A stretch of DNA of 64,000 nt. It comes from Escherichia coli (GTDB lineage: Bacteria > Pseudomonadota > Gammaproteobacteria > Enterobacterales > Enterobacteriaceae). Positions 1 through 64,000 of this stretch are shown piece after piece (positions within the stretch are counted from its first letter, which is position 1; every line of letters starts with the position of its first letter). The translations under genes were made by a program, and so were the position numbers. Under the pieces are notes generated by a model. The model searched no databases. It was not told where the DNA came from and was given only the letters and a program-made list of their open reading frames with translations. The stretch is taken from the NCBI RefSeq assembly GCF_048403405.1, contig NZ_CP183129.1; one strand, given 5' to 3'.

Positions 1-321
1 AAATCCCTATCTTGCGTTCTTCCACGTTCTGATTGCCATCAACCATCAATGACTCAGGTAACCAAAAATGGATAAAACTTCGTTTCCGCTCCACGGTTTT
101 ATCCTCTTCCTGCACCGTATAAAGCTCGGTCACAGGAATAGCGATGAGCGGCCCAACGAGTTTTTGCGGCCCGCTGGTACTTTGGCGAATCGCATCTTCC
201 ACATCGCTACGGTAATCAGCACGTTCGACAATCACCTGCCGAATCAGCATTATCGGAATCAACAACAGCAATACTGCACCAAACAGGGTGGTCATTTTCC
301 AGAACAGGGGGGATTTCAACA
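1..321 (-). CDS. creD: CreD inner-membrane protein, 5' part only (about 107 codons; gene runs off the window start)
   Basis: ATG at 321 on minus strand preceded by AAGGAGA; translation MLKSPLFWKMTTLFGAVLLLLIPIML... matches CreD N-terminus; open to window edge so absent from ORF track. Confidence 0.8.
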
Positions 322-379
322 TAGTCTTCTCCTTTGCAATGGCAGCAGGATACGAAGGCTATGTGGGAAGAATTTGAAG

Positions 380-1804
380 CTATGTGAAGTGACGGTGAAG
401 TCGAAGCGAAGCCAGCACGCCACCTTCCTGCACGTTGCGCAGCGTGACTTCGCCGTTAAACAAACGGGCGACCTCACTGACGAACGCCAACCCCAGACCG
501 CTGCTTTTTTGACCATTTGCACGAGGCAAAGAGTAAAAGCGTTCAAAAATACGTGAAAGCGCGTAGTCAGGAATACCACTACCGGTATCCAGCACCTTAA
601 GCGTGACGTGTTCCTGATCCACTTCGGCGCTTAGCGTGATGCAACCGCTCTCGGGGGTAAAATCGATGGCGTTATCCAGTAAATTTCCCAGCGCCTGCTC
701 CAGTAACGCCGGTTCAGCAGCAACGTTAACCTCGGTGGGCGTAACATGCAGAGTGATTTTTTTTTCTGCCAACTGCACGGTGCGCGCTTCGCTGACGCGG
801 CGGAATAATGCCGCCACATCAACAGCAGTCAGAACGACTTCCTGACGATTCTCCAGTCTTGCCTGGCGTAGTAACGTTTCTACCAATGCCTGCATACGCG
901 CATTTTGCGTCAGAATGTTGTCAGTAAAACGAGCCACCACTTCCGGCGGCGGACCTTCGCGTAAAATTTCCGCCGCTCCACGAATCGCCGCCAGTGGGCT
1001 TTTTAGCTCATGAGTTAATGCGTAAACATACTGCTCAATATAGTTTTTCCCTTCCAGCTTCACGCGCATACTTTCCAGCGCCTGCGCGAGTTTACGCAGC
1101 TCGCTACTACCGAGATCGGGAAGAGGAACGGGCTTATTGTCAGTGACGGAATCAGCATAGCGAGTGAGCCGGGCAATGGAGCGGTTGATCCACCAAACCA
1201 TGCCTGCGCCAATCACCAGTGCAATCCCCAACAAAATGGCGCTGGCCCATAAAATTCGCCGCTCGCTGCGTTTAATGACCGGAGCCATCGCCGCGTTCGG
1301 TTTGCCTACGCTCAAAACGCCAATAAGCCGCGAGCCGTCCATAATCGGCGCGGCAACATACATCACCGAACTTTCGGGATCGGCAGGATTTTGCAACGTG
1401 CTGCGCGCACCATACTGACCACGCAACGTTAGCCAGACGTCATTCCAGCGCGAATAATCCTGTCCAACGGCTTTATTTGCCGAATCGAACAATACTTTGC
1501 CCTGCGCATCGGTCATATAGACATGATATTCATTGCGCACTTTGTTAATGCCACCGATATTGGCGCGAAACGGGCGATGCTGTAGCTGATTAAACGCCTG
1601 CGCCAGTTGCCCATGCGTTGGGTCCCCAGAGAGCAAATCGGGACGCGCCAGCTCCGCCAGCAACGTTGCGGTGTCGATCAACGTCCCCTCCGTTGCTCTT
1701 CGCACGCCCGGTTTAACTTCTTTGACAAAAATAGCCAGTACGAACCAGGCCGCCACCGCCACCAGTAAAAAATAGCCCAGCAGCAACCGCATGCCGATAC
1801 GCAT
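380..1804 (-). CDS. creC: two-component sensor histidine kinase CreC
   Basis: 474 aa ORF with two TM segments, HAMP and HisKA/HATPase motifs; synteny creA-creB-creC-creD. Confidence 0.93.
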   Translation of the reverse strand: MRIGMRLLLGYFLLVAVAAWFVLAIFVKEVKPGVRRATEGTLIDTATLLAELARPDLLSGDPTHGQLAQAFNQLQHRPFRANIGGINKVRNEYHVYMTDAQGKVLFDSANKAVGQDYSRWNDVWLTLRGQYGARSTLQNPADPESSVMYVAAPIMDGSRLIGVLSVGKPNAAMAPVIKRSERRILWASAILLGIALVIGAGMVWWINRSIARLTRYADSVTDNKPVPLPDLGSSELRKLAQALESMRVKLEGKNYIEQYVYALTHELKSPLAAIRGAAEILREGPPPEVVARFTDNILTQNARMQALVETLLRQARLENRQEVVLTAVDVAALFRRVSEARTVQLAEKKITLHVTPTEVNVAAEPALLEQALGNLLDNAIDFTPESGCITLSAEVDQEHVTLKVLDTGSGIPDYALSRIFERFYSLPRANGQKSSGLGLAFVSEVARLFNGEVTLRNVQEGGVLASLRLHRHFT

Positions 1805-2493
1805 TACAGGCCCCTCAGGCTATATCCCATGCTGCGATGAGTATTAATCGGTGAAAGATCGGGGTTGATGGCGCGCAGCTTGGCACGCAGCGTTTTAATG
1901 TGGGTATCGACGGTGCGATCGTAGGTGTCCTGCGCATCTTCCCACACGCTATCCATCAGTTGCTGGCGGGACCAGACGCGGCCCGGTGACTTGAGTAACG
2001 TCTTCAGCAATAAAAACTCATACCGCGTCAGCGCTAATGGCGTGTCAAACCAGCAGATCTGCGCCGCGGGTTCATTCAATTCAAAATGTCCAATACGGAT
2101 GACGGGAGACGGCGTCGAGAACTTCTTCACCCGACGCAGTAAGGTGCGCACCCTGGCGCACACTTCGCGGGGTGAAAACGGTTTAGCCACATAGTCGTCA
2201 GCGCCAATTTCCAGCCCAAGCAGGCGATCGACCTCTTCACTTCGGGCCGTCAGGAACAGTACAGGTAACGCCGGATGGAGCGCCAGTAACTGGCGGCACA
2301 ATTCAAAGCCGCTAATATCCGGCAGACCAACATCGAGAATCATGACGTCGGGTACCTGCTGGCGAGCTTTATCCAGCACCGGCAAGCCTCGCTCAAAGAC
2401 CTCGACGGCAAAACCTTCCTGCTGCAACATGTAGACCAGCGTGTCGGCTATCCCTTGCTCATCTTCCACTAACCAGACCGTTTCCCGTTGCAT
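1804..2493 (-). CDS. creB: response regulator CreB (OmpR family)
   Basis: 229 aa, receiver domain plus winged-helix; overlaps creC start by 1 nt. Confidence 0.93.
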   Translation of the reverse strand: MQRETVWLVEDEQGIADTLVYMLQQEGFAVEVFERGLPVLDKARQQVPDVMILDVGLPDISGFELCRQLLALHPALPVLFLTARSEEVDRLLGLEIGADDYVAKPFSPREVCARVRTLLRRVKKFSTPSPVIRIGHFELNEPAAQICWFDTPLALTRYEFLLLKTLLKSPGRVWSRQQLMDSVWEDAQDTYDRTVDTHIKTLRAKLRAINPDLSPINTHRSMGYSLRGL

Positions 2494-2505
2494 AAATCGC
2501 CTCTG

Positions 2506-2979
2506 TTATTGCCGCCACGGCATGACAGGAACCGCGCTAATCGCGTTTTTCGGCGAACCTTCTACAACTTTGTCGGAGTAAGCCAGATAAGCGAGCGCGT
2601 TGCGTTTGGCATCATAAAAGCGCACGACCTGTAACGACTTAAAGACCAGGGACGTGCGTTTTTTGAATACTACCTCGCCCTGAGCTTTGCCGTTTTTAAT
2701 ACGATCCGACAGTTCAATCGGCCCGACTTGCTGACAAGAAATGGCCGCATCGGAGGTATCTTCTGCCAGGCCCAATCCCCCTTTAATACCACCGGTTTTC
2801 GCCCGGCTCACATAACAGGTGACATTTTTCACATCGGGATCGTCAAAGGCTTCCACAACAATTTTGTGATCCGGGCCGATCATTTTAAATACGGTGTCGA
2901 CCGAACCAATCTCTTCTGCATGAGCCAATGGCCCCAGCATTATCAGGCTTAAAGACAGGATCAAATGCTTGTATTTCAT
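2506..2979 (-). CDS. creA: CreA periplasmic protein
   Basis: 157 aa with signal peptide [21 protein letters not shown]; first gene of cre operon. Confidence 0.9.
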
Positions 2980-3189
2980 ATTGTTACCATTTTTATCTAT
3001 TACACGAGCAATTAGTTCGTCACGGTAAATAACATATTGATTAAGAACAAAATCTCAATACTTTTATTTCCGTCAAGTCCTAAAACATACTCTACTAAGA
3101 AAAAAACACTGAATGCTAAAACAGCAAAAAATGCTATTATCCAATTACCTGATGTCAGGTGCTCGTTGTTGAAAGGATGAGGATATTTT

Positions 3190-4059
3190 ATGGATCAGGC
3201 CGGCATTATTCGCGACCTTTTAATCTGGCTGGAAGGTCATCTGGATCAGCCCCTGTCGCTCGACAATGTAGCGGCGAAAGCAGGTTATTCCAAGTGGCAC
3301 TTACAGAGAATGTTTAAAGATGTCACTGGCCATGCTATTGGCGCGTATATTCGTGCTCGTCGTTTGTCGAAATCGGCGGTCGCACTACGCCTGACTGCGC
3401 GTCCGATTCTGGACATCGCGCTGCAATACCGCTTCGACTCTCAACAGACATTTACCCGCGCATTCAAGAAGCAGTTTGCCCAGACTCCTGCACTTTACCG
3501 CCGTTCTCCTGAATGGAGCGCCTTTGGTATTCGCCCGCCGCTACGCCTGGGTGAATTCACTATGCCAGAGCACAAATTTGTCACCCTGGAAGATACGCCG
3601 CTGATTGGTGTTACCCAGAGCTACTCCTGTTCGCTGGAGCAAATCTCTGATTTCCGCCATGAAATGCGTTATCAGTTCTGGCACGATTTTCTCGGCAACG
3701 CGCCGACCATTCCGCCGGTGCTCTACGGCCTGAATGAAACGCGTCCGAGTCAGGATAAAGACGACGAACAAGAGGTATTCTATACCACCGCGTTAGCCCA
3801 GGATCAGGCAGATGGCTATGTACTGACGGGGCATCCGGTGATGCTGCAGGGCGGCGAATATGTGATGTTTACCTATGAAGGTCTGGGAACCGGCGTGCAG
3901 GAGTTTATCCTGACGGTATACGGGACGTGCATGCCAATGCTCAACCTGACGCGCCGTAAAGATCAGGATATTGAGCGATACTACCCGGCAGAAGATGCCA
4001 AAGCGGGAGATCGCCCAATTAATCTGCGCTGTGAACTGCTGATTCCGATCCGTCGTTAA
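3190..4059 (+). CDS. rob: AraC/XylS-family transcriptional regulator Rob
   Basis: 289 aa, N-terminal AraC HTH and C-terminal GyrI-like domain; conserved position next to creA. Confidence 0.93.
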   Translation: MDQAGIIRDLLIWLEGHLDQPLSLDNVAAKAGYSKWHLQRMFKDVTGHAIGAYIRARRLSKSAVALRLTARPILDIALQYRFDSQQTFTRAFKKQFAQTPALYRRSPEWSAFGIRPPLRLGEFTMPEHKFVTLEDTPLIGVTQSYSCSLEQISDFRHEMRYQFWHDFLGNAPTIPPVLYGLNETRPSQDKDDEQEVFYTTALAQDQADGYVLTGHPVMLQGGEYVMFTYEGLGTGVQEFILTVYGTCMPMLNLTRRKDQDIERYYPAEDAKAGDRPINLRCELLIPIRR

Positions 4060-4703
4060 CGCTGCAGCTCATCTAATGCAGGGGCGTCCAGATGCGAGAT
4101 GTCCCCTGCGGTTTCAACGACCCAGCCAGACGCCAGCCACAGGCTTTCCTGATAATCCACGCGCGAAATAGAACAGTTACGCAGACGTAAGCGGCGCTCT
4201 GCCCATGCTGGTAATCCGAGAATCGTACTCACCAGGCATCCCAGTGCAATACCATGGCTCACCAGCAGCGGTCGGCTTCCCTGCGGTAAGTCCCGGCAAG
4301 ATTCCAGTGCCGCATTGACGCGATCGCTGAGCTCCTGCATTGACTCGCCTTCAGGAATACGCCCGTCAACGGTGCCATTGACCAGCTGCCGACGCCAGTT
4401 CTCTTCTTCTTCGGTCAGAGAATCGATATGTCTTTTTTCCAGCACACCCATGTTTAATTCACGCAGGCGAGAATCAAAGATGATGTCACAGCCGCAGGCC
4501 TGGGCGATGATTTCCGCCGTACGCCGGGTGCGTCCTAAATCGCTACTGATGATATGCGTAATGCCAAGCTCTTTGGCACGGGTTGCCACCTGCATCGCCT
4601 GTTGCTCACCTTTGGCGGTCAGCGGGCTGTCAGACTGGCCCTGAATACGTCGCTCGGCGTTCCACTGCGTTTCACCGTGGCGGACTAGGTATACCTGTAA
4701 CAT
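4056..4703 (-). CDS. gpmB: probable phosphoglycerate mutase GpmB (histidine phosphatase family)
   Basis: 215 aa, RHGETQWN catalytic motif at N-terminus. Confidence 0.92.
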   Translation of the reverse strand: MLQVYLVRHGETQWNAERRIQGQSDSPLTAKGEQQAMQVATRAKELGITHIISSDLGRTRRTAEIIAQACGCDIIFDSRLRELNMGVLEKRHIDSLTEEEENWRRQLVNGTVDGRIPEGESMQELSDRVNAALESCRDLPQGSRPLLVSHGIALGCLVSTILGLPAWAERRLRLRNCSISRVDYQESLWLASGWVVETAGDISHLDAPALDELQR

Positions 4704-4742
4704 GCTTTTTTTCCGTATACTGCTGTAACGTTAATTTTCTGA

Positions 4743-5605
<863 letters not shown>

Positions 5606-5635
5606 TTAGCGGGGGAAGCAAAATGCCTCCCCCGG

Positions 5636-5653
5636 TGTACTCGCTAAAGAGTA
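5636..5653. promoter_or_regulatory. trp operator palindrome in trpR promoter (autoregulation site)
   Basis: GTACTCGCTAAAGAGTAC dyad 46-63 bp upstream of trpR start; matches the known TrpR operator half-sites GTACT/AGTAC. Confidence 0.75.
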
Positions 5654-5678
5654 CGATAGCATATCATAAACGTGCGGA

Positions 5679-7616
5679 TCAGTAACGACGTCCCCATTCC
5701 GTGGCGCTCATCAATGTCGGTTTATCCCCCATGAAATAGCGGTAGTAAGCGTCATAAGCCAGCACGTTCTTCACATAACCGCGCGTCTCGGAAAACGGAA
5801 TACTCTCGACGAATGCCACTGCGTCGATACGCCCGGCGCTGTTGCCAAGCCAGGTTCGCACCCGGCCTGGTCCGGCGTTATAAGCTGCTGAGGAGAAAAT
5901 ACGGTTATTACCAAACTGCTGATAAACATATTGCAGGTAACTGGTGCCAATGTTGATGTTCGTTTCCGGATCCAGCAATTGTCCTGGGCTGCTATAACCA
6001 GGAATAGAGAACATCTTCACCGTATGGGTCGCCGTGCCCGGCATAATCTGCATCAGGCCGCTGGCCCCTACCGGTGATTTCACTTTCGGATTCCAGGCGC
6101 TCTCCTGACGGGCAATCGCCATCGCATAGCTTTGCGGGATCTCCTTCCCACTGGTGTAACGTTTGAAAAGATCGTTGTAAGCCAGCGGGAATCGCTCTTC
6201 CAGATGATCCCATAGCTTCCCGGCGATCGTTGCCTGAACGCTAAGATCCCACCATTGGTTATTGAAAGCATACCGAGCCAGTTGCGCCTGCTCTGTTTTT
6301 GACTTGCTCTTCACCAGATTGGCCCACTCGCTACGCGCGGTGTTATCGAGATTCCAGTACATCAACTCGCGCACGCGCGCCATCTCCGGCCCCTGAGTCA
6401 GCGTGCTGTCAACATTCTGCGGCGCTTTATCAATCTTCAGCTCATACTCTTCTCCGATGCGTTGTGCTGCAACCATTGGGTAGAAACCACGCTGTTGCAT
6501 GAGTTGATGCAAAATCTCTTTCGCTTCAGCTTCACGTCCGCGTTCCAGCAGTAAATCCGCCTGCCAGTAACGCCATTCATCTTTCTCTTTCGCCTCCATC
6601 GGCAAACGCGCCAGCCAGGTATTCAGGCCGCGACGATCGCCGGTGCCAAGCGCCATTCGCACACGGCGTTCAATAAGCGAAGTAGATTGCGAACGCATAA
6701 TGGCGTCATCACGCCATTTCGCCTGCTCGTCGGTGACATCGTTGCCCATCAAACGCCAGGCGACGATATCGCGCAGCTCCTGAATCTGATCTTCATTAAG
6801 CTGCTGCGCCTGGGCAAGCGACGGGATCATCAGCCGTGCATTTTCAGCATCCTGCCGCGCCACACTGGCAAACGCCACCGCCGCCATTTGACGGGTAAAA
6901 TCGGTCGCTCCGGTTGTACGCGCGAAGGTCAGTACCGTATTAGGGTTGTTCGCCAGTGAAATGATTGCCGAGGCGATAGTCTGGTAATCGGCAGGCATCT
7001 GCCCTGCCAGCACTGTTACCAGGCCAGTGTTACCCGCTTTCATCGCCAGACGGATACGCTCTAAATACGCCAGCGGATCTTGTTTACCTGACGCACGCCA
7101 GACGCTAAATAACTTGTCACAGGCGTTAGGCTGGCTCTTGCCGGTTAGCCACAGCTCTTTCGCCCCTTGCCAGGCTTCTTCACTCTGCCCGGTGTTCCAT
7201 TTCGCATAGTAGTAATTACATTGCGCTTCGGTAGTTCCGGGCTTTTCCGGGCTAAAGGCTAACAAGCCACGCCAGTCTTCACGCCGCGCCAGTTCATTGA
7301 CGAAACGAGATTGCAGCGTGCGAGCGGGAGGAAGCGTGGGGTTAGCGCGAACAAAGTTAGTGACCGTCACCGCCGGTTGATTCATCAGGTCATCGGTGAT
7401 CTGACGGTATTCCAGGTAGGGATAAAGCGGATAATCCTTCAGTCCAGGCATCATTTGTTCGACCACATCCATTTGTCGATTATCCCAGGCCTGCTTGATT
7501 TGGGCGTAGCGGCTACGCTGCTCATCCAGTGAGTCGGCTCGCGCCACGCTGCTGACCGTCAGCAGACAGACACCGGCAGCCAACAGCCGCCAGGTAACTT
7601 GTTTGGCTTTTTCCAC
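5679..7616 (-). CDS. slt: soluble lytic murein transglycosylase Slt70
   Basis: 645 aa from a GTG start (ORF track extends to 7646); signal peptide then superhelical and lysozyme-like domains. Confidence 0.92.
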   Translation of the reverse strand: MEKAKQVTWRLLAAGVCLLTVSSVARADSLDEQRSRYAQIKQAWDNRQMDVVEQMMPGLKDYPLYPYLEYRQITDDLMNQPAVTVTNFVRANPTLPPARTLQSRFVNELARREDWRGLLAFSPEKPGTTEAQCNYYYAKWNTGQSEEAWQGAKELWLTGKSQPNACDKLFSVWRASGKQDPLAYLERIRLAMKAGNTGLVTVLAGQMPADYQTIASAIISLANNPNTVLTFARTTGATDFTRQMAAVAFASVARQDAENARLMIPSLAQAQQLNEDQIQELRDIVAWRLMGNDVTDEQAKWRDDAIMRSQSTSLIERRVRMALGTGDRRGLNTWLARLPMEAKEKDEWRYWQADLLLERGREAEAKEILHQLMQQRGFYPMVAAQRIGEEYELKIDKAPQNVDSTLTQGPEMARVRELMYWNLDNTARSEWANLVKSKSKTEQAQLARYAFNNQWWDLSVQATIAGKLWDHLEERFPLAYNDLFKRYTSGKEIPQSYAMAIARQESAWNPKVKSPVGASGLMQIMPGTATHTVKMFSIPGYSSPGQLLDPETNINIGTSYLQYVYQQFGNNRIFSSAAYNAGPGRVRTWLGNSAGRIDAVAFVESIPFSETRGYVKNVLAYDAYYRYFMGDKPTLMSATEWGRRY

Positions 7617-7826
7617 AAGCGCATCCTCTAAGTGTAAATACATCAATGCAGCGTCATGCCGCGTAATAGATTTATGCTAACCAGTCATTGCCGTTTACGC
7701 CACGTTACGGACACTTTTTTACTTTTACTGCGAGGGTGATCGACCGGCTGGGATTAGATAAGGAAACAGGCTACACTTCGCCTTTGAAAACTCATCATCA
7801 CGATAAACATAGAGGCGAAGTCCAAC

Positions 7827-9494
7827 GTGGCTCAATTCGTTTATACCATGCATCGTGTCGGCAAAGTTGTTCCGACGAAACGTCATATTTTGAAAAACAT
7901 CTCTCTGAGTTTCTTCCCTGGGGCAAAAATTGGTGTCCTGGGTCTGAACGGCGCGGGTAAGTCCACCCTGCTGCGCATTATGGCGGGCATTGATAAAGAC
8001 ATCGAAGGCGAAGCGCGTCCGCAACCGGATATCAAGATTGGTTATCTGCCGCAGGAACCGCAGCTGAACCCGGAACACACCGTGCGTGAGTCCATTGAAG
8101 AAGCGGTTTCTGAAGTGGTTAACGCCCTGAAACGCCTGGATGAAGTGTATGCGCTGTACGCCGATCCGGATGCCGATTTTGACAAGCTGGCCGCTGAACA
8201 AGGCCGTCTGGAAGAGATCATTCAGGCTCACGACGGTCACAACCTGAACGTTCAGCTGGAGCGTGCGGCGGATGCGCTGCGTCTGCCGGACTGGGACGCG
8301 AAAATCGCTAACCTCTCCGGTGGTGAGCGTCGTCGCGTGGCGTTGTGCCGCCTGCTGCTGGAAAAACCAGACATGCTGCTGCTCGACGAACCGACGAACC
8401 ACCTGGATGCCGAATCCGTGGCGTGGCTGGAACGCTTCCTGCACGACTTCGAAGGCACCGTTGTGGCGATTACCCACGACCGTTACTTCCTCGATAACGT
8501 GGCGGGCTGGATCCTCGAACTGGACCGTGGTGAAGGTATTCCGTGGGAAGGTAACTACTCCTCCTGGCTGGAGCAGAAAGATCAACGTCTGGCGCAGGAA
8601 GCTTCACAAGAAGCTGCGCGTCGTAAGTCGATTGAGAAAGAGCTGGAGTGGGTACGTCAGGGGACTAAAGGCCGTCAGTCGAAAGGTAAAGCACGTCTGG
8701 CGCGTTTTGAAGAGCTGAACAGCACCGAATATCAGAAACGTAACGAAACCAACGAACTGTTTATTCCACCGGGACCGCGTCTTGGCGATAAAGTGCTGGA
8801 AGTCAACAACCTGCGTAAATCCTACGGTGATCGCCTGCTGATTGATGACCTGAGCTTCTCGATCCCGAAAGGGGCAATCGTCGGGATCATCGGTCCGAAC
8901 GGCGCGGGTAAATCGACCCTGTTCCGTATGATCTCTGGTCAGGAACAGCCGGACAGTGGCACCATCACTTTAGGTGAAACGGTGAAACTGGCATCGGTTG
9001 ATCAGTTCCGTGACTCAATGGATAACAGCAAAACCGTTTGGGAAGAAGTTTCCGGCGGGCTGGATATCATGAAAATCGGCAACACCGAGATGCCAAGCCG
9101 CGCCTACGTTGGCCGCTTTAACTTTAAAGGGGTTGATCAGGGTAAACGCGTTGGTGAACTCTCCGGCGGTGAGCGCGGTCGTCTGCATCTGGCGAAGCTG
9201 CTGCAAGTTGGCGGCAACATGCTGCTGCTCGACGAACCAACCAACGACCTGGATATCGAAACCCTGCGCGCGCTGGAAAACGCCCTGCTGGAGTTCCCGG
9301 GCTGCGCGATGGTTATCTCGCACGACCGTTGGTTCCTCGACCGTATCGCCACGCACATCCTGGACTACCAGGATGAAGGTAAAGTTGAGTTCTTCGAAGG
9401 TAACTTTACCGAGTACGAAGAGTACAAGAAACGTACGCTGGGCGCAGACGCGCTGGAGCCGAAGCGTATCAAGTACAAGCGTATTGCGAAGTAA
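7827..9494 (+). CDS. ettA: energy-dependent translational throttle EttA (ABC-F ATPase)
   Basis: 555 aa with two ABC cassettes (Walker A GLNGAGKST and GPNGAGKST, two LSGGER signatures). Confidence 0.95.
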   Translation: MAQFVYTMHRVGKVVPTKRHILKNISLSFFPGAKIGVLGLNGAGKSTLLRIMAGIDKDIEGEARPQPDIKIGYLPQEPQLNPEHTVRESIEEAVSEVVNALKRLDEVYALYADPDADFDKLAAEQGRLEEIIQAHDGHNLNVQLERAADALRLPDWDAKIANLSGGERRRVALCRLLLEKPDMLLLDEPTNHLDAESVAWLERFLHDFEGTVVAITHDRYFLDNVAGWILELDRGEGIPWEGNYSSWLEQKDQRLAQEASQEAARRKSIEKELEWVRQGTKGRQSKGKARLARFEELNSTEYQKRNETNELFIPPGPRLGDKVLEVNNLRKSYGDRLLIDDLSFSIPKGAIVGIIGPNGAGKSTLFRMISGQEQPDSGTITLGETVKLASVDQFRDSMDNSKTVWEEVSGGLDIMKIGNTEMPSRAYVGRFNFKGVDQGKRVGELSGGERGRLHLAKLLQVGGNMLLLDEPTNDLDIETLRALENALLEFPGCAMVISHDRWFLDRIATHILDYQDEGKVEFFEGNFTEYEEYKKRTLGADALEPKRIKYKRIAK

Positions 9495-9503
9495 TGCGTA
9501 AAA

Positions 9504-9538
9504 TGCCGGATGCGGCGCGCCAGCATCGCATCCGGTAT
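9504..9538. repeat. REP (repetitive extragenic palindromic) element
   Basis: GCCGGATGCGGCGCGCCAGCATCGCATCCGGT, typical E. coli REP consensus, downstream of ettA. Confidence 0.8.
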
Positions 9539-9617
9539 TAGTTAAATGATTAGTCCCCGGAAAAGGCAGAATTTTCTTTAAGCGTATTAGCTCAGATGCG
9601 GACTGACATCTCAAATC

Positions 9618-9650
9618 AAGCGGGAACTCATGGTTCCCGCTTAACGTTTT
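9618..9650. terminator. perfect hairpin between convergent ettA and the LysR-family gene
   Basis: AAGCGGGAAC-tcatg-GTTCCCGCTT followed by AACGTTTT. Confidence 0.55.
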
Positions 9651-10536
9651 ATTCACCGCGCAGGATCTGGCGGAAATGGGAAACCAGCGGACGTTGGTTG
9701 GCTTTATGCCAGGCTGCCCATAATTGCGTTGAATAATTCATCCACGGCAATTCACGTAATACCACCCCTTCCGGCGCATTATGACGAAGACTATGTTGAA
9801 TTAAGGCCAGACCTAATCCCGCAGCGACCAGACCTAATGCCGTGAGGGGTTCACCAGCTTCCAGGCGAATATCAGGATTAAACCCGGCATTAACACAGGC
9901 GGCGACAAAATGATCGCGAGAATGCGCATCGTCGTTATGAATCACCGCAATCCACTGCTCATCGCCAAGTTGTGACGCGACAAGGTTTTCCTCCTGCGCC
10001 AGAGGATGATTTTGCGGTAAGGCCAACAACATTCGATCATCCAGAACCTGAATATATTCCAGATCCTGCTCGCTGTCGGTGGGCGGCGTATCGACCAGAG
10101 AAAAATCGAGACTGCGCTGGCGAAGGCCTTCAATCTGGGTCGCCGGTGGTTGGCTGTAAAGTGCGATATGCACATTCGGACGCGATACACGTAACGTACG
10201 TAGCGCCGTAGAAAGCACACCGGAATGCATGGCGTTTTCGATATAGCCAATACACAAGCCACCATCTTCCCCCCGTCCCAGGCGTTTGCCTAACGACTCC
10301 AGGCGGTTGGCGTGTGTCAGCAACGAACGTGTTTCGGCAAGGAATGTCTGTCCATCAGCGGTCAGGCGAATGCGCTGCTGATTACGCTCAAACAGCGTCA
10401 GCCCCAGCCGTTCTTCCAGTTGCGCAATCTGGCGGCTCAGCGGTGATTGCGAGATATGTAATCGCTCGGCTGCGCGTCCCACGTGCTCTTCTTCTGCGAC
10501 CACCACGAAGTACTTCAGTTGGCGTAAATCAATCAT
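9649..10536 (-). CDS. LysR-family transcriptional regulator (island gene)
   Basis: N-terminal HTH MIDLRQLKYFVVVAEEEHVGRAAERLHISQSPLSRQI; ORF track start 10665 is likely an upstream extension; divergent from the AKR gene. Confidence 0.8.
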   Translation of the reverse strand: MIDLRQLKYFVVVAEEEHVGRAAERLHISQSPLSRQIAQLEERLGLTLFERNQQRIRLTADGQTFLAETRSLLTHANRLESLGKRLGRGEDGGLCIGYIENAMHSGVLSTALRTLRVSRPNVHIALYSQPPATQIEGLRQRSLDFSLVDTPPTDSEQDLEYIQVLDDRMLLALPQNHPLAQEENLVASQLGDEQWIAVIHNDDAHSRDHFVAACVNAGFNPDIRLEAGEPLTALGLVAAGLGLALIQHSLRHNAPEGVVLRELPWMNYSTQLWAAWHKANQRPLVSHFRQILRGE

Positions 10537-10668
10537 GTTAGACCTCAAAGGACTTAAGTCAGACAAATTATGTCCTATCAAGTCATAACCTCGCAAGGTA
10601 TTGTGATCCACGTCACAGGGCAATAGCAAAAAACGCCCGAACCCAAACCGAATAATTGAGGACATCTT

Positions 10669-11679
10669 ATGAGCATCAAAAATTTACTTCCCGGCAAAAT
10701 TGGCTTAGGCGGCGCACCACTCGGCAACATGTTCCGTGCCATTCCGGAAGAAGAGGCCCACGCCACCGTGAGCGAAGCCTGGAACCTGGGTGTGCGTTAC
10801 TTTGATACCGCGCCGCTGTACGGCTCTGGCCTTTCTGAAATCCGCATGGGTGAAGCGCTGTCTCAGTATCCACGCGATGAATACGTTCTGAGTAGCAAAG
10901 TCGGTCGCATCATGCTGGACGAAATGGAAGATCCGGCAAAACGGGATTTCGGTGAAAAAGGTGGCCTGTTCGAACACGGCCTGAAAAACAAAATTCTGAA
11001 TGACTACTCTGCTGACGCCACGCTGCGCTCGATTGAAGACAGCCTGAAACGCCTGAAAACAGATCGTCTGGATATTGTCTGGATCCACGACCCGGCGCAG
11101 GACTTCTACGGTGACAGCTGGCTGGAACAGTTCAACATAGCCCGTACCGGTGCGTTTCGTGCGCTGACGCGTTTGCGTGACGAAGGTGTGATTAAAGCCT
11201 GGGGACTGGGTGTGAATCGCGTCGAACCTTGCGAACTGACGCTGGCGCTGGACGAACCGAAGCCGGATGCGTTCCTGCTGGCGGGGCGTTATTCCCTGCT
11301 GGATCACGAACGTGCGCTGCAACGCCTGATGCCAGAAGCACTGGAACAGAACGTGGATATTGTTGTGGGCGGTCCGTACAGCTCTGGCGTACTGGCAGGC
11401 GGCGAGCACTTTGAATATCAGAAAGCTTCTGCGGCCATCCAGCAGAAAGTGGCGCAAATTAACGCCATTGCCACACGTTTCAATGTGAACGTTAAAGCAG
11501 CTGCGCTGCAGTTCGCGCTGGCAAACCCGGCCGTTGCAGCGGTTATTCCTGGCTCCAGCCGTCCTGGCCGTATGGCAGAAGATCTGGCTGCACTGAATGC
11601 GCCTGTTCCGGCTGAATTCTGGGCAGAAATGCGCCGTCAAAATCTGGTTGCGGAAAACGCTCCGCTGCCGACCCGTTAA
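10669..11679 (+). CDS. aldo-keto reductase family oxidoreductase
   Basis: 336 aa, AKR fold motifs (GGAPLGN, YFDTAPLYG, LDIVWIHDP). Confidence 0.8.
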   Translation: MSIKNLLPGKIGLGGAPLGNMFRAIPEEEAHATVSEAWNLGVRYFDTAPLYGSGLSEIRMGEALSQYPRDEYVLSSKVGRIMLDEMEDPAKRDFGEKGGLFEHGLKNKILNDYSADATLRSIEDSLKRLKTDRLDIVWIHDPAQDFYGDSWLEQFNIARTGAFRALTRLRDEGVIKAWGLGVNRVEPCELTLALDEPKPDAFLLAGRYSLLDHERALQRLMPEALEQNVDIVVGGPYSSGVLAGGEHFEYQKASAAIQQKVAQINAIATRFNVNVKAAALQFALANPAVAAVIPGSSRPGRMAEDLAALNAPVPAEFWAEMRRQNLVAENAPLPTR

Positions 11680-11698
11680 TCAACCTGGTGAGAAAACG

Positions 11699-12496
11699 AT
11701 GAAACTGGATCTGACAGGTAAAGTCGCGGTGGTCAGCGGCTCAACCTCCGGCATTGGGCAGGGTATCGCCGCCGGACTGGCAAAAGCAGGCGCAACGGTG
11801 GTTGTCGTCGGCCGTAAACAGCGCGGCGTTGATGATGCCATGGCTGCGATTGCGGCACAAACTCCCACGGCGTCACTGCGTGGCGTGGTGGCCGATCTCA
11901 GCACCGAAGACGGCGTGGCTGCGCTGATCGCTGCAGTCCCAACGGCTGATGTGCTGGTCAATAATCTGGGCATTTTTAACGATAAAGATTTCTTTAGCGT
12001 TCCGGATGATGAGTGGATGCACTTCTATAACGTCAACGTCCTCTCCGGCGTTCGTCTGGCGCGTCACTATGCGCCAGGCATGACGGAACAGGGCTGGGGG
12101 CGGATTATCTTTGTCTCGTCCGAATCCGGCGTGGCAATTCCTGGCGACATGATCAACTACGGCGTCACCAAAGCTGCGAATCTGGCGGTCTCTCATGGTC
12201 TGGCGAAACGACTGGCGGGGACCGGTGTGACCGTCAACGCCATTCTGCCAGGGCCAACCTTTACCGATGGCCTGAAAGAGATGCTGGCGGATGCCGCTGC
12301 ACAATCGGGACGCAGTGCGCGTGAACAGGCCGATGAGTTTGTTAAAACCTCACGTCCGAGCTCCATCATCCAGCGTGCGGCAGAGGTGGAAGAAGTGGCG
12401 AATCTGGCGGTTTATCTCGCGTCACCGCTTTCCTCGGCAACCACAGGGGCAGCCCTGCGCGTCGATGGCGGCGTCGTCGACACCCTGACAATGTAA
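11699..12496 (+). CDS. short-chain dehydrogenase/reductase (SDR)
   Basis: Rossmann motif VVSGSTSGIGQG near N-terminus and NNLGI motif; start chosen at MKLDLTGK (ORF track extends upstream to 11597). Confidence 0.8.
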   Translation: MKLDLTGKVAVVSGSTSGIGQGIAAGLAKAGATVVVVGRKQRGVDDAMAAIAAQTPTASLRGVVADLSTEDGVAALIAAVPTADVLVNNLGIFNDKDFFSVPDDEWMHFYNVNVLSGVRLARHYAPGMTEQGWGRIIFVSSESGVAIPGDMINYGVTKAANLAVSHGLAKRLAGTGVTVNAILPGPTFTDGLKEMLADAAAQSGRSAREQADEFVKTSRPSSIIQRAAEVEEVANLAVYLASPLSSATTGAALRVDGGVVDTLTM

Positions 12497-12521
12497 CCCT
12501 ATAAATTAAGAGAAAATTATC

Positions 12522-12938
12522 ATGGCTAAAACAACTGTATCGATCGAAATTCCGGCTTCTGCCGACGCCGTATGGCAATTGATGGGCGGCTTTGATGCGC
12601 TGCCTGACTGGCTGCCGTTCATCCCGAAAAGCGTAGTGACAGAAGGAGGTCGCGTTCGTTCGCTGACAACCTCTGACGGCGGCACTGTGGTTGAACGTCT
12701 GGAAGCGTTTGATAACCGTCAACGCAGTTATACCTATTCCATTATTCAGGCACCGTTCCCGGTGGTGGATTACCTCTCCACCATTACCGTTCATGAAACC
12801 GCCGACAGCCAGGTTTCCCGTGTGGAATGGTTCGGTGAATTCACCCCGGTGAATGTGACGAACGAAGAGGCCGAAGCGCTGTTTACCGGCATCTATCGGG
12901 ATGGTCTCAAGGCGCTAAAGGACAACTTTGTTGCCTGA
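12522..12938 (+). CDS. SRPBCC-superfamily (polyketide cyclase/Bet v1-like) small protein
   Basis: 138 aa, tight spacing after SDR gene suggests same operon; family assignment by recalled similarity only. Confidence 0.6.
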   Translation: MAKTTVSIEIPASADAVWQLMGGFDALPDWLPFIPKSVVTEGGRVRSLTTSDGGTVVERLEAFDNRQRSYTYSIIQAPFPVVDYLSTITVHETADSQVSRVEWFGEFTPVNVTNEEAEALFTGIYRDGLKALKDNFVA

Positions 12939-13095
12939 TGCGATCGACAGGCGTCGGAACGTCCGGCGTCTGATTATTAACAAAAACAGAATAGTCTATT
13001 GCCATTTGTATCATTTATGTTATCAGGCAGCAGGCGTATTCTCTCCCCATCGCGTTAATAAACGCCAAACAATTAAGACACTCTGGAATATAAAC

Positions 13096-13308
13096 ATGAA
13101 AACGATCATCGCAATTTTTACAGCTTCTCTTTTCTCTGTCGCGGCGTTTAACGCATCGGCACAAAGCGTGACAGCAACCGGTACAACACTGGATTCTGCG
13201 GAAGCGGTTATTGCGCAGAAAGCGAAAGAGATGAACGCCTCTGAATATAAAATTACCAGCGCTCGCATGGGCAATACCGTCACCATGAGCGCCGAACTGT
13301 ACAAATAA
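13096..13308 (+). CDS. small secreted DUF1471 (YhcN/BhsA-like) stress protein
   Basis: 70 aa from MKTIIAIFTASLFSVAAFNASA signal peptide; C-terminal ...KITSARMGNTVTMSAELYK typical of the family. Confidence 0.65.
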   Translation: MKTIIAIFTASLFSVAAFNASAQSVTATGTTLDSAEAVIAQKAKEMNASEYKITSARMGNTVTMSAELYK

Positions 13309-13356
13309 CCGCGCGAGGGACCCATTACGTAATTTGCTAAATATGCGCTGAATGCG

Positions 13357-13548
13357 TTGCCATTAAAAAACCGTATTGTAATGCCACCGATGACACGTTC
13401 TCGCGCGGGTGCGGGTGACGTTGCGATTGACATGATGGCGGAGTATTACGCGCAGCGCGCCAGTGCAGGACTTATCATCAGCGAAGGTACGCAAATCAGC
13501 AGAAGCGCTGCGCATAATTTTCCATGGCACGCTGATTTACTCCGGTAA
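13357..13548 (+). pseudogene. remnant of an Old-Yellow-Enzyme type NADH:flavin oxidoreductase (N-terminal ~60 codons only)
   Basis: LKNRIVMPPMTRSRAGAGDVAIDMMAEYYAQRASAGLIISEGTQIS matches OYE/NemA N-terminus; ORF truncates after 63 aa. Confidence 0.6.
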
Positions 13549-13774
13549 ATACACCAAAGCGCGCGCCGAAGCGGACTGTCAGATTTGATTGCATTTTGGC
13601 TACGCAACCGGTCAGTTGGAGTATGAAGTTGCTCACGAATAGCCTTAGCATCCGCAATTTCGTAGTGGGTCACCCGTGCAGGTTCTTTCTAATCTCAACA
13701 GCCTCTTCCAGAGAGGTTTTCAACTCATCAAAAAAACTCAATTTATACCTCGCCTTTGAGCCGTTTCGTCACGG

Positions 13775-15007
13775 TTATCTTTGCTCCCCCATCATCTCCC
13801 GCACAAGTTCCACGCAGCGCAGGAAACGGCTGTCGTAATCGTCCTCTTCAACCCGCACGAATTCGATATTGTTCTCTTCCAGCATCTCCACCAGCAAGTT
13901 CTGGAACTCTTTGCGATCCACCGAACTGCCGAGGCTGCGTAAACCATCCGCCACCCAAGGGGTGTTGTTCTCCAGCAAGATAACCAGATCAAAACGGTAT
14001 TCATCGATCAGCGCCTGCACGAACGGATGCTCCCGCCCTTCGTACTTTTTGCAGAACGCCTGGGTAGTGACAAAATCAGTGTCGATAAACGCCACTTTAT
14101 TGGCGTATTTCACTGCAAAATCAATATATTGCGCGTGTCCTAGCGCGATTTTATCGTAGTCGGAATACTGCAATGCGATCTCATCACCGCCAAGGTGTGA
14201 AAAGACATAATCGCGACCATATTCCCACGCACTGGTGGTATTGAAGATATTGGCAAGTTTGTTTACCAGGGTGGATTTACCGCTCGACTCGCCGCCAAGG
14301 ATCGCCACGGTACGCACAAAGAACGGCTTCACTTCGGTGGGAATATATTCCCAGTAGCGGAACGGGTTTTCGCGGATCTGCGCACCGCTGATACTCATAA
14401 AGGTGCGTTTCGGATCGACCAGCACCGTTTCGATCCCCAGATGTTCCATATACTGTGGCGCATCGGCTTCTTCCGAGGTGTAGATCAGGTCCGGCTGGAT
14501 CCCCTTTTCAGCCATAAACTTTTTGATGCCGTTGCTCCATACATCCCAGCCGTGCGGATATGGCTCCATGCCCTCTTCATTGAAAGCATGAATACGGATA
14601 TTTTTCTGATATTTAAAGGTTTGCAATAACCAGCGCAGACGATCCGGCACGGTGGGCTGCTGCGACATGGCGCTGTCTTCAAACAACGCGCGGTCGCGGG
14701 TATCGTCAAACCCCATAATGATATGCAGCTCGTCAACCTGGCTACAGGCGCGCTGGATAAGGTAGATATGTCCGGTATGCAGCGGGTAGAACTTACCGAA
14801 TACCACACCGATCGTTTTCTTCTGCCGGGGAAACTCAAGCCCTAAAAAACGGTGCAACGCCTCCAGCTTTTGCGCGCTGGGGCTTTTAATTTTGGCATTC
14901 AGTAACTGGCTTAAATACCCTTTGGTCATACCGCTGGCATCAGCTACCTGCTGTAGCGTGCAGCCCTGTTGCTTGATGGCAGTTTTCAGGTAATCAAATG
15001 ACGACAT
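13775..15007 (-). CDS. nadR: bifunctional NMN adenylyltransferase / NAD regulator NadR
   Basis: 410 aa from MSSFDYLKTAIKQ; HTH, nucleotidyltransferase HTGH motif and Walker A GGESSGKST. Confidence 0.93.
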   Translation of the reverse strand: MSSFDYLKTAIKQQGCTLQQVADASGMTKGYLSQLLNAKIKSPSAQKLEALHRFLGLEFPRQKKTIGVVFGKFYPLHTGHIYLIQRACSQVDELHIIMGFDDTRDRALFEDSAMSQQPTVPDRLRWLLQTFKYQKNIRIHAFNEEGMEPYPHGWDVWSNGIKKFMAEKGIQPDLIYTSEEADAPQYMEHLGIETVLVDPKRTFMSISGAQIRENPFRYWEYIPTEVKPFFVRTVAILGGESSGKSTLVNKLANIFNTTSAWEYGRDYVFSHLGGDEIALQYSDYDKIALGHAQYIDFAVKYANKVAFIDTDFVTTQAFCKKYEGREHPFVQALIDEYRFDLVILLENNTPWVADGLRSLGSSVDRKEFQNLLVEMLEENNIEFVRVEEDDYDSRFLRCVELVREMMGEQR

Positions 15008-15027
15008 ATCTCCCTCCGTATTTCTCA

Positions 15028-16410
15028 TTATAAGTCGTCGAACACGCTAAGCGCGTCGGAGAGTTTTTTAACGCCAAAAATCTGCATCCCTTCCGGCGCT
15101 TTTTTCGGTACGTTAGCCGCCGGAACAATCGCCCGGCGAAAACCGTGTTTCGCCGCTTCAGAGATTCGTTCCTGACCGCTGGGCACCGGGCGGATCTCCC
15201 CTGCCAGCCCGACTTCACCAAACACCACCAGATCCTGCGGTAGCGGTCTGTCACGCAGGCTGGAAACCATCGCCAGCAGTAACGCTAAGTCGGCGCTGGT
15301 TTCGGTTACCTTCACGCCGCCGACCACGTTCACAAACACATCCTGATCGGCCATTTGCAGACCACCGTGACGGTGCAAGACAGCCAGCAGGATTGCCAGA
15401 CGGTTTTGTTCCAGCCCCACTGCCACGCGGCGCGGATTCGCCATCATCGAGTGATCGACCAGCGCCTGAATCTCCACCAGCAACGGACGCGTTCCTTCCC
15501 ACACCACCATCACGGAGCTGCCGGAGGTCACTTCATCTCCGCGACTTAAGAAAATTGCCGAAGGGTTGCTGACTTCACGCAGCCCCTGTTCGGTCATCGC
15601 GAAGACGCCCAGCTCATTCACCGCGCCGAAGCGGTTTTTATGGCTGCGCAAGGTGCGAAAACGGGAGTCGGCATCGCCATCCAAAAGCACCGAACAGTCG
15701 ATACAGTGTTCCAGCACTTTCGGGCCAGCCAGCGAACCATCTTTGGTTACGTGCCCCACCATGACAATCGCCACACCGCGCGTTTTGGCGAAGCGTGTCA
15801 AATAAGCCGCCGTTTCACGCACCTGCGCCACGCTGCCAGGCGATGATTGTACATCCGCCATATGCATCACCTGAATGGAGTCAATTACCATCAGCTTCGG
15901 TTGCTCTTCTTCGGCAATCAGGCAGATTTGCTCGATGCTGGTTTCCGACAACATATTGAGATTGTCAGTCGGCAGGCCAAGGCGATGAGCGCGCATTGCC
16001 ACCTGTTGCAGCGACTCTTCGCCGGTGACATACAGCGTTTTCATCTGCTGGGCCAGTTTGCACAGCGTTTGCAACAGCAGCGTGGATTTCCCCGCGCCTG
16101 GGTTACCGCCAATCAGAATGGCGCTTCCCGGCACCACCCCGCCGCCTAATACGCGGTCGAACTCTTTAAATCCGGTAGAAAAACGCGGCAGCTCCTCAAG
16201 GCTGATGTCGGAGAGTTTCTGGACTTTTGCCACTCCGGCGCTACCGGCATAGCCACTAAGACGCTCGTTACGCGCCACCGTTGGCGACGCAGCAAGACGC
16301 ACCTCGGTGATGGTGTTCCAGGCATGACAGGCACTGCACTGCCCCTGCCAGCGCGGATAATCGGCCCCGCATTCATTACAAACAAAGGCGCGTTTTGGAG
16401 CTTTTGCCAC
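15028..16410 (-). CDS. radA: DNA repair protein RadA (Sms)
   Basis: 460 aa from GTG start; C4 zinc finger, RecA-like Walker A GNPGAGKST, Lon-like C-terminus. Confidence 0.93.
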   Translation of the reverse strand: MAKAPKRAFVCNECGADYPRWQGQCSACHAWNTITEVRLAASPTVARNERLSGYAGSAGVAKVQKLSDISLEELPRFSTGFKEFDRVLGGGVVPGSAILIGGNPGAGKSTLLLQTLCKLAQQMKTLYVTGEESLQQVAMRAHRLGLPTDNLNMLSETSIEQICLIAEEEQPKLMVIDSIQVMHMADVQSSPGSVAQVRETAAYLTRFAKTRGVAIVMVGHVTKDGSLAGPKVLEHCIDCSVLLDGDADSRFRTLRSHKNRFGAVNELGVFAMTEQGLREVSNPSAIFLSRGDEVTSGSSVMVVWEGTRPLLVEIQALVDHSMMANPRRVAVGLEQNRLAILLAVLHRHGGLQMADQDVFVNVVGGVKVTETSADLALLLAMVSSLRDRPLPQDLVVFGEVGLAGEIRPVPSGQERISEAAKHGFRRAIVPAANVPKKAPEGMQIFGVKKLSDALSVFDDL

Positions 16411-16458
16411 GGTGTACCTCGTTAATGCTGTGCCGCCCGCAGGATGACGGGCAGGCAA

Positions 16459-17427
16459 TTACTTCTGATTCAGGCTGCCAGAGAGGATGCAGAATACCCC
16501 CATCAGGTCAGCGTGACGGATGGTGACTTCCGTCTTTTCATTCACTTTTGGCTTGGCATGGTAGGCAATCCCCAGCCCTGCCGCTTTGATCATCGGCAGG
16601 TCATTGGCTCCATCACCAATCGCCACGGTCTGCGCCAGCGGGATTTCATACTCCTGCGCGAGGCGAGTCAGAGTTTTCGCTTTGTACTGCGCGTCTACGA
16701 TGTCGCCGATCACATTGCCGGTAAATTTACCGTCCATGATCTCCAGTTCATTGGCTACCACGGCTGTCAGGCGCAGCTTGTCGCGCAGGTATTCAGCAAA
16801 GAAAGTAAAGCCGCCGGAGGCAATCGCCACTTTCCAGCCCAGCGTTTCCAGCTTGAGCACCAGTTGCGTTAAGCCTGGCATCAGCGGCAGATTTTCACGC
16901 ACCTGTTGCAGAATATTGGCGTCAGCGCCTTTCAGCGTCGCCACGCGGCTGCGCAGGCTGGCGGTAAAATCGAGTTCGCCGCGCATCGCCCGTTCGGTTA
17001 CCTCCGCCACCATCTCGCCCGTTCCGGCCAGTTTGGCAATTTCATCAATACATTCAATCTGGATGGCGGTGGAATCCATGTCCATCACCAGCAAACCCGG
17101 CGTGCGCAGGTGCGGGATTTTCCCCAGCGGCGCGACATCCAGCTGCGCTTCGTGGGCCAGGCGCGTAGCCCGCGCGGTGAGTGAACCTGCCAGACGAATC
17201 ACCTGATAATCTTCCACGCACCAGGCGGCAACAATCACCATCGCAGCGCCCAGTTTGCTCTGGTATTGGGTCAGACGTTGTTTATCCAGCCCACGACCAT
17301 ACAGCAGCCAGCCGCTACGACCTGCGTGGTAATCCAGTGGCATCACTTCATCACCACTTAATGAAAGAGGCAGACCCGGCCATAAAGAGACATCTTCAGG
17401 CAGGTCGCACCAGGTAATGTTAGGCAT
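16459..17427 (-). CDS. serB: phosphoserine phosphatase SerB
   Basis: 322 aa from MPNITWCDLPEDVSLW; HAD motif DMDSTAI; ORF track extends upstream into IS150-flanking DNA. Confidence 0.92.
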   Translation of the reverse strand: MPNITWCDLPEDVSLWPGLPLSLSGDEVMPLDYHAGRSGWLLYGRGLDKQRLTQYQSKLGAAMVIVAAWCVEDYQVIRLAGSLTARATRLAHEAQLDVAPLGKIPHLRTPGLLVMDMDSTAIQIECIDEIAKLAGTGEMVAEVTERAMRGELDFTASLRSRVATLKGADANILQQVRENLPLMPGLTQLVLKLETLGWKVAIASGGFTFFAEYLRDKLRLTAVVANELEIMDGKFTGNVIGDIVDAQYKAKTLTRLAQEYEIPLAQTVAIGDGANDLPMIKAAGLGIAYHAKPKVNEKTEVTIRHADLMGVFCILSGSLNQK

Positions 17428-17542
17428 TAAGGCTCCTGTAAAATCGTTCGAAGCAGGGAAAATAACGCATGAGGCTACCTTGTATCCATTGCTTCTGGCA
17501 ACATTAAGTCTCAAATTGTACTGACCCCAAAAAGTTGGACAG

Positions 17543-18394
17543 TTAAACACGAGGCATATAGGTCTGATTCCGATATTCAATTGGAGTCAGACCTTTTAAT
17601 TTCAGGCTAATTCTTCTGCTGTTGTAGTATTCAATATATTCCGTAACAGCATCCTTCAGTTCGCTTATATTACTGAACTCATCAAGATAAAAACACTCCG
17701 ACTTTAAGGTTCCAAAGAAACACTCCACCACAGCATTATCCAGACAATTGCCTTTTCTGGACATGCTTTGTTTAATACCATGTTCTTTAAGGATATTTTG
17801 ATATCTTCTCATACGATACTGCCATCCCTGGTCAGAGTGCAGAACAGGATGCTCGTGAGGATTAAGCTTTTTGAATGCCTGATCGAGCATATTCTCAACC
17901 ATGTTCATCACTGGTCTTTCCGAAAGGCTGTAAGAAATAACTTCGTTGTTGAAGAGATCTATTACTGGAGACAAATACAGCTTGCGCCCATTGACTACAA
18001 ATTCAGTAACATCGGTAACCCACTTCTCGTTTGGCCGCGTAGCCTTGAAATCTCTTTGGAGAACATTAGGGGCGGTTTGCCCTACCTCTCCTCTGTAAGA
18101 GCGGTATCGCTTGACCTTAATCGCTGCTTTAAGTGAGAGGGTTCCCATCAGGCGCTGAACAGCTTTATGGTTAATCTGTTTCCCTTCTCGATGAAGAGAC
18201 AGCGTTACCCTACGGTATCCGTATCGGCCTCTATTCTCGTGATAAATCTCACCAATACGCTTTTTAACGTCCGCATACTTGTCAGGCTTGCTGAGAGCCT
18301 TTAGATGGTAATAAAACGTACTGCGCGGTATCTCCGCAGCCCTGAGAAGCTCATCAAGAGGATAAAACTGCCTTAGCTCGTTGAGTACTTTTAC
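17543..18394 (-). CDS. insK: IS150 transposase orfB (InsK), expressed by -1 frameshift from orfA
   Basis: DDE-type integrase core (ORF track shows 201 aa C-terminal part from internal Met); upstream extent approximate. Confidence 0.8.
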
Positions 18395-18912
18395 TTTTTC
18401 GTGGGATGAGCTAAGGCTTTCAGCTTTTTTAGATACATAAGCCGCGTTTCAAGAAATCGAACTTGCCTTTCAAGATCCTCAATGCGTCGGTCTTTTGACA
18501 GCTCCAATGCTGATGCCGCTTTTTCTGGATCAACTGATATTGCAATGTTTCTTTTGGTGCCAATCTTGAGCGCGCGTAAACCAGCTTCTCCGCGCTCTTC
18601 ATAGACCTTCAGCCACCTGGCTACAGAACCACTACCAGCAAGCATAAAGTGAGCAGCAGCCTGATTAAGGGACATGTGCTGCTCGATCACAGCTTTCACG
18701 ACCTTAATACGCAACTCTGGATCAGCACTAACGCCTTTAGGTTTGGGAATTAAACCTTTTTCTCCATGTTTTTCATAGAGGGCAACCCATGTCCTGACCT
18801 GGGTTCGGGGGACACCAAAACGTGCCGAGATGATCCTGTAACCATCATCAGTTGTGAAGTAGTGATTCACGACTTCAAGGCGCTTTTCAAAAGGGTATTT
18901 TGGCTTTGACAT
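18391..18912 (-). CDS. insJ: IS150 transposase orfA (InsJ), HTH protein
   Basis: 173 aa MSKPKYPFEKRLEVVNHYFTTDDGYRIISARFGVPRTQVRTWVALYEKHG... Confidence 0.88.
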   Translation of the reverse strand: MSKPKYPFEKRLEVVNHYFTTDDGYRIISARFGVPRTQVRTWVALYEKHGEKGLIPKPKGVSADPELRIKVVKAVIEQHMSLNQAAAHFMLAGSGSVARWLKVYEERGEAGLRALKIGTKRNIAISVDPEKAASALELSKDRRIEDLERQVRFLETRLMYLKKLKALAHPTKK

Positions 18913-18978
18913 ATTAGGGGCTATTCCATTTCATCGTCCAACAAAATGGGTGCAGTACAAATTTTCAAAGGGTGGAAG

Positions 18979-19623
18979 ATGGCTCGCACAAAACTGAAAT
19001 TCCGGCTGCATCGGGCAGTGATTGTCCTGTTCTGTCTTGCCTTGTTAGTGGCGCTGATGCAGGGGGCGTCATGGTTTAGTCAAAACCACCAGCGTCAGCG
19101 TAATCCACAGCTGGAAGAACTGGCCCGCACCCTGGCGCGTCAGGTGACGCTGAACGTTGCACCGCTGATGCGTACCGACTCACCGGATGAAAAACGCATT
19201 CAGGCGATCCTCGATCAGTTAACGGATGAAAGCCGTATCCTCGACGCGGGCGTGTATGACGAACAAGGCGATCTTATCGCCCGTGCTGGCGAAAGCGTCG
19301 AAGTGCGCGACCGGTTGGCGCTCGACGGCAAAAAAGCGGGCGGCTATTTTAACCAGCAGATTGTCGAACCAATTGCGGGTAAAAACGGACCGCTCGGCTA
19401 TCTGCGCCTGACGCTCGACACCCATACGCTCGCTACCGAAGCCCAACAGGTGGATAACACCACTAACATTTTACGCCTGATGTTGCTGCTCTCACTGGCA
19501 ATCGGCGTAGTGCTGACCCGCACGCTGCTACAGGGTAAACGCACCCGCTGGCAGCAATCGCCCTTCCTGTTAACCGCCAGCAAACCGGTGCCGGAAGAGG
19601 AAGAAAGCGAGAAAAAAGAGTGA
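18979..19623 (+). CDS. ytjB: membrane protein YtjB (Smp)
   Basis: 214 aa from MARTKLKFRLHRAVIVLFCLALLVA; start lies 19 bp after the IS150 terminus. Confidence 0.88.
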   Translation: MARTKLKFRLHRAVIVLFCLALLVALMQGASWFSQNHQRQRNPQLEELARTLARQVTLNVAPLMRTDSPDEKRIQAILDQLTDESRILDAGVYDEQGDLIARAGESVEVRDRLALDGKKAGGYFNQQIVEPIAGKNGPLGYLRLTLDTHTLATEAQQVDNTTNILRLMLLLSLAIGVVLTRTLLQGKRTRWQQSPFLLTASKPVPEEEESEKKE

Positions 19624-19650
19624 CCCATTACTACAAGAAAGGAAATCGTT

Positions 19651-20667
19651 ATGTCCACATTACGCCTGCTCATTTCTGACTCTTACGACCCGTGGTTTAA
19701 CCTGGCGGTGGAGGAGTGTATTTTTCGCCAGATGCCCGCCACGCAGCGCGTTCTGTTTCTCTGGCGCAATGCCGACACGGTAGTGATTGGTCGCGCACAG
19801 AACCCGTGGAAAGAGTGTAATACCCGGCGGATGGAAGAAGATAACGTCCGCCTGGCGCGGCGCAGTAGCGGTGGCGGCGCGGTGTTCCACGATCTCGGTA
19901 ATACCTGCTTTACCTTTATGGCTGGCAAGCCGGAGTACGATAAAACTATCTCCACGTCGATTGTGCTTAATGCGCTGAACGCGCTCGGCGTCAGCGCCGA
20001 AGCGTCCGGACGTAACGATCTGGTGGTGAAAACCGCCGAAGGCGACCGCAAAGTCTCAGGCTCGGCCTATCGCGAAACCAAAGATCGCGGCTTCCACCAC
20101 GGCACCTTGCTGCTCAATGCCGACCTTAGCCGCCTGGCAAACTATCTCAATCCGGATAAAAAGAAACTGGCGGCGAAAGGCATTACGTCGGTACGTTCCC
20201 GAGTGACCAACCTCACCGAGCTGCTGCCGGGGATCACCCATGAGCAGGTTTGCGAGGCCATAACCGAGGCCTTTTTCGCCCATTATGGCGAGCGCGTGGA
20301 AGCAGAAATCATCTCCCCGGACAAAACGCCAGACTTGCCAAACTTCGCCGAAACCTTTGCCCGCCAGAGTAGCTGGGAATGGAACTTCGGTCAGGCTCCG
20401 GCATTCTCGCATCTGCTGGATGAACGCTTTACCTGGGGCGGTGTGGAACTGCATTTCGACGTTGAAAAAGGCCATATCACCCGCACCCAGGTGTTTACCG
20501 ACAGCCTCAACCCCGCGCCGCTGGAAGCCCTCGCCGGACGACTGCAAGGCTGCCTGTACCGCGCTGACATGCTGCAACAGGAGTGTGAAGCGCTGTTGGT
20601 TGACTTCCCGGAACAGGAAAAAGAGCTACGGGAGTTATCGGCATGGATAGCGGGGGCGGTACGGTAA
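19651..20667 (+). CDS. lplA: lipoate-protein ligase A
   Basis: 338 aa [22 protein letters not shown]... Confidence 0.95.
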
Positions 20668-20698
20668 CTCGCTCATTAAAATATCCAGGGAAGGAAAT

Positions 20699-20926
20699 AT
20701 GATCGATCTGGAGAGTCAGGAGCGGGAGGTTATCAATTTAATGTTCAGCCAGGGTATATCCTGGCTAGCCGCCGTGCGTATCAGGCATAAATTATCGCTT
20801 GCTGAAGTAAGTAAAATGTTAGGTATCTCGATTAATTCTCTAAAACGGATCGAAAAGACGGAACGGCTTAGCTCAAACATCAAAAGAAAATGGCAGGAAT
20901 TTATGGTTGTCCACCAGAGTTGCTGA
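20699..20926 (+). CDS. 75-codon XRE-type HTH ORF at the position K-12 yjjJ occupies; possible remnant
   Basis: HTH-like segment LSLAEVSKMLGISINSLKRIE; only 183 bp separate its stop from the deoD stop, so no room for a full yjjJ. Confidence 0.4.
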   Translation: MIDLESQEREVINLMFSQGISWLAAVRIRHKLSLAEVSKMLGISINSLKRIEKTERLSSNIKRKWQEFMVVHQSC

Positions 20927-21109
20927 TATACCCTTACTGGATGACGGCTGAACATAAATGAATAGATTCATGAATGGATTTTATTTTCTATCCATATGAA
21001 AAATAATAGTAAATCTATAAATCAGTCGCTATTGATGAATAGATACTAAAAAGCCGGAGCAGTCTCCCGTTCCGGCTTCACAAGGCAATCGCCTTTCAGC
21101 GAAACACAA

Positions 21110-21829
21110 TTACTCTTTATCGCCCAGCAGAACGGATTCCAGCGCGATTTTGATCATGTCGTTGAAGGTGGTCTGACGCTCTTCAGCAGTGGTCTGCTCG
21201 TGAGTACGGATATGGTCAGACACGGTGCAGATAGCCAGTGCTTTCGCACCAAACTCTGCAGCCACGCCGTAGATACCAGCCGCTTCCATTTCCACGCCGA
21301 GGATGCCGTATTTTTCCATCACGTCGAACATTTCGCCGTCCGGAGAGTAGAACAGGTCAGCGGAGAACAGGTTACCCACGCGAGCATCAACGCCCAGTGC
21401 TTTAGCCGCGTCTACCGCGTTACGCACCATGTCAAAGTCAGCGATAGCGGCAAAGTCATGGTCTTTAAAACGGATGCGGTTAACTTTGGAATCGGTGCAG
21501 GCACCCATACCGATAACGACGTCGCGCAGTTTTACGTGTGGCAGAACAGCGCCACAGGAACCCACGCGGATAATTTTCTTCACGCCGAAATCGGTGATCA
21601 GTTCTTTGGTGTAGATGGAGCAGGACGGGATACCCATACCGTGACCCATTACGGAAATTTTGCGGCCTTTGTAAGTACCGGTGAAGCCCAGCATACCGCG
21701 AACGTTGTTCACTTCACGGGCATCTTCAAGGAAAGTTTCAGCAATATACTTCGCACGCAGCGGGTCGCCTGGCATCAAAACTACGTCAGCGAAATCGCCC
21801 ATTTCTGCATTAATGTGTGGGGTAGCCAT
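21110..21829 (-). CDS. deoD: purine nucleoside phosphorylase DeoD
   Basis: 239 aa [34 protein letters not shown]... Confidence 0.95.
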
Positions 21830-21845
21830 TGTTTTATCCTTATCA

Positions 21846-21900
21846 ACATGTTTTCACCCTCTCCCTGTGGGAGAGGGCCGGGGTGAGGGCATCAAGCCGC
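21846..21900. repeat. GC-rich palindromic intergenic element between deoB and deoD
   Basis: CACCCTCTCCCTGTGGGAGAGGGCCGGGGTGAGGGC forms a strong hairpin; resembles E. coli intergenic repeat families. Confidence 0.5.
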
Positions 21901-21908
21901 ACCCATTA

Positions 21909-23153
<1,245 letters not shown>

Positions 23154-23183
23154 TCAAATTTAAATGATCAGACCAGTATACCG

Positions 23184-24506
23184 TTATTCACTGATACGAC
23201 GATAGACAGTTGGTGTGCTTTCCGGTGCTTTATCGGCAAGTTTAATTGCCGCTTTCACCGCTTTAGCCGCTTCCTGCCAGCTGTTTTCGTCTTTCGCGTG
23301 GATAACCGCCAGCGGACGCTGACCGTCTACCTGGTCGCCCAGACGCGCCATATCAGTAAAGCCGACGCTGTAATCGATGGTGTCAGATGCCTGACGGCGT
23401 CCGCCGCCCATTGCCACCACTGCCATCCCCAGCGCACGGGTATCCATTTCACTGACAAAACCTTCGGTATCAGCATAGACTGCTTTCGTCAGCATCGCTG
23501 TCGGTAGATACTTCGCGTAGTTCTCAACGAAGTCAGTCGGGCCTTTTTGTGCCGCTACCATACGACCAAAGACTTCTGCCGCTTTACCGTTGTCCAGCAC
23601 CGCCTGCAATTTCGCGCGCGCTTCGGCGTCATCTTTCGCCAGTTTACCGGAGATAAGCATCTCTACGCACAGCGCCATCGTGACATCAAACAGACGCGGG
23701 TTACGATACTCACCCGTCAGGAACTGCACCGCTTCACGAACTTCAACCGCGTTACCTGCACTGGAGGCCAGTACCTGATTCATATCGGTGAGCAGCGCGG
23801 TGGTACGCACGCCAGCGCCGTTAGCTACGCCAACAATCGCTTCGGCAAGGGCTTCAGAAAGTTCGTACGTCGGCATAAACGCGCCGCTACCCACTTTCAC
23901 GTCCATCACCAGCGCATCCAGACCTTCCGCCAGTTTCTTCGCCAGGATCGAGGCAGTGATCAGCGGGATGGAATCCACGGTTGCGGTAATATCACGGGTC
24001 GCGTAGAAACGTTTATCCGCCGGAGCCAGTGAGCTGGTCTGACCGATAATCGCCACGCCGACGTCTTTAATAATTTCGCGGAAACGGTTGTCATCCGGGA
24101 AAATGTCGAAGCCAGGGATGGATTCCAGTTTGTCGAGCGTACCGCCAGTATGACCGAGGCCGCGACCGGAGATCATCGGAATATAGCCGCCGCAGGCAGC
24201 AACCATCGGCCCCAACATCAGCGAAGTGACATCGCCGACGCCGCCGGTGGAATGTTTATCAACAATCGGGCCATTCAGATGCAGGCTTTTCCAGTCGAGA
24301 ACGGTTCCTGAATCTCGCATCGCCATGGTCAGCGAGACACGCTCAGGCATTGTCATATCGTGGAAGAAAATGGTCATCGCGAGGGCGGCAATCTGCCCTT
24401 CGGAGATAGTGTTGTCGCGAATACCGTTGATAAAGAAACGAATTTCTTCATCGCTCAGCGCATGACCATCACGTTTTTTACGAATAATTTCTTGTGCGAG
24501 AAACAA
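23184..24506 (-). CDS. deoA: thymidine phosphorylase DeoA
   Basis: 440 aa from a TTG start ([21 protein letters not shown]...); ORF track extends to 24575. Confidence 0.93.
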
Positions 24507-24583
24507 GGTAACCTCCCGTGGAAAAGAGACGAGGTAATCGGGGAACCGGATGAGCATCGCTGCGTCATCCGGCAAATCAAGCC

Positions 24584-25363
24584 TTAGTAGCTGCTGGCGC
24601 TCTTACCGTCGCCGTGGCCCAGAGCCTTCAGCAGGCTTGCCAGCAGGCTGGAAGCGCCAAAGCGGTAGTGGCGCGCATCGGCCCAGTCAGCGCCGAACAG
24701 TTCATCGGCGATGGCGAGATATTTCTGCGCATCTTCCGCAGTACGCACGCCGCCTGCCGGTTTGAAACCAACGGTTTTTTCTACGCCCATATCACGGATC
24801 ACTTCCATCATGATGCGCGCGCTTTCCGGCGTCGCGTTCACTGCCACTTTACCGGTAGAGGTTTTGATGAAGTCAGCACCCGCTTTGATGGAGATTTCAG
24901 ACGCTTTGCGGATCAGCGCTTCGTCTTTTAGTTCGCCGGTTTCGATGATCACTTTCAGCAGTACATTCGCTGCCGCGCAAGCCTCTTTACAGGCTTTCAC
25001 CAGGTCAAAACCAACCTGCTCGTTACCCGCCATCAGCGCGCGGTACGGGAACACAACGTCAACTTCATCAGCACCGTAGGCGATTGCCGCACGGGTTTCT
25101 GCCAGCGCGATTTCGATGTCGTCGTTACCGTGTGGGAAGTTGGTTACCGTAGCGATACGGATTTCCGGGGTACCCTGCTCTTTCAGCGTTTTGCGAGCAA
25201 TTGGGATAAAGCGAGGATAGATACAGATAGCGGCGGTATTGCCGACCGGAGTTTTGGCCTGATGACACAGAGCAATTACTTTCTCGTCGGTGTCGTCGTC
25301 ATTCAGGGTGGTCAGGTCCATCAATTTCAGTGCACGCAGGCTGCTTGCTTTCAGATCAGTCAT
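24584..25363 (-). CDS. deoC: deoxyribose-phosphate aldolase DeoC
   Basis: 259 aa from [29 protein letters not shown]. Confidence 0.95.
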
Positions 25364-25407
25364 TTCATTCTCCTGGCTTGTAGCCAATAAAATTCACCTT
25401 GCGAGTT

Positions 25408-25423
25408 TGTTAGTATTCTAACA
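25408..25423. promoter_or_regulatory. DeoR operator (promoter-proximal, deoP2)
   Basis: TGTTAGTATTCTAACA near-perfect 16-bp palindrome, 45 bp upstream of deoC start. Confidence 0.75.
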
Positions 25424-25620
25424 TCTACTCCGCAACACACTTCGATATACATCACAATTAAGGAAATCTACTTACAAGTTTGCATCACTGTAATGCGATC
25501 TGGTTCAAATAATTCACTTTCAAATGAATGCGTCAGTGGTGGCAAACGCATCAGGATCAAAGTGAACTTCACGAAACTTCTTACAATGGCGCATCACCTT
25601 CGGCATAAAAGGAAAAGAAG

Positions 25621-27171
25621 ATGCCCACTTCTCATGAAAATGCACTGCAACAACGTTGCCAGCAAATTGTCACCAGCCCGGTGCTTAGCCCGGAGCAGAA
25701 GCGCCATTTTCTGGCGCTGGAAGCAGAAAACAATCTGCCTTATCCGCAGCTTCCTGCCGAAGCCCGCCACGCGCTGGATGAGGGTGTAATCTGCGATATG
25801 CTTGAAGGTCATGCGCCGTACAAACCGCGCTATGTCTTACCCGATTACGCCCGTTTTCTGGCGAACGGTTCCGAATGGCTGGAGCTGGAAGGCGCGAAAG
25901 ATCTTGATGACGCACTCTCTCTGCTGACCATTCTTTACCACCACGTACCGTCGGTCACATCGATGCCGGTCTACCTGGGGCAACTGGATGCGTTGTTGCA
26001 ACCGTATGTTAGAATTCTAACACAAGACGAGATCGATATTCGAATAAAACGTTTCTGGCGTTACCTCGACAGAACCCTGCCAGACGCCTTTATGCACGCC
26101 AATATCGGCCCGTCTGATTCGCCCATTACCCGCGCGATCTTACGTGCAGACGCAGAGTTGAAGCAGGTTTCACCGAACCTGACCTTTATCTACGATCCTG
26201 AAATCACCCCTGATGACCTACTGCTGGAAGTGGCGAAGAACATCTGTGAATGTAGCAAACCGCACATCGCCAACGGTCCGGTGCATGATAAAATTTTCAC
26301 AAAAGGGGGCTACGGGATTGTGAGCTGTTACAACTCACTGCCGCTGGCGGGTGGTGGCAGCACGCTGGTACGCCTTAACCTGAAAGCCATTGCCGAGCGC
26401 AGCGAATCGCTGGATGACTTCTTTGCGCGCACTCTACCGCACTACTGCCAGCAGCAGATCGCCATCATCGATGCGCGGTGTGAATTCCTCTATCAACAAT
26501 CACACTTCTTTGAGAATAGCTTCCTGGTGAAAGAAGGGCTGATTAACCCTGAACGTTTTGTGCCAATGTTTGGCATGTATGGGCTGGCGGAAGCGGTTAA
26601 CTTGCTGTGTGAGAAAGAAGGGATTGCCGCGCGCTACGGTAAAGAAGCCGCCGCAAATGAAGTGGGTTATCGCATCAGCGCGCAACTGGCGGAGTTTGTC
26701 GCCAATACCCCCGTGAAATATGGCTGGCAAAAACGCGCCATGTTACACGCACAGTCGGGGATAAGTTCCGATATCGGCACCACGCCGGGCGCACGTTTGC
26801 CGTATGGCGATGAGCCAGATCCGATCACCCATCTGCAAACTGTCGCCCCGCATCATGCTTATTATTATTCCGGCATCAGCGACATTCTGACACTCGACGA
26901 AACCATCAAACGAAATCCGCAGGCGCTGGTACAGCTTTGCCTCGGTGCCTTTAAAGCCGGAATGCGTGAATTTACCGCCAATGTCAGCGGTAACGATCTG
27001 GTTCGCGTTACTGGTTATATGGTGCGTTTGTCGGATCTGGAAAAATATCGTGCCGAAGGCTCACGTACCAACACCACCTGGCTGGGCGAAGAGGCCGCAC
27101 GCAACACTCGTATTCTGGAACGCCAGCCGCGCGTGATAAGCCATGAACAGCAGATGCGCTTTAGTCAGTAA
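25621..27171 (+). CDS. yjjI: YjjI glycine-radical-enzyme-like protein
   Basis: 516 aa [20 protein letters not shown]...; divergent from deoC; paired with activase gene downstream. Confidence 0.9.
26007..26022. promoter_or_regulatory. DeoR operator (deoP1), lying inside the yjjI coding sequence
   Basis: Perfect palindrome TGTTAGAATTCTAACA; centre-to-centre distance to the 25408 site is 599 bp, matching the recalled O1-O2 spacing. Confidence 0.75.
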
Positions 27172-28006
27172 GATTATCCCCTTCTCCTGCGTTGACGGGC
27201 CAGGCAGTCGTCTGGCTCTGTTTTTGCAGGGCTGCAATCTGCGCTGCAAAAACTGTCACAATCCGTGGACGATGGGACGTTGCAATGACTGCGGGGAGTG
27301 CGTGCCACAGTGTCCGCATCAGGCGTTGCAGATTGTTGACGGCAAAGTGGTGTGGAACGCTGTGGTCTGCGAGCAATGTGATACCTGCCTGAAGATGTGT
27401 CCGCAACATGCCACGCCAATGGCGCAGTCCATGAGCGTGGATGAGATGCTTAGCCATATCCGCAAAGCAGTGCTGTTTATCGAAGGGATAACGGTAAGCG
27501 GCGGCGAAGCCACGACCCAGCTACCGTTTGTGGTGGCGCTGTTTACTGCTATCAAAAATGATCCGCAACTGTGCCATCTCACCTGTCTGGTGGACAGTAA
27601 CGGTATGTTGAGCGAAACCGGCTGGGAAAAATTGCTCCCGGTGTGCGACGGCGCGATGCTCGATCTCAAAGCGTGGGGTAGCGAATGTCATCAACAGTTA
27701 ACCGGACGCGATAATCAGCAGATTAAGCGCAGCATCTATTTGCTGGCAGAGCGCGGCAAGCTGGCGGAACTGCGTTTGCTGGTAATCCCTGGCCAGGTGG
27801 ATTATTTGCAACACATCGAAGAACTGGCGGCGTTTATCAAGGGACTTGGCGATGTTCCGGTACGCCTGAACGCGTTTCATGCCCACGGCGTGTATGGCGA
27901 AGCGCAAAGCTGGCCGAGCGCCACACCGGAAGATGTTGAGCAGTTGGCTGATGCGTTAAAGGTGCGCGGGGTGAGCCGGTTGATATTTCCGGCGCTGTAT
28001 TTGTGA
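27143..28006 (+). CDS. yjjW: glycyl-radical enzyme activating protein YjjW (radical SAM)
   Basis: 287 aa; cysteine-rich ferredoxin-like stretch [15 protein letters not shown] and [12 protein letters not shown]; overlaps yjjI end. Confidence 0.88.
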
Positions 28007-28048
28007 CATGCCGGATGTGGCGTAAACGCCTTGTCCGGCCTACGGCAC
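28007..28048. repeat. REP element
   Basis: CATGCCGGATGTGGCGTAAACGCCTTGTCCGGCCTACG between convergent yjjW and yjjV. Confidence 0.7.
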
Positions 28049-28819
28049 GTTAAACAACGTATACGTGTTATTAAGCAACACTTCGGCAATTTCATCCGCG
28101 GGTTCCGGGCGTAACTCGCAAAGCACGGCAAACACCCGCGCGGCCTGTTCCGGGCGATTAGGCTGCCCCTGAAAACCGTTGAGCGGCATATCCGGCGCGT
28201 CGGTTTCCAGCAACAACGATGCCAGCGGTAATTTTGCGATGACATCGCGGGTTTTACTGGCGCGTGGATAGGTGATAGTACCGCCTACGCCGATTTTGTA
28301 GCCCAGCTGTACAAACCGCTCGGCCTGTTGCAGGCTGCCGGAAAAACCGTGAACCACGCCAGTGCGCGATAAATCGTGGCGTTTAAGATGCATCGCCAGT
28401 TTGTCGTGCGTGCGCCGTGAATGCAGGATCACCGGCAGATCGTAGCGTTTCGCCAGTTTCAGTTGTTCGTCGAGTAACCACTGCTGCCTCTCAAATTGCG
28501 GATCGTCGCCGAAGAGATCCAGACCGATCTCCCCCACTGCCACCACCTTCGCCGGACGCCTTTCCAGCGCCTGCTGTAGCTGATCAAGAGACACATCGCT
28601 ATGTTTTTCTAACATCCCCGGATGCAACCCTAACGAGGCATACAGCGGTTGATAATTTTCCGCTAATGCCAACACACGGGCAAAATTTTCCGCCTCTGTC
28701 GCCGGAACAATGATCTTGCCTACGCCCGCTTGTGCCGCGCATTGCAGGCTGGCCTCTTCATCGCCACTAAACGGCGGAAAATCAAAATGGCAGTGGGTGT
28801 CGATAAAACGGCAAATCAA
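28040..28819 (-). CDS. yjjV: TatD-family metal-dependent hydrolase/DNase YjjV
   Basis: 259 aa, MICRFIDTHCHFDFPPF motif. Confidence 0.9.
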   Translation of the reverse strand: MICRFIDTHCHFDFPPFSGDEEASLQCAAQAGVGKIIVPATEAENFARVLALAENYQPLYASLGLHPGMLEKHSDVSLDQLQQALERRPAKVVAVGEIGLDLFGDDPQFERQQWLLDEQLKLAKRYDLPVILHSRRTHDKLAMHLKRHDLSRTGVVHGFSGSLQQAERFVQLGYKIGVGGTITYPRASKTRDVIAKLPLASLLLETDAPDMPLNGFQGQPNRPEQAARVFAVLCELRPEPADEIAEVLLNNTYTLFNVP

Positions 28820-29925
28820 GCCAGATCCTCATTGTTAAATGTCGGGTCGTTCGCCTGCGGAGCGTCGCTCACTTCGGCAACCAGCGTATCGTTGGCGACT
28901 GGCGCAGGCGGAATGACAATCGATTCCGGCGTCACCACTGGCACCAGATGGCGGGTTAGCGGCGCTTTTTCAGTTAATAGCTTGCCAACCGTTGCCAGGA
29001 AATAACGACCGCATAAACGCCCAAGTTTATAGTCTTCACGCAGCGCCGGAATCCGACTGCCAAGCGCGATACTATGCAATGGCTTCGGCGGATAAATTTC
29101 GAATATCCGCAGTTTGCCCGGTGGTTTCTCAATAAATTGCTGAATGTCACGATAGCTGGTTTCATGATGCTGCACCAGATTGACCAGCGGCTGCAGGCTA
29201 CTGTCACCCAGCCAGCGTTCCATGCGTTTGAACCACTGCGGCGTGTAGTACATTTGCGACGGCACGGTGCGAATGACGACCAACGTTTTAGCGCCCTGCC
29301 TTGCCGCCTCTTTAACCGGAATCGCATCACTGATCCCACCATCCAGGTAGTTAATGCCTTCCAGCGACACTCCGCTACGATAAAAGCCAGGTATCGCACT
29401 GGAGGCGCGAATCACATCCAGCCAGTTTTGTTTGGTTGGTAAAAAGTAATTCGGCGCATAGTCATCCTGACGACAGGCGCACATATAAAACGATTTGCCG
29501 CTGTCAAACAACCGCGCGGCGGTATCCATTTGCAACGGCATCTGGCTTGCGGTGGCCTCCACCAGCCAGTCGAGATCGATAAGATTTCCTCCACGGACAA
29601 AGCGCAATGGATCGAAAAATTCGCGTTTTGTGGTATAGCGCATGATGACTTTGCGCGCGTAACCGGGCTGATTGCAGATATACGCCGAGAGGTTCTGCGC
29701 CCCGGCAGATGTGCCGAGATAAAGATCGAAAGGATTAAACTGCGCGCGCATAAACTCATCCAGCACGCCAGCCGTGAAAATTCCACGCTGTCCGCCGCCT
29801 TCGCACACCAGAGCTATTCGTCCAGGCTGGAACGGCCTTAGCGACAACGGCGCAATATTACCAAGCGTTACAGGTATTCGCTGCCCCACCTCTGCCTTCC
29901 TGTTTTTGTTGTGAAAGAATGACAA
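28816..29925 (-). CDS. yjjU: patatin-like phospholipase YjjU (true start probably internal, around 29889)
   Basis: GGGQRG oxyanion motif and GTSAG serine lipase motif. Confidence 0.85.
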   Translation of the reverse strand: MSFFHNKNRKAEVGQRIPVTLGNIAPLSLRPFQPGRIALVCEGGGQRGIFTAGVLDEFMRAQFNPFDLYLGTSAGAQNLSAYICNQPGYARKVIMRYTTKREFFDPLRFVRGGNLIDLDWLVEATASQMPLQMDTAARLFDSGKSFYMCACRQDDYAPNYFLPTKQNWLDVIRASSAIPGFYRSGVSLEGINYLDGGISDAIPVKEAARQGAKTLVVIRTVPSQMYYTPQWFKRMERWLGDSSLQPLVNLVQHHETSYRDIQQFIEKPPGKLRIFEIYPPKPLHSIALGSRIPALREDYKLGRLCGRYFLATVGKLLTEKAPLTRHLVPVVTPESIVIPPAPVANDTLVAEVSDAPQANDPTFNNEDLA

Positions 29926-30010
29926 AGTAACGCAATTTATTATTCGCTAAAACCGCAAAAGCCAGTCCGCTGGACTGGCTTTGGATAAAATTTTCTTAAT
30001 GGTCTGAAAT

Positions 30011-30172
30011 CTAGGGTCGTTTTCGGCCCATGAACAAACTCACCAGGAACAGAATAATCCCGACGACAAAGACAATTTTAGCTGCGCCTGCAGCGGTACC
30101 GGCCAGACCACCAAACCCAAGTGCGGCGGCGATTAACGCGATAACCAGAAATATGATGCCCCAACGAAACAT
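30011..30172 (-). CDS. ytjA: small membrane protein YtjA (DUF1328)
   Basis: 53 aa [22 protein letters not shown]... Confidence 0.85.
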
Positions 30173-30298
30173 AAGCGTCTCCTTTACCATAGTTAATGTC
30201 ACCGCTTGATATGAGCGTGAAAATCACACAATGCGATATTTTTAGTGTGGTGCACATCGCGCCTCCCGACAAAGTTCGGGAGGACGAATTACGACGAA

Positions 30299-30904
30299 TT
30301 ACTTAGTTTTCAGATCATTTTTAACGCTTTTCACACCATCTACCGCTTTGGCGATACTTTCAGCACGGTCGCTCTGTGCCTGGGAATCGACGGTACCGGA
30401 GAGCTGAACCACGCCGTCGGTGGTTTCAACTTTCACATGACGGGAAGGGACGATATCGTCCGCCAGCAGTTTGGCTTTGATTTCACTGGTGGTGGCGGTG
30501 TCACCCGCGTAGCCCTTCACAGAGCCTTCTTTAGCGTCGCGAACGTGCAGTTTGTCGCTGACAGAGGTCACCCCTTCAACGCCTTTCGCCACTTTCACTG
30601 CCTCTTCGGCCTGGGCCTGGCTTTCAACGAAACCGCTCAGGGTCACGACTTTTTGATCGGTTTTGACAGAGATATCGGTGCTCTTGATGTTGTCATGATC
30701 CACCAGGGCCGCCTTCACTTTCGCGGTGATGGCGCTGTCATCCATGAAATTACCGACTTTATTCATAGAGCTATCGACTTTTTGCCCTGCGCTTTCATTG
30801 GTAGTCTGCGCGTTGTTTTCCGCGTAGGCAGAGCCGGTCGCGACGGCAGAGGTCAACATTACAGCCAGCAGAGTTTTCGAAATCTTCAGTCTTGTCATAG
30901 TCAT
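30299..30904 (-). CDS. osmY: osmotically inducible periplasmic protein OsmY
   Basis: 201 aa from [28 protein letters not shown] signal; two BON domains. Confidence 0.92.
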
Positions 30905-31296
30905 CGATTTATTCCTGTATGTTTGCTCGTAATTTGAGCCTGGCAACACGAGGTTGCATTGCTGAATAGGGAGAGACTTCACCCTCTACAGAAGTCAATG
31001 GTCGCCATCACAAAAGCGATGGGTGATGAATAACGACCATTACAGCCTCTGAATCAGTTATTAATATCGGTAGAATGACAATCGACGGCTTTAGATACTG
31101 ATATCTACGCATTGAACGGTATTTAACGCCGTCAGAAATGTCATTACTTTGTTAAATATAGATCACAATTTTGAAACCGCTCGGGATATCAGCTAAAACA
31201 TAAGCAAAAGTGAATGTTTTAAGAACATTCCGTAAGCGGCTAATAAGGAAGGGAAATTGACAGGGCGCAGCGGCTACCGCGCCCTGGAGGCAAGAA

Positions 31297-32883
31297 TTAA
31301 TGCTCGCGGGTCTGGTGGAACTGAACGTCCGGATAACGTTCCTGCGCCAGGCGCAGGTTGACCATGCTGGTAGCGATGTAAGCGAGGTTATCGCCGCCAT
31401 CAAGCGCCAGTTGGCTTTCGTTCTTACGCTTGAACTCTTCGAATTTCTTCGCGTCCGCACATTCTACCCAGCGGGCAGTGGCAACGTTGACTGACTCATA
31501 CACTGCTTCAACGTTGTATTCGCTCTTCAGACGCGCTACCACCACATCAAACTGCAGCACACCAACCGCACCAACGATCAGATCGTTGTTGGAGATCGGA
31601 CGGAACACCTGCACTGCGCCCTCTTCGGAAAGCTGTACCAGCCCTTTAAGCAGCTGTTTTTGCTTCAGCGGATCTTTCAGGCGGATACGACGGAACAGTT
31701 CCGGCGCGAAGTTCGGAATACCGGTGAACTTCATCATCTCACCCTGGGTAAAGGTGTCGCCGATCTGAATAGTGCCGTGGTTATGCAGGCCGAGGATATC
31801 GCCCGGATACGCTTCTTCAACGTGCGAACGGTCACCCGCCATAAAGGTCAGCGCGTCGGAGATCACCACATCTTTCGCAGTACGCACCTGGCGCAGCTTC
31901 ATGCCTTTTTCATATTTACCGGACACCACACGCATAAACGCCACGCGGTCGCGGTGTTTCGGGTCCATGTTGGCCTGAATTTTAAATACGAAGCCTGTAA
32001 ATTTGTCTTCGCTCGCCTCTACGGTACGGGTATCAGTCTGACGCGGCATCGGCGCAGGTGCCCACTCCACCAGACCATCCAGCATATGATCGACGCCGAA
32101 GTTACCCAGCGCAGTACCAAAGAATACCGGAGTGATTTCGCCCGCAAGGAACAATTCTTTGTCGAACTCGTTAGACGCGCCTTTCACCAGCTCCAGTTCA
32201 TCACGCAGCTGCTGCGCCAGATCTTCACCAACCGCAGCGTCGAGATCCGGGTTATTCAGCCCTTTAACAATACGGACTTCCTGAATGGTGTGGCCTTTAC
32301 CGCTCTGATAAAGATAGGTTTCATCTTTATAAAGGTGGTAAACGCCTTTAAACAGCTTGCCGCAGCCAATCGGCCAGGTGATCGGTGCGCAGCCGATTTT
32401 CAGCTCGTTCTCAACTTCATCGAGCAGTTCCATCGGGTCGCGGATATCACGGTCAAGTTTGTTCATAAAGGTGAGGATCGGCGTATCGCGCAGACGGGTA
32501 ACTTCCATCAGCTTGCGGGTACGATCTTCAACACCTTTTGCGGCGTCGATAACCATCAGGCAGCAGTCCACCGCCGTCAGGGTACGATAGGTATCTTCCG
32601 AGAAGTCTTCGTGCCCCGGGGTGTCGAGCAGGTTAACCAGGCAATCGTGATACGGAAACTGCATCACAGACGTAGTAATGGAGATCCCACGCTGCTTTTC
32701 CATCTCCATCCAGTCCGACTTAGCGTGCTGGTTGGAACCACGGCCTTTTACTGTACCGGCGGTCTGAATGGCCTGTCCGAACAGCAGCACCTTCTCGGTG
32801 ATGGTAGTCTTACCGGCGTCTGGGTGAGAAATAATTGCAAAGGTTCTTCTTTTCGCTACCTCTGCGGCCAAAAGGCTTGTCAT
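31297..32883 (-). CDS. prfC: peptide chain release factor 3 (GTPase)
   Basis: 528 aa, G1 motif [20 protein letters not shown]; start at [15 protein letters not shown]. Confidence 0.93.
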
Positions 32884-33038
32884 AATTGTTGTCTCTTTGA
32901 TTATGTACAATCATATGTACAAAGAAAAATTCATGCCGCTGATTGTACATTTTGGAGGTATCAGAGCATAGCAGAACATGATCAGTAGGTGTATTTGTAG
33001 CCAAAGAACATTTGTACATGCAGCAATCTTTGTTCCAT

Positions 33039-33067
33039 TGACACTGTTTATTCATACAGTTAAAAAT
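33039..33067 (+). promoter_or_regulatory. sigma70-like promoter for the dinI-like gene
   Basis: TTGACA (33039-33044), 17-bp spacer, AAAAAT (33062-33067). Confidence 0.5.
33045..33060. promoter_or_regulatory. LexA box 1 (SOS box)
   Basis: CTGTTTATTCATACAG fits CTGT-N8-ACAG; lies in promoter spacer. Confidence 0.65.
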
Positions 33068-33071
33068 AACA

Positions 33072-33087
33072 CTGTATACAAACACAG
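33072..33087. promoter_or_regulatory. LexA box 2 (SOS box)
   Basis: CTGTATACAAACACAG fits CTGT-N8-ACAG; 16 bp upstream of dinI-like ATG. Confidence 0.7.
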
Positions 33088-33102
33088 TGTAGAGGGATTT
33101 TT

Positions 33103-33351
33103 ATGCGTATTGAGATCTGCATAGCCAAAGAGAAAATGACTAAAATGCCAAACGGTGCTGTGGATGCGTTAAAGGAAGAATTAACTCGACGCATCAGTAA
33201 GCGTTATGACGATGTAGAGGTGATCGTAAAAGCCACCAGCAACGATGGCCTTTCTGTTACGCGCACCGCCGATAAAGATTCAGCTAAAACTTTTGTTCAG
33301 GAAACTCTGAAAGATACCTGGGAGTCTGCTGACGAGTGGTTTGTTCACTAA
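33103..33351 (+). CDS. DinI-family protein (prophage-borne DinI homologue)
   Basis: 82 aa [31 protein letters not shown]...[11 protein letters not shown]; C-terminal WESADxWF motif as in DinI. Confidence 0.85.
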
Positions 33352-33417
33352 TTAACACGTAAAATCGGTAACGGCTGGAAATCATTCAATACTCGCACTA
33401 TCGGAAGTTCACCAGCC

Positions 33418-33460
33418 AACCGCAGCACGTTCTTGCATACGACGTGTCTGCGGTTTTTCA
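33418..33460 (+). terminator. probable intrinsic terminator after dinI-like gene
   Basis: Imperfect stem CCGCAGCACGT...ACGTGTCTGCGG followed by TTTTTC. Confidence 0.5.
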
Positions 33461-33777
33461 ACCATTCAGATACAGCACTCTCATCACATTCATTCTTCCG
33501 CATTAAAGTATATATGACCATATCACCTTAATATTTTTCTTCTTCAGATAAAAATTGTTATCTATGTATACTTTTAAACCGAATCCGTGTAGAGTCTCTA
33601 CCTAAGTTAGTTCACAGCTACCCCTTCAGTTTGCGCCATTAACTTCCTGACTTTTGCCGCTATCTGTAAGCATTCCTGTATACCTGAAACTACAGGGTTC
33701 ATCTACGAACTTTAAGAACACCCAGGATAAAAATTGTCAACTATATTATATATAACACCATACTAATTCGAGGCTAT

Positions 33778-33891
33778 ATGGACAGCATACTGATAATCAC
33801 TTCACTACTTATCATATTCAGCATTTTTAGTCATGCTCTAATAAAATTAGGGGTTGGCATATCCAATAACCCGGACAAAACCGATGTATAA
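33778..33891 (+). CDS. unlisted 37-codon ORF encoding a hydrophobic peptide (hypothetical small membrane protein)
   Basis: GAGG 4 nt upstream of ATG; [37 protein letters not shown]: one predicted TM helix plus polar tail; too short for the ORF track. Confidence 0.35.
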
Positions 33892-33959
33892 GTCAACATA
33901 TCCTGAATCAGACATACAATATTGCAATGAAAACCAATAATATTTTAAGGAATATCTTC

Positions 33960-34193
33960 ATGAAATCAAATGACACCCTAAAGTGGTTCCCCGCGCAGCT
34001 TCCTGAAGTCAGAATTATCCTGGGAGATGCTGTCGTGGAAGTGGCAAAACAGGGAAGACCTATCAATACCAGAACATTGCTTGATTACATTGAAGGAAAC
34101 ATAAAGAAAAAGTCATGGCTGGATAACAAAGAATTATTACAAACAGCGATATCAGTTCTTAAAGACAACCAAAATTTAAATGGTAAAGTGTAA
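33960..34193 (+). CDS. YdfK/YnaE-like prophage protein (so-called cold-shock-induced family; function unknown)
   Basis: 77 aa from MKSNDTLKWFPAQLPEVRIILG..., AAGGA RBS; recalled similarity to Rac/Qin ynaE/ydfK, which sit beside pin genes. Confidence 0.6.
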   Translation: MKSNDTLKWFPAQLPEVRIILGDAVVEVAKQGRPINTRTLLDYIEGNIKKKSWLDNKELLQTAISVLKDNQNLNGKV

Positions 34194-34573
34194 TAAACAC
34201 CCCCTGAAAAATAATTTTTCAATGCATTAAAAAATATCAACAACTACGTTATTCCGCAACAACCTACTTTTTTTACCATTTTTCCACTTTAACAACTTTT
34301 TGCTCCACTTTTCCAAGACCAAACAAATTGAAATCTGGCTAAAACAACATACAACACTATTATTCGTCTTTCTCGAGTCCGCCCGGAGTTCGAAAAACAA
34401 ACCGAGTTAAAGCCATTTTTCAAAAAATCGATTTTAGGTTACACCAAAATTACGGGACTGCATCCAAATTTGTTTATTTTCGAACGTATACATACAAATA
34501 TGTGCAATAATAAGCGAAATAATTTTTGGATATGCATTATGATATGTACACCAATTTCGTATAGAGTCTCACT

Positions 34574-35164
34574 ATGTCTCGAATTTTTGCTTACTGTCGG
34601 ATATCAACTCTGGATCAGACCACCGAAAATCAACGCCGGGAAATCGAAAGTGCAGGCTTTAAAATCAAACCTCAGCAAATAATCGAAGAACACATTAGCG
34701 GCTCAGCAGCAACCAGTGAGCGTCCTGGTTTTAACCGGTTGCTTGCTCGCCTGAAATGTGGTGATCAATTGATTGTGACAAAACTGGATCGCCTTGGTTG
34801 TAATGCAATGGATATCAGGAAAACAGTGGAACAACTGACCGAAACAGGTATCAGAGTGCATTGCTTAGCATTGGGGGGCATTGACCTGACCAGTCCAACA
34901 GGAAAAATGATGATGCAAGTAATTTCAGCAGTCGCTGAATTTGAACGAGACCTTTTACTTGAACGCACTCATTCCGGGATAGTAAGAGCCCGGGGCGCAG
35001 GGAAACGTTTTGGTCGACCACCTGTGTTAAATGAAGAACAGAAACAGGTGGTATTCGAACGAATTAAGTCAGGTGTAAGTATAAGTGCCATTGCCCGGGA
35101 ATTCAAAACCTCGCGGCAAACCATTTTAAGAGCCAAAGCAAAACTTCAGACACCTGACATATAA
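34574..35164 (+). CDS. pin: serine recombinase, Pin-type DNA invertase (PinR/PinQ-like)
   Basis: 196 aa; catalytic Ser region [15 protein letters not shown] motif, C-terminal HTH. Confidence 0.88.
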
Positions 35165-35391
35165 AAAATAATCTCGGTGTGAGATGCTTTACGTCTTCCA
35201 AGCCCCCTTCCTTGCCGTAAATGGAAAGATACATCTAATTATAGAATTTATATGTTTTACCCTACGGCAGTGCTGGCCATTCAATATCCTGTGCAGTTGA
35301 CGTATCAACACGGTTCAGCAACACCCGATACTTTTTCCAGGCTTCCAGCAACGGGGTTTCTTCCTCCGTTGCATATACAGCTCACCTTTTT

Positions 35392-35688
35392 TCACCCACG
35401 ATTAACCAACAGCCAGACCAGCAGACACGCCACCACCGGCACAGCAAAATCCATCAGGCTTGCCACATCCCACACGCGCGGATCAAAACCGCCCCACCAC
35501 GGCATGTTAATCCTCTTGCCATGCCCAAACATTTCAATCCAGCGATATTCCGCCTGGGTGTGTTCACGCGCAATGAAGAACGTACAACCGGCTATCGCCC
35601 CGTAAGCCCAGTTCCCGGTAAAAAGACCAACCAGTAGCTGCGCAGCCACAGCACAAAGCGCATGAAGGAAAGGTGTTATATCCATTTT
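35392..35688 (-). CDS. small 3-TM inner-membrane protein of unknown function (prophage accessory)
   Basis: MKMDITPFLHALCAVAAQLLVGLFTG...; three hydrophobic helices; between tail-fibre module and pin. Confidence 0.55.
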   Translation of the reverse strand, partial: KMDITPFLHALCAVAAQLLVGLFTGNWAYGAIAGCTFFIAREHTQAEYRWIEMFGHGKRINMPWWGGFDPRVWDVASLMDFAVPVVACLLVWLLVNRG

Positions 35689-35727
35689 CATCCTACCCAA
35701 TAAAACGGGGCGCTCGGCCCCTTGATA

Positions 35728-36768
35728 TTATTTAGACGCAAGCGCCGCCTCAATTGCAGATAATCTTTGTCTTAATTCTGCGTTTTCTTCTTCCAGTGCT
35801 GTTATTCTGTCGTCTGACTCTCTGGCTACCTGAACAAGCAAGCCAGTAACACCAGAATAATCTACTGTGTAATAACGTTCACCTTCTTCACCTTCCGATC
35901 CGCTTGCGCCGTCCTGATATTTCATTGCGGAACCTACAACTTCTGGGATTGCTTCCAGAGCTTCCTGTGCAATGACACCAGCATAGGGCATACCGTTTTC
36001 TTTAAGCGTGTATGTATAGCCGTTCATTTTACGGATGCGGTCGGTTGCATTATCGATCACCTGAATGTTGTCTTTCAGATCCCGGTCGGAATGCTGGTTA
36101 AATGCGGTGGCATGACATGCACCATTAACGCTTAACATATAGGTGTTATCGGTATTTTTTTGCGCATAGAACATATAAGCGCCACCATCAACACCGACTT
36201 CATAAACAACAGGACGGCTGGAGTTGCCCCACAATTGAGCAGTAACACCAGCATAAGCGGTTCCCTGTGTGTTTAATGTCATGGTTGACCCATGATTGGC
36301 ATATTTGATCTGTAATGTGTCGGTGTAATCAAATTTAATAAGCGCGTTACTTCCACGCTTGCTGTATGACATAAGGCAGTTACCCATTTTGAGGTATCCG
36401 CTGTCACCGGGAAAAATCATCGTACCGCCATAAAGGTTGGTAAAGTCCCAGCAAATGTTTGTCCCGTTATCGTTCAGGTTAAGGCGCGCCATTGCGTTAC
36501 CTGGACTGTCTATCCATTTTTTGAGGTATAGTTCGCAATACGCATCCTCAACACCTGCCGTCCTGTGAGTTGAGCGGAGTTTTCTCCCAAATATAGCTCC
36601 GCTAGTTGGCAATACCTGCTGATACCATGAAGCAGACCAGTCACCAACGATTTCATCTTTGCTGTCTACATATAATTTTGTTGCGTAGCTTCCTTGATCG
36701 TTTTTTAATTTGCTAACGTCGGATTTTAGCGTTTTGATGTCATCAGGAATTACTGTCGATGTAGCCAT
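35728..36768 (-). CDS. tail-fibre/tail-spike tip protein with C-terminal intramolecular chaperone (peptidase S74-like) domain
   Basis: 346 aa; C-terminus DLKDNIQVIDNATDRIRKMNGYTYTLKENGMPYAGVIAQEALEAIPEVV... typical of auto-cleaving chaperone domains of endosialidase and T5 pb1 type fibres. Confidence 0.7.
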   Translation of the reverse strand: MATSTVIPDDIKTLKSDVSKLKNDQGSYATKLYVDSKDEIVGDWSASWYQQVLPTSGAIFGRKLRSTHRTAGVEDAYCELYLKKWIDSPGNAMARLNLNDNGTNICWDFTNLYGGTMIFPGDSGYLKMGNCLMSYSKRGSNALIKFDYTDTLQIKYANHGSTMTLNTQGTAYAGVTAQLWGNSSRPVVYEVGVDGGAYMFYAQKNTDNTYMLSVNGACHATAFNQHSDRDLKDNIQVIDNATDRIRKMNGYTYTLKENGMPYAGVIAQEALEAIPEVVGSAMKYQDGASGSEGEEGERYYTVDYSGVTGLLVQVARESDDRITALEEENAELRQRLSAIEAALASK

Positions 36769-36777
36769 TTTTCTTCC

Positions 36778-37059
36778 TCACATCCAGCCACGAAGTTGAT
36801 GCTCAACAGCAACCACGTATTCATCGAATAATGACGATATTTGCGAATCATTAATGATGCGCACGTTTACAAAATATCCGTCTTCCTTAACACATACCGG
36901 TTCGCCATCTTCAGTCAGTTCTCCGGTTTCTTTGTACACGTTACCTATCACGTCAATAAGAATATCATCCTGCATCAACTCGTCATCATAATAGCCAATG
37001 CTCTCCATAAAGGCCGAAAAGTCGGCCCTGTCGGGAAATTTGAGTGTTAAATCTTTCAT
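36778..37059 (-). CDS. hypothetical 93-aa acidic protein between fibre genes (possible fibre assembly/adaptor)
   Basis: ORF with 1-nt overlap (ATGA) with stf stop; no recognised motif. Confidence 0.45.
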   Translation of the reverse strand: MKDLTLKFPDRADFSAFMESIGYYDDELMQDDILIDVIGNVYKETGELTEDGEPVCVKEDGYFVNVRIINDSQISSLFDEYVVAVEHQLRGWM

Positions 37060-39434
37060 TAGATTGACTCCCCCACCTGAGCATCAGTCAATGCCTTGTG
37101 CCATATTCTGAAATTCCTTACATGACCAAATAAATGACGTAACCCGGCTGTAGTCTGGCCTCCAATACGGATAATTGCGGTGTTCTGAATACAGGACCAT
37201 GTGGTTTTTGTTTCGCTGGATATACGCCCGTTACTTACTGCGCATGTAGACTGATCAGACTTTACACGCATCCCCATAACCATTTTTTCAAGTGATGCAT
37301 TTTCGTTTATCCGTCTGTTAGACCCACCAATATCGCAATAAGGAAATCCGTCGTAATCTGCTGAAGAACCGAAGCCAAGAATAATAGCCGCTCCGGTTTG
37401 ATGACCGCCGGTATCAAAAACACGCGGTGCTGCATTTGGCGTTTTATACCAGTTCTTATGTACCTCACAAAGAACCGTAAAAGGAAGATTATAAAGATTA
37501 TTCTTAATGGGAACTGTGACTATATCGCTTGCGCGGGTCGCCGCCGTCGTTCCTGATATAATAAAAGATGATACACAAGGCCCATTTTCTACTTGTGGGG
37601 TGGCCAGATAAATATAGTCACCAGATACGGTTGCCCCGCCCTGCTTAGGAGAATACTGTATCTGAGAACCTATTTTTAACTCCCCATCAATTGCCTGAAT
37701 TGTTGCCTCTGCAAAAATCCATCCGATAACTTCGTCCTTTCTGACTCTCGCTGTAATCCTTGAGGCAGCGCCGCCTGTCATATTAATTTCAAGCGTTTGT
37801 GTATCAATATACACATCACCAAGAAAAGTTGTTGCGCTACCGTCATATTTATCAAATCGGATACGCAACCTTACCTGCAGTTCTGTTTTAAAACGACATG
37901 AGGTTGTCACGTATTTATTATCGCCTGAGACATCAACTGACTTTGTTGCAGCAATTGATGCCATATTAATGGCTGAGGTTTGCCCAATCAGAGAATCGTT
38001 ACAGACAAACTTTCCATAGGTAAAACCAAAACTATCCGTCCCGGTTTCGGGAACATCCATATTTGACGATCGCCCCCAACTGGCAGGGCTTTCCGAATTG
38101 AGCATGTAGTTCGTTCTTTGCCCCTCAATAAGCAGGCCATCACGTTCAAACCGTGGCTCGTCAATGGCAGCCTCTGTCAGCACACCAGATTTATTAATAT
38201 AGGTTGCTTTCGATGCGCGTTTAAACTTAACAACCTTGTCGCCAGGCATCGTTATTTCATCATCACCAATAACAATCTTTTTATATGACGGCGAAAAGCC
38301 CGTAATCATATCCAGCGAATCGTTAAATGGTATCCACACATCAGGCAGCGGCTGTAAGACATATTTATACGGCTCCGCAGCCTGGCTTGCGTACTCTCTG
38401 GCTGCATCTTCGCTTGCTTTAGCTGCCGTCTGGCTTGCTGCCGATGCTTTCGCTGAGTTCGCAGCCGCTGTTTCGCTCACCTTTGCGTTGGTTTCACTGG
38501 TTTTTGCTGCTTTTTGACTGTTAGCTGATGCAGTGGCAGAAGCAGCAGCCGCGCTTGCAGAACCAGCTGCAGCACTCTCGCTTTCGGCTGCTGCATCCTG
38601 ACTGCTTTTCGCCGCAGTTTCGCTGGCTTTGGCATTCGTTTCGCTGGTCTTCGCTGCCGTCTGGCTGGACTTTGCGTTAGTTTCACTCGTCTTCGCTGCT
38701 TTCTGACTGTTAGCCGCAGCAGTTGCTGATCCAGCAGCTGAAGTCGCAGAACCGGCTGCCGCGCTCTCGCTTTCGGCTGCTGCATCCTGACTGCTTTTCG
38801 CCGCAGTTTCACTGGCTTTGGCATTCGTTTCGCTGGTTTTCGCTGCCGTCTGGCTGGACTTTGCGTTGGTTTCGCTCGTCTTTGCGGCTGTCTCGCTATT
38901 TTTCGCGTTGGTTTCTGATTTTTTGGCTGCTGTCGCGGAGTTTTCTGATGCAGTCTGTGAGGTCGCTGCCGCCTGTGCACTATTAGCTGCATTCGTTTCT
39001 GAGGTTTTCGCCGCGTTCTTCGATGATGCCGCTGCAGTTTCGGATTTCTTTGCCGCCGCTGCGCTCTGAGAGGCGGCTTCGGCGTTGCGTGCCGCTTCTT
39101 CCACCATTTCCTCAAAACGACGCAATGCCTCCGGCATGACATCATCTTCCGTCATGGCACCGAGAAAATCATTCAGCGTACCTGGTCTGGAACCTTCATA
39201 GACGGTAATGGTTCCGGCATGTGAAGGCGGAAAACCTTCAACAAGCAGGATAACGCTGTACTGGCCATACTCAACATCCATGCTGTAACGCCCGGCTTCA
39301 TCCGGATTTTCAGAGGCCACCGTGTTCACCAGTACCGTGGTGCTGTTACGCTTTGCCTTCAGTTGAATAGTGCAGTTCTGTATTGGTTTTCCCGCACCAT
39401 CTTTCAGCACACCTGAGATTTTTACTGCTGCCAT
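37059..39434 (-). CDS. stf: side tail fibre protein Stf (lambda-type N-terminus, divergent C-terminal receptor-binding part)
   Basis: N-terminus MAAVKISGVLKDGAGKPIQNCTIQLKAKRNSTTV... matches lambda Stf; Ala/Ser/Thr/Lys-rich repeats; C-terminal part resembles a lectin/LamG-like domain. Confidence 0.85.
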   Translation of the reverse strand: MAAVKISGVLKDGAGKPIQNCTIQLKAKRNSTTVLVNTVASENPDEAGRYSMDVEYGQYSVILLVEGFPPSHAGTITVYEGSRPGTLNDFLGAMTEDDVMPEALRRFEEMVEEAARNAEAASQSAAAAKKSETAAASSKNAAKTSETNAANSAQAAATSQTASENSATAAKKSETNAKNSETAAKTSETNAKSSQTAAKTSETNAKASETAAKSSQDAAAESESAAAGSATSAAGSATAAANSQKAAKTSETNAKSSQTAAKTSETNAKASETAAKSSQDAAAESESAAAGSASAAAASATASANSQKAAKTSETNAKVSETAAANSAKASAASQTAAKASEDAAREYASQAAEPYKYVLQPLPDVWIPFNDSLDMITGFSPSYKKIVIGDDEITMPGDKVVKFKRASKATYINKSGVLTEAAIDEPRFERDGLLIEGQRTNYMLNSESPASWGRSSNMDVPETGTDSFGFTYGKFVCNDSLIGQTSAINMASIAATKSVDVSGDNKYVTTSCRFKTELQVRLRIRFDKYDGSATTFLGDVYIDTQTLEINMTGGAASRITARVRKDEVIGWIFAEATIQAIDGELKIGSQIQYSPKQGGATVSGDYIYLATPQVENGPCVSSFIISGTTAATRASDIVTVPIKNNLYNLPFTVLCEVHKNWYKTPNAAPRVFDTGGHQTGAAIILGFGSSADYDGFPYCDIGGSNRRINENASLEKMVMGMRVKSDQSTCAVSNGRISSETKTTWSCIQNTAIIRIGGQTTAGLRHLFGHVRNFRIWHKALTDAQVGESI
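38560..38890. repeat. tandem duplication (about 186-bp unit) inside stf coding region
   Basis: Near-identical DNA blocks ...CTCGCTTTCGGCTGCTGCATCCTGACTGCTTTTCGCCGCAGTTTC... at about 38562-38700 and 38748-38890; protein repeat SETNAKSSQTAAKTSETNAKASETAAKSSQDAAAESESAAAGSA occurs twice. Confidence 0.8.
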
Positions 39435-39498
39435 ATCCACTCCACAAAAAAGCCCGCCTGAACCGGCGGGCTGTCATAACACTGTGTTACCTGGCTAA

Positions 39499-40098
39499 TC
39501 AGAATTTATAACCGACACCCACGATGAAACCGTCAGTGCGCCAGTCACCACTGCCGGAACCTTCATAAGCAAGGTCAATGGCCACGGATTCGGTCGGGTT
39601 AAACTGCACGCCAGCCCCCCACGCCAGAGACGTGTTGCTGTGGCGACCGTCATCACTTCCGGTCAGCACATCGTGCGTTTTCCCCTTGTTGTCAGTTACG
39701 CGGAGATAATCCCCGGAGAAGGTCGACACACGGCTGTAAGCCATACCCGCCATCGCATAAGCACTGAACCATTCATTCACGCGTACAGATGGCCCCGCCA
39801 TCATGCTGAACCAGCGGTTACGCACGGAATCTTCATGCCAGCGGGTATCGCTGTAATGCGTTTTTTGCTCATCTTTGGCATTGGCATAACTGAATGACGT
39901 CACCAGCCCCAGCGTGTCCGTAAATTCATAACGGTATTTCACGTTAATGCCCTTCAGGTCATCACTGCCTGGCATATCAGTATGGGTCTGAAGATACCCG
40001 GCGCTTAGTGTGGACTGATGCTCTGCTGCGCTCGCTGGCGTACCAGCGGCAACCAGCCAGACTACTGCGGACAGAATAACAGCACATAATTTACGCAT
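39499..40098 (-). CDS. lom: Lom outer-membrane protein (Ail/Lom family)
   Basis: 199 aa, signal peptide, beta-barrel ending ...GFIVGVGYKF; position between J and stf as in lambda. Confidence 0.88.
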   Translation of the reverse strand: MRKLCAVILSAVVWLVAAGTPASAAEHQSTLSAGYLQTHTDMPGSDDLKGINVKYRYEFTDTLGLVTSFSYANAKDEQKTHYSDTRWHEDSVRNRWFSMMAGPSVRVNEWFSAYAMAGMAYSRVSTFSGDYLRVTDNKGKTHDVLTGSDDGRHSNTSLAWGAGVQFNPTESVAIDLAYEGSGSGDWRTDGFIVGVGYKF

Positions 40099-40165
40099 AA
40101 TTACCTCTCGCTTTTCTGCAATAAAAAAGGCGTCATTTCTGACGCCCGTATTGGGGTTATAAAAT

Positions 40166-43100
40166 TCAGCTGATACTGATGCCTGCGGTGGCTTTCTTCA
40201 TCACCACAACCAGCAAATCGCTGATACTTGCTGTGGGATACCAGTCATTTACCAGCCATGCTGACACCGAAAACTCCAGCGTCATGTGACCGTGACCGGC
40301 AGGCATATCAATAACGCCACTGTAAATCAGCGTATTATCCAGCGCGGTACGGTTATAAATTTCAGCACCGTTTTTCCGCACTATCAGACGGCATGAGGAG
40401 TAAATATCAGTATGCTCTCTCTCATGTTTAGCGCCGCTGAATGCCACCGCCGGAATAACAATCTGCCGGTCAAACGGCTGATCGTCATAAATCCTGACGG
40501 TAATGGTCCCTGATGGCCACCGTTCCGGTGCACGGGAGTCCCGGGGGAAAGCTTTGCCCACTGTTTTAACGAGATCGCCTTCAATCTGGTTCGCGGACAG
40601 TTTTCCCAGAACCCGGCAGTTCTCGTTAATCGTGACGTTGTTGAGCGTCCCGGAGTTCGCATTCACGTTACCGCTGATATCGGCATTTTTCGCCGTCAGC
40701 CGCCCGTCCGGTGTCAGGGAAAATGCCGGAGGATTACCGCCGCTGGTAATGGTGGGAGCCGTCAGATATTTCAGGAACACTTCATTCATAAATATCTGAT
40801 CGCCCTGACCAACAAACATCGGCTTTGTGTTGCCATTCGCAGGATTAACCATCGCAATCCTGTCCGCCGCCAGCAGCACCTGACTCTGCATACCGTCAGG
40901 AGTATTCTCAATACCGGCACCAATACCCGCGATATAAAGGCGTCCGTCCTGCATCTGCTGCAGCTTCACAGCCCACATGCTGTTCAGGTTATTATTTGTA
41001 TCAACCTGAACCTTCTGTATCTGCTGAATTACCGCACTCTGGTCTTCCAGTTTATTATTGACGGTCTGCGTGATTTCATTGCTGACATCCGTAATGGACG
41101 TCCTGATTTCAGCCAGGTCAGGCGCAAGCTGACCGTTATCAATCTGCGTCCACAGCTCCTGAGCCAGATGGCTTTTCCCTATCTCGCCTTTGAAAAAATC
41201 CAGATAGCCGGATGCATCATCACTCGGCTGGCCAACAGCCTCCACAAATGCCGATTTGCCAACGGTGTTCACACTGCGGATGTAAAAATAATAATCATGG
41301 CCCGGTTTGATATTGATACTGGTGGCTATCCAGTACAGCGCCGTGCCAAGATAGCGGGCTGTGGTTTCAACCTGCCTGATATCGGTAATCCGCGTTTCCG
41401 AGAACCAGAACTCAAACTGTACCGTCGGATCATAAACCGCAAGATGCGGCGTGGCAGTTATCTGAAAATAGCCCGGCGTCAGCTCAATCCGCGACGGCGC
41501 TGCCGGTGCGGCAATCCGGAACGATACCGATGCCGGATCGCCCTGCTGTCCCCACGCATTTACCGCCCGGACCGTCAGCGTGTAACGCCCCAGCGCCAGT
41601 TGCCTGAAGCGGTATGTGGTTTCCGTCGTCCTGGCCGTGCTGACCAGCCGCTCACTGCCGTCGTCCGCTGCCACGGTCAGGCGAAGCAGGAAGCTCACGC
41701 CCTTCACCACCTTCGGCGTGTCCCAGCGGGCCAGTACCTGATACTCCCCGCTGTCTGCGGTGACTTCGGCAGTCAGGTGCTGCACCGCTGGCGGCGTGAC
41801 ACCATTCACCGTGCCGCTCTGGTCACCGTCAAAGTGCGCCCCGTTATCCACGATGGCTTCTTTCTCCGGTACATGCTGCACGGCGGTGATGGCATACGTG
41901 CCATCGTCGTTCTCACGGATACTCACACAGCGGAACAGGCGCTGGCGCAGCGTCGGCAGCTTCAGCCCCCATACGCTGTATTCAGCAACACTGTCAGGAA
42001 CACGGCTCACTTTTACCTTCACGCCGTCGGTGACGGACTGAACCTCCACGCTGACCGGATTGCCACTTCCGTCAACCAGGCTTATCAGCGTGGTACCGGA
42101 GGATGGCAGCGTGATTTCACGGTCGAGCGTCAGCGTCCGGGTCTGGCTGTTCACCGCCAGTACACGACCACCGGTGCTGATACCGGCATAGTCATCATCA
42201 CAGATTTCAATAACATCGCCCGGTACATGGCGAAGCCCTTCTGCGCCGACGCTGAAATCCACGGTCTGCGTTTCCAGCAGTTCCGTTTTAATCAGCCACA
42301 GCCCGGCGCGGTGTGCCTGCCCCCGGCTGGTACAGCCAAAGGCATCCATCTTCGTGACGTTACGACCGTAACGGGCAATGGCCTGCGTGTCCTCCACAAG
42401 CTCTGTCGCCGTCTCCCAGCCGTTGTTCGGGTCAATCCAGTTCACCTCAACGGCATTATGGCGGTCCTTCAGGGCGCTGAAGCTGTAGCGGAACGGCGCG
42501 CCATCATCCGGCATCACCACATTACTGCGGTTATAGGTCCACACCTTATCCGACGGTCGGTCCTGCACGAATGTCAGCGTCTGCCCGTTCCATACCGGCA
42601 TACAGCGCATCGCCGAGCAGAAATCACTGAGCACATCCCACGCCTTGCGCTGTGTGGCCAGGTACGCATTACAGGTGATGCGCGGCTCCGTGCCGCCAAA
42701 ACCATCCGGCACCGACTGGTCGCAATACTGGCTGATGACATACAGCGCCCATTTATCCACATCTGCCGCACCAAGACGTTTCCCCATGCCGTAGCGCGGA
42801 TGGGTCAGCATATCCCACAGACACCAGGCCATGTTGTTGCTGTATGCTGGCTTAAACGTTCCGTCCCAGATACCGCTGTATTGCCGCGTCTGCGGGTTAT
42901 AGTTCGACGGCACCTGCAGAATGCGCCCGCGAAGATGATAATTACGGCTCACCTGCTGGCTGCCGAACTGCTCCGAATCCACCTGCACGCCGACCAGTGC
43001 CGTGTTCGGGTAGCACTGTTTCACATCGATGATTTCGGTGTATGACGACCAGAGCGTTTTGTTCTGCAGCTGGTCTGTGGTGCTGTCCGGCGTCATTCTG

Positions 43101-43645
43101 CGCATCCGGATATTAAACGGGCGCGGCGGCAGGTTATCCACCACCACCGAGGCCAGATACTGTGAGGTGGTTTTGCCCTTAATGGTGATGTCTTTTTCCG
43201 TCACCCAGCCACCATTACGCTGTATCTGAACCAGCAGGCGAACTTCCGACAGATTCCGGTCCCCCTTTGAGGTGGTTTCCACCAGTGCCTGCACACCGAA
43301 GGTAAAGCGCAGACGGTCGATGTTTGCAGACGTGATGGTCCGGGTAATCGGCGTGTCGTACTTCACTTCCGTACCCAGCACCGTCTCGGAGCCGGAGGAT
43401 TCAAATCCCTCCGGCGGTGTCTGCTCCTGCTCACCTGCCCGGAACACCACCGTGACACCGGAGATATTGGTATTCCCCTCACTGTCCAGCACTGGCGTAC
43501 TGTTCAGCAGCACACTTTTTAATCCGTCCACCGGACCTTCAACCGGCCCTTCACTGATGGCGTCTATCACGCTCAGCATCTGGGATGATTTCAGGTTGTC
43601 CTTCGCTTCGCGCGGGGTATGCCCCTTACTGCTGCCTTTACCCAT
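40166..43645 (-). CDS. J: tail tip/host-specificity protein J
   Basis: 1159 aa, N-terminus [20 protein letters not shown]... as lambda J; C-terminal ~150 aa appears divergent from my recollection of lambda. Confidence 0.92.
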
Positions 43646-43705
43646 TCGTCATGATCCATAAACGATAAAACCGCCCGGAGGCGGTTTCACATAAAACATT
43701 TTGCA

Positions 43706-44377
43706 TCAGCGACCAATCACCACAACCTGACCACCATCCCCTTCGTCTGCCGTGCTGATCTCCTGAGAAATCACGCGTGACCCCACGCGCATTTCACCGT
43801 ACAGAACGGGCAGAACATTCCCCTGGGCAACCATGTTATCCAGTGAGGAGAAATAGGTGTTCTGCTTACCGTTATCCGTTGTCTGTGTGCGGGGAGTTCT
43901 GGCTTTCGGTGCCAGCATCTGAGCCACACCACCGAGCACCATACTGGCACCGAGAGAAAACAGAATGCCGGTCATACCACCGGCACCAATGGCTGCCCCC
44001 CATGCTGCAAGGGTGGCTCCGGCGGTAAAGAATGATCCGGCAATGGCGGCTGCTCCCAGGACAATCTGGAATACACCACCTGACTTGGCCCCGGCGACTC
44101 TGGGAACAATATGAATCACAGCGCCATCAGGCAGAGTCTCATGTAACTGCGCCGTTAATCCGGACGTGCTGACGTCCCGCCCGGCAATCCGTACCTGATA
44201 CCAGCCGTCGCTCAGTTTCTGACGAAACGCCGGGAGCTGTGTGGCCAGTGCGCGGATGGCTTCAGCCCCCGTTTTCACACGAAGGTCGATGCGGCGGCCA
44301 AATCGTTGCAAATCCCCGTAAAGGCAGATGCGTGCCATTCCCGGTGACGCCAGAGGGAGTGTGTGCGTCGCTGCCAT
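43706..44377 (-). CDS. I: tail assembly protein I
   Basis: 223 aa MAATHTLPLASPGMARICLYGDLQRFGRRIDL... Confidence 0.9.
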   Translation of the reverse strand: MAATHTLPLASPGMARICLYGDLQRFGRRIDLRVKTGAEAIRALATQLPAFRQKLSDGWYQVRIAGRDVSTSGLTAQLHETLPDGAVIHIVPRVAGAKSGGVFQIVLGAAAIAGSFFTAGATLAAWGAAIGAGGMTGILFSLGASMVLGGVAQMLAPKARTPRTQTTDNGKQNTYFSSLDNMVAQGNVLPVLYGEMRVGSRVISQEISTADEGDGGQVVVIGR

Positions 44378-45018
44378 TTGTCGGTATACCTCTCTCGTTT
44401 GCTCAGTTGTTCAGGAATATGGTGCAGCAGCTCGCCGTCACCACAGTAAATGGCGGCATGATTCGGCACCGATGAACCAAAGCAGCACAGCAGCACGTCG
44501 CCAGGCTGCGCCTCTGTCAGTGCGACACGGTAAAAACCAGTCGCCTCCATATTGTCAAGATAGAGATTCTGACCGTTACGCCACCAGTCATCCCCGCGAT
44601 GAAAATCCGGCATCTCAATCCCCGCCAGATGATAAGCATCCCGGAACAGCGTGTAACAGTCCGTCACCCCGTGCTCAAAGCGACGCCCGGTGAGATGCGG
44701 CACACAGCGGAACTTGTGAATCGCCCCCCGGCAGACCAGCCACCACGGCAAATCACTCTGCACCTGCAGCCGCCGGTCAGCCTCACTCAGCCAGGGCAGA
44801 CCACCGGGATGACTGTGGACCAGTGCCACAATCTCACCCTGCATCTCTGCCTGCAGCCAGTCCTCCGGAGCCATCCGGAAATAATCCTCCGGCTCACCGG
44901 AGATATTCACGCAGGGAAAATATCTTTCCCCCTCCGGCGTGCTTACCACGAAGCCGCACGACTCCGCTGGCGCACATCGCCGGGCGTGCGCCAGAATCGC
45001 TGATTCTGTCTCTGTCAT
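44275..45018 (-). CDS. K: tail assembly protein K (NlpC/P60-JAB-like); start approximate
   Basis: MTETESAILAHARRCAPAESCGFVV...HSHPGG motif; overlaps I. Confidence 0.85.
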   Translation of the reverse strand: MTETESAILAHARRCAPAESCGFVVSTPEGERYFPCVNISGEPEDYFRMAPEDWLQAEMQGEIVALVHSHPGGLPWLSEADRRLQVQSDLPWWLVCRGAIHKFRCVPHLTGRRFEHGVTDCYTLFRDAYHLAGIEMPDFHRGDDWWRNGQNLYLDNMEATGFYRVALTEAQPGDVLLCCFGSSVPNHAAIYCGDGELLHHIPEQLSKRERYTDKWQRRTHSLWRHREWHASAFTGICNDLAAASTFV

Positions 45019-45022
45019 GGGA

Positions 45023-45721
45023 TTACTGCGAAAGTTTGTTAATGGAAAGGAAGCCGCCAAAGTTGCCGACGTTATTGCGGAACTTACAGCCACTCAGGCA
45101 TTTGCTGCATTTATCCTTCGTGATATCGAACGTCGGCTGGTCATATTCATCCGCGACCGCCGGACCGCTATAACCGCACTCATCACCGCGATAGGTCCAG
45201 GTGCAGGTGTTGGCCAGCATGATGCGCCCCGGAAAAACAGCACCATCCGTTTCCGTCGGCGTGGACAACACAAAGGAGGCACTGACCGCGCTCAGTTCGC
45301 TGCACTGCTCGACGCGCCAGCGGCTGATCACCTCCTGCTCCGGATCGGCATCGCTGTTTCCGTTGACGAAATTCACCGCATCCAGAAAACGGGCGTAAAC
45401 CTTACGCCTGACCACCGTTCCGCCGACCAGACTCTGCAGATCTTCCACCATCCCGGTGACCATACCGTACAGGTTAGAAACCGTCAGCGTGGGGCGCGTA
45501 CTGGCGCCTTTGCCATTCAGTTCAAAACCGCTCCCCTGAATGGGATACGGCTGATACTGTCGCCCCTGCCAGGTGACCGGCTCACCTTTTTCGTTCTGCT
45601 CATTACAGAAAAAATAACGCTCTCCACCGACCTCTGTCAGATCGATTTCCCAGAGCACCACGCTGGCCGACTGCTCCGCACGGGTGCATTCATTCAGTGT
45701 TTCCTGTTGGATATCCTGCAT
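45023..45721 (-). CDS. L: minor tail protein L
   Basis: 232 aa, lambda L-like, Cys-rich C-terminus. Confidence 0.9.
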   Translation of the reverse strand: MQDIQQETLNECTRAEQSASVVLWEIDLTEVGGERYFFCNEQNEKGEPVTWQGRQYQPYPIQGSGFELNGKGASTRPTLTVSNLYGMVTGMVEDLQSLVGGTVVRRKVYARFLDAVNFVNGNSDADPEQEVISRWRVEQCSELSAVSASFVLSTPTETDGAVFPGRIMLANTCTWTYRGDECGYSGPAVADEYDQPTFDITKDKCSKCLSGCKFRNNVGNFGGFLSINKLSQ

Positions 45722-46050
45722 CAGTTCACCACCTGTTCAAACTCTGCGCTGAACTCAACACGCAACATACTGACCCGCGACGACCATTTTGCGCAGGTCA
45801 CCTTTATCTGCCGGTAGCCATAAGGCGGCGTCCACAGAAAGGCCTTCCAGCCCCCGTGCTCAGCCAGAAACGACTCCAGCGCCGCGGCCTCCCAACGGGG
45901 AACAGAAAGCGTCACGCTGTACGTTTTCAGGTCAGTGTTCAGCCCGGCAGGCGCTCGCTGGGAATAGCCATCACCAAAGCGCACCTTTCTTACGGAAGGG
46001 GCCGAAGCCACATCCATACCGGGTTTCACTTTCCAGCGGAAGGTTTTCAT
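45721..46050 (-). CDS. M: minor tail protein M
   Basis: 109 aa MKTFRWKVKPGMDVASAPSVRKVRFGDGYSQRAPAGLN... Confidence 0.9.
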   Translation of the reverse strand: MKTFRWKVKPGMDVASAPSVRKVRFGDGYSQRAPAGLNTDLKTYSVTLSVPRWEAAALESFLAEHGGWKAFLWTPPYGYRQIKVTCAKWSSRVSMLRVEFSAEFEQVVN

Positions 46051-48608
46051 CGTCCACCTCCGGAGAACAGACCACCATCGCGCATCTGCCCGGTCACAAC
46101 ATCCATTGCCGCCTTACGGGCTACGTCATAAACAGCCTTCAGCGCCTGTGGCCCTATCTGACCGTTCGTGCCGTCGTTGTTAATCACCACATGGTTATTC
46201 TGCTCAAACGTCCCGGACGCCTGCGACCGGCTGTCCGCCATGCTGCCCGGTGTACCGACATAACCACCGGTGGCATAGCCGCGCATCAGCCGGTAGAGAT
46301 TCCCCACGCCAATCCGGCTGGTTGCCTCCTTCGTGAAGACAAATTCACCACGGTGAACAATCCCCGCAGGCTCATATTTGCCGCCGGTTCCCGTAAATCC
46401 CCCGGTCGCAAAATGGAATTTCGCCGCAGCTGCCTGAATGGCTGTACCGCCTGACGCTGATGCGTCACCACCGACAGCACCGCCAATGACACTGCCCACA
46501 CTCCCGACGATCCCCACCATTGCCTGCTTAAGCAGAATTTCTGTCATCATGGACAGCACGGAACGGGTGAAGCTGCGCCAGTTCTGCTCACTGCCGGTCA
46601 GCATCGCCGCCATATTCTGCGCAATACCATCAAAGGTCTGCGTGGCTGCACTTTTAACCTGCGACATACTGTCCGTGGCACTCTCTTTCCACTCGCTCCA
46701 GCCGGACCTGAGGCCTGCCATCCAGTTCCCGCGAAGCAGGTCTTCAGCCGCCCAGGTCTTTTTCTGCTCTGACATGACGTTATTCAGCGCCAGAGGATTA
46801 TCGCCATACTGTTCCTTCAGGCGCTGTTCTGTGGCTTCCCGTTCTGCCTGCCGGTCAGTCAGCCCCCGGCTTTTCGCATCAATGGCGGCCCGTTTTGCCC
46901 GTTGCTGCTGTGCGAATTTATCCGCCTGCTGCGCCAGCGCGTTCAGGCGCTCCTGATACGTAACCTTGTCGCCAAGTGCAGCAAGCTGGCGTTTGTACTC
47001 CAGCGTCTCATCTTTATGCGCCAGCAGGGATTTCTCCTGTGCAGACAGCTGGCGACGTTGCGCCGCCTCCTCCAGTACCGCGAACTGACTCTCCGCCTTC
47101 CACAAATCCCGGCGCTGCTGGCTGATTTTCTCATTTGCTCCGGCATGCTTCTCCAGCGTCCGGAGTTCTGCCTGAAGCGTCAGCAGGGCAGCATGAGCAC
47201 TGTCTTCCTGACGATCGCCCGCAGACACCTTCACGCCGGACTGTTTCGGCTTTTTCAGCGTCGCTTCATAATCCTTTTTCGCCGCCGCCATCAGCGTGTT
47301 GTAATCCGCCTGCAGGATTTTCCCGTCTTTCAGTGCCTTGTTCAGTTCTTCCTGACGGGCGGTATATTTCTCCAGCGGCGTCTGCAGCCGTTCGTAAGCC
47401 TTCTGCGCCTCTTCGGTATATTTCAGCCGTGACGCTTCGGTATCGCTCTGCTGCTGCGCATTTTTGTCCTGTTGAGTCTGCTGCTCAGCCTTCTTTCGGG
47501 CGGCTTCAAGCGCAAGACGGGCCTTTTCACGATCATCCCAGTAACGCGCCCGCGCTTCATCGTTAACAAAATAATCATCCTTGCGCAGATTCCAGATGTC
47601 GTCTGCTTTCTTAAACGCAGCCTCTGCCTTAATCAGCATCTCCTGCGCGGTATCAGGACGACCAATATCCAGCACCGCATCCCACATGGATTTGAATGCC
47701 CGCGCAGTCCTGTCTGCCCAGGTCTCCAGCGTGCCCATGTTCTCTTTCAGGCGGCGGGTCTGGTCATCAAACCCTTTCGTTGCGGCCTCGTTCGCCGCCT
47801 GCAATGCCCCGGCTTCATCGCCGGAACGCTGCAACTGAGCAACATACGCAATCTGCTCCGCCGTCACGTTATGGAACTGGCGTGCCATCGCCGTCAGCCC
47901 CGACGTCGGGTCTGTGGTCAGCTTCCCGAAGGCTTCAGCGACCTTGTCCACCTCCACGCCGGATGCAGAGGAGAAACGCGCCACACTCTGGCTGATGGAC
48001 GCAATCTGAGCCTCACCGCTTACCCCCGCCTTAACCAGTGCGCTGAGTGACTCGCTGGTCTGGTTAAACGTCAGCCCTGCCGCCTGCCCGGCTCTGGACA
48101 GGACCAGCATACGATCTGCCGTCAGTCCCGCCTGATTGCCGGAAAGGACCAGCGTTTTGTTGAAATCGGACAGGGTTGAGTTGCCCTGATACCAGGCATA
48201 CGCCAGTGCACCGGTCGCCACCGCCAGCGAGGTGGCCCCCACCATCGGCAGGGTGATCGCACCGGCAAGCCCCCTGAACATGGGGATCATCCCGCCGAAG
48301 GAGTCCTTCACCTGCCCCCCCTGTTGCAGCAGGATGAGCCACGGATTCTGCCCCCCTGCAAGCTGCGTGGCCACGTCGGTGAACTGTGCAGGCAGCATAC
48401 GCATGGCGGCTTTATACTGCCCGACGGAAATCCCCGCTTTCTGTGCAGCCAGCGCCTGTCGGCTCAGCGACTGTTCAACGACTGCCGCTGTTTTTTTCGC
48501 ATCACTTTCCGTACCGGAAAAATGACGCCTGACTCTGGCCATCTGCTCGTCAAATCTGGCCGCATCCAGACTCAAATCAACGACCAGATCGCCTACCGGT
48601 TCAGCCAT
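46047..48608 (-). CDS. H: tail tape measure protein H
   Basis: 853 aa, coiled-coil rich, lambda H-like. Confidence 0.92.
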   Translation of the reverse strand: MAEPVGDLVVDLSLDAARFDEQMARVRRHFSGTESDAKKTAAVVEQSLSRQALAAQKAGISVGQYKAAMRMLPAQFTDVATQLAGGQNPWLILLQQGGQVKDSFGGMIPMFRGLAGAITLPMVGATSLAVATGALAYAWYQGNSTLSDFNKTLVLSGNQAGLTADRMLVLSRAGQAAGLTFNQTSESLSALVKAGVSGEAQIASISQSVARFSSASGVEVDKVAEAFGKLTTDPTSGLTAMARQFHNVTAEQIAYVAQLQRSGDEAGALQAANEAATKGFDDQTRRLKENMGTLETWADRTARAFKSMWDAVLDIGRPDTAQEMLIKAEAAFKKADDIWNLRKDDYFVNDEARARYWDDREKARLALEAARKKAEQQTQQDKNAQQQSDTEASRLKYTEEAQKAYERLQTPLEKYTARQEELNKALKDGKILQADYNTLMAAAKKDYEATLKKPKQSGVKVSAGDRQEDSAHAALLTLQAELRTLEKHAGANEKISQQRRDLWKAESQFAVLEEAAQRRQLSAQEKSLLAHKDETLEYKRQLAALGDKVTYQERLNALAQQADKFAQQQRAKRAAIDAKSRGLTDRQAEREATEQRLKEQYGDNPLALNNVMSEQKKTWAAEDLLRGNWMAGLRSGWSEWKESATDSMSQVKSAATQTFDGIAQNMAAMLTGSEQNWRSFTRSVLSMMTEILLKQAMVGIVGSVGSVIGGAVGGDASASGGTAIQAAAAKFHFATGGFTGTGGKYEPAGIVHRGEFVFTKEATSRIGVGNLYRLMRGYATGGYVGTPGSMADSRSQASGTFEQNNHVVINNDGTNGQIGPQALKAVYDVARKAAMDVVTGQMRDGGLFSGGGR

Positions 48609-49035
48609 ACCGGACTCCTCCTGCGATCCCTTCTGATACTGTCATCAGCATTACGTCATCCTCCGTCATGTCCGCCACATCCGGGGAAGCGGAGATAACT
48701 TCATTCCCGTCCGGGCCAAAGCGGACACCTCCGGCAAGCCCTGCCGCTTTCTGCATCAGCACATCATCTTCAGGCTCTTCGTCAGCCTCGCGCCGGTTCA
48801 GCAGACTGAAATCCAGCGGATGCATATCCGGATCGCTGAAAAACAGGCTGAGCACGGTGTACGTCAGCCCGGAAAAGTGCATATCCAGCAGAACATCATG
48901 AAAATAATGGGTACTGTAAAAACGGTGCCAGTCGGCATACTCCGTGGATGACATCCCGGCAAGCATGGCACGCCAGTCGGGTCGCCCCATCTCACGCGCC
49001 AGTTTCAGGGCAAAACTCAGCTCACCGTCGAACAC
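48601..49035 (-). CDS. T: tail assembly chaperone T segment (expressed as G-T fusion by -1 frameshift)
   Basis: 144 aa ORF overlapping G end; slippery heptamer GGGAAAG on minus strand at 49034-49040. Confidence 0.85.
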   Translation of the reverse strand: MFDGELSFALKLAREMGRPDWRAMLAGMSSTEYADWHRFYSTHYFHDVLLDMHFSGLTYTVLSLFFSDPDMHPLDFSLLNRREADEEPEDDVLMQKAAGLAGGVRFGPDGNEVISASPDVADMTEDDVMLMTVSEGIAGGVRYG

Positions 49036-49439
49036 TTTCCCGCAGAAACAGGCTCTGCGGGCCCGGCGTCCTCTGTCTGTTCAGGGGCATTATTCACAAC
49101 AAACTCATACATACCGGACAGCCGGTACACCACGTTTTCAGCATGAGAAATTGCCTCTGTAGGCCAGGTGGTAAGCACTTCCTGCTCAATCTGTTTAACG
49201 GCTTCATTCATGGAAGGCATCTGCGTCTTCTGCGGATGGTTATGCCACAGGGACATCGCTACCACAAAAGCACCGGTTCTGATGGCGTCTTCCACAGTAA
49301 ACTTCCGGTTGCTGTCTGACTCCGCCTGTTCTGCCTGCCGTTTCATCAGGGCGAGATGCTCAATACGCTGCAGGGCTGACAGTTCAGAAAGCGTGACGGT
49401 CACACCGTTATGTTCAAATGATTCGGTTTTCAGGAACAT
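49017..49439 (-). CDS. G: tail assembly chaperone G
   Basis: 140 aa MFLKTESFEHNGVTVTLSELSALQRIEHLALM... Confidence 0.9.
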   Translation of the reverse strand: MFLKTESFEHNGVTVTLSELSALQRIEHLALMKRQAEQAESDSNRKFTVEDAIRTGAFVVAMSLWHNHPQKTQMPSMNEAVKQIEQEVLTTWPTEAISHAENVVYRLSGMYEFVVNNAPEQTEDAGPAEPVSAGKCSTVS

Positions 49440-49454
49440 CTCTGACTCTCCGGA

Positions 49455-50195
49455 TTAACTGGCGGTGACGGTGATTTCTGCAACCGCAGCAAACTCACCA
49501 TTACCGGATACGACCGGAATGTTGACCTTACCTGCAGCAACGCCATTCACGGTGATGGTCATACCACTGACCGACACGGTGGCTTTTGTTTTATCCGCTG
49601 ACACCGCACGGAAGCTCTTGTCGGTTGCGCCTTCCGGCTGGAATGCCACGGTCAGCGTGGTGCTCTTCCCTTTCACTACGGAAGCGCTGGCTGGCGTCAC
49701 GGTCATACCGGTTGCCGCTGTTACCGTGCTGCGTTCTTCTGCCATCGACGGACGTCCCACATTGGTGACTTTCACCGTGCGGGTGATCACTTCCTTCGCC
49801 GTCACCGCCTTACCGATACTGCTGACCCAGCCACGGAACACATCGACCGTGCCGTTCGGGAAGCGGATTTTATAGGCACGGGTATCGCCTTCATTAAACC
49901 ACGCCAGCAGCGCCTGCTGCCCCTGCTCTCCGGGCATCCACGCCAGCGTGAAGCTGGTATCTCCGGCAGATTTCTGCCCCTGCCCGGTCGCGGTCCAGTC
50001 TGCATCTTCATCATCGAGATAGCTGTCGTCATAGGACTCAGCGGTCAGTTCGCCGGGCGTCAGGTCTTTAACTTTAGCCAGACGCGACCAGTCAACGTCT
50101 GAAAGCGGGTTCGCATAAGGGTCACCGTTCCCCTTATAAACCCACAGGGTGGTCCCGGCCCCTTTCACCGGCATTACTGGATTTGGTACAGGCAT
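49455..50195 (-). CDS. V: major tail protein V (with C-terminal Ig-like domain)
   Basis: 246 aa [36 protein letters not shown]..., near-identical to lambda V as recalled. Confidence 0.93.
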
Positions 50196-50267
50196 ATCGT
50201 CCTCACATTTCAGGTGATGCTGCCAACTTACTGATTTAGTGTATGATGGTGTTTTTGAGGTGCTCCA

Positions 50268-50543
50268 GTGGCTTCTGTTTCTATCAGCTGTCCCTCCTGT
50301 TCAGCTACTGACGGGGTGGTGCGTAACGGCAAAAGCACCGCCGGACATCAGCGCTATCTCTGCTCTCACTGCCGTAAAACATGGCAACTGCAGTTCACTT
50401 ACACCGCTTCTCAACCCGGTACGCACCAGAAAATCATTGATATGGCCATGAATGGCGTTGGATGCCGGGCAACCGCCCGCATTATGGGCGTTGGCCTCAA
50501 CACGATTTTCCGCCATTTAAAAAACTCAGGCCGCAGTCGGTAA
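50268..50543 (+). CDS. insA: IS1 InsA
   Basis: 91 aa [43 protein letters not shown]... Confidence 0.9.
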
Positions 50544-50965
50544 CCTCGCGCATACAGCCGGGCAGTGACGTCATCGTCTGCGCGGAAATGGACGAACAGT
50601 GGGGATACGTCGGGGCTAAATCGCGCCAGCGCTGGCTGTTTTACGCGTATGACAGGCTCCGGAAGACGGTTGTTGCGCACGTATTCGGTGAACGCACTCT
50701 GGCCACACTGGAGCGTCTTCTAAGCCTGCTGTCGGCCTTTGAGGTCGTGGTATGGATGACGGATGGCTGGCCGCTGTATGAATCCCGCCTGAAGGGAAAG
50801 CTGCACGTAATCAGCAAGCGTTACACTCAGCGAATTGAGCGGCATAACCTGAATCTGAGACAACATCTGGCAAGGCTGGGACGGAAGTCACTGTCGTTCT
50901 CAAAATCGGTGGAGCTGCATGACAAGGTCATCGGGCATTATCTGAACATAAAACACTATCAGTAA
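50462..50965 (+). CDS. insB: IS1 InsB (transposase, made as InsAB by frameshift)
   Basis: 167 aa ORF overlapping insA in -1 frame. Confidence 0.9.
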
Positions 50966-51375
50966 GTTGGAGTCATTACCCACATTTCATAGGTAATGAC
51001 ATAAGTCAGATCGGCTGAACTCCACAGGCCCGCATCATCGTCGCGCCGGTAGTCATAGCCGCTGGCCACCATACTGGTGATCAAATCTGACAGTGCCGGG
51101 ATATCACTCATCACCGGATAAATCCGGGACTCCATCCACTCATCCAGCTCTGAATCCGGCACCTGAGCAGGCAGGAAAACTTCGATATGCAGCTCCGCCT
51201 GCCAGGTATCGCTGTCCAGCTCTTCGCCCGTGTATTCAGCGCCGGTGAGATAAACGGCAACTGCCGGAAAATCCGCCTCATCAAAAACAGCGGGGCGACC
51301 ATCAAAAAACGTCGCCCCGGTGTCATGCTTCTCCAGTGCATCCAGTACGGCTGCACGGAGTTCAGTATGTTTCAT
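50959..51375 (-). CDS. U: tail terminator protein U; C-terminus altered by IS1 (7 extra codons read into IS1)
   Basis: 138 aa [31 protein letters not shown]...; ends ...ITYEM then WVMTPTY encoded by the IS1 end. Confidence 0.88.
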
Positions 51376-51950
51376 CGCTTTATTACCATTCTCAGTTGAT
51401 GCTGCAGCGCATAGCCCAGCTCTTTCGGAAGACGCTCACGCCGTATCCGCTCAATATTTTGTTTAAACGCCGTGGTCAGCGGCACCGCCATCGGGATTTT
51501 CACTACATCAATGGGGTAACGGTTTTTCCCGGCCACACGCTGCATGACATGCCAGCGGCCATTTTTCAGTTGCTGAATAAACGCGCCGGGAATACGACGG
51601 TTTCCCACCACAAGCACGCTGCCGCCACCTTTCAGGGCTGAACGCTGCCCCTTTTTACGACGCCTGCGTCGGGACAGGACAATCCGCGCGTTACCCAGCT
51701 TGATTACGGGCAAATCCCCCCGGTTAACCTTGATTCTGGCCTGCGGATTTTTAACCGTAGCCCTTTTCAGCCTGGCCCTTTCCTTTACCAGTTTCCGGCG
51801 TACCTTTGTCTCACGGGCAACCTGTGACGCCGACTGCGATATCGCGGATGAAGCAACGCGGTTAATGGCCATTGCGGCGGCACCAGGCACCGCCGTTTTG
51901 CTGATACGGCTGAGGTTTTCAACGGCCTGCTCAAGACCTTTTATGGCCAT
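51372..51950 (-). CDS. Z: tail completion protein Z
   Basis: 192 aa, lambda Z-like. Confidence 0.88.
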   Translation of the reverse strand: MAIKGLEQAVENLSRISKTAVPGAAAMAINRVASSAISQSASQVARETKVRRKLVKERARLKRATVKNPQARIKVNRGDLPVIKLGNARIVLSRRRRRKKGQRSALKGGGSVLVVGNRRIPGAFIQQLKNGRWHVMQRVAGKNRYPIDVVKIPMAVPLTTAFKQNIERIRRERLPKELGYALQHQLRMVIKR

Positions 51951-51961
51951 ACATCCCCCTT

Positions 51962-52315
51962 TCAGCGGCGACGGTTAACGGCAGGCGGTACGCCCCGCCC
52001 AAGCCAGAGATGACAGCTTCCGCCATCATCCGGCGAAACACGATCTATCCAGAAGTTTTCCTCACCGATGGTCAGCGTGTCTCCACGCCGCAGTTGCCGC
52101 ACATCATCAGTCCGGACAAACAGGGACGGGCTGGAGCCTTCAACGCGCACGCCCTGTCCGGCATAGCTGATATTTTCAGGGTCATCAAAAACACCACGTA
52201 TCACAGCACCGGACTGCTCACCGGATGTCATGGTGGCTGACGTTCCCATGTACCCGCGTATCGTTTCATCAGCGCGGGCAATGGCAGCATCGAACAGGTT
52301 ATCGAAATCAGCCAC
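51962..52315 (-). CDS. FII: head-tail connector protein FII
   Basis: 117 aa MADFDNLFDAAIARADETIRGYMG... Confidence 0.88.
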   Translation of the reverse strand: MADFDNLFDAAIARADETIRGYMGTSATMTSGEQSGAVIRGVFDDPENISYAGQGVRVEGSSPSLFVRTDDVRQLRRGDTLTIGEENFWIDRVSPDDGGSCHLWLGRGVPPAVNRRR

Positions 52316-52326
52316 AGCGCCTCCCG

Positions 52327-52725
52327 TTATTGCATTCTGGCCAGGCCACGTTCTGTCATTTCGGCTGCCACACCGGCAGAGACACGAAACGCCGTTCCCG
52401 GCAGCACAAATGCCACAGGTTTATCCCGCGTGGCGTGAAGTGCATCAGTATGCAGCGTCACCAGTGCCACGACCGTGACCAGTTCAGCCGTATCCTGAAT
52501 CACGGTATCCGGCTGCGCTGATACAGCCTCATTTTCATGCCCGGTCAGCACATTTTCCGGGCTGAGAGGGGTGTCCTGACCGGCAGTGTCACCCGTGTCA
52601 TCAAGCTCTTCTTCCAGCTCTGCCACACGGAGCGCCAGTTCTTCTTTCGTCCCCGTCAGGCTGACATCACGGTTCAGTTGTTCACCCAGCGAGCGGAGAC
52701 GGGCAATCAGTTCATCTTTCGTCAT
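52327..52725 (-). CDS. FI: DNA packaging protein FI
   Basis: 132 aa from MTKDELIARLRSLGEQLNRDV; ORF track start is 13 codons upstream. Confidence 0.85.
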   Translation of the reverse strand: MTKDELIARLRSLGEQLNRDVSLTGTKEELALRVAELEEELDDTGDTAGQDTPLSPENVLTGHENEAVSAQPDTVIQDTAELVTVVALVTLHTDALHATRDKPVAFVLPGTAFRVSAGVAAEMTERGLARMQ

Positions 52726-52766
52726 GGACTTCTCCACAGAGAGACAATGGCCCCGAAGGGCCATGA

Positions 52767-53792
52767 TTACGCCAGTTGTACGGACACGAACTCATCAGGA
52801 TCAGCCAGCAGCATCAGCGGTGCTGACTGAATCATGGTGAACTCACGCGCCGGATCGCCGGTGGTCACCCAGTTTTTCGGGTAACGGGCAGAGGCGTTAA
52901 TGCCTTCGCGCTGTGCGTCCGCATCCTGAATGCAGCCATAGGTGCGCAGACCGCGAGCCTGAGTGTTCCCCAGCACCATCGTGTTGTCCGGCAGGAAGTT
53001 CTTTTTGACGCCGTTTTCCACGTACTGTCCGGAATACACGACGATGGCCACATCGCCATACATTCCCTTATAGGACACCGCTTTGCCCAGGTCTTTTACC
53101 GCTGTCTCCAGCTCGGAATGAGAGCCGCGACGGGTATCCAGCTTCTCCTTGACGGCTTTGAAGGAACGGAACAGCGCCCAGCCTTTCGGGTCAAACACGA
53201 TGATATTCACCACACCGCTGGCGTTCAGCGCGTAGGCTTCGATATCGTCGGTCGGGTCATACGTGGACTTGTCACGCTTGCTCCACTCCGTGCCGCCGGA
53301 CTGCGTGATGTTATTCGCCTCACTGCGGCCCATATCCACCTCAACCGGATCGAAGGCTTCACCGGTCATGGTATATTTGCCCTTAAGCACGGCAGAAACT
53401 GCCTGCATCTCTTCGACCTGGGCAATCGCCAGATTTTCATCCAGCATATTCTGCCGAATAATACGGCGACGACGGTAAGCCGGGTCAGCCAGGTTCTGCG
53501 GATCTTCATCCGGCAGGCGACGCAGGGTCATCTGCGGATTCACCTCATGCTTGGGTTTGACATAACCCGGCGTAAATTCAGAGGTGGAGCCGCCACGGGA
53601 TCGGATAACCTCACCGGAAACAATCGGCGAAACGTACAGCGCCATGTTTACCAGTCCCGGAATTTGTGAGAGATAGACTTTTTCCGTGGTGAAAGGATAG
53701 GTTTCACGGAAAAACAGGCGCAGAAACAGCGGATCGAACTTAAAGTGATGCTGGGTCGATGCCAGTAATTCTGCAGTTGTATATACAGACAT
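52767..53792 (-). CDS. E: major capsid protein E
   Basis: 341 aa MSVYTTAELLASTQHHFKFDPLFLRLFFRE..., lambda E. Confidence 0.95.
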   Translation of the reverse strand: MSVYTTAELLASTQHHFKFDPLFLRLFFRETYPFTTEKVYLSQIPGLVNMALYVSPIVSGEVIRSRGGSTSEFTPGYVKPKHEVNPQMTLRRLPDEDPQNLADPAYRRRRIIRQNMLDENLAIAQVEEMQAVSAVLKGKYTMTGEAFDPVEVDMGRSEANNITQSGGTEWSKRDKSTYDPTDDIEAYALNASGVVNIIVFDPKGWALFRSFKAVKEKLDTRRGSHSELETAVKDLGKAVSYKGMYGDVAIVVYSGQYVENGVKKNFLPDNTMVLGNTQARGLRTYGCIQDADAQREGINASARYPKNWVTTGDPAREFTMIQSAPLMLLADPDEFVSVQLA

Positions 53793-53847
53793 AAATTATT
53801 TCCATAAAAAAAGCCGCACAGGCGGCCTTTGTTGATGAAGGGGAAGA

Positions 53848-54180
53848 TTAAACGATGCTGATTGCCGTTCCGGCAAACGCGGTCCGTTTTTTCGTCTCGT
53901 CGCTGGCAGCCTCCGGCCAGAGCACATCCTCATAACGGAACGTGCCGGACTTGTAGAACGTCAGTGTGGTGCTGGTCTGGTCAACAGCAACCGCCAGAAT
54001 GCCAACGGCTGCACCGTCGGTGGTGCCATCCCACACAACCAGCTTACGGGTAGTGCCATCCAGCATCAGTGGGGTCATTGCAGGCGTTTTCGCACTCAAT
54101 CCGCCAGGCGCAATTGCTGTATGAGCCGGATCACTGTTACCCAGCGGCTGGTAATGGTTAAACTCTTCTTTTGTCGCCAT
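53848..54180 (-). CDS. D: head decoration protein D
   Basis: 110 aa [27 protein letters not shown]... Confidence 0.93.
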
Positions 54181-54189
54181 AACTGCCTC

Positions 54190-55501
54190 TTATACCGGTA
54201 AAGCTTCAGGTGTATTAAGTAATTCTTTATTGGTATCAGATGCCAGGTTACCTGCAGCCAGCGGTGCCGCTGCACCCTGCATCAGACGATCCAGCGCAGT
54301 GTCACTGCGCGCCTGTGCACTCTGTGGTGCTGCGGCCAGAATGCGGCGGGCCGTTTCCACGGTCATTCCGGGGGTTTCTGCCAGAACGCGCGCCTGTTCT
54401 TCGCGTCCGTGAGCCTCCTCACAGTTGAGGATCCCCATAATGCGGCTGTTTTCTGCCGCAACCGCTGCGGTGATCTGTGCGTTCACATCCGGCTGCGCCG
54501 CGCTGGCGTTTTCGCCCTCCTTCGCAGGCTCCACGGTGGTGATGTCAGCCTGCGAAGCAGTGGCTGAAACAGTTGTTGATTGAGTCTCTTTGGTCATTCG
54601 CCCTCCTGAGAGACGGGATTTACGTGCATCCAGTGCATCACGCATGACGGTGATCGCATCGGTGCTGTTAACAAGTTCATCAGCCAGTCCGGCATCAATG
54701 GCCTCCTGACCGCTGTACACTGCAGCCTCGGTATCCAGCACAGCCTGCACAGACAGGCCGGTATATGCCGACACCTTCTGCGCAAACATCTGGCGGGTTG
54801 CATCCATCCGGGACTGCAGTGTTTCCCGGACGTCATCCGGAAGATGGCTGTAGGGGTTGCCATCCACCTTATGGCTGCCGCTGTAAATCAGCGTGATTTC
54901 CACGCCCTGTTTCTCCAGCGCAGCACCGTAATTGCTGTGAGCCATCATGACGCCGATGGAGCCTGTCCGGGCGGTCTGCGTGACCAGGCGCCGGGAAGCG
55001 GCACTGGCAAGCAACTGACCTGCACTGCAGTTCATGTCGTTGGCAAGCGCCCATACCGGTTTTATGTCACGCACACGGGCGATGATGTCAGCGCAGTCAA
55101 ATGCCCCCGCCACCATCCCGCCGGGCGTGTCCATATCGAGCAGAATGCCGTCCACCATCGGATCGCTGGCAGCCTGTTGCAGACGGGCGATAATGCCGTT
55201 GTAACCGGTCATCCCCGAATACGGCTGCAGCGCCCGCGTCCGGCTGACCAGCGTGCCGGAAACCGGCAGCACGGCGATGCCGTTCATGACCTGATAACTG
55301 CGGGCCTGTCGTGGCCCGCCATCATCACCGGATAACGCCAGCGTCGCGGGTGCCTCTCCGGCAGCCAAGCTGTCACCGGACACCGCATCCGTCAGGCGGC
55401 TGATCCCAAGCTGACCTGCAAGTGCACAAAAGAAAACCCGCGCATAGGCGGGTTCAAGCATCAGCGGCTCATTAAAGGCCATGCTGGCAATATGCGGGAG
55501 A

Positions 55502-55509
<8 letters not shown>
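54190..55509 (-). CDS. C: prohead protease/scaffold C (with nested Nu3 scaffold frame)
   Basis: 439 aa from GTG start (VTAELRNLPHIASMAFNEPLM...); S49/ClpP-like protease core. Confidence 0.9.
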
Positions 55510-59202
<3,693 letters not shown>

Positions 59203-59228
<26 letters not shown>

Positions 59229-59748
59229 TCAGCAACCCCGGTATCAGTTCATCCAGCGCGGCTGCTTTGTTCATGGCTTTGATGATATCCCGTTTCAGGA
59301 AATCAACATGTCGGTTTTCCAGTTCCGGAAAACGCCGCTGCACCGACAGGGGGATCCCGTCGAGAATACTGGCAATTTCACCTGCGATCCGCGACAGCAC
59401 GAAAGTACAGAATGCGGTTTCCACCACTTCAGCGGAGTCTCTGGCATTTTTCAGCTCCTGTGCGTCGGCCTGCGCACGCGTAAGTCGATGGCGTTCGTAC
59501 TCAATAGTCCCTGGCTGGAGATCTGTCTCGCTGGCCTGCCGCAGTTCTTCAACTTCCCGGCGCAGCTTTTCGTTCTCAATTTCAGCATCCCTTTCGGCAT
59601 ACCATTTTATGACGGCGGCAGAGTCATAAAGCACCTCATTACCCTTGCCACCGCCTCGCAGAACGGGCATTCCCTGTTCCTGCCAGTTCTGAATGGTACG
59701 GATACTCGCACCGAAAATGTCAGCCAGCTGCTTTTTGTTGACTTCCAT
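59203..59748 (-). CDS. Nu1: terminase small subunit Nu1
   Basis: 181 aa MEVNKKQLADIFGASIRTIQNWQEQGMPVLRGGGKGNEVLYD... Confidence 0.95.
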
Positions 59749-59849
59749 TGTTCATTCCACGGACAAAAACAGAGAAAGGAAACGACAGAGGCCAAAAAGC
59801 TCGCTTTCAGCACCTGTCGTTTCCTTTCTTTTCAGAGGGTATTTTAAAT

Positions 59850-59960
59850 AAAAACATTAAGTTATGACGAAGAAGAACGGAAACGCCTTAAACCGGAAAA
59901 TTTTCATAAATAGCGAAAACCCGCGAGGTCGCCGCCCCGTAACCTGTCGGATCGCCGGAA
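59850..59960 (-). other. lambda cos site (cosB-cosN-cosQ); 12-nt cohesive end at 59926-59937
   Basis: Minus strand reads ...CCGACAGGTTACG-GGGCGGCGACCT-CGCGGGTTTTCGCTATTTATGAAAATTTTCCGG...; cosN lies 189 bp from Nu1 start as in lambda. Confidence 0.9.
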
Positions 59961-60136
59961 AGGACCCGAAAAATGATAATAATTATCATCTACATATCAC
60001 AACGTGCGTGTACGCCATCAAACCACGTCAAATAATCAATTATGACGCAGGTATCGTATTAATTGATCCGCATCAACTTAACGTAAAAACAACTTCAGAC
60101 AATACAAATCAGCAACACAGAATACGGGACAACCTC

Positions 60137-60331
60137 ATGTCAACGAAGAACAGAACCCGCAGAACAACAACCCGCAACATCCGCTTTCCTAACCAAATGA
60201 TTGAACAAATTAACATCGCTCTTGATCAAAAAGGGTCCGGGAATTTCTCAGCCTGGGTCATTGAAGCCTGCCGTCGGAGACTAACGTCAGAAAAGAGAGC
60301 ATATACATCAATCAAAAGTGATGAAGAATGA
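60137..60331 (+). CDS. small basic protein, lambda right-end ORF (possible ribbon-helix-helix DNA-binding fold)
   Basis: 64 aa MSTKNRTRRTTTRNIRFPNQMIEQINIALDQKGSGNFSAWVIEACRRRL...; the 155-aa ORF-track call spans cos and is probably an over-extension. Confidence 0.55.
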   Translation: MSTKNRTRRTTTRNIRFPNQMIEQINIALDQKGSGNFSAWVIEACRRRLTSEKRAYTSIKSDEE

Positions 60332-60581
60332 ATATCCCGGTTTCTTTACCTCCCCTCCCACCCCGCACAGGACTGGCGAGCGTGTGGGACAAATATGTGA
60401 GTCATAAACGCCTTATCCTCAGAAATGCAGTTGGCATCCGAACAGGACGATATTGTAAATTCACCTAATTACGAGGCATTGCAGTAGTTGAATTGTAGTT
60501 CTGTATTAGCCTGACAGTGACAGAATGCGATATTGACTCTGTCACAGGTGAAATAGTTTGAATGGTTAGCAGTTATGGTGA

Positions 60582-60788
60582 TCAGTCAACCACCAAGGAA
60601 TAATCCTTCGAATTCTTATCGTGCTTCACCAACGCTGCCTCAATTGCCCTGAATGCTTCCAGAGACACTTGATGTTCTATACATGCAATTACAACATCCG
60701 GGTAACCCATCGAAATGGTGCTATTAAGCATAGTTTTTACACGAATCTGCTCCTGGGAGGGGGCATCAGTGTATTGATCTTTATGCAT
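60582..60788 (-). CDS. hypothetical 68-aa phage protein (lambda right-arm accessory ORF)
   Basis: [57 protein letters not shown]... Confidence 0.5.
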
Positions 60789-61083
60789 TTTGTCGCTCCA
60801 TGCGTTTGCTCTTCACTTGCGGCTAAAAATATAACGTCAAATCACTCAGCATGAAAGAGTGAAAGTTTCAGCGCGTTTCCCTTACATAATCTGTCATTTG
60901 TATTCTCTTCAGGCATACCGGAAAGACTAGGTATTGTCACACAACCAATACCATCGACAATCGAGATTTATATCTATTCGGTAATGTTTAAATATAACAA
61001 AACCCCGTAAAAACGAGGTTTATGGGTAATTTGTATTGTTGAATAGCATCTGATGAGAAATTGATGCTAATACTATAAACATA

Positions 61084-61257
61084 CTAGATTAAATCAATCT
61101 TGATATCATAGCTTTCAAGACCAGTCATTTTTTCCCGTGCAGTAAACTGGATACTGGTAACTTCTTTCCCGGTCTTTTTCTTAAGCTCAATGATTTTTTT
61201 TGTTATATATTCAGAAATATCTGCTTCTGTTTTTGTTTTTAACTCTTCAATGTTCAT
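61084..61257 (-). CDS. GnsA/GnsB-family small protein
   Basis: 57 aa from MMNIEELKTKTEADISEYITKKIIELKKKTGKEVTSIQFTAREKMTGLESYDIKIDLI; recalled similarity to GnsB of Qin. Confidence 0.7.
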   Translation of the reverse strand: MNIEELKTKTEADISEYITKKIIELKKKTGKEVTSIQFTAREKMTGLESYDIKIDLI

Positions 61258-61429
61258 CATTTCCTCTTTTAGTCTGTTATGACTTTCCTGGTACACAGTA
61301 GTGTCAATTATATGGAGCAAACGTATAAAAGATAAGATGAAACATCGCAATAATCAACATACGACGGTCTAAATTTCACACAAACAGATAAAGATGATTA
61401 TCATTTATTATCAATGCATTAGAATCAAA

Positions 61430-61660
61430 TCAATTCAAGAGTCTCATTGCTGCTTCCAGAATTTCTTCTGAAGTTACATGTCGATCCGCTGCTACATAAA
61501 TGACTTTATGATCTCCGGTCAGAGATGGAAACCCTGCAGCCATTACAGTGAGGTGTGTTGTTTCGCCATTTGGATATTCACGCATGATGGTGTTAACTCC
61601 GGTCATCACTGGCACTACCATTGCTGGTTCAGAGTTAAAAAAAACTATTATTTTTTTCAT
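61430..61660 (-). CDS. hypothetical 76-aa protein (prophage moron region)
   Basis: From MKKIIVFFNSEPAMVVPVMTGVNTIMREYPNGETTHL...; no recognised motif. Confidence 0.45.
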   Translation of the reverse strand: MKKIIVFFNSEPAMVVPVMTGVNTIMREYPNGETTHLTVMAAGFPSLTGDHKVIYVAADRHVTSEEILEAAMRLLN

Positions 61661-61931
61661 AATGTTACCGTAATATGTGAGTATCCATCGACTAGACACT
61701 AAGCAAAAAAGCTCCCGAAGGAGCCTTCATTTTCACTTTCTTAAATCTAACGACAGACGGCTAACATTTAAGTATTGTGAAATATTATCAAATGTAATCA
61801 TCATTGATTTACAAAAGATACATTTTGCCCCGAAAGGATTCCTGTCAGAAACATCAAAAGATGATGTTCTATACTGAGAACCATGGCAACACGGGCATCT
61901 AAAGTGAATATGGTTTGTAATATTTTCTACC

Positions 61932-62144
61932 TCAAAGTGCCACTACATGAACAGCCGCGGGGCCTTTAGGTCCGTTCTCAATACCAAATTCGACTTCCTG
62001 ATTCTCAGTTAACGTTTTGAAATCGTTGCTCTGAATAGCTGAGAAATGGACAAACACATCTTTGCTACCATCTTTCGGCGTGATGAAACCAAAACCTTTT
62101 TCAGGGTTAAACCATTTCACTAAACCAGTCATTTTGTTAGACAT
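61932..62144 (-). CDS. cold-shock-domain protein (CspA family; CspI/CspB-like prophage copy)
   Basis: [38 protein letters not shown]... with RNP1 motif KGFGFI. Confidence 0.9.
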
Positions 62145-62147
62145 CAT

Positions 62148-62508
62148 TATTACCTTTTGAAGAAGTTAGCCCTTGGGCAGAATGGTCCGAAAAAAAAATA
62201 TCAGAGAGAAAAACCAACAAGGAAATCTCAAGAGGTACAAATAATAAATTTATAACAATGACTGCTTCAGATAATTTTGTAACAAACCAGAACACCATTA
62301 ACGCATGATTAACCAACCATAGCAAGGATTACTTTTGTAAAGAAAAACACACGAATGAAACAATAGCTTTATTTATTAATAAAACGTGTCATTCTGTCTA
62401 ATGACCTTTTATCTTACCCTTAAGATTTCAAGGATTTTGACTCATGGAAGAGTCCTTTTTATTTAAATTTCACATTCAGCGCTAAAAATAATCCGATTTA
62501 ATATTAAT
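62148..62508 (-). promoter_or_regulatory. long AT-rich 5' leader of the csp gene
   Basis: About 360 bp non-coding AT-rich region upstream of the csp start, as typical for CspA-family mRNAs. Confidence 0.45.
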
Positions 62509-63536
<1,028 letters not shown>

Positions 63537-63643
63537 GGATATTTATCAGGATTTATCGGCTTCAAATCCCTGGATATGTTAAATCTTACCTCACCAGTGA
63601 TGGGCACTGGCGGGAGGAGGATGTCAATCTGATAAACACAGAG

Positions 63644-63910
63644 GTGACTATGGATTACACAAATCTACCAAAACAAACTTTTGCTGATTTAATCGCACTC
63701 AGGCAAGCAGTCGTAGCCCTAATCAACTTGTTGCCGGAGAAGGAAAAGGAATTAGTTAAAGCGCTTCTTAACAGAACTGCCGCCGATTTTTCATCATATC
63801 CACTGACAGATGACCTTGCGGACCTTCCTGAATTAATTGCAGCGTCCGCCATTAAGCTTACTGAAGAGATTTACCCTCCTCAAAAATCTTCACAAAATTC
63901 CTGCGAGTAA
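63644..63910 (+). CDS. hypothetical 88-aa acidic protein between endolysin and the expected holin position
   Basis: ORF followed by hairpin terminator; opposite strand to lysis genes. Confidence 0.4.
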   Translation: MTMDYTNLPKQTFADLIALRQAVVALINLLPEKEKELVKALLNRTAADFSSYPLTDDLADLPELIAASAIKLTEEIYPPQKSSQNSCE

Positions 63911-63924
63911 CTTCAATGCAATAA

Positions 63925-63960
63925 TCGTAAAACGCCGCAAACTGCTCATCGCGGCGTTTT
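63925..63960. terminator. hairpin terminator
   Basis: ACGCCGC-aaactgctcat-GCGGCGT followed by TTTTTTTTC. Confidence 0.6.
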
Positions 63961-64000
63961 TTTTCATCTTCAGAAGGAATCAGCACCGACAATTTTTTAT

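Follow-up and report, generated by a model that had tools for sequence, protein, structure and literature searches.

Is a dinI-like gene carried at the very end of an Escherichia coli prophage a member of the SOS regulon, and what may its product do to prophage induction once it is made? The question is raised by a 64,000-nt stretch of E. coli DNA (the window), in which a short plus-strand gene is preceded by two sequences resembling binding sites of LexA. An earlier note, made from the sequence letters and a list of open reading frames, had read this locus as a DinI homologue of a prophage placed under tight SOS control. We have analyzed in silico the setting of the gene, its promoter, its product, the limits of the unit to which it belongs and its relatives in other phages and genomes.

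The prophage origin of the gene, proposed in that note, has been confirmed. The prfC gene occupies positions 31297-32883 on the minus strand; identity to K-12 extends to about 32863; that to phages cdtI and PhiR63_1 begins at 32822. The comparison of attL, attR and attP defined the att core as TTTGC(A/C)ATTATTTCTCACCC at 32822-32841 (TTTGCAATTATTTCTCACCC on the minus strand), the right prophage junction inside prfC. The switch from K-12 to phage identity together with this core places a lambdoid prophage in the 5′ end of prfC, with the prophage providing the first codons of prfC and the region upstream of them. The dinI-like gene is located about 260 bp inside the right prophage end as the outermost prophage gene on that side. 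Beyond it lie ynaM/ydfK, a pin-type invertase gene and then the tail-fibre, tail and head genes.

The window is chromosomal, and its segment 32600-34600 is 100% identical to the corresponding DNA of E. coli strains MS 69-1 and TUM1226. The complete prophage of TUM1226 spans the region from yjjG/int to prfC, is identical to the window over 60236-64000, and encodes a 224-aa cI repressor of the LexA family (S24) with a divergent cro-like gene. The presence of a LexA-family repressor makes RecA*-dependent cleavage relevant to the induction of this prophage. The att core is surrounded by eight TGTACA motifs, four in each attP arm, which are probably arm-type sites of the integrase, unrelated to the control of dinI; they were rejected as dinI regulatory sites on the grounds that a matching four are found on the attP arm beside int and that cassettes located elsewhere lack them. 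Outside the window the same prophage encodes a stand-alone LexA DNA-binding domain of 108 aa, and its KilA-N gene has another good LexA box some 98 nt upstream. This prophage seems to have several connections to the SOS system.

The plus strand between 33038 and 33102 reads TTGACA CTGTTTATTCATACAG TT AAAAAT AACA CTGTATACAAACACAG TGTAGAGGGATTTTT and is followed by the ATG codon at 33103. A promoter scan predicted a -35 hexamer TTGACA (33038-33043) and a -10 hexamer AAAAAT (33062-33067), separated by 18 nt, with 10 out of 12 consensus matches. Both hexamers had been named in the earlier note, with a spacer of 17 nt that has to be corrected: such a spacer would turn the -10 hexamer into TAAAAA. 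The 18-nt reading is favoured by natural variants such as GAAAAT, the pattern xAAAAT being kept among the variants, while TTGACA or TTGATA occupies the -35 position in 17/17 of them. The predicted -10 hexamer matches the consensus in four of its six positions and the spacer is sub-optimal; the epithet "strong" given to this promoter before stands for no more than the consensus score of 10/12.

The two CTGT-N8-ACAG motifs claimed upstream of the gene are indeed there, and both are exact: CTGTTTATTCATACAG at 33044-33059 and CTGTATACAAACACAG at 33072-33087. They form the cores of two putative plus-strand operators, the distal CACTGTTTATTCATACAGTT (33042-33061) and the proximal CACTGTATACAAACACAGTG (33070-33089). 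The motif occurs three times in the whole window against 0.69 expected, and two of these occurrences belong to the dinI-like promoter; the third (46541), located inside the tape-measure gene and scoring worse than 11, was taken as a chance match. Every 20-mer of the window was scored with a heterology-index-type matrix compiled from 20 E. coli LexA operators of the literature, which gives approximate scores. The distal and proximal boxes score 5.0 and 5.1 (the reference operators span 0.5-9.2); the rest of the window has no LexA-operator match as good as these two, and no site scoring 5.2 or better appeared in 300 first-order Markov simulations of the 64-kb sequence.

The boxes overlap the predicted promoter in the way that had been suggested. 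The distal one occupies the spacer between the -35 and -10 hexamers, sharing 2 nt with the former, and the proximal one spans the predicted transcription start. The centres of the operators are 28 bp apart, i.e. about 2.7 helical turns, a distance at which cooperative binding of LexA is not obvious. A terminator-like hairpin noticed on the minus strand at 33069-33090 was discarded, as it merely reflects the palindromic nature of the proximal box.

The coding sequence (33103-33351, plus strand, stop codon included) is preceded by the Shine-Dalgarno sequence GAGGG (33092-33096), 6 nt before the ATG, and encodes a protein of 82 aa annotated in RefSeq as "DinI-like family protein" (WP_001217539.1). 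The homology to DinI claimed previously holds in all the profile and structure searches. The Pfam DinI model PF06183 is matched over its whole length (positions 1-63 of 63, residues 16-80 of the protein; E=1.5e-19), the PHROG 189 profile "RecA filament binding protein DinI" is matched with E=4.4e-31, and the E. coli DinI structures 1GHH/7YWA with E=8e-13 (1GHH: E=7.9e-13 over residues 1-81). The PHROG profile is 151 positions long and the protein aligns only to its positions 71-149. By these matches the 82-aa protein is a single-domain member of the DinI family. Its score of 72.5 bits against the NCBIfam DinI equivalog NF007893 stays under the cut-off of 111, which indicates a DinI paralogue; the identity to E. 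coli DinI amounts to 49%, with two insertions of 2 aa.

The DinI residues important for RecA filaments have been identified by cryo-EM and mutagenesis (Gao et al., PMC9926225). L13, L21, W71, W77 and F78 form a pocket for RecA F203, and E24, E69 and D76 oppose the basic patch of RecA (PMC9926225). In the alignment the pocket residues correspond to M15, L23, W73, W79 and F80 of the window protein, and the acidic ones to E26, D71 and E78, so that all eight contact positions are identical or conservatively replaced. With this conservation the 82-aa protein has kept the determinants of RecA-filament binding.

A hairpin with a 14-bp stem and one bulge (33418-33455), followed by UUUUU, was predicted on the plus strand as an intrinsic terminator (33418-33460). 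It starts 67 nt past the stop codon, and folding of the RNA of 33345-33475 gave a minimum free energy of -31.9 kcal/mol (z=-3.1). The list of open reading frames contains none on the plus strand between the dinI-like stop codon and the terminator. Among known RNA families searched for in 32500-35300, only a sub-threshold minus-strand match to CssrB was obtained (24 bits; the gathering score is 76), which has been discounted because it is driven almost wholly by the terminator hairpin.

The limits of the unit were mapped by aligning the window to nine phages or contigs with unrelated flanks, including 1720a-02 (int upstream), PhiR12_2, VT1-Sakai (yehV junction), JLK-2012 and several IMG/VR contigs. 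The similarity sets in at 33035-33038, at the -35 hexamer, and ends either around the stop codon (about 33346-33355) or at the terminator or close to it (33425-33458); the blocks of homology with cdtI and VT1-Sakai stop at the terminator itself (33418-33460). The limits of similarity coincide with the ends of the unit, which argues that promoter, operators, gene and terminator travel together as one cassette (33038-33460, plus strand). With its own predicted promoter and terminator and with mosaic boundaries at both ends, the dinI-like unit fits the description of a mobile moron.

The two-operator layout has been conserved. The class of dinI-like genes placed at a prophage end, encoding products of 81-82 aa, was represented by the window, cdtI, 1720a-02, PhiR12_2, JLK-2012, phiNP and VT1-Sakai, with protein identity down to 56%. 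Both boxes are present in 7/7 of these homologues, the distal one 40-42 nt and the proximal one 13-14 nt before the ATG (41 and 13 nt in the window), and this spacing is retained also where the DNA upstream is unrelated. A Klebsiella homologue, P12620-1, has kept the proximal box only.

At a finer scale, 45 IMG/VR contigs yielded 17 distinct promoter variants differing in the box centres and flanks. The ACAG half is found in both boxes in 17/17 variants and CTGT in most of them; where CTGT is lost, the distal box reads CTGG. The protein search of IMG/VR returned only relatives 98-100% identical, and these contigs therefore speak of promoter micro-variation and not of deep divergence; the diverged homologues were drawn from the phage GenBank collection instead. 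Among complete E. coli genomes the cassette module (at least 80% of its length) was detected in 1512 out of 5426, with up to nine matching places per genome. In a K-12-like genome a relic of the 3′ end of the cassette was noticed upstream of ykgJ; most E. coli genomes contain a match to this fragment of 150 nt. With the operator match, the overlap with the core promoter and the conservation in homologues all found for this gene, it is, judged by its sequence, a predicted member of the LexA (SOS) regulon. As far as such analysis reaches, the earlier reading of the locus is supported, in agreement with every in silico check.

The closest relatives are encoded by VT1-Sakai (H0001), cdtI (gp30), 2H10, mEp460, PhiR63_1 and many Stx1a, Stx2a and Stx2c phages, which carry the same cassette with 96-100% identity of the protein and 91-100% identity of the DNA from the -35 hexamer to the terminator. 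Like that of the window, the cassettes of the VT1-Sakai and cdtI type lie at the prophage end beside att. The flanking DNA differs: the integration site is prfC for the window and cdtI but yehV for VT1-Sakai, and the neighbouring cargo consists of ynaM/ydfK/pin in the window, cdtABC in cdtI and a YkgJ-like gene in VT1-Sakai. The VT1-Sakai record AP000400 annotates a "putative promoter of H0001 and H0002 genes" ahead of H0001 (DinI) and a "LexA protein, putative SOS box" that is the counterpart of the proximal box only. The boxes of VT1-Sakai are weaker than those of the window (heterology-index-like scores of 8.9 and 6.7).

The chromosomal DinI of E. coli (b1061; 1GHH, 7YWA) shares family and fold with the window protein, and its gene is a known SOS gene (PMC2669165). 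In K-12 a single LexA box is located 19 nt before the dinI ATG, compared with the two boxes of the window. More distant prophage-borne DinI paralogues, likewise behind LexA boxes, are encoded in the nin region of several phages (we compared mEp237, SEN34, FSL SP-016, Chris1, two Klebsiella phages and pAEv1818) and in the Gifsy-1/2/3 prophages. The nin-region proteins (77-79 aa) are 39-53% identical to the window protein and a single box lies 15-19 nt ahead of the ATG of their genes. A small ORF and ninB come after most of these genes, an arrangement known from the Gifsy prophages, in which homologues of dinI head LexA-controlled operons (Lemire et al., PMC3121763). A survey of the Salmonella SOS response lists the Gifsy homologues as induced by damage and as having a single box, 19 nt ahead of the ATG (PMC8072944). 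In the operons of the Gifsy and nin type dinI comes first, followed by a small gene for an antirepressor and by one more gene (irsA in Gifsy, ninB elsewhere), whereas the dinI-like gene of the window is monocistronic, has two boxes and lies beside att. An assignment to the Gifsy-type dinI-antirepressor operons was rejected accordingly: the gap before the terminator holds no reading frame and the next plus-strand ORFs, of the ynaM/ydfK type, lie beyond it, and the att-side location and the presence of two boxes instead of one do not fit either.

Other phages present looser parallels. In PhiKO2, a linear plasmid prophage, and in the Serratia phage OS31 a divergently oriented dinI-like gene is found beyond the tail-fibre genes. 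A secondary citation in PMC7556043 has the din-like gene of PhiKO2 as LexA-regulated, and in OS31 a LexA box precedes the start codon of the gene by 14 bp (PMC7556043). These systems, for which a single box is described, belong to other hosts and phage types, and in OS31 there is translational coupling of the dinI-like gene to another gene, unlike in the window. Tum of coliphage 186, with split versions in Fels-2 and PSP3, is a LexA-controlled phage gene with a DinI module (PMC3121763). In the 146-aa Tum protein an antirepressor half is fused to the DinI half, whereas the window protein consists of the DinI domain alone; a fusion of the Tum type was dismissed, as the product has only 82 aa and the DinI match already covers residues 1-81.

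Taken together, we read the cassette as an autonomous prophage moron encoding a LexA-repressed, damage-induced DinI paralogue that would act on RecA filaments and may put a brake on induction, and we give this reading a probability of about 0.65. In an undamaged lysogen LexA dimers would sit on both operators, in the spacer and at the transcription start, and exclude RNA polymerase. DNA damage would lead to the formation of RecA* filaments and to self-cleavage of LexA, both operators would become free and the 82-aa protein would be made; such derepression would not need inactivation of the phage's own repressor. The protein is predicted to bind in the groove of the RecA filament, its pocket taking up RecA F203 and its acidic C-terminal helix opposing K232, R243 and K245 of RecA. 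According to Gao et al. (PMC9926225), the groove occupied by DinI on RecA is also used by LexA, UmuD and lambda CI. Because the groove is shared, an extra dose of DinI may at the same time stabilise the filaments and compete with the slowly cleaved substrates, UmuD and CI of the S24 type. As the prophage has an S24-type cI repressor, this competition could raise or delay the threshold of its induction. Our best guess for the net effect would be a higher or later threshold for both prophage induction and SOS mutagenesis.

For this cassette the analysis shows the anatomy of the sequence and its conservation, the boundaries of the unit and the retained contact residues; LexA binding, inducibility by damage, RecA binding and the direction of the effect we infer from them. 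The sign of the effect on induction is uncertain, since E. coli DinI stabilises filaments and also inhibits the coprotease, depending on dose. Non-polar deletion of the Gifsy dinI homologues left induction unchanged (PMC3121763), but the comparison is imperfect because the Gifsy prophages use antirepressors and not cleavable repressors. A search of the literature available to the analysis found no experimental work on this E. coli cassette; a preprint (bioRxiv 10.1101/2022.08.08.503262) deals with chromosomal dinI.

The main rival keeps the same regulation and reverses the sign. At a moderate dose the DinI paralogue would mainly stabilise RecA* filaments and prolong the SOS signal, and CI would be cleaved, and the prophage induced, more fully; such a feed-forward commitment device we hold possible with a minor share of the probability. 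This rival draws on the observation that DinI, by bridging five protomers, makes RecA filaments longer and more stable (Gao et al., PMC9926225), on the conserved RecA-contact residues and on the cleavable repressor of this prophage. The groove shared with lambda CI and UmuD, as described in the same paper (PMC9926225), leads one to expect competition instead, and the dose, on which the outcome would turn, is not decided by anything in the sequence. We consider it quite unlikely that the 82-aa protein is an SOS-induced antirepressor of the Tum or Gifsy type, or the partner of one, inactivating the repressor of its own or of a co-resident prophage. DinI modules have repeatedly been tied to LexA-controlled antirepressors (Tum, PSP3, Gifsy; PMC3121763), and the partial alignment to PHROG 189 suggests that longer family members exist; yet the DinI domain fills the 82 aa and leaves no space for an antirepressor half, the empty interval before the terminator leaves no co-transcribed antirepressor, and the repressor of this prophage is of the self-cleaving type. 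Even in Gifsy the antirepressor activity maps to the gene downstream of dinI and not to dinI (PMC3121763).

The identity of the protein bound at the boxes may also be questioned. They could be bound, in addition to LexA or in its place, by the 108-aa LexA-domain protein of the phage, which would be uncleavable by RecA* and could close them again, together with the SOS boxes of the host, during lytic growth. Its gene (L101 16246-16572, beyond the window) matches Pfam LexA_DNA_bind (E=3.8e-19) and PDB 1LEA (E=7.5e-16), the recognition helix reads RSVNAAVEHLRAL compared with RSPNAAEEHLKAL in LexA, and it co-occurs with the dinI cassette in cdtI, 2H10, mEp460, 1720a-02, PhiR63_1 and Stx2c phages. 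The N-terminal domain of LexA alone binds DNA weakly. Moreover, the co-occurrence is partial: few Stx1a or Stx2a records are among the LexA-domain matches listed, though many such phages carry the cassette, while SfII, SfIV and SfV carry the LexA-domain gene and are absent among the dinI matches listed. With the gene itself lying outside the 64-kb window, we regard a role of this protein at the boxes as improbable. A last reading, in which the boxes would be look-alikes without function and the gene would be constitutive or silent, appears very improbable indeed. The imperfect -10 hexamer would fit such a view, but no equally good site arose in any simulated window (n=300), and the position and core of the boxes are conserved while their centres and flanks vary. 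Homologous prophage genes have, in addition, been found SOS-induced in experiments (PMC3121763, PMC8072944).

The feature is a well-populated and already annotated kind of prophage cargo. The gene, an SOS box and the prophage location are present in public annotations, and the principle of LexA control has been published for related prophages; what is added here are the two operators, the exact boundaries of the cassette and the conserved RecA contacts, a matter of detail rather than a new phenomenon. At least 28% of the complete E. coli genomes carry this class, frequently as several copies, and it is also found in Stx- and Cdt-converting phages. It is tempting, although we regard the idea as doubtful, to see in the end-of-prophage DinI paralogues with two operators a distinct phage class that provides an SOS-timed gate on the RecA*-stimulated cleavage of lambdoid CI repressors and UmuD for all co-resident prophages, which in phages like the present one could be closed again during lytic growth by the phage LexA-domain protein. 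If there were such a gate, it would set a collective induction threshold, and hence toxin release, for the co-resident prophages.

The number of cassette copies per E. coli genome ranges from none to several. One comparative study names a prophage DinI-like gene as one of those associated with emerging quinolone resistance (PMC10575684). If the cassette modulates the coprotease activity of RecA*, its dose could affect the induction of Stx- and Cdt-converting prophages by antibiotics as well as SOS mutagenesis and quinolone tolerance.

The prophage has inserted at an att core that lies inside the 5' end of prfC (window 32822-32841), and the insertion has exchanged the first ~14 codons of the gene and its entire promoter region for phage DNA. 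The phage-derived prfC start extends over 32822-32883 and the upstream region continues to ~33037, and the encoded N-terminus differs from the K-12 version, which reads MTLSPYLQEVAKRR.... Since phage DNA stands in place of the prfC promoter region, prfC in lysogens depends for its expression on phage-supplied signals, which are placed back-to-back with the LexA-controlled promoter of the dinI cassette. Between prfC' and this promoter the hexamer TGTACA occurs four times within 115 bp (only 10 copies in the whole window), and four further copies are found on the opposite attP arm, just upstream of int. The clusters map to window 32904-33018, to 5345-5401 in L101 (the TUM1226 sequence with a complete copy of the same prophage) and to 3691-3747 and 3994-4108 in L003, the sequence used for att comparison. 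Their symmetry about the att core suggests that the hexamers are arm-type binding sites of the integrase.

A relic of the dinI cassette of ~150 nt, corresponding to window 33294-33445, is present in a K-12-like chromosome between ecpE and ykgJ (L102 2001-2152), directly upstream of ykgJ. It shares ~86% identity with the terminator together with the final 58 nt of the dinI-like gene, and most E. coli genomes match the same fragment. Because of this position of the relic, and because in VT1-Sakai a YkgJ-like gene immediately follows the dinI cassette, the locus around ykgJ appears to be a fossil of the cassette's cargo region. In the window the cassette is followed, up to the tail fibres, by cargo (33778-35164) made up of a small ORF of the YnaM/YnfT type, a cold-shock gene of the ydfK type and a serine invertase of the Pin type (34574-35164), the last adjoining a truncated tail-fibre-assembly gene, as likewise in the Qin and Rac prophages of K-12. 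A match to the Shigella sRNA CssrB at 33421-33558 (-) is sub-threshold (24 bits vs the Rfam gathering score of 76) and owed mostly to a reverse reading of the terminator hairpin. The matched stretch overlaps a 57-aa ORF (33348-33521, -) that carries no annotation and for which no family match was found.

The third-best LexA-like site of the window, TACTGGAGACAAATACAGCT (17963-17982; heterology-index-like score 8.3, with 0.04 sites as good expected per window), falls within the 3' end of serB, and the radA start codon follows ~107 nt downstream of it. Outside the window, the same prophage carries a further good predicted LexA box, TACTGTATTTATGAACAGTG (L101 17010-17029; score 4.95), which lies in the nin/Q region ~98 nt ahead of a gene for a KilA-N-domain protein. 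This box may point to a second antirepressor-like locus under SOS control.

The prophage in TUM1226 also encodes, ~5.7 kb past the window end and between a methyltransferase gene and rusA, a stand-alone LexA DNA-binding-domain protein of 108 amino acids (L101 16246-16572; PF01726, E=3.8e-19; 1LEA, E=7.5e-16). It is encoded in 61 phage records, among them those of SfII, SfIV, SfV, mEp460, cdtI and Stx2c phages, and no functional study of it was found in the literature searched. Its recognition helix is almost the same as that of LexA and the S24 cleavage domain is absent; the protein might mimic LexA without being cleavable.

Follow-up and report, generated by a model that had tools for sequence, protein, structure and literature searches.

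Two pairs of short repeated motifs lie in the non-coding DNA around the ydfK-like gene and the recombinase gene pin of an Escherichia coli prophage, and they raise the question of whether they delimit a DNA segment on which Pin acts or belong to the control sequences of the neighbouring genes. The region was analysed within a window of 64,000 nucleotides (64 kb; contig NZ_CP183129.1), and its features are listed in Table 1. In our assessment the four motif instances are probably ordinary conserved cis-regulatory DNA of the ynaM/ynfT-ydfK-pin module, and not a pair of recombination sites. As control DNA of a very common prophage module the motifs themselves matter little; of more consequence is a by-product of the analysis that concerns the K-12 recombinases PinQ and PinR.

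The module occupies the tail-fibre end of a Rac/Qin-type lambdoid prophage, and its gene order and sequence are homologous to the corresponding ends of the K-12 prophages Qin (ynfT-ydfK-pinQ) and Rac (ynaM-ynaE-pinR; alignments A1 and A2, RefSeq annotations). The ynaM/ynfT and ydfK/ynaE genes and the tail-fibre neighbours are alike and the pin gene is the same; whereas Qin and Rac are cryptic, the lambdoid prophage that holds the module here is full-length, lies beside prfC and has an additional DinI-like gene at the end. Some part of a 2.3-kb query is matched in 5,397 of 5,426 complete E. coli genomes, and at least 80% of the query is held by 2,112 complete genomes of this species; in phage mEp460 the module is located between int and the tail-fibre genes. 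The ynaM product scores 60 bits against NCBIfam YnaM_YnfT_fam (cut-off 35). Marking the left boundary is a hairpin that is a probable bidirectional terminator, and query positions 1–105, on the hairpin side, have matches in some 200 records of lambdoid phages, lambda and HK97 among them. On the minus strand, a CssrB-like stretch folds with a z-score of -3.4, with no convincing promoter there by eye and none in a consensus scan; the Rfam match to CssrB (24 bits against a gathering score of 76), in which the boundary hairpin pairs with the 3′ hairpin of CssrB, was rejected as due to a shared terminator hairpin, and the Rfam scans of the region gave a match to IS009 below threshold only.

Table 1 Features of the ynaM/ynfT-ydfK-pin module (window coordinates).
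Feature	Position	Strand	Basis or remark
G+C-rich hairpin then T run, CGCAGCACGT...ACGTGTCTGCGGTTTTT	33421..33460	+	Left boundary of shared module
Candidate sigma-70-like promoter P1, TTCAGA-18-TATACT	33543..33572	+	Consensus scan, 9/12 matches
Motif 1 copy 1, GATAAAAATTGTTATCTAT	33547..33565	+	Overlaps P1; dyad GATAA-N6-TTATC at 33547-33562
Motif 2 copy 1, CGTGTAGAGTCTCTAC	33586..33601	+	Contains the 33589-33601 palindrome; starts 14 nt downstream of P1 -10
Motif 1 copy 2, GATAAAAATTGTCAACTAT	33726..33744	+	52 nt upstream of ynaM ATG
Candidate ynaM -10, TATAAC (Salmonella CATAAT, same position)	33751..33756	+	Register comparison of window with L042/L277
Ribosome-binding site GAGG for ynaM	33770-33773	+	After candidate -10
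ynaM/ynfT-family small hydrophobic protein gene, 37 aa	33778..33891	+	NCBIfam YnaM_YnfT_fam; RefSeq annotation of identical locus
Promoter-like site before ydfK, TCAACA-16-TACAAT	33893..33920	+	Consensus scan
ydfK/ynaE cold-shock protein gene, 77 aa	33960..34193	+	RefSeq annotation, PHROG 2718; homologues carry PF27475
res site I relic, ATCCAAATTTGTTTATTTTCGAAC	34462..34485	+	Alignment A3; crossover palindrome position in intact relatives
res site II relic, GTGCAATA-N14-TTTTGGAT	34502..34531	+	Alignment A3
-35-like hexamer matching candidate pin -10, GCGAAA	34514-34519	+	Sequence
Candidate pin -10, TATGAT (TATAAT in most relatives)	34538..34543	+	Between sites II and III; position kept in all aligned relatives
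res site III remnant	34544..34563	+	Right half-site CAATTTCGTATA at 34552-34563
Motif 2 copy 2, CGTATAGAGTCTC	34558..34570	+	End of site III half-site and pin 5′ leader with ribosome-binding region
pin, small serine recombinase gene, 196 aa	34574..35164	+	Structure, PHROG and identity matches
TGT codon, Cys76, at conserved arginine of LDRLGR (R71 of Tn3, gamma-delta)	34799..34801	+	Alignment to Gin

Both motif pairs of the preliminary description exist, at positions 1–10 nt away from those first given. Motif 1, GATAAAAATTGT(T/C)A, spans 33547–33560 and 33726–33739 (instead of starting at 33549 and 33727), with GATAAAAATTGTYA starting at 33547 and 33726, and motif 2, CGT(G/A)TAGAGTCTC, spans 33586–33598 and 34558–34570 (instead of starting at 33585 and 34548), with CGTRTAGAGTCTC at 33586 and 34558 in direct repeat. 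The gap between the second copy of motif 2 and the pin ATG (34574) is 3 nt and not 7 bp, whereas the palindrome noticed in the first copy is real (GTAGAG-T-CTCTAC, GTAGAGTCTCTAC, at 33589–33601). The motif 1 repeat extends to 17/19 identity (33547–33565 with 33726–33744) and the motif 2 repeat to 19/24 (33575–33598 with 34547–34570). These repeats were compared with dinucleotide-preserving shuffles of the 1,222-bp region 33352–34573. Two pairs of 13-mers with at most one mismatch were observed for 0.87 expected, a number reached by 24% of shuffles, and one pair of 14-mers with at most one mismatch, at least one being present in 27% of shuffles; the single pair of 24-mers with at most five mismatches has an equal in 6.5% of shuffles and the single pair of 19-mers with at most two mismatches in 1%. 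The 13- and 14-mer repeats with one mismatch are at chance level, and only the 17/19 extension of motif 1 stands out; pattern counts over the whole window owe their apparent significance solely to the choice of the pattern from the data themselves. The likeness between the two copies of CGTRTAGAGTCTC is coincidence. In the pin leader the TAGAGTCTC part is derived: the intact relative has CAGAAGATCTC at this place and other alleles from prophages have TAGAAGATCTC or TAGCGTCTC, and motif 2 copy 1 is unchanged where the leader at copy 2 varies; the two copies do not co-vary.

The roughly 115 bp upstream of pin align with the three-subsite, Tn3-type res array of Pin homologues. Homologues that bear res (56–84% identical to Pin) are encoded on plasmids and beside Tn3-family transposases, and the regions upstream of the homologues from five genomes align column by column with the window (alignment A3). 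Intact relatives have a 12-2-12 palindrome as site I, followed by site II, a -10 box and site III, the last ending about 12 nt short of the ATG; 11 further metagenome loci share sites II and III and have site I 108–111 nt upstream of the start codon, and in locus L131 GTAC has become GGCC in all subsites together. Next to the gene for an 80%-identical homologue (L139) is a Tn3 transposase (DDE_Tnp_Tn3, E = 5.5e-150), and an 83%-identical homologue on a Klebsiella pneumoniae plasmid has an intact array, of which site III and the leader are almost identical to those in the window. Local alignment of the window to intact res scores 104, compared with a shuffle mean of 16, and one of the six half-sites in the window scores well.

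Erosion is most evident at sites I and II, the half-sites of which score 0.2 and 4.2 bits (12–18 bits in intact loci) and -1.0 and 1.5 bits (9–17 bits), respectively; in all five prophage alleles the four half-sites lie between -1.5 and 6.2 bits, compared with 9–18 bits in independent intact loci. The right half of site III, with the core TTTCGTAT at 34555–34562, is the only well-preserved Pin-family half-site, with scores of 12.9 bits (the best in the region), 15.1 bits (the best in the whole 64-kb window) and 14.8 bits in all five prophage alleles. The CGTAT at 34558–34562 of the pin-proximal motif is part of this core. Sequence comparison thus shows the ~115 bp to be an eroded remnant of a Tn3-type res in which five of six half-sites have decayed, a relic by homology that probably does not work as res. 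The suggestion that the motifs are operators or degenerate recombination sites therefore holds in part: the pin-proximal instance overlaps a degenerate res half-site, whereas the other three are located in conserved promoter-like blocks. The locus illustrates the capture of a transposon resolution module by a phage accessory region and its degradation there.

Autoregulation by binding at res is established for the Tn3 and gamma-delta resolvases. By analogy, the surviving half-site is a probable Pin operator, at which Pin would bind and repress its own promoter. RpoD gSELEX has assigned a constitutive promoter to the spacers ydfK-pinQ and ynaE-pinR (PMC3946193).

Pin is 100% identical to K-12 PinR and 99% identical to PinQ, and has the layout of a small serine recombinase, with the catalytic domain at the N terminus and a helix-turn-helix domain at the C terminus. 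It matches the gamma-delta, Tn3, Gin and Sin structures over its full length, as well as PHROG 125; among solved structures the best match is Gin (105 bits), with gamma-delta resolvase at 82 bits. Pin falls short of about 60% identity to Hin, Gin, Cin and PinE (38% to PinE; PMC12529663), and recombinases encoded beside Tn3-family transposase genes are 76–80% identical to it. The catalytic residues Y7, R9, S11 and R73 are present, and the position of Tn3 D36 is occupied by Glu throughout the subfamily. At the position of R71, all five prophage alleles have Cys76 and all 11 relatives with intact res have Arg, leaving the full catalytic set (Y6, R8, S10, D36, R68 and R71, Tn3 numbering) incomplete in Pin; in Tn3 resolvase, R71A and R71K abolish recombination (PMC2794168). 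Owing to this substitution and to the erosion of sites I and II, Pin probably no longer recombines its own site. On the same grounds, the cysteine in place of R71 and the decay of crossover site I and accessory site II, we tentatively suggest that recombinases of the PinQ/PinR type may be domesticated Tn3-family resolvases that have lost recombination and been kept for binding DNA, either at the one remaining half-site or at other places.

The window resembles the res-TnpR systems of Tn3 and gamma-delta in having a small serine recombinase gene, preceded by ~115 bp that align with three subsites ending about 12 nt short of the start codon, and a -10 box between subsites. It differs from a Tn3-family system in the absence of a transposase, with no large open reading frame flanking pin, the neighbours of which are ydfK and tail-fibre genes, and from Tn3 and gamma-delta in its five eroded half-sites, the cysteine equivalent to R71 and the location in the accessory region of a lambdoid prophage. 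In gamma-delta res, site I measures 28 bp and all subsites are inverted, whereas the intact relatives of Pin have a site I of 26 bp (12-2-12) and, as site III, a direct repeat. Hin, Gin, Cin and PinE belong to the same superfamily as Pin, and pin likewise adjoins phage tail-fibre genes. Unlike those systems, the module lacks inverted crossover sites of 26 bp, thousands of genomes show no invertible segment in it, the recognition helix of Pin differs from the Hin/Gin type (by reading of sequences), and the architecture upstream of pin is of the resolvase type, with accessory sites.

PinQ and PinR are nonetheless named and treated as Hin-type invertases, and the anti-phage mechanism put forward by Kirigo et al. 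in 2025 rests on inversion by PinQ at e14. According to that paper, the e14 P segment is inverted in trans, at TTGGTTTGGGAGAAGG repeats, when PinQ is overproduced, it is locked in a pinE mutant, and it lies inverted in 33% of 562 deposited genomes (PMC12529663). A catalytically disabled protein would hardly be expected to have such an effect other than indirectly; if PinQ has indeed lost recombination, the PinQ-dependent inversion of the P segment would be indirect and catalysed by PinE. The sites concerned are unlike the half-site of the Pin family itself, and these e14 pix repeats are absent from the 64-kb window. The comparative evidence points elsewhere, since the closest relatives of PinQ and PinR are resolvases of transposons and plasmids with canonical res, and it turns into a testable question whether each is an enzyme or a regulator descended from one.

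For the three motif instances away from pin, a regulatory role is plausible from their sequence context. Motif 1 copy 2 behaves as a conserved box that travels with ynaM-ydfK even without pin: in Salmonella P2/Mu-like prophages (L042 and L277) it is also located 52 nt from ynaM, in the absence of both pin and copy 1. It may form part of the promoter of ynaM, and possibly of ydfK; a good -35 is lacking for the candidate ynaM -10. Together with the palindrome, motif 1 copy 1 lies in a conserved block around P1 that may represent a second, upstream promoter or operator region, from which P1 would feed a leader of ~200 nt into ynaM-ydfK. The P1 -10 is invariant in 13 distinct module sequences, and the peaks of RNA polymerase binding that gSELEX gave in vitro for the spacers ynaE-uspF and ydfI-ydfK (PMC5493296) correspond to approximately 33470–33605 (coordinates converted in this analysis); counting against P1, promoter matches of the 9/12 type are not enriched in the region (10 found, 7.5 expected). 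Conservation is 0.92 for motif 1 copy 1, compared with 0.78–0.82 in flanking non-coding DNA, 0.94 for motif 2 copy 1, 0.99 for motif 1 copy 2 and 0.98 for the right half of res site III, high values that are weak evidence of constraint because E. coli diversity is low (essentially two or three alleles).

Readings of the motifs as LexA, Fur or IHF sites were rejected: the LexA boxes are those of the dinI-like gene, the cluster of predicted Fur sites in the literature is at the ydfK start, just downstream of the promoter-like site before that gene and away from the motifs (PMC2189734), and IHF gave no match by eye. Also rejected was a 13-codon open reading frame over motif 2 copy 1 (ATG at 33564), which has no ribosome-binding site and begins upstream of the predicted start.

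That the motif pairs are degenerate crossover sites, between which Pin deletes or inverts the ynaM-ydfK segment, is hardly credible. Motif 2 copy 2 does sit directly upstream of the recombinase gene, where Gin, Cin and Pin have their crossover sites and resolvases their res sites; it overlaps a true Pin-family half-site and matches copy 1 at 19 of 24 positions. This similarity is nevertheless at chance level (6.5% of shuffles, or 24% for 13-mers), the TAGAGTCTC common to both copies is derived and variable leader sequence, and copy 1 is not a Pin-family half-site (at best 2.6 bits with the family half-site matrix), with no similarity to intact res in it or its surroundings on alignment. Among 6,957 and 6,745 half-query places (2,887 and 2,808 complete E. 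coli genomes), neither deletion junctions at the motifs nor inversion junctions were found; the single 'deletion-like' match, in strain KR2009, proved to be an unrelated deletion of ~274 bp, running from just past motif 1 copy 1 into ynfT, with both ends outside the motifs. The BLAST survey of Kirigo et al. found inversions only in e14 (PMC12529663). A scan of the 64-kb window for a Hin-type crossover site (TTNTCNNAAACC type, 12-2-12, 26 bp) found none, the best full-site match being 14/18 in an unrelated place, and Pin itself is without the R71-equivalent arginine. Nor is there a second Pin-type site or another res-like array in the 64 kb, where the best half-site is that at 34552; elsewhere, the only two half-site matches within 60 bp of each other form a weak lone pair at 17917/17929 (8.6 and 10.3 bits). 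The likeness to a gix/hix left half-site that had been noted next to motif 2 copy 1 fares no better: by reading, TACTTTTAAACC (33568–33579) fits 7 of 9 specified positions and its dyad partner 2 of 9, and the resemblance is chance, as the window holds 14 half-sites that fit 8 of 9 or more.

Binding of one regulator (H-NS, Fis, or a phage or module protein such as YdfK) to both GATAAAAATTGT boxes, which would co-regulate the upstream and ynaM promoters, possibly in the cold-shock response, is unlikely, although the 17/19 repeat arises in only 1% of shuffles, both boxes lie in the best-conserved non-coding blocks, copy 2 is kept in Salmonella and copy 1 is itself a dyad. The box is one that we take to resemble A/T-rich H-NS nucleation and Fis motifs, and binding of H-NS has been reported in these spacers (PMC3946193). 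Against a shared operator, copy 2 does not have the right arm of the dyad, copy 1 is absent from the Salmonella version, and the two boxes differ by 5 nt in their spacing from the nearest -10, which weakens the case for one mechanism at both; the motif 1 pattern occurs nowhere else in the 64-kb window. A scan of a viral collection with the box returned mostly unrelated A/T-rich matches and one new ynaM locus, L277. That the pin promoter and leader were once duplicated, and that the block 33556–33601 is a remnant of the extra copy and no longer functions, is very improbable. The two places do align locally, with gaps, over TATG(T)ATA...CGTRTAGAGTCTC (score 24, reached by 2% of shuffles) and the distance from -10 to motif is similar (14 and 15 nt), but this alignment is short and post hoc, the region is unlike the ancestral intact res, the common leader sequence is derived and not ancestral, and, contrary to what would be expected of a dead relic, conservation is higher in the block than in the DNA on either side.

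With cspA-type leaders the module shares cold induction, annotated for ydfK/ynaE in RefSeq and cited in PMC10654059, and P1 could give rise to a long leader. Folding of this putative 222-nt leader revealed no more structure than shuffled sequences have (z = 0.14), and the Rfam cspA-thermoregulator gave no match in the region. The same prophage also carries cspB, cspF, cspI and ymcF.

Upstream of pin, which encodes a 196-residue serine recombinase, lies a single relic of a Tn3-type resolvase site (res) that retains one intact half-site (one arm of a subsite), with no partner site and no rearranged isoforms. Homologues of Pin, 59–78% identical, are found in Erwinia, Shewanella, Photorhabdus, Zongyanglinia and one Oxalobacteraceae genome, and in each case GTmCGAAA/TTTCGkAC half-sites precede the gene in the same array and at constant spacing to the start codon; the window sequence upstream of pin aligns with these arrays column by column. 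A metagenome scan with the site I pattern recovered a further 11 loci, in each of which a Pin homologue (56–80% identical) starts 108–111 nt downstream of site I and sites II and III are the same. On a metagenome contig encoding a 56%-identical homologue (L131, ~10070–10198), all res subsites carry GGCC, where others carry GTAC or GGAC; here the binding sites vary in step with the protein.

Divergent from the resolvase gene in four metagenome loci is an open reading frame of ~1,000 codons (truncated in the L147 locus), and in the L128 locus one encoding 992 residues lies just downstream; of these large frames one was tested, and it encodes a Tn3-family transposase (DDE_Tnp_Tn3, E = 5.5e-150, with DUF4158). 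Homologues, mostly 60–84% identical, occur in 1,858 plasmid records, and in one from a Klebsiella pneumoniae plasmid (83% identical) the array is intact, with site III and leader nearly those of the prophage alleles. The arrays, transposase neighbours and plasmid copies together identify the subfamily as resolvases with canonical res, not Hin-type invertases. In Erwinia oleae (L008, 1865–2067), two divergent paralogous resolvase genes surround one central site I, each with its own sites II and III, forming a symmetric double res.

Features of the pin module and of the res array in Pin relatives
Feature	Window position	Arrangement
DinI-like gene	33103–33351	
Motif 1, copy 1	33547–33560	GATAAAAATTGT(T/C)A
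Motif 2, copy 1	33586–33598	CGT(G/A)TAGAGTCTC
Palindrome in motif 2, copy 1	33589–33601	GTAGAG-T-CTCTAC
Motif 1, copy 2	33726–33739	GATAAAAATTGT(T/C)A
YnaM/YnfT-family small protein gene	33778–33891	
ydfK	33960–34193	
Motif 2, copy 2	34558–34570	CGT(G/A)TAGAGTCTC
Serine recombinase gene (pin)	34574–35164	ATG at 34574
Tail-fibre genes		Beyond pin, strand opposite to pin
res site I		12-2-12 palindrome; leftmost in the array
res site II		Inverted pair of half-sites separated by 14 nt
-10 box		TATAAT or TATGAT; after site II, before site III
res site III		Two half-sites in direct repeat; ends ~12 nt before ATG

Scored with a half-site matrix trained on five genome loci and applied to independent loci, both halves of sites I and II reach 9–18 bits in plasmid and transposon copies and −1.5 to 6.2 bits in all five prophage alleles (the window, Qin, Rac and two ~85%-identical alleles). 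The right half of site III scores 14.8 bits in all five, and in the window this half-site (34552–34563) is the top match both in the region and in the whole 64-kb window. Scanning that window with the matrix found no res-like half-site array elsewhere; the sole two matches no more than 60 bp apart form a weak pair (17917/17929).

Cys76 (34799–34801), present in all five prophage PinQ/PinR-type proteins sampled, occupies the position of the LDRLGR arginine in 11 of 11 relatives with intact res. In the alignment, this residue corresponds to R71 of Tn3 and γδ resolvase. The R71A and R71K mutants of Tn3 resolvase no longer recombine; their cleavage is ~1,000-fold lower, but site binding is not prevented (Olorunniji and Stark 2009, PMC2794168). 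Four other differences between prophage proteins and relatives are fixed (Q35/R, A45/V, K61/E and M113/T). The gene is still under purifying selection, with dN/dS of 0.37–0.40 between the two divergent groups of prophage alleles (window/K-12 versus L032/L034), and of 0.16–0.21 between prophage alleles and the plasmid copy. Pin probably does not recombine its own site. Resolvases bind res and repress themselves; Pin probably binds what is left of site III, a half-site overlapping the pin promoter, and would repress itself likewise. The locus works like a Tn3-family res/resolvase module and descends from one, but its catalytic arginine is replaced, five of its six half-sites are eroded and it has no transposase.

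In pinE and pinE pinQ mutants the e14 P segment is locked (Kirigo et al. 2025, PMC12529663), so that PinQ alone is apparently insufficient for inversion, which fits a non-catalytic role. That study makes no mention of resolvase ancestry, an eroded res or the Cys76 substitution, and our literature search found no papers discussing them, although they may be known elsewhere. These points, a by-product of the analysis, are of moderate interest; the motif finding as originally given is of low interest.

The preliminary description had suggested that two repeated motifs could be operators or degenerate recombination sites bounding a segment acted on by Pin. The observation is confirmed in part and the interpretation is largely without support. 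Pattern searches located all four motif instances, displaced by 2, 1, 1 and 10 nt from where they had been placed; the second copy of motif 2 ends 3 nt, rather than 7 nt, before the pin ATG, and the palindrome is real. In 200 dinucleotide-preserving shuffles of the 1,222 bp from the dinI-like stop to the pin ATG, with an unbiased pair count, 0.87 13-mer pairs were expected against two observed, and the 13- and 14-mer pairs, in the form described, do not exceed chance (equalled in 24–27% of shuffles). Longer forms returned by a repeat finder, identical at 17/19 positions for motif 1 and 19/24 for motif 2, were equalled in 1% and 6.5% of shuffles, respectively, and targeted local alignments gave p = 0.004 and 0.02, both post hoc. 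A proposed gix/hix half-site matches 7/9 specified positions and has no dyad partner, and 14 better half-site matches lie within the window. The motifs are ordinary.

Junction queries for deletion and inversion between both CGTRTAGAGTCTC copies were searched by megablast and sensitive blastn against all complete E. coli genomes, an assembly-based approach that rare events may escape. Among the 6,957 and 6,745 half-query places found (2,887 and 2,808 genomes), none spanned the inversion junction. The deletion query was spanned at one place only, the Qin end of strain KR2009, where an unrelated deletion of ~274 bp starts directly downstream of motif 1 copy 1 and reaches into ynfT, whose 5′ end it removes. 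Both endpoints lie outside the motif pairs; the deletion is thus not site-specific at the motifs. Kirigo et al. 2025 (PMC12529663) observed the truly invertible P segment of e14 in inverted orientation in 33% of 562 genomes, and their BLAST survey turned up no inversion in Qin or Rac; given that frequency, an invertible or excisable segment here should have been visible. The motif pairs very probably do not bound a segment rearranged by Pin, and the locus departs from a Hin-type inversion system in every feature tested.

The second copy of motif 2 is made up of the five bases that close the surviving half-site, followed by the pin leader. Its TAGAGTCTC part varies, being TAGAAGATCTC in the 85% alleles, TAGCGTCTC in the L020 locus and CAGAAGATCTC in the intact plasmid copy, whereas the first copy keeps TAGAGTCTC unchanged. 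As the first copy scores at most 2.6 bits with the half-site matrix and its region shows no similarity to intact res (score 15, shuffle mean 16, pin-upstream control 104), the likeness of the two is coincidental. The second copy of motif 1 precedes the ynaM ATG by 52 nt, a spacing that is kept in Salmonella P2/Mu-like prophages (with CATAAT replacing TATAAC) that have ynaM–ydfK but neither pin nor the first copy; it probably belongs to the ynaM control region. The first copy of motif 1 and the palindrome sit in a block around a sigma-70-like site (TTCAGA-18-TATACT). Across 13 distinct module sequences, conservation is 92–100% in this block, in the second copy of motif 1 and around site III, and 71–82% in other non-coding parts. 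In vitro RNA polymerase gSELEX peaks (PMC5493296, PMC3946193) fall, by our coordinate conversion, at ~33470–33605 and in the ydfK–pin spacer. We infer promoter roles for the motif blocks; the ynaM–ydfK motifs would serve a cold-shock accessory operon as promoter elements or operators. An information-theory Fur-site cluster of ydfK and ynaE (17.1 bits; PMC2189734) converts to 33930–33955, just upstream of the current ydfK start and not at the motifs.

The locus is the tail-fibre end of a full-length lambdoid prophage, with prfC and osmY (minus strand) to the left of the module. The ynaM/ynfT–ydfK–pin module is already known and annotated: the window aligns up to pin with the K-12 Qin end (ynfT–ydfK–pinQ) from ~33365 and with the Rac end (ynaM–ynaE–pinR) from ~33414, and its recombinase is 100% identical to PinR. 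Of the 5,426 complete E. coli genomes, 5,397 match some part of a 2.3-kb query and 2,112 contain 80% or more of the query. Phage mEp460 places the module between int and the tail-fibre genes. The ydfK–pin spacer is the least conserved part (71%) and the pin coding sequence is 99–100% identical to K-12, making the module mosaic; right after the ydfK stop is a ~61-bp insertion (34197–34257) when compared with Qin and Rac of K-12.

Over a promoter-like site of the DinI-like gene (TTGACA-18-AAAAAT) are tandem LexA-box matches (CTGT-N8-ACAG; 33044–33059 and 33072–33087), which fits an SOS-induced prophage gene. The following ~100 bp (33352–33460) end in a G+C-rich hairpin and plus-strand T run, which explains a weak Rfam CssrB match. 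Conserved where the tail-fibre or b region meets the int side in ~200 records of lambdoid phages (lambda, HK97, HK022-like and Stx phages), this stretch is probably a bidirectional terminator and mosaic boundary. Just 3′ of pin is a tail-fibre-assembly gene remnant (35263–35373); the tail-fibre genes past it are unlike those of Rac and Qin, suggesting a module swap at this point. A sub-threshold Rfam IS009 match (35296–35394, minus strand; 65.9 bits, gathering score 117) overlaps the remnant. As annotated in YDC107 (L170), whose prophage is identical, the prophage also carries cspF, cspB, cspI, ymcF, ynfN and a GnsA/GnsB-family gene at ~45000–53000; with ydfK, that is an unusually dense set of cold-shock genes for a single phage.

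Follow-up and report, generated by a model that had tools for sequence, protein, structure and literature searches.

The window analysed in this study, a stretch of 64,000 nucleotides from Escherichia coli contig NZ_CP183129.1 (assembly GCF_048403405.1), contains a prophage at prfC. Homology to strain K-12 ends 23 nt into this gene, at window position 32863, which places the insertion of the prophage within the 5′ end of prfC. Reading away from this junction, a DinI-like gene is followed by a 37-codon ORF, by ydfK, by the gene for a Pin-type recombinase, and by tail-fibre genes on the minus strand (Table 1). The 37-codon ORF is almost certainly an allele of ynaM/ynfT and a true coding sequence, and it is referred to here as ynaM.

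Table 1. Features at the prophage end next to prfC (window positions).
Feature	Position	Strand	Details
End of K-12 homology	32863		23 nt into prfC
DinI-like gene	33103-33351		next to the prfC junction
Sub-threshold Rfam CssrB match	33421-33558	-	
Promoter-like site	33543-33572		TTCAGA-18-TATACT; overlapped by the distal repeat copy
Distal copy of 19-nt direct repeat	33547-33565	+	GATAAAAATTGTTATCTAT; 179 nt upstream of the proximal copy
Proximal copy of 19-nt direct repeat	33726-33744	+	GATAAAAATTGTCAACTAT; holds TTGTCA at 33734-33739
Shine-Dalgarno sequence of ynaM, as read from the sequence	33770-33773	+	GAGG; 4 nt 5′ of the ATG
ynaM/ynfT-family CDS	33778-33891	+	37 codons; ATG at 33778, TAA ends at 33891
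ynaM-ydfK spacer	33892-33959	+	68 nt; Shine-Dalgarno sequence of ydfK (AAGGA) at 33947-33951
ydfK	33960-34193	+	cold shock protein YdfK, RefSeq WP_000839978.1; Pfam PF27475 (YnaE family)
Minus-strand promoter-like site	33969-33942	-	
Pin-type recombinase gene	34574-35164		
Tail-fibre genes		-	beyond the recombinase gene

The layout given in the preliminary description of this ORF holds: an ATG with a GAGG ribosome-binding site opens 37 codons for one hydrophobic helix and a polar tail, upstream of a YdfK-like gene and in an AT-rich setting with rare codons. Both the ORF and the surrounding 1.2 kb have a G+C content of 35 %, against 52 % for the whole window, and the five ATA and two CTA codons in ynaM are such as this composition gives. 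The GAGG and its spacing are retained in the copies from Salmonella-type loci, where the surrounding 20 nt are just 50 % identical.

The encoded peptide has a short N-terminus, a transmembrane helix at approximately residues 4–22, perhaps extending to residue 28, and a conserved tail. The Kyte–Doolittle maximum in a 19-residue window is 2.52, at residues 4–22, and in an AlphaFold model built on eight family variants there is a single helix from residue 2 to residue 30 (mean pLDDT 85.5), in agreement with the architecture of a small hydrophobic membrane peptide that had been proposed. The only basic residues are K23 and K34, both C-terminal to the helix, and there are none in the N-terminus. 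An N-out/C-in orientation is therefore predicted, based on the positive-inside rule.

YnaM is already known and is catalogued, within the YnaM/YnfT family, among the small membrane proteins that lambdoid prophages of E. coli encode. It had been reported as unannotated, which is true only of the ORF track used at that time, since RefSeq annotates the 100 % identical DNA of strain YDC107 as "YnaM/YnfT family protein" (WP_123863255.1) followed by "cold shock protein YdfK". The window peptide matches NCBIfam NF041477 over residues 3–34 with 60 bits, against a cutoff of 35, Pfam PF23676 ("Protein YnaM-like") over residues 1–37 of the 37-position model (1e-26), and PHROG 35882 (phrog_35882; 6e-21). 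It scores above the curated family threshold, it has the length, helix, and tail layout of the family, and its gene is co-oriented with ydfK and upstream of it.

Strain K-12 has two copies, ynaM (b4744) in Rac, upstream of ynaE, and ynfT (b4748) in Qin, upstream of ydfK, the latter first published as ynfQ with the same coordinates (VanOrsdel et al., PMC6001520). At 35 of 37 residues the window peptide is identical to K-12 YnaM and YnfT, the differences being N2D and I26V. The two K-12 copies share with the window copy the same length, the same Shine–Dalgarno sequence, the 68-nt gap to ynaE or ydfK, the location at the end of a lambdoid prophage, and the pin recombinase and tail-fibre neighbours. 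However, they lie in the cryptic Rac and Qin remnants, whereas the prophage in prfC that carries the window copy appears to be complete and has a DinI-like gene at its junction. The window allele is uncommon; in complete E. coli genomes there are eight records with at least 99 % identity versus 2625 at 95–99 %. An exhaustive representative search with the peptide returned only four clusters, all of them close variants or truncations, and the family is therefore narrow as HMMER sees it. A tblastn search with the peptide against phages and plasmids added no new records, and the 15-residue tail alone matched, probably due to masking of the transmembrane helix by the low-complexity filter.

When positions 33550–34200 were compared with complete E. 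coli genomes by megablast, 2805 records were obtained. A ynaM copy is present in 2786 of the 5426 genomes, at 3333 places, and each of 40 E. coli genomes, taken at even intervals down the ranking, has the RefSeq annotation of the gene. The cassette of ynaM and ydfK is also carried in 11 Escherichia phage records (2H10, mEp460_ev081, Tritos, Turner, Kati, HannyBb, and the PhiR-series) and by Salmonella phage 118970_sal3. In several of those phage records the small ORF has been left unannotated. In phage Tritos, the cassette is between the integrase gene and the pin/tail-fibre genes, in the accessory region beside the attachment site. A holin or lysis role was considered and dropped, based on the single short transmembrane helix and on a location that is not near the lysis cassette.

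Using ydfK as an anchor, 28 IMG/VR loci encoding a YdfK relative were fetched, and in all 22 of those with enough upstream DNA a 37-codon ORF is found 68–74 nt upstream of the ydfK homologue. Among nine distinct nucleotide versions of ynaM, the variable columns number 8, 6, and 18 at the first, second, and third codon positions, respectively. Comparison of the window with the two Salmonella-type versions gives a pS of 0.56, a pN of 0.09–0.13, and a dN/dS of 0.09–0.14, and the other two reading frames contain many stops. For the more divergent copy at locus L044, compared with the window, pS is 0.68 and pN is 0.19. Judged from these substitution patterns, the ynaM reading frame is under strong purifying selection. 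Conservation of the frame in homologous prophage ends had been set beforehand as the test that could refute a coding role, and it is observed in 22 of 22 loci, with a dN/dS of about 0.1. The earlier caution that the ORF could be non-coding is contradicted by this ratio and by the concentration of variation at third codon positions, and the proposal of a genuine gene for a small single-pass membrane protein is upheld.

Identity between the window and the Salmonella-type loci is 42–51 % upstream (-218 to -21), 79–82 % in the ynaM ORF, 66 % in the ynaM–ydfK spacer, 84–85 % in ydfK, and 18–19 % downstream of ydfK. Because it is high only across the cassette, the two genes together are the conserved unit. 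The pairing extends to more distant loci. In L044, where the YdfK homologue has 69 % identity, a ynaM copy is 27 nt upstream of the ydfK homologue. In L042 and L043, where the YdfK homologue has 60 % identity, a 39-aa ORF (MNFPGWIAIVLMIAFAGAGIVALVKIASQVSNNNDEKEP) with the layout of YnaM is 76 nt upstream, and its tail aligns with that of YnaM with 7 of 17 residues identical (pairwise E 3e-4). This remote peptide is not detected by the NCBIfam model, and a tblastn search with it against phages gave no match. Residues A20, S29, N30, N31, and D33 are invariant across eight YnaM variants; the replacements in the helix are conservative, and the SNN-D tail is invariant out to the remote L042 homologue. 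In these alignments the polar tail, beyond mere hydrophobicity, is the most conserved part of YnaM.

Both K-12 genes are expressed. When the chromosomal ORFs were tagged, YnaM and YnfT were both detected on SPA-tag immunoblots (VanOrsdel et al., PMC6001520), and both genes were positive in a tetracycline ribosome profiling screen (PMC6001520). The protein is made from its own locus at comparatively high levels in exponential and stationary LB cultures (PMC6001520; 10.1101/511675), as detected with C-terminally tagged constructs of the K-12 alleles, which differ from the window allele by N2D and I26V. No ribosome peak at the ynaM start codon was seen with retapamulin or Onc112 (Weaver et al., bioRxiv 10.1101/511675). 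Within the ORF, the only differences between K-12 ynaM and ynfT are at nucleotides 24, 27, and 60, and the two match throughout at least 40 nt of upstream DNA. Since they are identical through the first 23 nt and the upstream DNA, start-codon reads would map to both copies, and this two-copy mapping may be the reason for the missing peak. In one RNA-seq data set, ynfT is raised 5.7-fold and ydfK 5.3-fold, together with cspB, cspG, cspI, and deaD (PMC13058169). YdfK and YnaE proteins appear after refrigeration, as seen by top-down mass spectrometry (PMC5594050). Genomic SELEX indicates that RNA polymerase sigma-70 holoenzyme binds in vitro to the ydfI–ydfK and ynaE–uspF spacers, and the ynaE–uspF spacer is also marked as H-NS bound (PMC3946193).

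No terminator-like sites were found in 33300–34600, and so there are none between ynaM and ydfK. Co-transcription is therefore the simplest reading of the sequence, and it is what we infer for the two genes, the spacing of which is 27, 68, 73–74, or 76 nt among the homologues. Upstream of ynaM there are two copies of a 19-nt direct repeat with the consensus GATAAAAATTGT(T/C)A(T/A)CTAT. In K-12 Rac and Qin, phage Tritos, and some of the Salmonella-type loci, the proximal copy retains its core, GATAAAAA(N)TTGT, at the same location amid flanks that cannot be aligned. At the distal location, the core pattern was matched exactly in the window and in the identical strain alone. The proximal repeat may be part of the promoter or operator of the cassette. 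A consensus sigma-70 scan called no promoter at this repeat or next to the ynaM ORF; across the scanned 33300–34600 it found five promoter-like sites where 4.8 were expected, which is the frequency of chance. On inspection by hand, TTGTCA and TATAAC have a non-canonical spacing, and a literature search on ynaE found no published transcription start site. The sole Rfam match in 33000–34700 is sub-threshold, to CssrB on the minus strand.

Several other explanations for the ORF were weighed against this evidence. It could have been a chance ORF in AT-rich, non-coding leader DNA, as its rare codons suggest, and its length is not beyond chance; shuffling of the 608-nt spacer produces an ATG-initiated ORF of at least 37 codons in 66 % of shuffles. 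The ORF is judged to be real because it is conserved, not because of its length. Its frame is maintained with a dN/dS of about 0.1 through E. coli, Salmonella, and distant copies, between flanking non-coding DNA that cannot be aligned, curated HMMs match the peptide, and the protein is detected in K-12. The conservation pattern refutes a chance origin, for which the likelihood is negligible. A second explanation, raised in the preliminary description, is that of a type I toxin, in which the peptide would depolarize the inner membrane and be kept silent by a small RNA, antisense or encoded nearby, together with an mRNA fold that blocks translation. Type I toxins (Hok/Gef, Ldr, TisB, ShoB, Ibs, and DinQ) are small hydrophobic peptides with a single transmembrane helix and are often present on mobile DNA, and YnaM, encoded in a prophage, resembles toxins of the Hok, Ldr, TisB, and ShoB type in its size, its one helix, and its polar tail. 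The minus-strand promoter-like site at 33969–33942 could in principle yield an antisense transcript, however it has no counterpart in a Salmonella-type locus (L018) or in L044, promoter-like sites are at chance frequency in this region, and no sign of an antisense RNA was found in the sequence scans, which may miss an unconventional RNA. Nor is there a structured blocking leader. The sense RNA from 33745 to 33985 is no more stable than its shuffles (MFE -29.9 kcal/mol versus -33.9 +/- 4.4, z +0.91), the Shine–Dalgarno sequence and AUG of ynaM are unpaired in the centroid structure rather than occluded as in a type I toxin mRNA, and the antisense strand has no stable structure (z +0.17). In addition, there is no Rfam match on the ORF (E up to 1, 33000–34700), no terminator was found, Pfam matches the YnaM family alone, PADLOC gives no match, and the part that is most conserved is the polar tail rather than hydrophobicity as such. 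Because the K-12 protein is freely made in growing cells, accumulating in LB from its own locus to readily detectable levels, a tightly repressed toxin is argued against. It is therefore very unlikely that YnaM is a type I toxin.

Since ynaM occupies the leader of a cold-shock gene and no terminator separates the two, it could also be a regulatory upstream ORF or leader peptide. Translation of this rare-codon ORF would then adjust how well ydfK is translated or how stable its mRNA is, for instance at low temperature, and the peptide would be a by-product. The five ATA and two CTA codons, the still frequent ATA in the Salmonella copy, and the joint rise of ynfT and ydfK are consistent with this. 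However, it is the amino acid sequence that is under purifying selection, with a dN/dS of about 0.1 and an invariant SNN-D tail, and the peptide builds up as a stable protein in K-12 cells. Furthermore, the gap between ynaM and ydfK ranges from 27 to 76 nt, ydfK retains its own Shine–Dalgarno sequence, no stable structure connects the ORF with the ydfK start, and the rare codons are as expected of 35 % G+C. Such a role is improbable as the function of ynaM, and a secondary coupling effect of its translation on ydfK may occur. Small membrane exclusion proteins are encoded near the tail genes in other lambdoid phages, and YnaM could likewise be a lysogenic-conversion factor for phage exclusion, a membrane peptide that blocks DNA entry or the receptor or transport protein of competing phages. 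This would fit the location of ynaM in the accessory region, with the attachment site on one side and the tail-fibre genes on the other, expression from prophages in uninduced cells, and retention in deposited phage genomes. However, PADLOC has no family match to either YnaM or YdfK with E up to 0.1, and the match of the remote L042 peptide to TrbK entry exclusion is at the level of noise (E 0.053; 13.9 bits, where the cutoff is 50). Exclusion genes typically show neither the close association with a soluble AriR-like protein nor the co-regulation with cold-shock genes that is seen here, and this role is considered unlikely.

The reading that we consider probable is that ynaM of this prfC-integrated lambdoid prophage encodes an inner-membrane protein that spans the membrane once, is not toxic, and is expressed together with YdfK from an accessory cassette. 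The two genes would make up a single accessory ("moron") cassette of low G+C content, situated between the tail-fibre genes and the phage attachment site, and a promoter immediately 5′ of ynaM would drive their joint transcription. Expression would be from the prophage and raised with the cold-shock regulon. YnaM would insert N-out/C-in, with its invariant tail (S-N-N-x-D) at the cytoplasmic face of the membrane. There it may bind a partner, as other bacterial small membrane proteins do, rather than damage the membrane; the most obvious candidates are the AriR-like YdfK encoded alongside it or a membrane protein of the host to which YdfK signals. This partner-binding, non-toxic mode of action is put forward tentatively, as possible rather than probable. 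Small membrane regulators of the AcrZ, MgrB, MgtS, PmrR, and CydX class have fewer than 50 residues and a single transmembrane helix, are made in normal growth, and are co-encoded with a functionally related gene. YnaM differs from these in having no sequence relationship to them, in being prophage-borne, and in that its conserved part is a polar juxtamembrane tail. As a putative assignment, "small membrane regulator", which was also raised in the preliminary description, is the best available description of YnaM.

The YdfK partner was compared with known families and structures. Homologues of YdfK carry PF27475 in precomputed annotation, a direct Pfam run on YdfK gave no match, and a PDB sequence search with the YdfK profile returned nothing. 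The AlphaFold model of YdfK is a small helical bundle (pLDDT 74), for which the sole good PDB match is YmgB/AriR (2oxl_A), with a TM-score of 0.84 when normalised to target length, a Foldseek E of 0.08, and an rmsd of 1.7 Å over 59 columns. Alignment of the YdfK profile with YcgZ/YmgA/AriR by hhalign gave an E of 5e-4 and a probability of 32 %, with a shared LG-AV...G motif, and the NCBIfam YcgZ match to YdfK is sub-threshold (E 0.0098, far below the cutoff). The ycgZ-ymgAB genes are induced at low temperature. YdfK is like YcgZ–YmgA–AriR(YmgB) in this respect and in the superposition of its model on 2oxl_A, although the sequence similarity is marginal, and the annotated ycgZ operon includes no gene resembling ynaM. 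The modelled resemblance to AriR is modest and suggestive, and YdfK is plausibly an AriR-like "connector" protein.

A more specific proposal is that YnaM and YdfK are a two-protein signalling module, in which the YnaM tail would dock or regulate YdfK and low temperature would be passed to an envelope-stress phosphorelay of the host such as Rcs. This is suggested because the gene pairing is conserved to remote homologues, the tail is invariant, and the predicted fold of YdfK is like that of AriR/YmgB, however it is rather unlikely to be correct in this form. If it were, the biofilm or envelope behaviour of lysogens would be altered. The ynaM ORF is a catalogued gene, neither a new toxin nor an RNA element, and it places a small membrane protein beside a cold-shock gene in approximately half of complete E. 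coli genomes and in some phages. The ynaM–ydfK pairing reaches homologues that current family models miss and, together with the AriR-like fold, it provides a concrete, testable hypothesis. The expected gain is incremental, being the function of one prophage accessory cassette.

Among the loci examined, no YnaM without YdfK was found. YdfK homologues with 55–64 % identity are present without a ynaM-like ORF in Enterobacter, in some E. coli, and in Limnobaculum, and YdfK therefore does not strictly need YnaM. Several of the E. coli and Limnobaculum ydfK copies that are without ynaM have a divergent YnfU-family gene approximately 130 nt upstream.

Two loci with a 60 %-identical YdfK homologue (L042 and L043) carry a 39-residue ORF just upstream of it, adjoined by tail-fibre assembly genes. 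The encoded peptide is organised like YnaM and shares its SNN-D tail, yet it escapes the NCBIfam model for that family. Judged by its sequence, it is probably a remote member of the YnaM family, beyond the reach of current models.

Other YdfK homologues, of 55-64 % identity, have no YnaM-like ORF beside them: those of L037-L040 (E. coli and Limnobaculum) and of L034-L036 (Enterobacter). At three of these loci (L037, L038, and L040), a YnfU-family gene, encoding a zinc-ribbon small protein, lies approximately 130 nt upstream of the ydfK homologue in divergent orientation. This is a second, different recurring small-protein pairing for the YdfK family. Downstream of the ydfK homologue, a GH94 glycoside hydrolase gene is present in the Enterobacter and E. 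coli loci of this group.

For YdfK itself, the sole good structural match to the AlphaFold model (pLDDT 74) is YmgB/AriR (PDB 2oxl_A), with an rmsd of 1.7 Å and a TM-score of 0.84, normalised by target length. Comparison with YcgZ/YmgA/AriR by hhalign gave an E value of 5e-4 at a probability of 32 %, and the NCBIfam YcgZ match is sub-threshold. The modelled fold suggests that YdfK/YnaE, named 'cold shock protein', may be an AriR-like two-component connector.

Coordinates of features in the window and in the compared loci
Feature	Location	Description
End of K-12 prfC homology	window 32863	23 nt into the gene
DinI-like gene	window 33103-33351	NCBIfam DinI, E 3e-20; PHROG 189
Rfam CssrB match	window 33421-33558 (-)	24 bits (gathering score 76), E 0.027
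19-nt direct repeat, GATAAAAATTGT(T/C)A(T/A)CTAT	window 33547-33565 and 33726-33744	copies 179 nt apart, upstream of ynaM
ydfK	window 33960-34193	modelled by AlphaFold
K-12 ynaM	L002:4294-4407	
K-12 ynfT	L003:2891-3004	
39-aa ORF, MNFPGWIAIVLMIAFAGAGIVALVKIASQVSNNNDEKEP	L042:2305-2424 and L043:688-807	76 nt upstream of the 60 %-identical YdfK homologue

Because homology to K-12 prfC ends so early in the gene, the prophage sits in the prfC 5′ end and supplies a new start. Between this junction and the ynaM-ydfK cassette is the DinI-like gene, which is not present in the related phage Tritos. The spacer separating it from ynaM contains a stretch that weakly resembles CssrB, an sRNA encoded on the Shigella chromosome; this resemblance is probably due to chance. 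Also upstream of ynaM is the direct repeat. K-12 and some of the Salmonella-type loci retain the core of its proximal copy, although the surrounding DNA cannot be aligned; the repeat may be an operator or promoter element.

The K-12 copies, ynaM and ynfT, differ at only three nucleotides (ORF positions 24, 27, and 60) and are identical over the 40 nt upstream. Since they are nearly identical, short reads at their start codons are not uniquely assignable. Although the protein is readily detected, no Ribo-RET/Onc112 start peak was reported for K-12 YnaM (Weaver et al.); ambiguous read assignment between the two copies may account for this.

In several cassette-carrying phage genomes (OV696610.1, LR595862.1/NC_049950.1, LR597641.1, PV340573.1, and PV340576.1), no annotated feature covers the ynaM ORF. 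RefSeq bacterial genomes thus annotate the small gene, whereas these phage records omit it. In the Tritos record, the ydfK CDS has been stretched upstream, to 267 nt.

Follow-up and report, generated by a model that had tools for sequence, protein, structure and literature searches.

A small three-helix membrane protein linked to phage receptor-binding genes and to capsule loci

What might a small membrane protein encoded directly beside the tail-fibre genes of a prophage do? The question is raised by a 97-aa open reading frame (ORF) in the window, by which we mean the whole 64,000-nt stretch of Escherichia coli DNA analysed here. A preliminary description had pointed to superinfection exclusion or receptor modification, two roles often played by small inner-membrane proteins encoded next to phage receptor-binding genes.

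The gene and its prophage neighbourhood

By the ORF list and the translation, the reading frame lies on the minus strand at 35392-35685, begins MDITPFL, and ends in a stop codon at 35392-35394. It encodes a three-helix inner-membrane protein catalogued as WP_001306187.1 ('hypothetical protein') and as phrog_1443 or 'Ybl63'. The preliminary description had left the strand unnamed and had given the span as 35392-35688. Its ORF and frame were borne out, and its upper end lies 3 nt beyond the start codon: translation of 35392-35688 gives KMDITPF...NRG*, with position 35688 in frame and no start codon there. Two ATGs are candidates for initiation, one at 35691 (MKMDIT) and one at 35685 (MDIT). The second is the RefSeq start of the identical CFT073 gene WP_001306187.1, its equivalent is the start in the phage 21 annotation, and the phrog_1443 profile also starts at this Met. 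A Shine-Dalgarno-like AGGA read from the sequence (35691-35694, minus strand) is separated from the ATG at 35685 by a 5-nt spacer and overlaps the alternative ATG (35691-35689); the phage 21 annotation has a ribosome-binding site at the equivalent position. Antisense to the gene is a low-complexity, Pro/Thr/His-rich ORF of 117 aa (35252-35605, plus strand), which carries no RefSeq annotation and is most likely a shadow ORF.

The claim that this is a protein with three transmembrane (TM) helices was upheld by two methods. A Kyte-Doolittle scan found three hydrophobic segments (about residues 3-23, 26-40, and 74-95), and an AF2 model computed with a 65-sequence alignment contained three long helices (4-23, 26-53, and 74-96; mean pLDDT 97.9, pTM 0.83).

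The locus is a lambdoid prophage adjoining ssrA, and a 501-bp stretch around the membrane gene is shared at 100% identity with CFT073 and several further E. coli chromosomes. Read along the minus strand, the genes are J, lom, stf, a 93-aa ORF, a 346-aa distal fibre gene, the membrane gene, and a 3' fragment of tfa. The first gene of the fibre module, stf (37059-39440, minus strand), encodes the 793-aa side tail fibre Stf (phrog_1419, full length) and is followed by the 93-aa ORF of unknown function (36778-37059, minus strand; phrog_1361). The immediate upstream neighbour of the membrane gene encodes the 346-aa distal tail-fibre protein (35728-36768, minus strand; phrog_4563 'tail fiber protein', E=1e-220). 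The C-terminal residues 215-327 of this protein match the distal subunit of the phage S16 long tail fibre (6f45) at its chaperone-bearing end, and a locally built HMM detected a C-terminal intramolecular-chaperone domain of the S74 type. The membrane gene begins 42 nt downstream of this last tail-fibre gene, and its placement adjacent to a tail-fibre module was therefore correctly described.

The stf gene at 37059-39440 is intact in the window, and that of CFT073 is split and carries an IS200C insertion; the window thus derives from a CFT073-like strain and not from CFT073. Within the KTSETNAK-repeat region of the window gene, about 189 nt are duplicated, with the same repeat arm at 38652 and 38841. 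In lambdoid forms of the cassette the phrog_1361 ORF always separates stf from the distal fibre gene, and in phage 21 an ORF of this type directly precedes the membrane gene.

Between the fibre and membrane genes (35707-35721, minus strand), a terminator scan identified GGGGCCGAGCGCCCC, a GC-rich hairpin that has a weak T-tract. This hairpin is possibly a leaky terminator, after which a promoter would not fit. It is missing from sister loci in which the gap between fibre and membrane genes is 10-13 nt, and a promoter scan at the membrane gene returned no signal exceeding shuffle expectation. Just downstream of the membrane gene is the 3' remnant of tfa (35262-35372, minus strand; coordinates converted from L001), a RefSeq pseudogene annotated as 'tail fiber assembly protein, missing N-terminus'. 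It marks a recombination scar at which the present cassette replaced an older stf-tfa module. Beyond it lies a gene for a Pin/Gin-type DNA invertase (34574-35164, plus strand; phrog_125, E=7e-69), around which no inverted-repeat crossover sites were detected within 33000-40200. The segment that this enzyme would invert seems to have been lost, and the tfa fragment and the intact invertase look like the relic of an invertible fibre switch overwritten by an incoming fibre cassette. The stretch from ssrA to the invertase (33103-34193, plus strand) contains small prophage-end genes, named here by the CFT073 annotation: a frameshifted DinI-like gene, a gene for a YnaM/YnfT-family peptide, and a cold-shock-like ydfK.

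A conserved family that follows phage receptor-binding genes

The window protein is a typical member of phrog_1443, matching the profile with residues 2-97 (profile positions 1-96 of 97, E=9.7e-59), and AFDB models with the same fold (TM 0.96) are named Ybl63; no difference from either was noted. The phage 21 homologue CPT_21_24, a 'putative membrane protein', is 95% identical to it. Among 1.84 billion representative proteins searched, the family comprises 336 clusters at 50% identity (E<=1e-3), almost all of them 90-110 aa long, while an indexed search gave 585 matches, all unnamed or 'hypothetical'. Among the cluster names surveyed, none went beyond 'hypothetical protein' and 'Ybl63'. The gene is carried by 1,906 of 5,426 complete E. 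coli genomes (35%), with a median of two copies, and is annotated in all of them as 'hypothetical protein'. For 16 distinct E. coli-type alleles the median dN was 0.018, the median dS 0.150, and the median dN/dS 0.12, a ratio by which the membrane gene is judged to be under purifying selection. Because nearly all 336 clusters fall within 90-110 aa and the E. coli copies have this low ratio, sequence comparison confirms a genuine gene and excludes a chance ORF.

Conservation within the family is concentrated in a small set of positions. Among 301 unique members, H8, R40, E41, Q44, A45, E46, R48, W72, and P83 are 92-99% conserved, and R58, D79, Y47, I50, P62, and W63 are 76-90% conserved. The window protein has every signature residue (H8, R40-E41, Q44-A45-E46-Y47-R48, W72, D79, and P83). 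A literature search did not find the name 'Ybl63', and topical searches likewise gave no matter on the family. The gene is catalogued already, as phrog_1443 and 'Ybl63', though uncharacterised, and the link to capsule loci presented below was not found described in the literature searched.

We searched 50,697 phage records by tblastn. The 70 matches were mostly from lambda-like coliphages, including phage 21, with others from P22-like coliphages and Aeromonas phages. The phage 21 order is J, stf, a 92-aa ORF, and then the homologue. A P22-like phage has tailspike, O-acetylase, a fibre-gene fragment, the homologue, and int, and the homologue is thereby part of the conversion locus, near the O-acetylase and int. 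In P2/HP1-like prophages of Aeromonas and Leclercia, the start of the homologue overlaps the tail-fibre stop and further tail genes follow, and a Comamonas prophage has the homologue flanked by a giant J-like protein on one side and by holin- and endolysin-like genes on the other.

Homologue loci were also retrieved with a degenerate DNA pattern for QAEYRWI, which recovered 120 viral contigs with a true homologue in each, grouped into 55 clusters at 80% identity. The upstream gene was on the same strand in 49 of these 55 clusters, at a median distance of -1 nt; the gap was 30 nt or less in 39 of the 49 and zero or negative in 29. PHROG annotation classed 25 of 30 representative upstream proteins as tail fibres, tailspikes, or tail proteins, and this association spans siphoviruses, myoviruses, and podoviruses (lambdoid, P2/HP1-like, and P22-like). 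The implication of the preliminary description that proximity to receptor-binding genes is meaningful is thus strongly supported. Linkage to receptor-binding genes recurs at identities as low as about 31%. Pfam domains in 42 upstream proteins included Peptidase_S74, pectate-lyase-like, endosialidase, Tail_spike_N, P22 head-binding, T7 fibre, Collar, and GDSL. Many of these proteins carry domains that degrade or bind glycans, among them the Peptidase_S74, pectate-lyase-like, endosialidase, and GDSL domains. An exclusive tie to fibres with an S74 chaperone was considered and rejected, with S74 present in only about 9 of the 42 representative upstream proteins and many receptor-binding types of other kinds among them.

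Downstream genes are heterogeneous, consisting of holin and endolysin in some phages and of a UmuD-like moron, tail or connector genes, or an opposite-strand int in others, and the upstream receptor-binding gene is therefore the common denominator. Within the one cluster, formed at 80% identity or more, to which the window protein belongs, the upstream genes fall into at least 10 unrelated clusters, so the membrane protein is not matched to one receptor specificity. Some phage copies depart from the pattern, as in 235-kb Aeromonas phages such as the jumbo phage AVP1 (L006, 3917-4180), where the gene follows the large terminase. In a group of 47-kb to 73-kb coliphages and Salmonella phages (HC6, ST1UNAM, PBM-2, and HC8A), residues 41-94 match DNA that has no annotated gene.

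The P22-like Escherichia phage vB_EcoP-611R6 offers a view of how the gene may move. A fragment encoding 37 aa of a 'tail fiber protein' (L003, 3845-3958) immediately precedes the homologue and itself comes after the genes for the tailspike and the OafA O-acetylase. The membrane gene of this phage seems to have arrived with the 3' end of a foreign fibre gene, and we regard the fragment as direct evidence of cassette transfer between morphotypes.

A position directly after a receptor-binding gene could also suit a membrane-associated chaperone that takes the place of Tfa in the maturation or assembly of the fibre or spike. The gene fills the usual tfa slot right after the fibre gene with a tfa remnant adjoining, is translationally coupled to the receptor-binding gene, and is often paired with fibres that bear their own S74 chaperone domain. 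However, fibre assembly is cytoplasmic, whereas the protein is almost wholly membrane-buried or predicted to be periplasmic, and structurally unrelated receptor-binding proteins precede the same membrane protein. The window protein also shows no similarity to the Caudo_TAP (Tfa) domain in Pfam and has three TM helices where Tfa is soluble, and its chromosomal homologues have no phage partner. We consider a chaperone role quite improbable.

Chromosomal homologues and capsule loci

Homologues outside phage records were sought by scanning one genome per species (298 Gb) with the QAEYRWI pattern and filtering the matches with the family HMM; the number of chance matches for 298 Gb was estimated from the information content of the pattern. 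True homologues were found at 65 of the 120 loci, the rest being chance matches. Most true matches are in Sphingomonadales, with others in Aeromonas, Comamonas, Acidovorax, Halomonas, Devosia, Desulfovibrio, Pantoea, Leclercia, and E. coli. The sphingomonad sequences form a single clade, 46-54% identical to the window protein. In this order the homologue directly follows a KpsS-like gene in nine loci (NF050054, E about 1e-78) and a Wza/KpsD-type polysaccharide-export gene in five, and it is flanked by genes for sugar epimerases and glycosyltransferases. In Aurantiacibacter xanthus, database gene calls place it inside a complete Kdo-linker capsule locus, with the order glycosyltransferases, Epimerase_2, UDPG_MGDP_dh, Poly_export, homologue (17-nt gap), PhyH, KdsA, KpsF, KpsU, and Capsule_synth. 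The same type of capsule locus surrounds the homologue in a genome of Devosia, which belongs to a separate order.

The likeness to group-2-type kps loci is that these chromosomal members are in an operon with kpsS- or kpsD-like genes, alongside kdsA, kpsF, kpsU, and kpsC/S. Such a position was seen for the Sphingomonadales and Devosia homologues, while the window gene itself is in a prophage and E. coli phage copies are also found in hosts that lack kps. The described E. coli Kps machinery is not known to include a small three-TM component. The hosts of phage 21 and lambda-like phages (K-12 and C) do not have a kps capsule, and for this reason the phage copy cannot depend on Kps proteins.

Other chromosomal copies stand alone. 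One in Novosphingobium is located between a cyclophilin gene and gltX, and one in Aeromonas rivipollensis (L008, 6001-6309), 58% identical to the E. coli phage protein, is beside pirin. The Aeromonas stand-alone homologue looks like a core gene and not a prophage gene. A polB gene and two lipid A acyltransferase genes are near the A. rivipollensis copy, and ORF sizes suggest the same position in A. media (L148). Clear homology to a housekeeping membrane protein had been set against the proposed phage roles from the outset. Copies outside prophages were indeed seen, both in capsule loci and in Aeromonas and Novosphingobium. These are equally uncharacterised, however, and they refine the original idea without killing it.

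The stand-alone copies bear on whether the gene has any role at a phage receptor. It could instead encode a host-type membrane protein of general physiology, serving in ion or stress homeostasis or membrane maintenance, and ride in phages as a recombination boundary. The conserved positions of the Aeromonas and Novosphingobium copies, the high conservation of the E. coli protein beside very mosaic upstream genes, and the adjoining tfa scar are all consistent with a passenger of this kind. Against it, linkage to receptor-binding genes is found in three morphotypes and in distant hosts, at about 31% identity, well under what homologous recombination needs, and the capsule-locus association recurs in two alphaproteobacterial orders. 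We regard a passenger as unlikely. Because of the linkage to phage fibres and the copies in capsule loci, the protein probably acts on surface sugar polymers and is probably not a random passenger.

Topology, known systems, and a candidate role

The orientation of the protein in the membrane bears on what it could contact. A raw K+R count places more positive charge on the side of the N-terminus and the second loop, and on that count the conserved 33-residue loop was first called cytoplasmic; the call was revised given basic C-tails and acidic N-tails across the family. C-tails of at least 8 aa are strongly basic (K+R 2.0-4.0 versus D+E 0.4-1.4). N-tails carry a net acidic charge (K+R 0.27 versus D+E 0.82) and are short; of 189 database gene calls, 132 have an N-tail of no more than 8 aa. 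Because of these tails an N-out/C-in topology is favoured, with about two-thirds confidence, against the opposing raw K+R count. In this orientation H8, R40-E41, Q44, E46, R48, R58, W72, and D79 would be at the periplasmic leaflet, and these conserved residues, E41 among them, are predicted to cluster on the periplasm-facing side. Arg and His at the periplasmic face are typical of proteins that handle polyprenyl-PP-linked glycans, such as those of the WaaL/Wzy type.

No characterised match to the window protein was found in Pfam, NCBIfam, a PDB sequence search, or three fold searches. Models of anti-phage defence in PADLOC gave 0 families at E<=0.1, and a PHROG scan at E<=1 gave unknown-function families only, with no exclusion family among them. 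These results agree with the earlier remark that the protein has no motif that can be named. Proteins of its likeliest kind, accessory envelope proteins encoded in linkage with a receptor-binding gene, are already known, and neither its sequence nor its fold matches that of a known protein for exclusion, conversion, lysis, or capsule.

Superinfection exclusion by an inner-membrane block of DNA translocation, as by SieA, T4 Imm, or HK97 gp15, was one of the roles originally proposed. [quoted passage not shown] The window protein belongs to the same general class of small phage-encoded integral inner-membrane proteins with three TM helices, the end of a late operon is a common position for accessory genes, and the gene is very frequent in E. 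coli prophages. It is 97 aa long, however, and the SieA motif is absent from its sequence; no separate promoter serves the gene, which is coupled to late receptor-binding and structural genes. The same protein comes after at least 10 unrelated receptor-binding proteins. The phages that carry the gene differ widely in their DNA-delivery machinery, and homologues in capsule loci or at core-like positions in Aeromonas make no sense for a blocker of DNA entry. With no similarity to an annotated exclusion family in the PHROG and PADLOC scans, exclusion in the SieA/Imm sense gains no specific support, and we think it improbable.

A late role in lysis (holin, antiholin, or lysis modulator) is suggested by the resemblance to class I holins such as lambda S105, which extends to size, three TM helices, the inferred N-out/C-in topology, and a basic C-terminus. 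In a minority of other phages the homologue does have lysis genes after it, a holin and an endolysin coming next at loci L108, L070, and L007. No holin family of Pfam or PHROG matches the window protein, and 1 of 65 family members gave a weak match to Phage_holin_8 (3.6e-3). In the present prophage, however, the endolysin (63006-63536) and Rz (62512-63006) genes are 27 kb from the membrane gene, which sits outside the lysis cassette, and P2-like and P22-like phages place the gene among tail genes or by int. A 33-residue loop containing invariant residues is also foreign to holins, which do not retain about 50% identity from one proteobacterial class to another, and the chromosomal copies in capsule loci would be lethal as holins. 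A holin-like role is accordingly very doubtful. By weight, the alternatives rank in the order SieA-like blocker, passenger or recombination boundary, fibre-assembly helper, and holin-like function.

Two groups of small envelope proteins provide closer parallels in genetic organisation. Llp of T5 and Cor of phi80 and N15 are encoded beside a receptor-binding gene, and the window gene shares this genetic logic. Llp and Cor are outer-membrane lipoproteins specific for FhuA, whereas the window protein is polytopic, is not tied to one receptor-binding type, and has no lipobox: the pattern [LVI][ASTVI][GAS]C was not found, the only early Cys (C11) comes after H-A-L, and this column is Cys in just 15% of family members. 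The second group comprises D3 Iap, the epsilon15 polymerase inhibitor, and GtrA, which are small, hydrophobic, encoded near the tailspike, and alter O-antigen assembly at the inner membrane. The likeness to these serotype-conversion proteins lies in the P22-like phage that carries the homologue in the same conversion locus, by the O-acetylase. There is no sequence relationship, since neither the window protein nor 65 members had a Pfam match to GtrA (PF04138) or an SMR-type domain, and its three helices differ from the four TM helices of GtrA-like and small glycan-flippase subunits. Serotype-conversion proteins are specific to host or serotype, whereas the window family is conserved across proteobacterial classes with invariant polar residues.

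From the sequence comparisons and the structural model, the reading that we tentatively favour is that the protein may be an inner-membrane factor that acts on the assembly or export of lipid-linked surface glycans and is carried by phages with their receptor-binding cassette. The comparisons show a membrane protein under purifying selection whose gene is linked to receptor-binding genes and to capsule loci. In this reading its invariant polar and aromatic residues would cluster at the periplasmic face, and its gene is the conserved last member of a mobile cassette for a receptor-binding protein, taken to be co-transcribed with the fibre or spike gene. Its target would be the assembly or export of lipid-linked surface polysaccharide (capsule, O-antigen, or LPS) at the inner membrane, where it could bind either a pathway intermediate or some conserved element of the machinery. 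The outcome would be an altered surface of infected or lysogenic cells, as seen by phages that recognise these glycans with their fibres and spikes, and the phage might benefit either from receptor alteration in lysogens and infected cells or from protection of its progeny. The receptor modification that had been suggested from the sequence is partly supported, with indirect support from the chromosomal homologues in kps-type loci.

Several observations weigh against this favoured glycan role. The protein has no homology to any characterised protein, and in phages the gene is tied to late genes and usually has no separate promoter, an uncommon arrangement for lysogenic conversion. Near-identical copies after at least 10 unrelated receptor-binding proteins mean that the protein cannot be a receptor-specific mask. 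The stand-alone copies of Aeromonas and Novosphingobium lie outside glycan loci, and a few phage copies do not adjoin receptor-binding genes. A more specific version, in which the family is an unrecognised small component of Kdo-linked capsule or surface-glycan biogenesis that all three morphotypes captured as the fixed last gene of exchangeable receptor-binding cassettes, to remodel or shut down the glycan layer recognised by their own fibres and depolymerase spikes, is a speculative possibility that we hold with still less confidence.

The small size of the protein, its mutable invariant residues, and its two independent contexts in phages and capsule loci make the question directly testable. 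If the more specific version is true, the family would be a generic, receptor-independent phage tool for controlling the host sugar coat, present in a third of E. coli genomes. The gene travels with those genes of temperate phages that matter most for host range. If the protein alters capsule or LPS display, it would be a widespread, unseen contributor to phage resistance between lysogens, to the variation of surface antigens among pathogenic E. coli, for example in the CFT073 lineage, and to capsule assembly in Alphaproteobacteria.

Follow-up and report, generated by a model that had tools for sequence, protein, structure and literature searches.

The locus downstream of the tail gene J in this Escherichia coli prophage raises the question of what kind of receptor-binding apparatus is encoded when a side tail fibre begins as the lambda Stf protein does and ends as something else. 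The locus, which lies within the window (the whole 64,000-nucleotide stretch of DNA that was analysed), is the host-recognition fibre of a lambda-like E. coli prophage in which the lambda tip and helper gene have been swapped for a three-gene cassette. The reading preferred here, to which we assign a probability of about 0.72, is that cassette exchange has produced a side (lateral) tail fibre in two parts, a proximal fibre and a docked tip that cleaves itself.

Three intact open reading frames are tightly packed on the minus strand downstream of J (40166-43645, minus strand) and lom (39499-40098, minus strand), encoding an Stf-like protein, a 93-aa protein and a 346-aa protein; each belongs to a PHROG family that covers its full length. 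The Stf-like gene (37059-39434, minus strand; PHROG 1419, “tail protein”) comes next after J and lom among the genes of the late tail operon, the position of a lambda-type stf gene. Its translation is 791 residues long from the ATG at 39434, while a GTG at 39440 would give an open reading frame of 793 residues (37059-39440). The ATG is the likelier start, since GGAG is found 5 nt upstream of it and PGAP uses the same start, and the end coordinate of 39434 given in the earlier note is therefore right. The gene for the 93-aa protein (36778-37059, minus strand; PHROG 1361, a family of no known function) starts at an ATG that shares bases with the stop codon of Stf (TAATG), and a gap of 9 nt separates its own stop from the start of the distal fibre gene for the 346-aa protein (35728-36768, minus strand; PHROG 4563, “tail fiber protein”), which has its own ribosome-binding region. 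A terminator-like hairpin (35707-35721) precedes the gene for a 102-aa membrane protein (35392-35700, minus strand; PHROG 1443) that closes the module in lambdoid loci; this gene is found both with and without a distal fibre gene, and its product is probably not part of the fibre itself.

The lambda-type N-terminus that had been proposed for the Stf-like protein is borne out by a Pfam search, in which PF08400 (phage_tail_N) covers residues 5-134 in the numbering of the 793-aa form (39039-39428, minus strand) with E=5.9e-67, and by BLASTP, which finds 61% identity between residues 5-275 and lambda Stf orf-401. The anchor runs into a repeat shaft (residues ~108-357; 38370-39119, minus strand) which is homologous to the shaft of lambda Stf and is made of 7- and 14-residue repeats rich in Ala, Ser, Thr, Glu and Lys, with 94% of its residues being A, S, T, E, K, N or Q. 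The repeat periods at the DNA level are 21, 42 and 189 nt, and the shaft contains a tandem duplication of 189 nt at 38481-38893. Stf alleles of 727/728 aa are commoner than the 793-aa form.

The similarity to lambda ends at a sharp boundary. From residue ~361 onwards, BLASTP finds no similarity between the Stf-like protein and the HxH-rich lambda tip protein orf-314; the latter has 8 HxH motifs and a His content of 5.1%, compared with no HxH motif and 1.2% His in the C-terminal 433 residues of the Stf-like protein. The expectation that the C-terminal third of the protein would not be of lambda type thus holds as to its origin, but not as to its extent, because the foreign part makes up ~55% of the protein. 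This part is a mobile cassette (residues 361-793; 37062-38360, minus strand) composed of a conserved junction or hub region (361-446) and two further domains, of which the first is a lectin-like beta-sandwich (~447-622) and the other is beta-rich (~650-793). The lectin-like end that had been suspected is recovered in the form of ConA-like lectin/CBM folds related to the head-spike fibre of the gene transfer agent RcGTA: residues 437-637 (37530-38132, minus strand) match NCBIfam NF048003 with 49 bits against a cut-off of 36, and PDB 6TB9 (Rcc01080) is matched with E=7e-7. Judged from the genes, this head-spike-type domain is not placed at a capsid, since it is joined in frame to the anchor of a tail fibre within a tail operon. 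The predicted structure of the cassette has a mean pLDDT of 68, which is moderate confidence, with residues 1-85 below 50. The Stf-like protein joins a lambda anchor and repeat shaft to a cassette of ~430 aa which is common to several phage families.

That this junction arose by modular exchange, as had been suggested, is supported by three features: the sharpness of the junction, the occurrence of the cassette on unrelated anchors, and the debris that lies downstream. In alignments built from IMG/VR loci and phage records (listings of homologous proteins consist mostly of near-identical E. coli entries), the cassette has one sharp start at the motif QPLPDVW, residue ~362, and the sequence 3' of this motif is 64-97% identical to fibres which have unrelated N-terminal anchors, in Drexlerviridae (tunus), Nonagvirus (ESCO3) and the T5-like phage IrisVonRoten. 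The lectin cassette and the small gene also occur together in T1-like, T5-like, Nonagvirus and rV5-like phages. No intact tfa gene is present immediately 3' of the Stf-like gene, and the neighbouring genes have no match to Tfa; a remnant of about 36-37 C-terminal codons (35262-35375, minus strand), which PGAP annotates as an incomplete pseudogene and which is 89% identical to lambda Tfa residues 156-191, lies ~1.7 kb downstream. The substitution of tfa by the 93-aa reading frame and the 346-aa protein had been correctly recognized. An orphan serine DNA invertase of Pin type (34574-35164, plus strand; PHROG 125, “DNA invertase”, E=6.6e-69) is what remains of an invertible fibre module that has been displaced, and is of contextual value only. 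The adjoining invertase suggested an active invertible fibre segment, but this was rejected because a search near the invertase gave no match to Din-type crossover sites, because no suitable inverted repeats were found, and because Tfa is a stub.

The 346-aa protein would be the second element of the fibre. Pfam detects Peptidase_S74 (PF13884) at residues 227-278 with E=1.5e-13, followed by a coiled-coil-like tail, and the C-terminal domain aligns to the C-terminus of S16 gp37 (PDB 6F45). Residues 227-346 (35731-36090, minus strand) are the intramolecular chaperone domain, with predicted self-cleavage between His226 and Ser227. The pair Ser227/Lys232, in the sequence S227-D-R-D-L-K232, has the same spacing as the pair Ser1264/Lys1269 of the T5 protein pb1, for which the self-cleavage mechanism has been described (PMC4690869), and the motif S-D-x-x-L-K is retained in the homologues from ESCO3, JenP2, IrisVonRoten and ESCO40. 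The proposal of a self-cleaving chaperone of the endosialidase/T5 type accordingly gains support from both the family match and the catalytic pair. At the other end of the protein, residues 1-20 (36709-36768, minus strand; MATSTVIPDDIKTLKSDVSK) form a predicted docking peptide with the motif M[AVT]TxTxIPxDIxxLK, which reads MATSTVIPDDIKTLK in the window and MVTKTVIPTDITKLK in IrisVonRoten Gp24, and which is conserved in tunus, ESCO3, IrisVonRoten Gp24, JenP2 and ESCO40.

The 93-aa protein that lies between the two fibre genes has a predicted alpha/beta fold (AF2 pLDDT 87.8), has no match in Pfam or NCBIfam, and yielded no informative relative by sequence or by fold. Its gene is syntenic with the cassette in all of the complete loci examined, and the identity of the small protein follows that of the hub segments (rho 0.83 and 0.67) more closely than that of the lectin domains (rho 0.26-0.53), although both sets of correlations ignore kinship and the linkage of adjacent genes. 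This protein would most likely act on the conserved hub as a dedicated assembly factor or cap. It is less likely to be a structural adaptor which stays in the virion as the socket for the distal fibre, instead of acting as a transient chaperone. The type of small protein tracks residues 2-4 of the distal fibre, with MKDLTLKF types accompanying MATSTVIP and MRDITLRF types accompanying MVTKTVIP, the latter pairing holding even where the rest of the 346-aa body is alike, and an adaptor would also fit the co-variation with the hub segments as opposed to the lectin domains. Linkage of adjacent genes could, however, yield equal co-variation, and the small gene is kept in loci from which the distal fibre gene is absent (phage 21 and about 20 IMG/VR loci), which an adaptor role alone cannot account for. 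A more general and equally tentative extension is that the hub (Stf residues 361-446 together with the last ~30 residues) and the 93-aa protein might form a universal socket for any tip that bears the ~15-residue M[AVT]TxTxIPxDIxxLK peptide. Four kinds of tip are seen with this peptide: the self-cleaving 346-aa protein, a coiled-coil protein of ~234 aa, a T-shaped protein of ~580 aa and one which is Tfa-dependent.

The earlier note described the 346-aa protein as a separate fibre tip. A tip with a chaperone is indeed what is found, but its independence is doubtful, and the sequence comparison and the analogy with IrisVonRoten indicate that the protein is probably a distal piece docked on the Stf cassette. 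It is unlikely that it forms instead an independent short fibre or spike on the tail tip (attached, for example, to J or to the tip complex), so that the virion would have two kinds of appendage, even though the protein has a gene and a ribosome-binding region to itself and many phages have multiple independent fibres (PMC11990801). The N-terminal motif is found in lambdoid, T1-like, T5-like and Nonagvirus phages, the tails of which are unrelated, and the element which these have in common is the cassette with the small gene, downstream of which the motif is always found; the cassette lies upstream of the motif-bearing distal fibre in 79 of the 79 loci with enough upstream sequence. This synteny is joined by the published model of IrisVonRoten, in which the proximal fibre Gp22 has a galectin-like domain protruding from it and carries the distal fibre Gp24 with its chaperone (PMC11990801), and these two lines of evidence are the basis for inferring attachment to the proximal fibre. 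A comparison with phage 21 raised the idea that docking takes place at a variable stretch (residues ~680-755) of the second beta-sandwich. This was rejected because many IMG/VR loci have that stretch in the form found in the window and no distal fibre gene, while others have a distal fibre gene and a different form of the stretch.

It is unlikely that the cassette degrades glycans as an enzyme (a jelly-roll lyase or glycanase), in which case the fibre would work as a depolymerase tailspike and not as a passive binder. Finally, it is highly improbable that the prophage has decayed here to a non-functional remnant whose reading frames make no fibre. Although an orphan invertase and a piece of a tfa pseudogene adjoin the module and PGAP calls the Stf gene a pseudogene in one strain, the three reading frames are intact and about 97% identical to the copies in isolated phages, the genes are under purifying selection (median dN/dS 0.44 and 0.18 for the 93-aa and 346-aa genes, respectively), and the split made by PGAP falls on DNA that is 100% identical to the intact reading frame.

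With the tip docked on the proximal fibre, assembly and function can be pictured as follows. The Stf-like protein would trimerize, with its N-terminal domain anchoring the fibre to the tail tip as in lambda and its heptad-repeat shaft forming a coiled coil, the length of which may vary between alleles through the 63-aa duplication; in LtfA, a T5-like fibre, the anchor leads into a coiled coil of three helices (PMC10713586). The beta-sandwiches of the cassette, being of lectin/CBM type, would bind a surface glycan such as O-antigen or capsule, and surface glycans are known to be bound by lambda-like side fibres (PMC11990801; PMC12312913). Since phage 21-type loci keep the cassette and small gene without a distal fibre gene, this binding may also operate alone. 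The 346-aa protein is expected to trimerize with the aid of its C-terminal chaperone and then to cut itself between His226 and Ser227, leaving a mature tip of 226 aa that would insert by its N-terminal peptide into the end of the proximal fibre as a second, exchangeable receptor-binding element. The complete fibre would make a reversible first contact with the cell surface, after which J would bind the terminal receptor.

Of 5426 complete E. coli genomes, 374 contain the module at a coverage of ≥80%, and four isolated phages (2G7b, Tritos, HannyBb and PhiR63_1) have it at about 97% identity; a literature search on 2G7b, Tritos, HannyBb and PhiR63 brought up papers on other subjects only, and one on the ECOR13 prophage found no fibre analysis. 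The suggestion that an alignment might reveal a standard, widely conserved stf-tfa pair is thus half right, in that the module is standard and widely conserved but is not an stf-tfa pair. The fibre module is genuine and was correctly read, yet it is common and in large part already described, and as a whole the finding confirms known biology and opens no new question; the one part that known biology does not account for is the ~90-aa protein, which is always present, has a confident fold and has no known relative. At the level of sequence, the locus appears to be a clean example of how temperate coliphages alter primary receptor specificity by cassette swaps at fixed junctions, with one cassette moving between lambdoid phages, which are temperate, and T1-like, T5-like, Nonagvirus and rV5-like phages, which are virulent. 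The QPLPDVW junction and the short docking peptide could serve as ready splice points when lambda-based particles are to be given new host ranges by engineering, and the universal socket, if true, would amount to a cross-family plug-and-play host-range system centred on a previously unrecognised small structural protein.

Comparison with known systems places each part of this fibre. The Stf and Tfa of lambda (Ur-lambda) occupy the same place after J and lom and have a homologous anchor and shaft, but end in the HxH-rich tip (orf-314) with Tfa, where the window has the lectin-like cassette, the 93-aa protein and the self-cleaving fibre. The phage 21-type Stf, also found in Lambda_2G7a and many prophages, combines a lambda-type anchor with a cassette that is 71-72% identical over its full length and near-identical across the first ~300 residues, and downstream of it come a ~92-aa homologue and the gene for the same membrane protein; it differs in having no distal fibre gene and in the last ~135 residues of the cassette, which are a different allele. 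T5 pb1 and the K1F endosialidase likewise have a C-terminal Peptidase_S74 domain with a Ser...Lys pair (i, i+5) that folds the trimer and is then cut off, but there the chaperone is part of one long anchor-bearing polypeptide, whereas here it is on a short plug-in protein. RcGTA Rcc01080 (PDB 6TB9) is homologous in sequence over ~245 residues (E=7e-7), but it decorates a capsid, while the domain in the window ends a tail fibre. In the branched lateral fibres of the T5-like phage DT57C, which serve O-antigen recognition, LtfB is attached via LtfA and not to the tail (PMC10713586); this likeness is drawn from the published descriptions, which include no small intervening protein. IrisVonRoten (Bas32) has the same three-gene order, with Gp22 as proximal, Gp23 as small and Gp24 as distal protein (Humolli et al. 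2025, PMC11990801), so that a ~90-aa gene lies between the proximal and distal fibre genes in both phages. The Gp22 cassette is 63-64% identical over 433 aa and shares the junction, Gp23 is 38-39% identical to the 93-aa protein, and Gp24 has the same N-terminal docking motif and C-terminal intramolecular chaperone as the 346-aa protein. IrisVonRoten differs in being virulent where the phage in the window is temperate, in having a T5-type and not a lambda-type anchor, and in its distal fibre, which is a T-shaped protein of 574 aa with two receptor-binding domains in place of the single 346-aa tip.

The fibre module belongs to a lambdoid prophage that adjoins prfC in the E. coli chromosome, and its DNA is 100% identical in strain EC28 and several other genomes. 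It follows the late tail operon genes J (40166-43645, 1159 aa) and lom (39499-40098, 199 aa) on the minus strand, and consists of three genes on that strand: the Stf-like gene (37059-39440, 793 aa if a GTG start is used), the small 93-aa gene at 36778-37059 that the earlier note had listed, and the gene of the 346-aa fibre protein (35728-36768). The most likely Stf start is instead the ATG at 39434, which lies 5 nt 3' of a GGAG, is the start picked by PGAP, agrees with the end coordinate in the earlier note, and would give a product of 791 aa. The ATG of the 93-aa gene overlaps the Stf stop codon (TAATG) and only 9 nt separate its own stop from the start of the 346-aa gene, so the three genes form a single tightly coupled unit. 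Strong terminator-like hairpins at 39451-39472 and 40128-40147 flank lom directly before the Stf start, and Stf expression would therefore need read-through by antiterminated late transcription. A further terminator-like hairpin (35707-35721) precedes a minus-strand gene for a 102-aa membrane protein (35392-35700; PHROG 1443), which ends the fibre module in lambdoid loci with or without a distal fibre gene and which may serve lysogenic conversion or exclusion.

The Stf-like protein begins, as had been proposed from the sequence, with a lambda-type anchor: residues 5-134 match Pfam phage_tail_N (E=5.9e-67), and residues 5-275 are 61% identical to lambda orf-401. The distal part is likewise non-lambda as claimed, since no part of the protein is similar to lambda orf-314, which forms the distal half of lambda Stf; nor does the 346-aa protein resemble orf-314. 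The Gly/His-rich character attributed to the lambda tip is real in lambda (8 HxH motifs, 5.1% His) and missing here (0 HxH, 1.2% His). The anchor is followed by a shaft (residues ~108-357) which is 94% Ala/Ser/Thr/Glu/Lys/Asn/Gln and consists of repeats of 7 and 14 residues, visible in the DNA as periodicities of 21 and 42 nt. Part of the shaft (38481-38893) is a tandem duplication of 189 nt (63 aa), by which this allele is ~65 aa longer than the common form; most alleles in the database have 727/728 aa, and shaft length is therefore polymorphic. Long ORFs in other frames overlap the shaft on both strands (38236-39145; for example 222 aa at 38477-39145), but these were rejected as genes, since they arise from the repetitive coding of the Ala/Ser/Thr-rich shaft. 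In EC28 (12067-14442 of that record), PGAP splits the intact and identical Stf ORF into a "pseudogene" and a "phage head spike fiber domain-containing protein", apparently through an error of annotation.

A sharp boundary at residue ~362 (QPLPDVW) marks the start of a C-terminal cassette of about 430 aa. Beyond it the sequence shares 64-97% identity with the fibres of Nonagvirus ESCO3, the Drexlerviridae phage tunus and the T5-like IrisVonRoten, whose N-termini have no relation to one another; the cassette also recurs, at 71% identity, in phage 21, where the N-terminus is again lambda-type. In the cassette, residues 437-637 exceed the cut-off of the NCBIfam family GTA_spike_fiber (49 versus 36 bits) and can be aligned to Rcc01080, the head-spike fibre of RcGTA (PDB 6TB9, E=7e-7). 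The cassette is also found, at 95% identity, fused to PF03406 and PF12571 N-termini (P0045, P0046, P0105 and P0115), so that its exchange reaches further anchor types.

Traces of what the cassette displaced are present beside it. An orphan Pin-type serine invertase lies at 34574-35164 on the plus strand, and between it and the membrane protein gene is a minus-strand 37-aa Tfa fragment with 89% identity to residues 156-191, the C-terminus, of lambda Tfa. Neither crossover sites nor matching inverted repeats were found in the invertase region. The Tfa fragment and an invertase devoid of sites together mark this stretch (34574-35375) as the remains of an invertible fibre module that has been displaced; judging from these sequence remnants, it was evidently a classical stf-tfa-invertase arrangement that the cassette overwrote. 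The modular exchange suggested in the earlier note is thus supported.

The third gene encodes a protein with a chaperone-type C-terminus, as had been suspected: residues 227-278 match Peptidase_S74 ("chaperone of endosialidase", E=1.5e-13), and the intramolecular chaperone occupies the last 120 residues. The segment S227-D-R-D-L-K232 has the Ser...Lys spacing of Ser1264/Lys1269 in T5 pb1, in which the trimer folds and the bond before the serine is then cut, unmasking the receptor-binding tip (PMC4690869); by this analogy the predicted mature form would have 226 aa. Residues 157-219 bear a weak likeness to T4 gp34 repeats; the C-terminus can be aligned to gp37 of phage S16. The best-conserved stretch among alleles of the protein is its N-terminal ~20 residues (MATSTVIPDDIKTLKSDVSK), where 4.7% of allele positions differ. 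The docking motif at this N-terminus, M[AVT]TxTxIPxDIxxLK, also starts the third gene of ESCO3, tunus, IrisVonRoten (Gp24), JenP2 and ESCO40, the bodies of whose proteins are wholly different. The proposal of a separate, chaperone-bearing fibre tip holds as regards the chaperone; the protein itself is best interpreted as a distal fibre that is docked, rather than as a separate tip.

The association of the motif with the cassette was evaluated in both directions. Among 80 IMG/VR loci retrieved by the cassette, every one that reaches past the end of the fibre gene has a homologue of ~90 aa directly after it, followed either by a docking-motif gene or, in phage 21-type lambdoid loci, directly by the membrane protein gene. 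Another 80 loci were retrieved by the docking motif alone; upstream sequence was sufficient in 79, and in all 79 the cassette precedes the motif gene, separated from it by a ~90-aa ORF. In 12 of them the small protein diverged too far to be picked up by the first tblastn screen, as was checked for one (L127). In phage 21 (5752-8452) and Lambda_2G7a (5451-8275), sitABCD, an iron/manganese transporter cargo operon of phage 21-type phages, comes directly after the cassette, small gene and membrane gene. At least four classes of tip have the docking N-terminus: proteins of 346 aa with an intramolecular chaperone, coiled-coil proteins of ~234 aa with a chaperone-like end, T-shaped proteins of ~560-580 aa, and a single 340-aa tip that has no chaperone and precedes a Tfa-like gene. 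This last tip, in the IMG/VR locus L040 downstream of 2372-3670, has the docking N-terminus MATVTTIPADITNLK, and the Tfa-like gene after it encodes 175 aa; chaperone-dependent tips therefore use the docking peptide too.

No match to the 93-aa protein exists among Pfam or NCBIfam families. In 99 distinct pairs of cassette and small protein, small-protein identity tracks that of the first 85 cassette residues (Spearman rho 0.83) and the last 32 (0.67) much more closely than that of the lectin-like domains between them (0.26-0.53), all values being uncorrected for phylogeny and linkage; the best-tracking segment is also the one farthest from the small gene. Residues 2-4 of the distal fibre likewise vary with the type of small protein, even among 346-aa proteins that otherwise match. 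These correlations fit, as a lead and not a proof, a conserved hub of cassette ends and small protein surrounding lectin domains that are swapped independently.

The module is of a widespread and already catalogued kind. Among 5426 complete E. coli genomes, 374 contain the whole 3.9 kb at ≥80% coverage; the 346-aa gene is found at the same coverage in 511 genomes, and cassette and small gene are detectable in 1495. In four isolated temperate phages (2G7b, Tritos, HannyBb and PhiR63_1) the module is about 97% identical, and all three proteins have full-length PHROGs families (1419, 1361 and 4563). In phage records, tblastn detects the cassette in 230 and the small protein in 183, the matched phages being lambdoid, Drexlerviridae, Dhillonvirus, Queuovirinae, T5-like and rV5-like. 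Only the small protein and the possible universal socket might repay experiments.

The observation in the earlier note is confirmed by these comparisons and its interpretation supported. Lambda-like side fibres that have been studied bind surface glycans, the O16 O-antigen in the case of Ur-lambda (PMC11990801) and the LPS core in that of Gifsy-1 (PMC12312913). Siphovirus lateral fibres share only the far N-terminus and can consist of one, two or more proteins (Maffei et al. 2021, PMC8594841), and the branched T5-like fibres of DT57C, LtfA/LtfB, are a functional analogue (PMC10713586). Among described systems, the nearest is the lateral fibre of IrisVonRoten, in which Gp24 is a chaperone-bearing distal fibre attached to the proximal fibre (Humolli et al., PMC11990801); the module described here is its lambdoid counterpart, with a distal fibre that is shorter and single-tip.

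Follow-up and report, generated by a model that had tools for sequence, protein, structure and literature searches.

A 189-bp in-frame tandem duplication in the shaft of an stf-like side tail fibre gene of an Escherichia coli lambdoid prophage

Background

A side tail fibre gene of the stf type, found in the 64,000-nucleotide stretch of Escherichia coli DNA analyzed here (the window), encodes a shaft in which a segment rich in alanine, serine, threonine and lysine appears to occur twice. Fibre shafts of this kind are built from heptads of similar sequence throughout, and the locus therefore raises the question of whether the two segments are copies of one duplicated unit or simply two stretches of a repetitive array, and, if they are copies, how they arose and whether they still exchange sequence with each other.

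Results and discussion

The fibre gene and its surroundings

The gene lies at positions 37059-39434 on the minus strand and is annotated as a coding sequence of 791 amino acids (WP_001560746.1) in an identical RefSeq locus. The mechanically called open reading frame, 37059-39440, starts at a GTG at 39440, two codons upstream of the annotated start, which gives 793 amino acids; residue numbers throughout refer to this longer frame. The Pfam family PF08400, described as the prophage tail fibre N-terminal domain, matched the product with an E-value of 5.9e-67 (224 bits, for a cut-off of 26.6). This match covers residues 5-134 (39039-39428, minus strand), which contain the N-terminal collar, or tail-attachment, domain and a linker. 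Residues 5-97 aligned with the collar domain whose structure has been solved for Ur-lambda Stf (PDB 9e7m/9mgh, E = 1.4e-49), and the PHROGs tail protein family phrog_1419 matched the product over its full length. Upstream are the tail-module gene J (40166-43645, minus strand) and, between J and stf, lom (39499-40098, minus strand). The order J-lom-stf, with all three genes on the minus strand, is the position of an Stf-type gene in a lambdoid tail module. PF08400 and the 9e7m match identify the collar as that of an Stf-type fibre, which is predicted to dock at the gpV/gpM junction. The original prediction, made from the DNA letters, had already called the gene stf, and PF08400, the 9e7m collar match and the position after J and lom all bear this out.

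The C-terminal half of the product matched the NF048003 "GTA/head spike fibre" domain and phrog_5939. A gp37-like distal tip with a Tfa chaperone encoded downstream, which would be typical of the Stf type, was not found in this gene; the sole tfa near stf is a truncated pseudogene, and a separate 346-amino-acid fibre protein with an S74 chaperone domain is encoded after stf. Judged by these matches, the protein is of the lambda Stf type in its two N-terminal modules, the collar and the rod, and distally a mosaic variant. The element that carries it is a lambdoid E. coli prophage. A search for inverted repeats between which the neighbouring invertase could invert a segment of the fibre locus found no convincing pair.

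A discrete unit of nine heptads

Tandem Repeats Finder reported a repeat with a period of 189 nt at 38481-38893 (2.2 copies, 87% matches, 0% indels, score 651), and a second repeat search returned a 189-nt pair at a spacing of 189. The first unit (u1) consists of residues 188-250, encoded at 38691-38879 on the minus strand, and has the sequence TSETNAKSSQTAAKTSETNAKASETAAKSSQDAAAESESAAAGSATSAAGSATAAANSQKAAK. The second unit (u2), residues 251-313 (38502-38690, minus strand), repeats the 63 residues of u1 with four substitutions. A single heptad, TSETNAK, follows as a partial third copy (residues 314-320; 38481-38501, minus strand) and is the source of the fractional copy number. Each unit is made up of nine heptads, which read TSETNAK SSQTAAK TSETNAK ASETAAK SSQDAAA ESESAAA GSAxSAA xSATAxA NSQKAAK. 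In other words, the fibre shaft contains a 189-bp, 63-residue tandem duplication that is in frame and head to tail.

Over their 189 nucleotides the units show 22 differences (88.4% identity), and they have 59 of 63 residues in common. Identity rises to 93% over a best-conserved stretch of 142 nt, and the longest exact run that the copies share is 47 nt, at 38764-38810 in u1 (minus strand) and 38575-38621 in u2. At the level of codons there were 18 differences, 14 of them synonymous and four non-synonymous, which indicates that the stf reading frame is the frame under selection. Other reading frames are also open over the repeat: one of 222 amino acids at 38477-39145 on the minus strand and three of 83-93 amino acids on the plus strand. 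These were considered as possible genes and set aside as by-products of the bias toward GCN, AGC and ACN codons, the differences between the units being mostly synonymous in the stf frame. Lambda has the same kind of antisense open reading frame, which is annotated there as orf206b.

The whole 735-bp heptad region has a 21-nt and 42-nt periodicity, and some similarity would be expected between any two segments in phase. When the region 38300-39100 was compared with itself, an offset of 189 gave the best agreement (60%), and an offset of 21 was next (50%). The difference was far larger for a 168-nt block within the repeat, which was 89% identical to its counterpart at offset 189 and 39-58% identical at all of the 26 other offsets that were multiples of 21. 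Because 189 alone among the in-phase offsets reaches 89%, the duplication is a discrete unit superimposed on the general 21/42-nt periodicity and is not heptad low complexity. This self-comparison had been proposed beforehand as the check on the repeat, and it returned a discrete unit of 189 nt and more than low-complexity similarity. Several parts of the original description consequently stand, among them the tandem arrangement and the Ala/Ser/Thr/Lys-rich shaft segment, now resolved into nine heptads per block. The period of about 186 bp does not, as the measured value is 189 bp. The term "near-identical" overstated the likeness of the blocks, which is 88% over the full unit; the interval originally outlined, 38560-38890, takes in the best-conserved 142-nt stretch of both copies, where identity reaches 93%.

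Predicted fold of the shaft

The units are part of an unbroken array of 35 heptads, residues 111-355 (38376-39110, minus strand), that is predicted to form a proximal trimeric coiled-coil shaft. The second position of the heptad is serine in 32 of 35 cases and the sixth is alanine in 32 of 35. The heptad periodicity is uninterrupted, as in alpha-helical coiled coils, but the a and d positions carry alanine and serine in place of large hydrophobic residues, which is atypical of a classical hydrophobic coiled coil. A long proximal rod after a short linker is characteristic of the Stf type and was found here in the 35 heptads, in a helical AlphaFold2 model, and in an alignment with lambda Stf residues 102-356 that stays in phase with one 14-residue gap. 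In lambda gpStf, residues 102-393 form the proximal coiled-coil domain of a three-chain fibre (Yu et al., 2025, PMC12617516). The start of the trimeric bundle was resolved there by cryo-EM, and the remainder was modelled by AlphaFold3 and cryo-ET (Yu et al., PMC12617516).

The AlphaFold2 model of a monomer fragment (residues 95-377) was helical over residues 98-358. The pLDDT was 86-94 over fragment residues 11-120, which correspond to residues 105-214 of the open reading frame, and the pTM of this monomer was 0.31. At fragment residues 137-144, in the glycine-containing heptads of u1, the helix broke and the chain folded back. A hinge at this site was considered, and the fold-back was regarded as an artefact of modelling a monomer. 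Among solved structures, the heptads matched the Klebsiella depolymerases Depo32 (7VZ3/7VYV) and RAD2 DpK2 (7LZJ), weakly, with E-values of 8e-4 to 3e-3. These matches were followed in search of an experimental structure for Ser/Ala heptads, and the Depo32 map provided none: the cryo-EM reconstruction does not show the protein up to residue 185, a part that comprises the N-terminal anchor and the helical-bundle domain and includes the matching heptads.

Homology to Ur-lambda Stf, the heptad pattern and the AlphaFold2 model together give good support to a trimeric coiled coil as the probable fold of the shaft segment, with the trimeric state taken by analogy from Ur-lambda Stf (PMC12617516). 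A unit comprises a whole number of heptads, so the gain or loss of a copy would keep the coiled coil in register. The rise per residue in a coiled coil is about 0.148 nm. One unit would thus account for about 9.4 nm of shaft (63 x ~0.148 nm).

Occurrence in phages and genomes

The full stf gene was found at 96-97% identity, and with equal spans, in the four phages HannyBb, Tritos, 2G7b and PhiR63_1 (five GenBank records), all of which are viable, plaque-forming phages. Six complete E. coli genomes, each assembled independently, carry the 6.2-kb stf locus with 100% identity. The presence of the two-unit gene in viable phages and its complete identity in six genomes indicate that it is not an assembly artefact. 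In a set of 170 sequences, made up of 169 related protein clusters at 90% identity and the window's own protein, 113 had two unit starts and 112 had them at a spacing of exactly 63 amino acids. 75-mers specific to u1 and to u2 were each found in about 1015 of 5426 complete genomes, counts that cross-matches and multiple prophages per genome prevent from being read as numbers of alleles; protein clusters were used in their place for the length-class counts given below.

As a source of the window, strain 2013C-4282 was considered and rejected. A 951-bp stf probe (38250-39200) matched strain 2013C-4282 at 100%, while the chromosomal backbone of that strain was only 95-96% identical and the head-gene region had no match. 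Other genomes, NZ_OX030728.1 among them, matched at 100% in both the chromosomal backbone and the stf locus.

Shaft length and a one-unit allele

The rod, measured from LRRF to PLPDVW in the 99 clusters with the same flanks, was 258 amino acids long in 46, 195 (63 shorter) in nine, and 153 (105 shorter) in 28. Forty-seven of the 53 clusters with a variant length differed by a multiple of seven, and the six out-of-phase lengths were single clusters. The preponderance of multiples of seven matches the constraint that register imposes on a coiled coil. A comparison with stf alleles of related prophages had been proposed beforehand as a check.

One of the shorter alleles, from E. coli CB209 (L002; NZ_OZ392441.1, WP_097735230.1), is 2187 nt long, which is 2376 minus 189, and its alignment was explained by a single 189-nt gap whose breakpoint could be placed anywhere in the conserved core. 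Its one unit has the bases of u1 at nucleotides 6 and 12 and those of u2 from there on; it is a u1/u2 hybrid. Beyond the junction, the 3' side matched the two-unit allele of HannyBb at 100% over 1620 nt, and the 561 nt on the 5' side had 14 mismatches with it. The hybrid unit and the 3' identity are the signature of unequal homologous recombination, which requires head-to-tail in-frame copies such as those found here and leaves an allele one unit shorter. The length variation by recombination that had been foreseen for this shaft is thus borne out by a natural, near-identical allele.

Units grouped by position and not by allele: identity across alleles was 94% between copies of u1, 96% between copies of u2, and 84-88% between u1 and u2. 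Since paralogous units have diverged by 12-16% and orthologous units by 4-6%, and since the 3' side is identical, the CB209 allele is probably a recent derivative of a two-unit allele; that is, the change would have run from two units to one. The reciprocal product of unequal exchange, a three-unit gene, was not found. When 5.8 billion proteins were searched with a synthetic three-unit sequence, all those returned had two units or fewer, and none of the 170 sequences had three unit starts; rare three-unit genes could have escaped notice through the word pre-filter and the clustering at 90%.

The core of the units varied in a second way. The typical core is KNSQ(V/N/A)AAA(Q/E) in u1 and K(N/S)SQDAAA(Q/E) in u2, which held for most alleles. 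In the window allele both units read KSSQDAAAE, a combination that, among the 112 two-unit sequences with exact spacing, occurs only in the window's own protein and one other. HannyBb has u1-specific bases (KNSQV) at four sites, and u1 of the window has the u2 state at all of them, within the 47-nt identical run. The 47-nt core is probably a patch of intragenic conversion from u2 to u1, and such a patch most simply accounts for the near-identical look of the core in the two copies.

Proposed origin and alternative explanations

We consider the most probable explanation, at about 85%, to be an old in-frame duplication of nine heptads in a coiled-coil shaft whose copies still recombine by unequal exchange and conversion. 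A 63-residue module is duplicated head to tail in the proximal, predicted alpha-helical shaft of a lambda-Stf-type fibre. The event is old, given that the paralogous units differ by 12-16%, mostly at synonymous sites, and the orthologous units of different phages by 4-6%. Gain or loss of a copy would lengthen or shorten the trimeric rod with no change of register, and the two copies still offer enough homology for unequal homologous recombination, which we infer to be the machinery at work. A one-unit allele would result from crossing over that joins u1 of one allele to u2 of a second, and gene conversion, overwriting one copy with the other, would produce the identical 47-nt core of the window allele.

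Each of the other explanations accounts for part of these data. If the repetition were only that of any two segments in a low-complexity array, the 735-bp region with its 21/42-nt periodicity and the 39-58% identity at any in-phase offset would be accounted for, but not an offset of 189 with 88-93% identity and no indels, which none of the 26 other in-phase offsets equalled, nor a 63-amino-acid spacing that is conserved across alleles; the comparison of offsets led us to reject this reading, which has next to no probability left. Misassembly that had created the second copy or collapsed a third is just as improbable. The stf gene does break some short-read assemblies, and many database entries for proteins of its family, taken from short contigs, are labelled "partial". 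The original prediction had warned of such errors in short-read data, but 22 of 189 nucleotides differ between the copies, the 47-nt exact run is shorter than the usual read lengths and the larger k-mers of assemblers, and the six complete genomes with a 100% identical 6.2-kb locus were assembled separately. Five phage records with equal spans and the exact spacing in 112 of 170 sequences argue against it as well. Slippage had also been suggested, and a contingency locus would carry this further, with frequent, reversible slipped-strand switching of copy number within a population and phase-variable fibre length. Alleles one unit apart do exist, as this would require. Contingency loci of this kind, however, have many identical short units that switch expression or frame, and here there are only two copies, of 189 nt and 88% identity, with nothing in them that points to slippage, and length changes stay in frame. 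The units of different phages are still 94-96% identical to their orthologues, against 84-88% between paralogues, three-unit alleles were not found by the protein query or among the 170 sequences, and the CB209 allele switches its flanking haplotype at the junction, which points to a crossover between alleles. Phase variation is accordingly very unlikely at this locus.

Selection on length itself is an unlikely explanation too, though one with more in its favour. Selection may have fitted shafts of 20, 26 and 35 heptads to how thick the surface layers of the host are, the duplication having been fixed for longer reach and better adsorption. Each of the discrete in-phase classes contains a number of clusters (46, 28 and nine), and the side fibres of Ur-lambda are longer than its central fibre and probably make the first contact with the cell (PMC12617516). 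The same classes could equally be the products of neutral recombination, if any in-phase length can assemble, and the cluster counts are not independent events. A bolder version, which we hold to be somewhat more doubtful still, is that the 63-residue module is a selected length cassette: lambdoid prophages would change among discrete side-fibre lengths (about 20, 26 or 35 heptads) as recombination adds, removes or converts whole nine-heptad units, which would tune the reach of the receptor-binding tip through O-antigen or capsule. Its conserved repetitive DNA would also be a preferred crossover site at which phages exchange the anchoring and receptor-binding halves of the fibre.

Significance and comparison with known systems

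The repeat has little consequence for basic biology. Phage fibre genes have long been known to contain internal repeats and to recombine as mosaics, and the gene was already annotated; the duplication in the window is an ordinary further example. In practical terms it is of modest but real use. For annotators, it means that 189-bp differences in length between stf alleles are genuine and are not assembly errors. Stf is also the scaffold of engineered lambda delivery particles (PMC11338833), and a natural 63-residue module that preserves register, together with three natural shaft lengths, offers ready designs for relating fibre length to adsorption.

Among known systems, the N-terminal part resembles Stf of Ur-lambda. 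The collar matches at an E-value of 1e-49 and is identical at most of residues 5-97, the gene likewise comes after J and lom, and the same kind of Ser/Ala/Thr/Lys heptad rod follows the linker. The rod of lambda Stf (292 amino acids), however, lacks the 63-residue tandem duplication. The C-terminal half of the window protein is not the gp37-like, OmpC-binding tip of lambda Stf and has the NF048003 domain instead, and the stf of the window is followed by a separate 346-amino-acid S74 fibre protein and not by an intact tfa. The Stf proteins of HannyBb, Tritos, 2G7b and PhiR63_1 have the same two units as the window protein, but their u1 keeps its own specific core (KNSQV...Q), while the u1 core of the window is u2-like. 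The one-unit stf of E. coli CB209 resembles that of the window both in the gene and in the genes downstream, and differs in being 189 bp shorter, with a single hybrid unit. Depo32 and RAD2 DpK2 have SE(T/N)(N/A)AK heptads like those of the window shaft but differ in being tailspikes with a beta-helix enzyme domain.

Conservation of prophage modules

Comparison with E. coli strain 2013C-4282 showed that the degree of conservation differed between the chromosome and the prophage. The chromosomal backbone from creC to yjjU (1-30000) was just 95-96% identical to this strain, whereas identity was 98% across the prophage tail module (30001-50212) and 100% across the 6.2 kb locus of the side tail fibre gene, stf (34000-40200). 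One and the same prophage tail module is thus found in divergent E. coli lineages. The head and packaging region (50213-59896), for the most part, had no close match in the 2013C-4282 prophage, in which gpW is interrupted by an IS3 element. The prophage in the window is thus a mosaic whose head module differs from that of the 2013C-4282 prophage.

Two chromosomal segments also varied. One, a variable island of approximately 4.2 kb between ettA and nadR (9553-13774), gave no match by megablast to its counterpart in 2013C-4282, where nadS and a RelE/ParE toxin gene are located. The other, approximately 1.44 kb long (17518-18957), separates the radA/serB region from the ytjB region and contains two ORFs of 201 and 173 amino acids. 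It was missing from 2013C-4282, and alignments to the other best-matching E. coli genomes likewise ended at its left edge; this segment is possibly an insertion sequence.

A cspA thermoregulator (Rfam RF01766) was predicted on the minus strand at 61886-62292, where it precedes a cspI-like cold-shock gene carried by the prophage; it scored 112 bits, above the gathering score of 78.

Organization of the fibre locus

The heptad array of the Stf shaft (38236-39145, both strands) is also spanned by long ORFs without stops in the alternative frames and in antisense: one of 222 amino acids on the minus strand and others of 83-93 amino acids on the plus strand. The hypothetical orf206b of lambda is annotated at the equivalent antisense position. 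The additional ORFs in the window are most likely artefacts of composition.

The distal half of Stf (residues ~370-793; 37059-38330) was not gp37-like. It matched phrog_5939, and residues 435-635 matched the NCBIfam 'phage head spike fiber (GTA_spike_fiber) domain' (NF048003, E 1e-12). Within 35728-37059, downstream of stf, were a 93-amino acid ORF (phrog_1361) and the gene for a second tail fibre protein of 346 amino acids, which carries an S74 intramolecular-chaperone domain (PF13884, E 5e-14) at its C terminus. These downstream genes suggest a two-component or branched side fibre, as opposed to the pairing of Stf with Tfa in lambda.

Within 34574-35372, a gene for a DNA-invertase-type serine recombinase (196 amino acids; Resolvase and HTH_7 domains) adjoins a truncated tail-fibre-assembly pseudogene (35262-35372, minus strand). 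No inverted repeats bounding a possible invertible segment were found flanking this locus, so the pair probably represents what is left of a fibre-switching cassette of the Pin/Gin kind. The recombinase and truncated pseudogene are arranged in the same way in HannyBb, a viable lambdoid phage.
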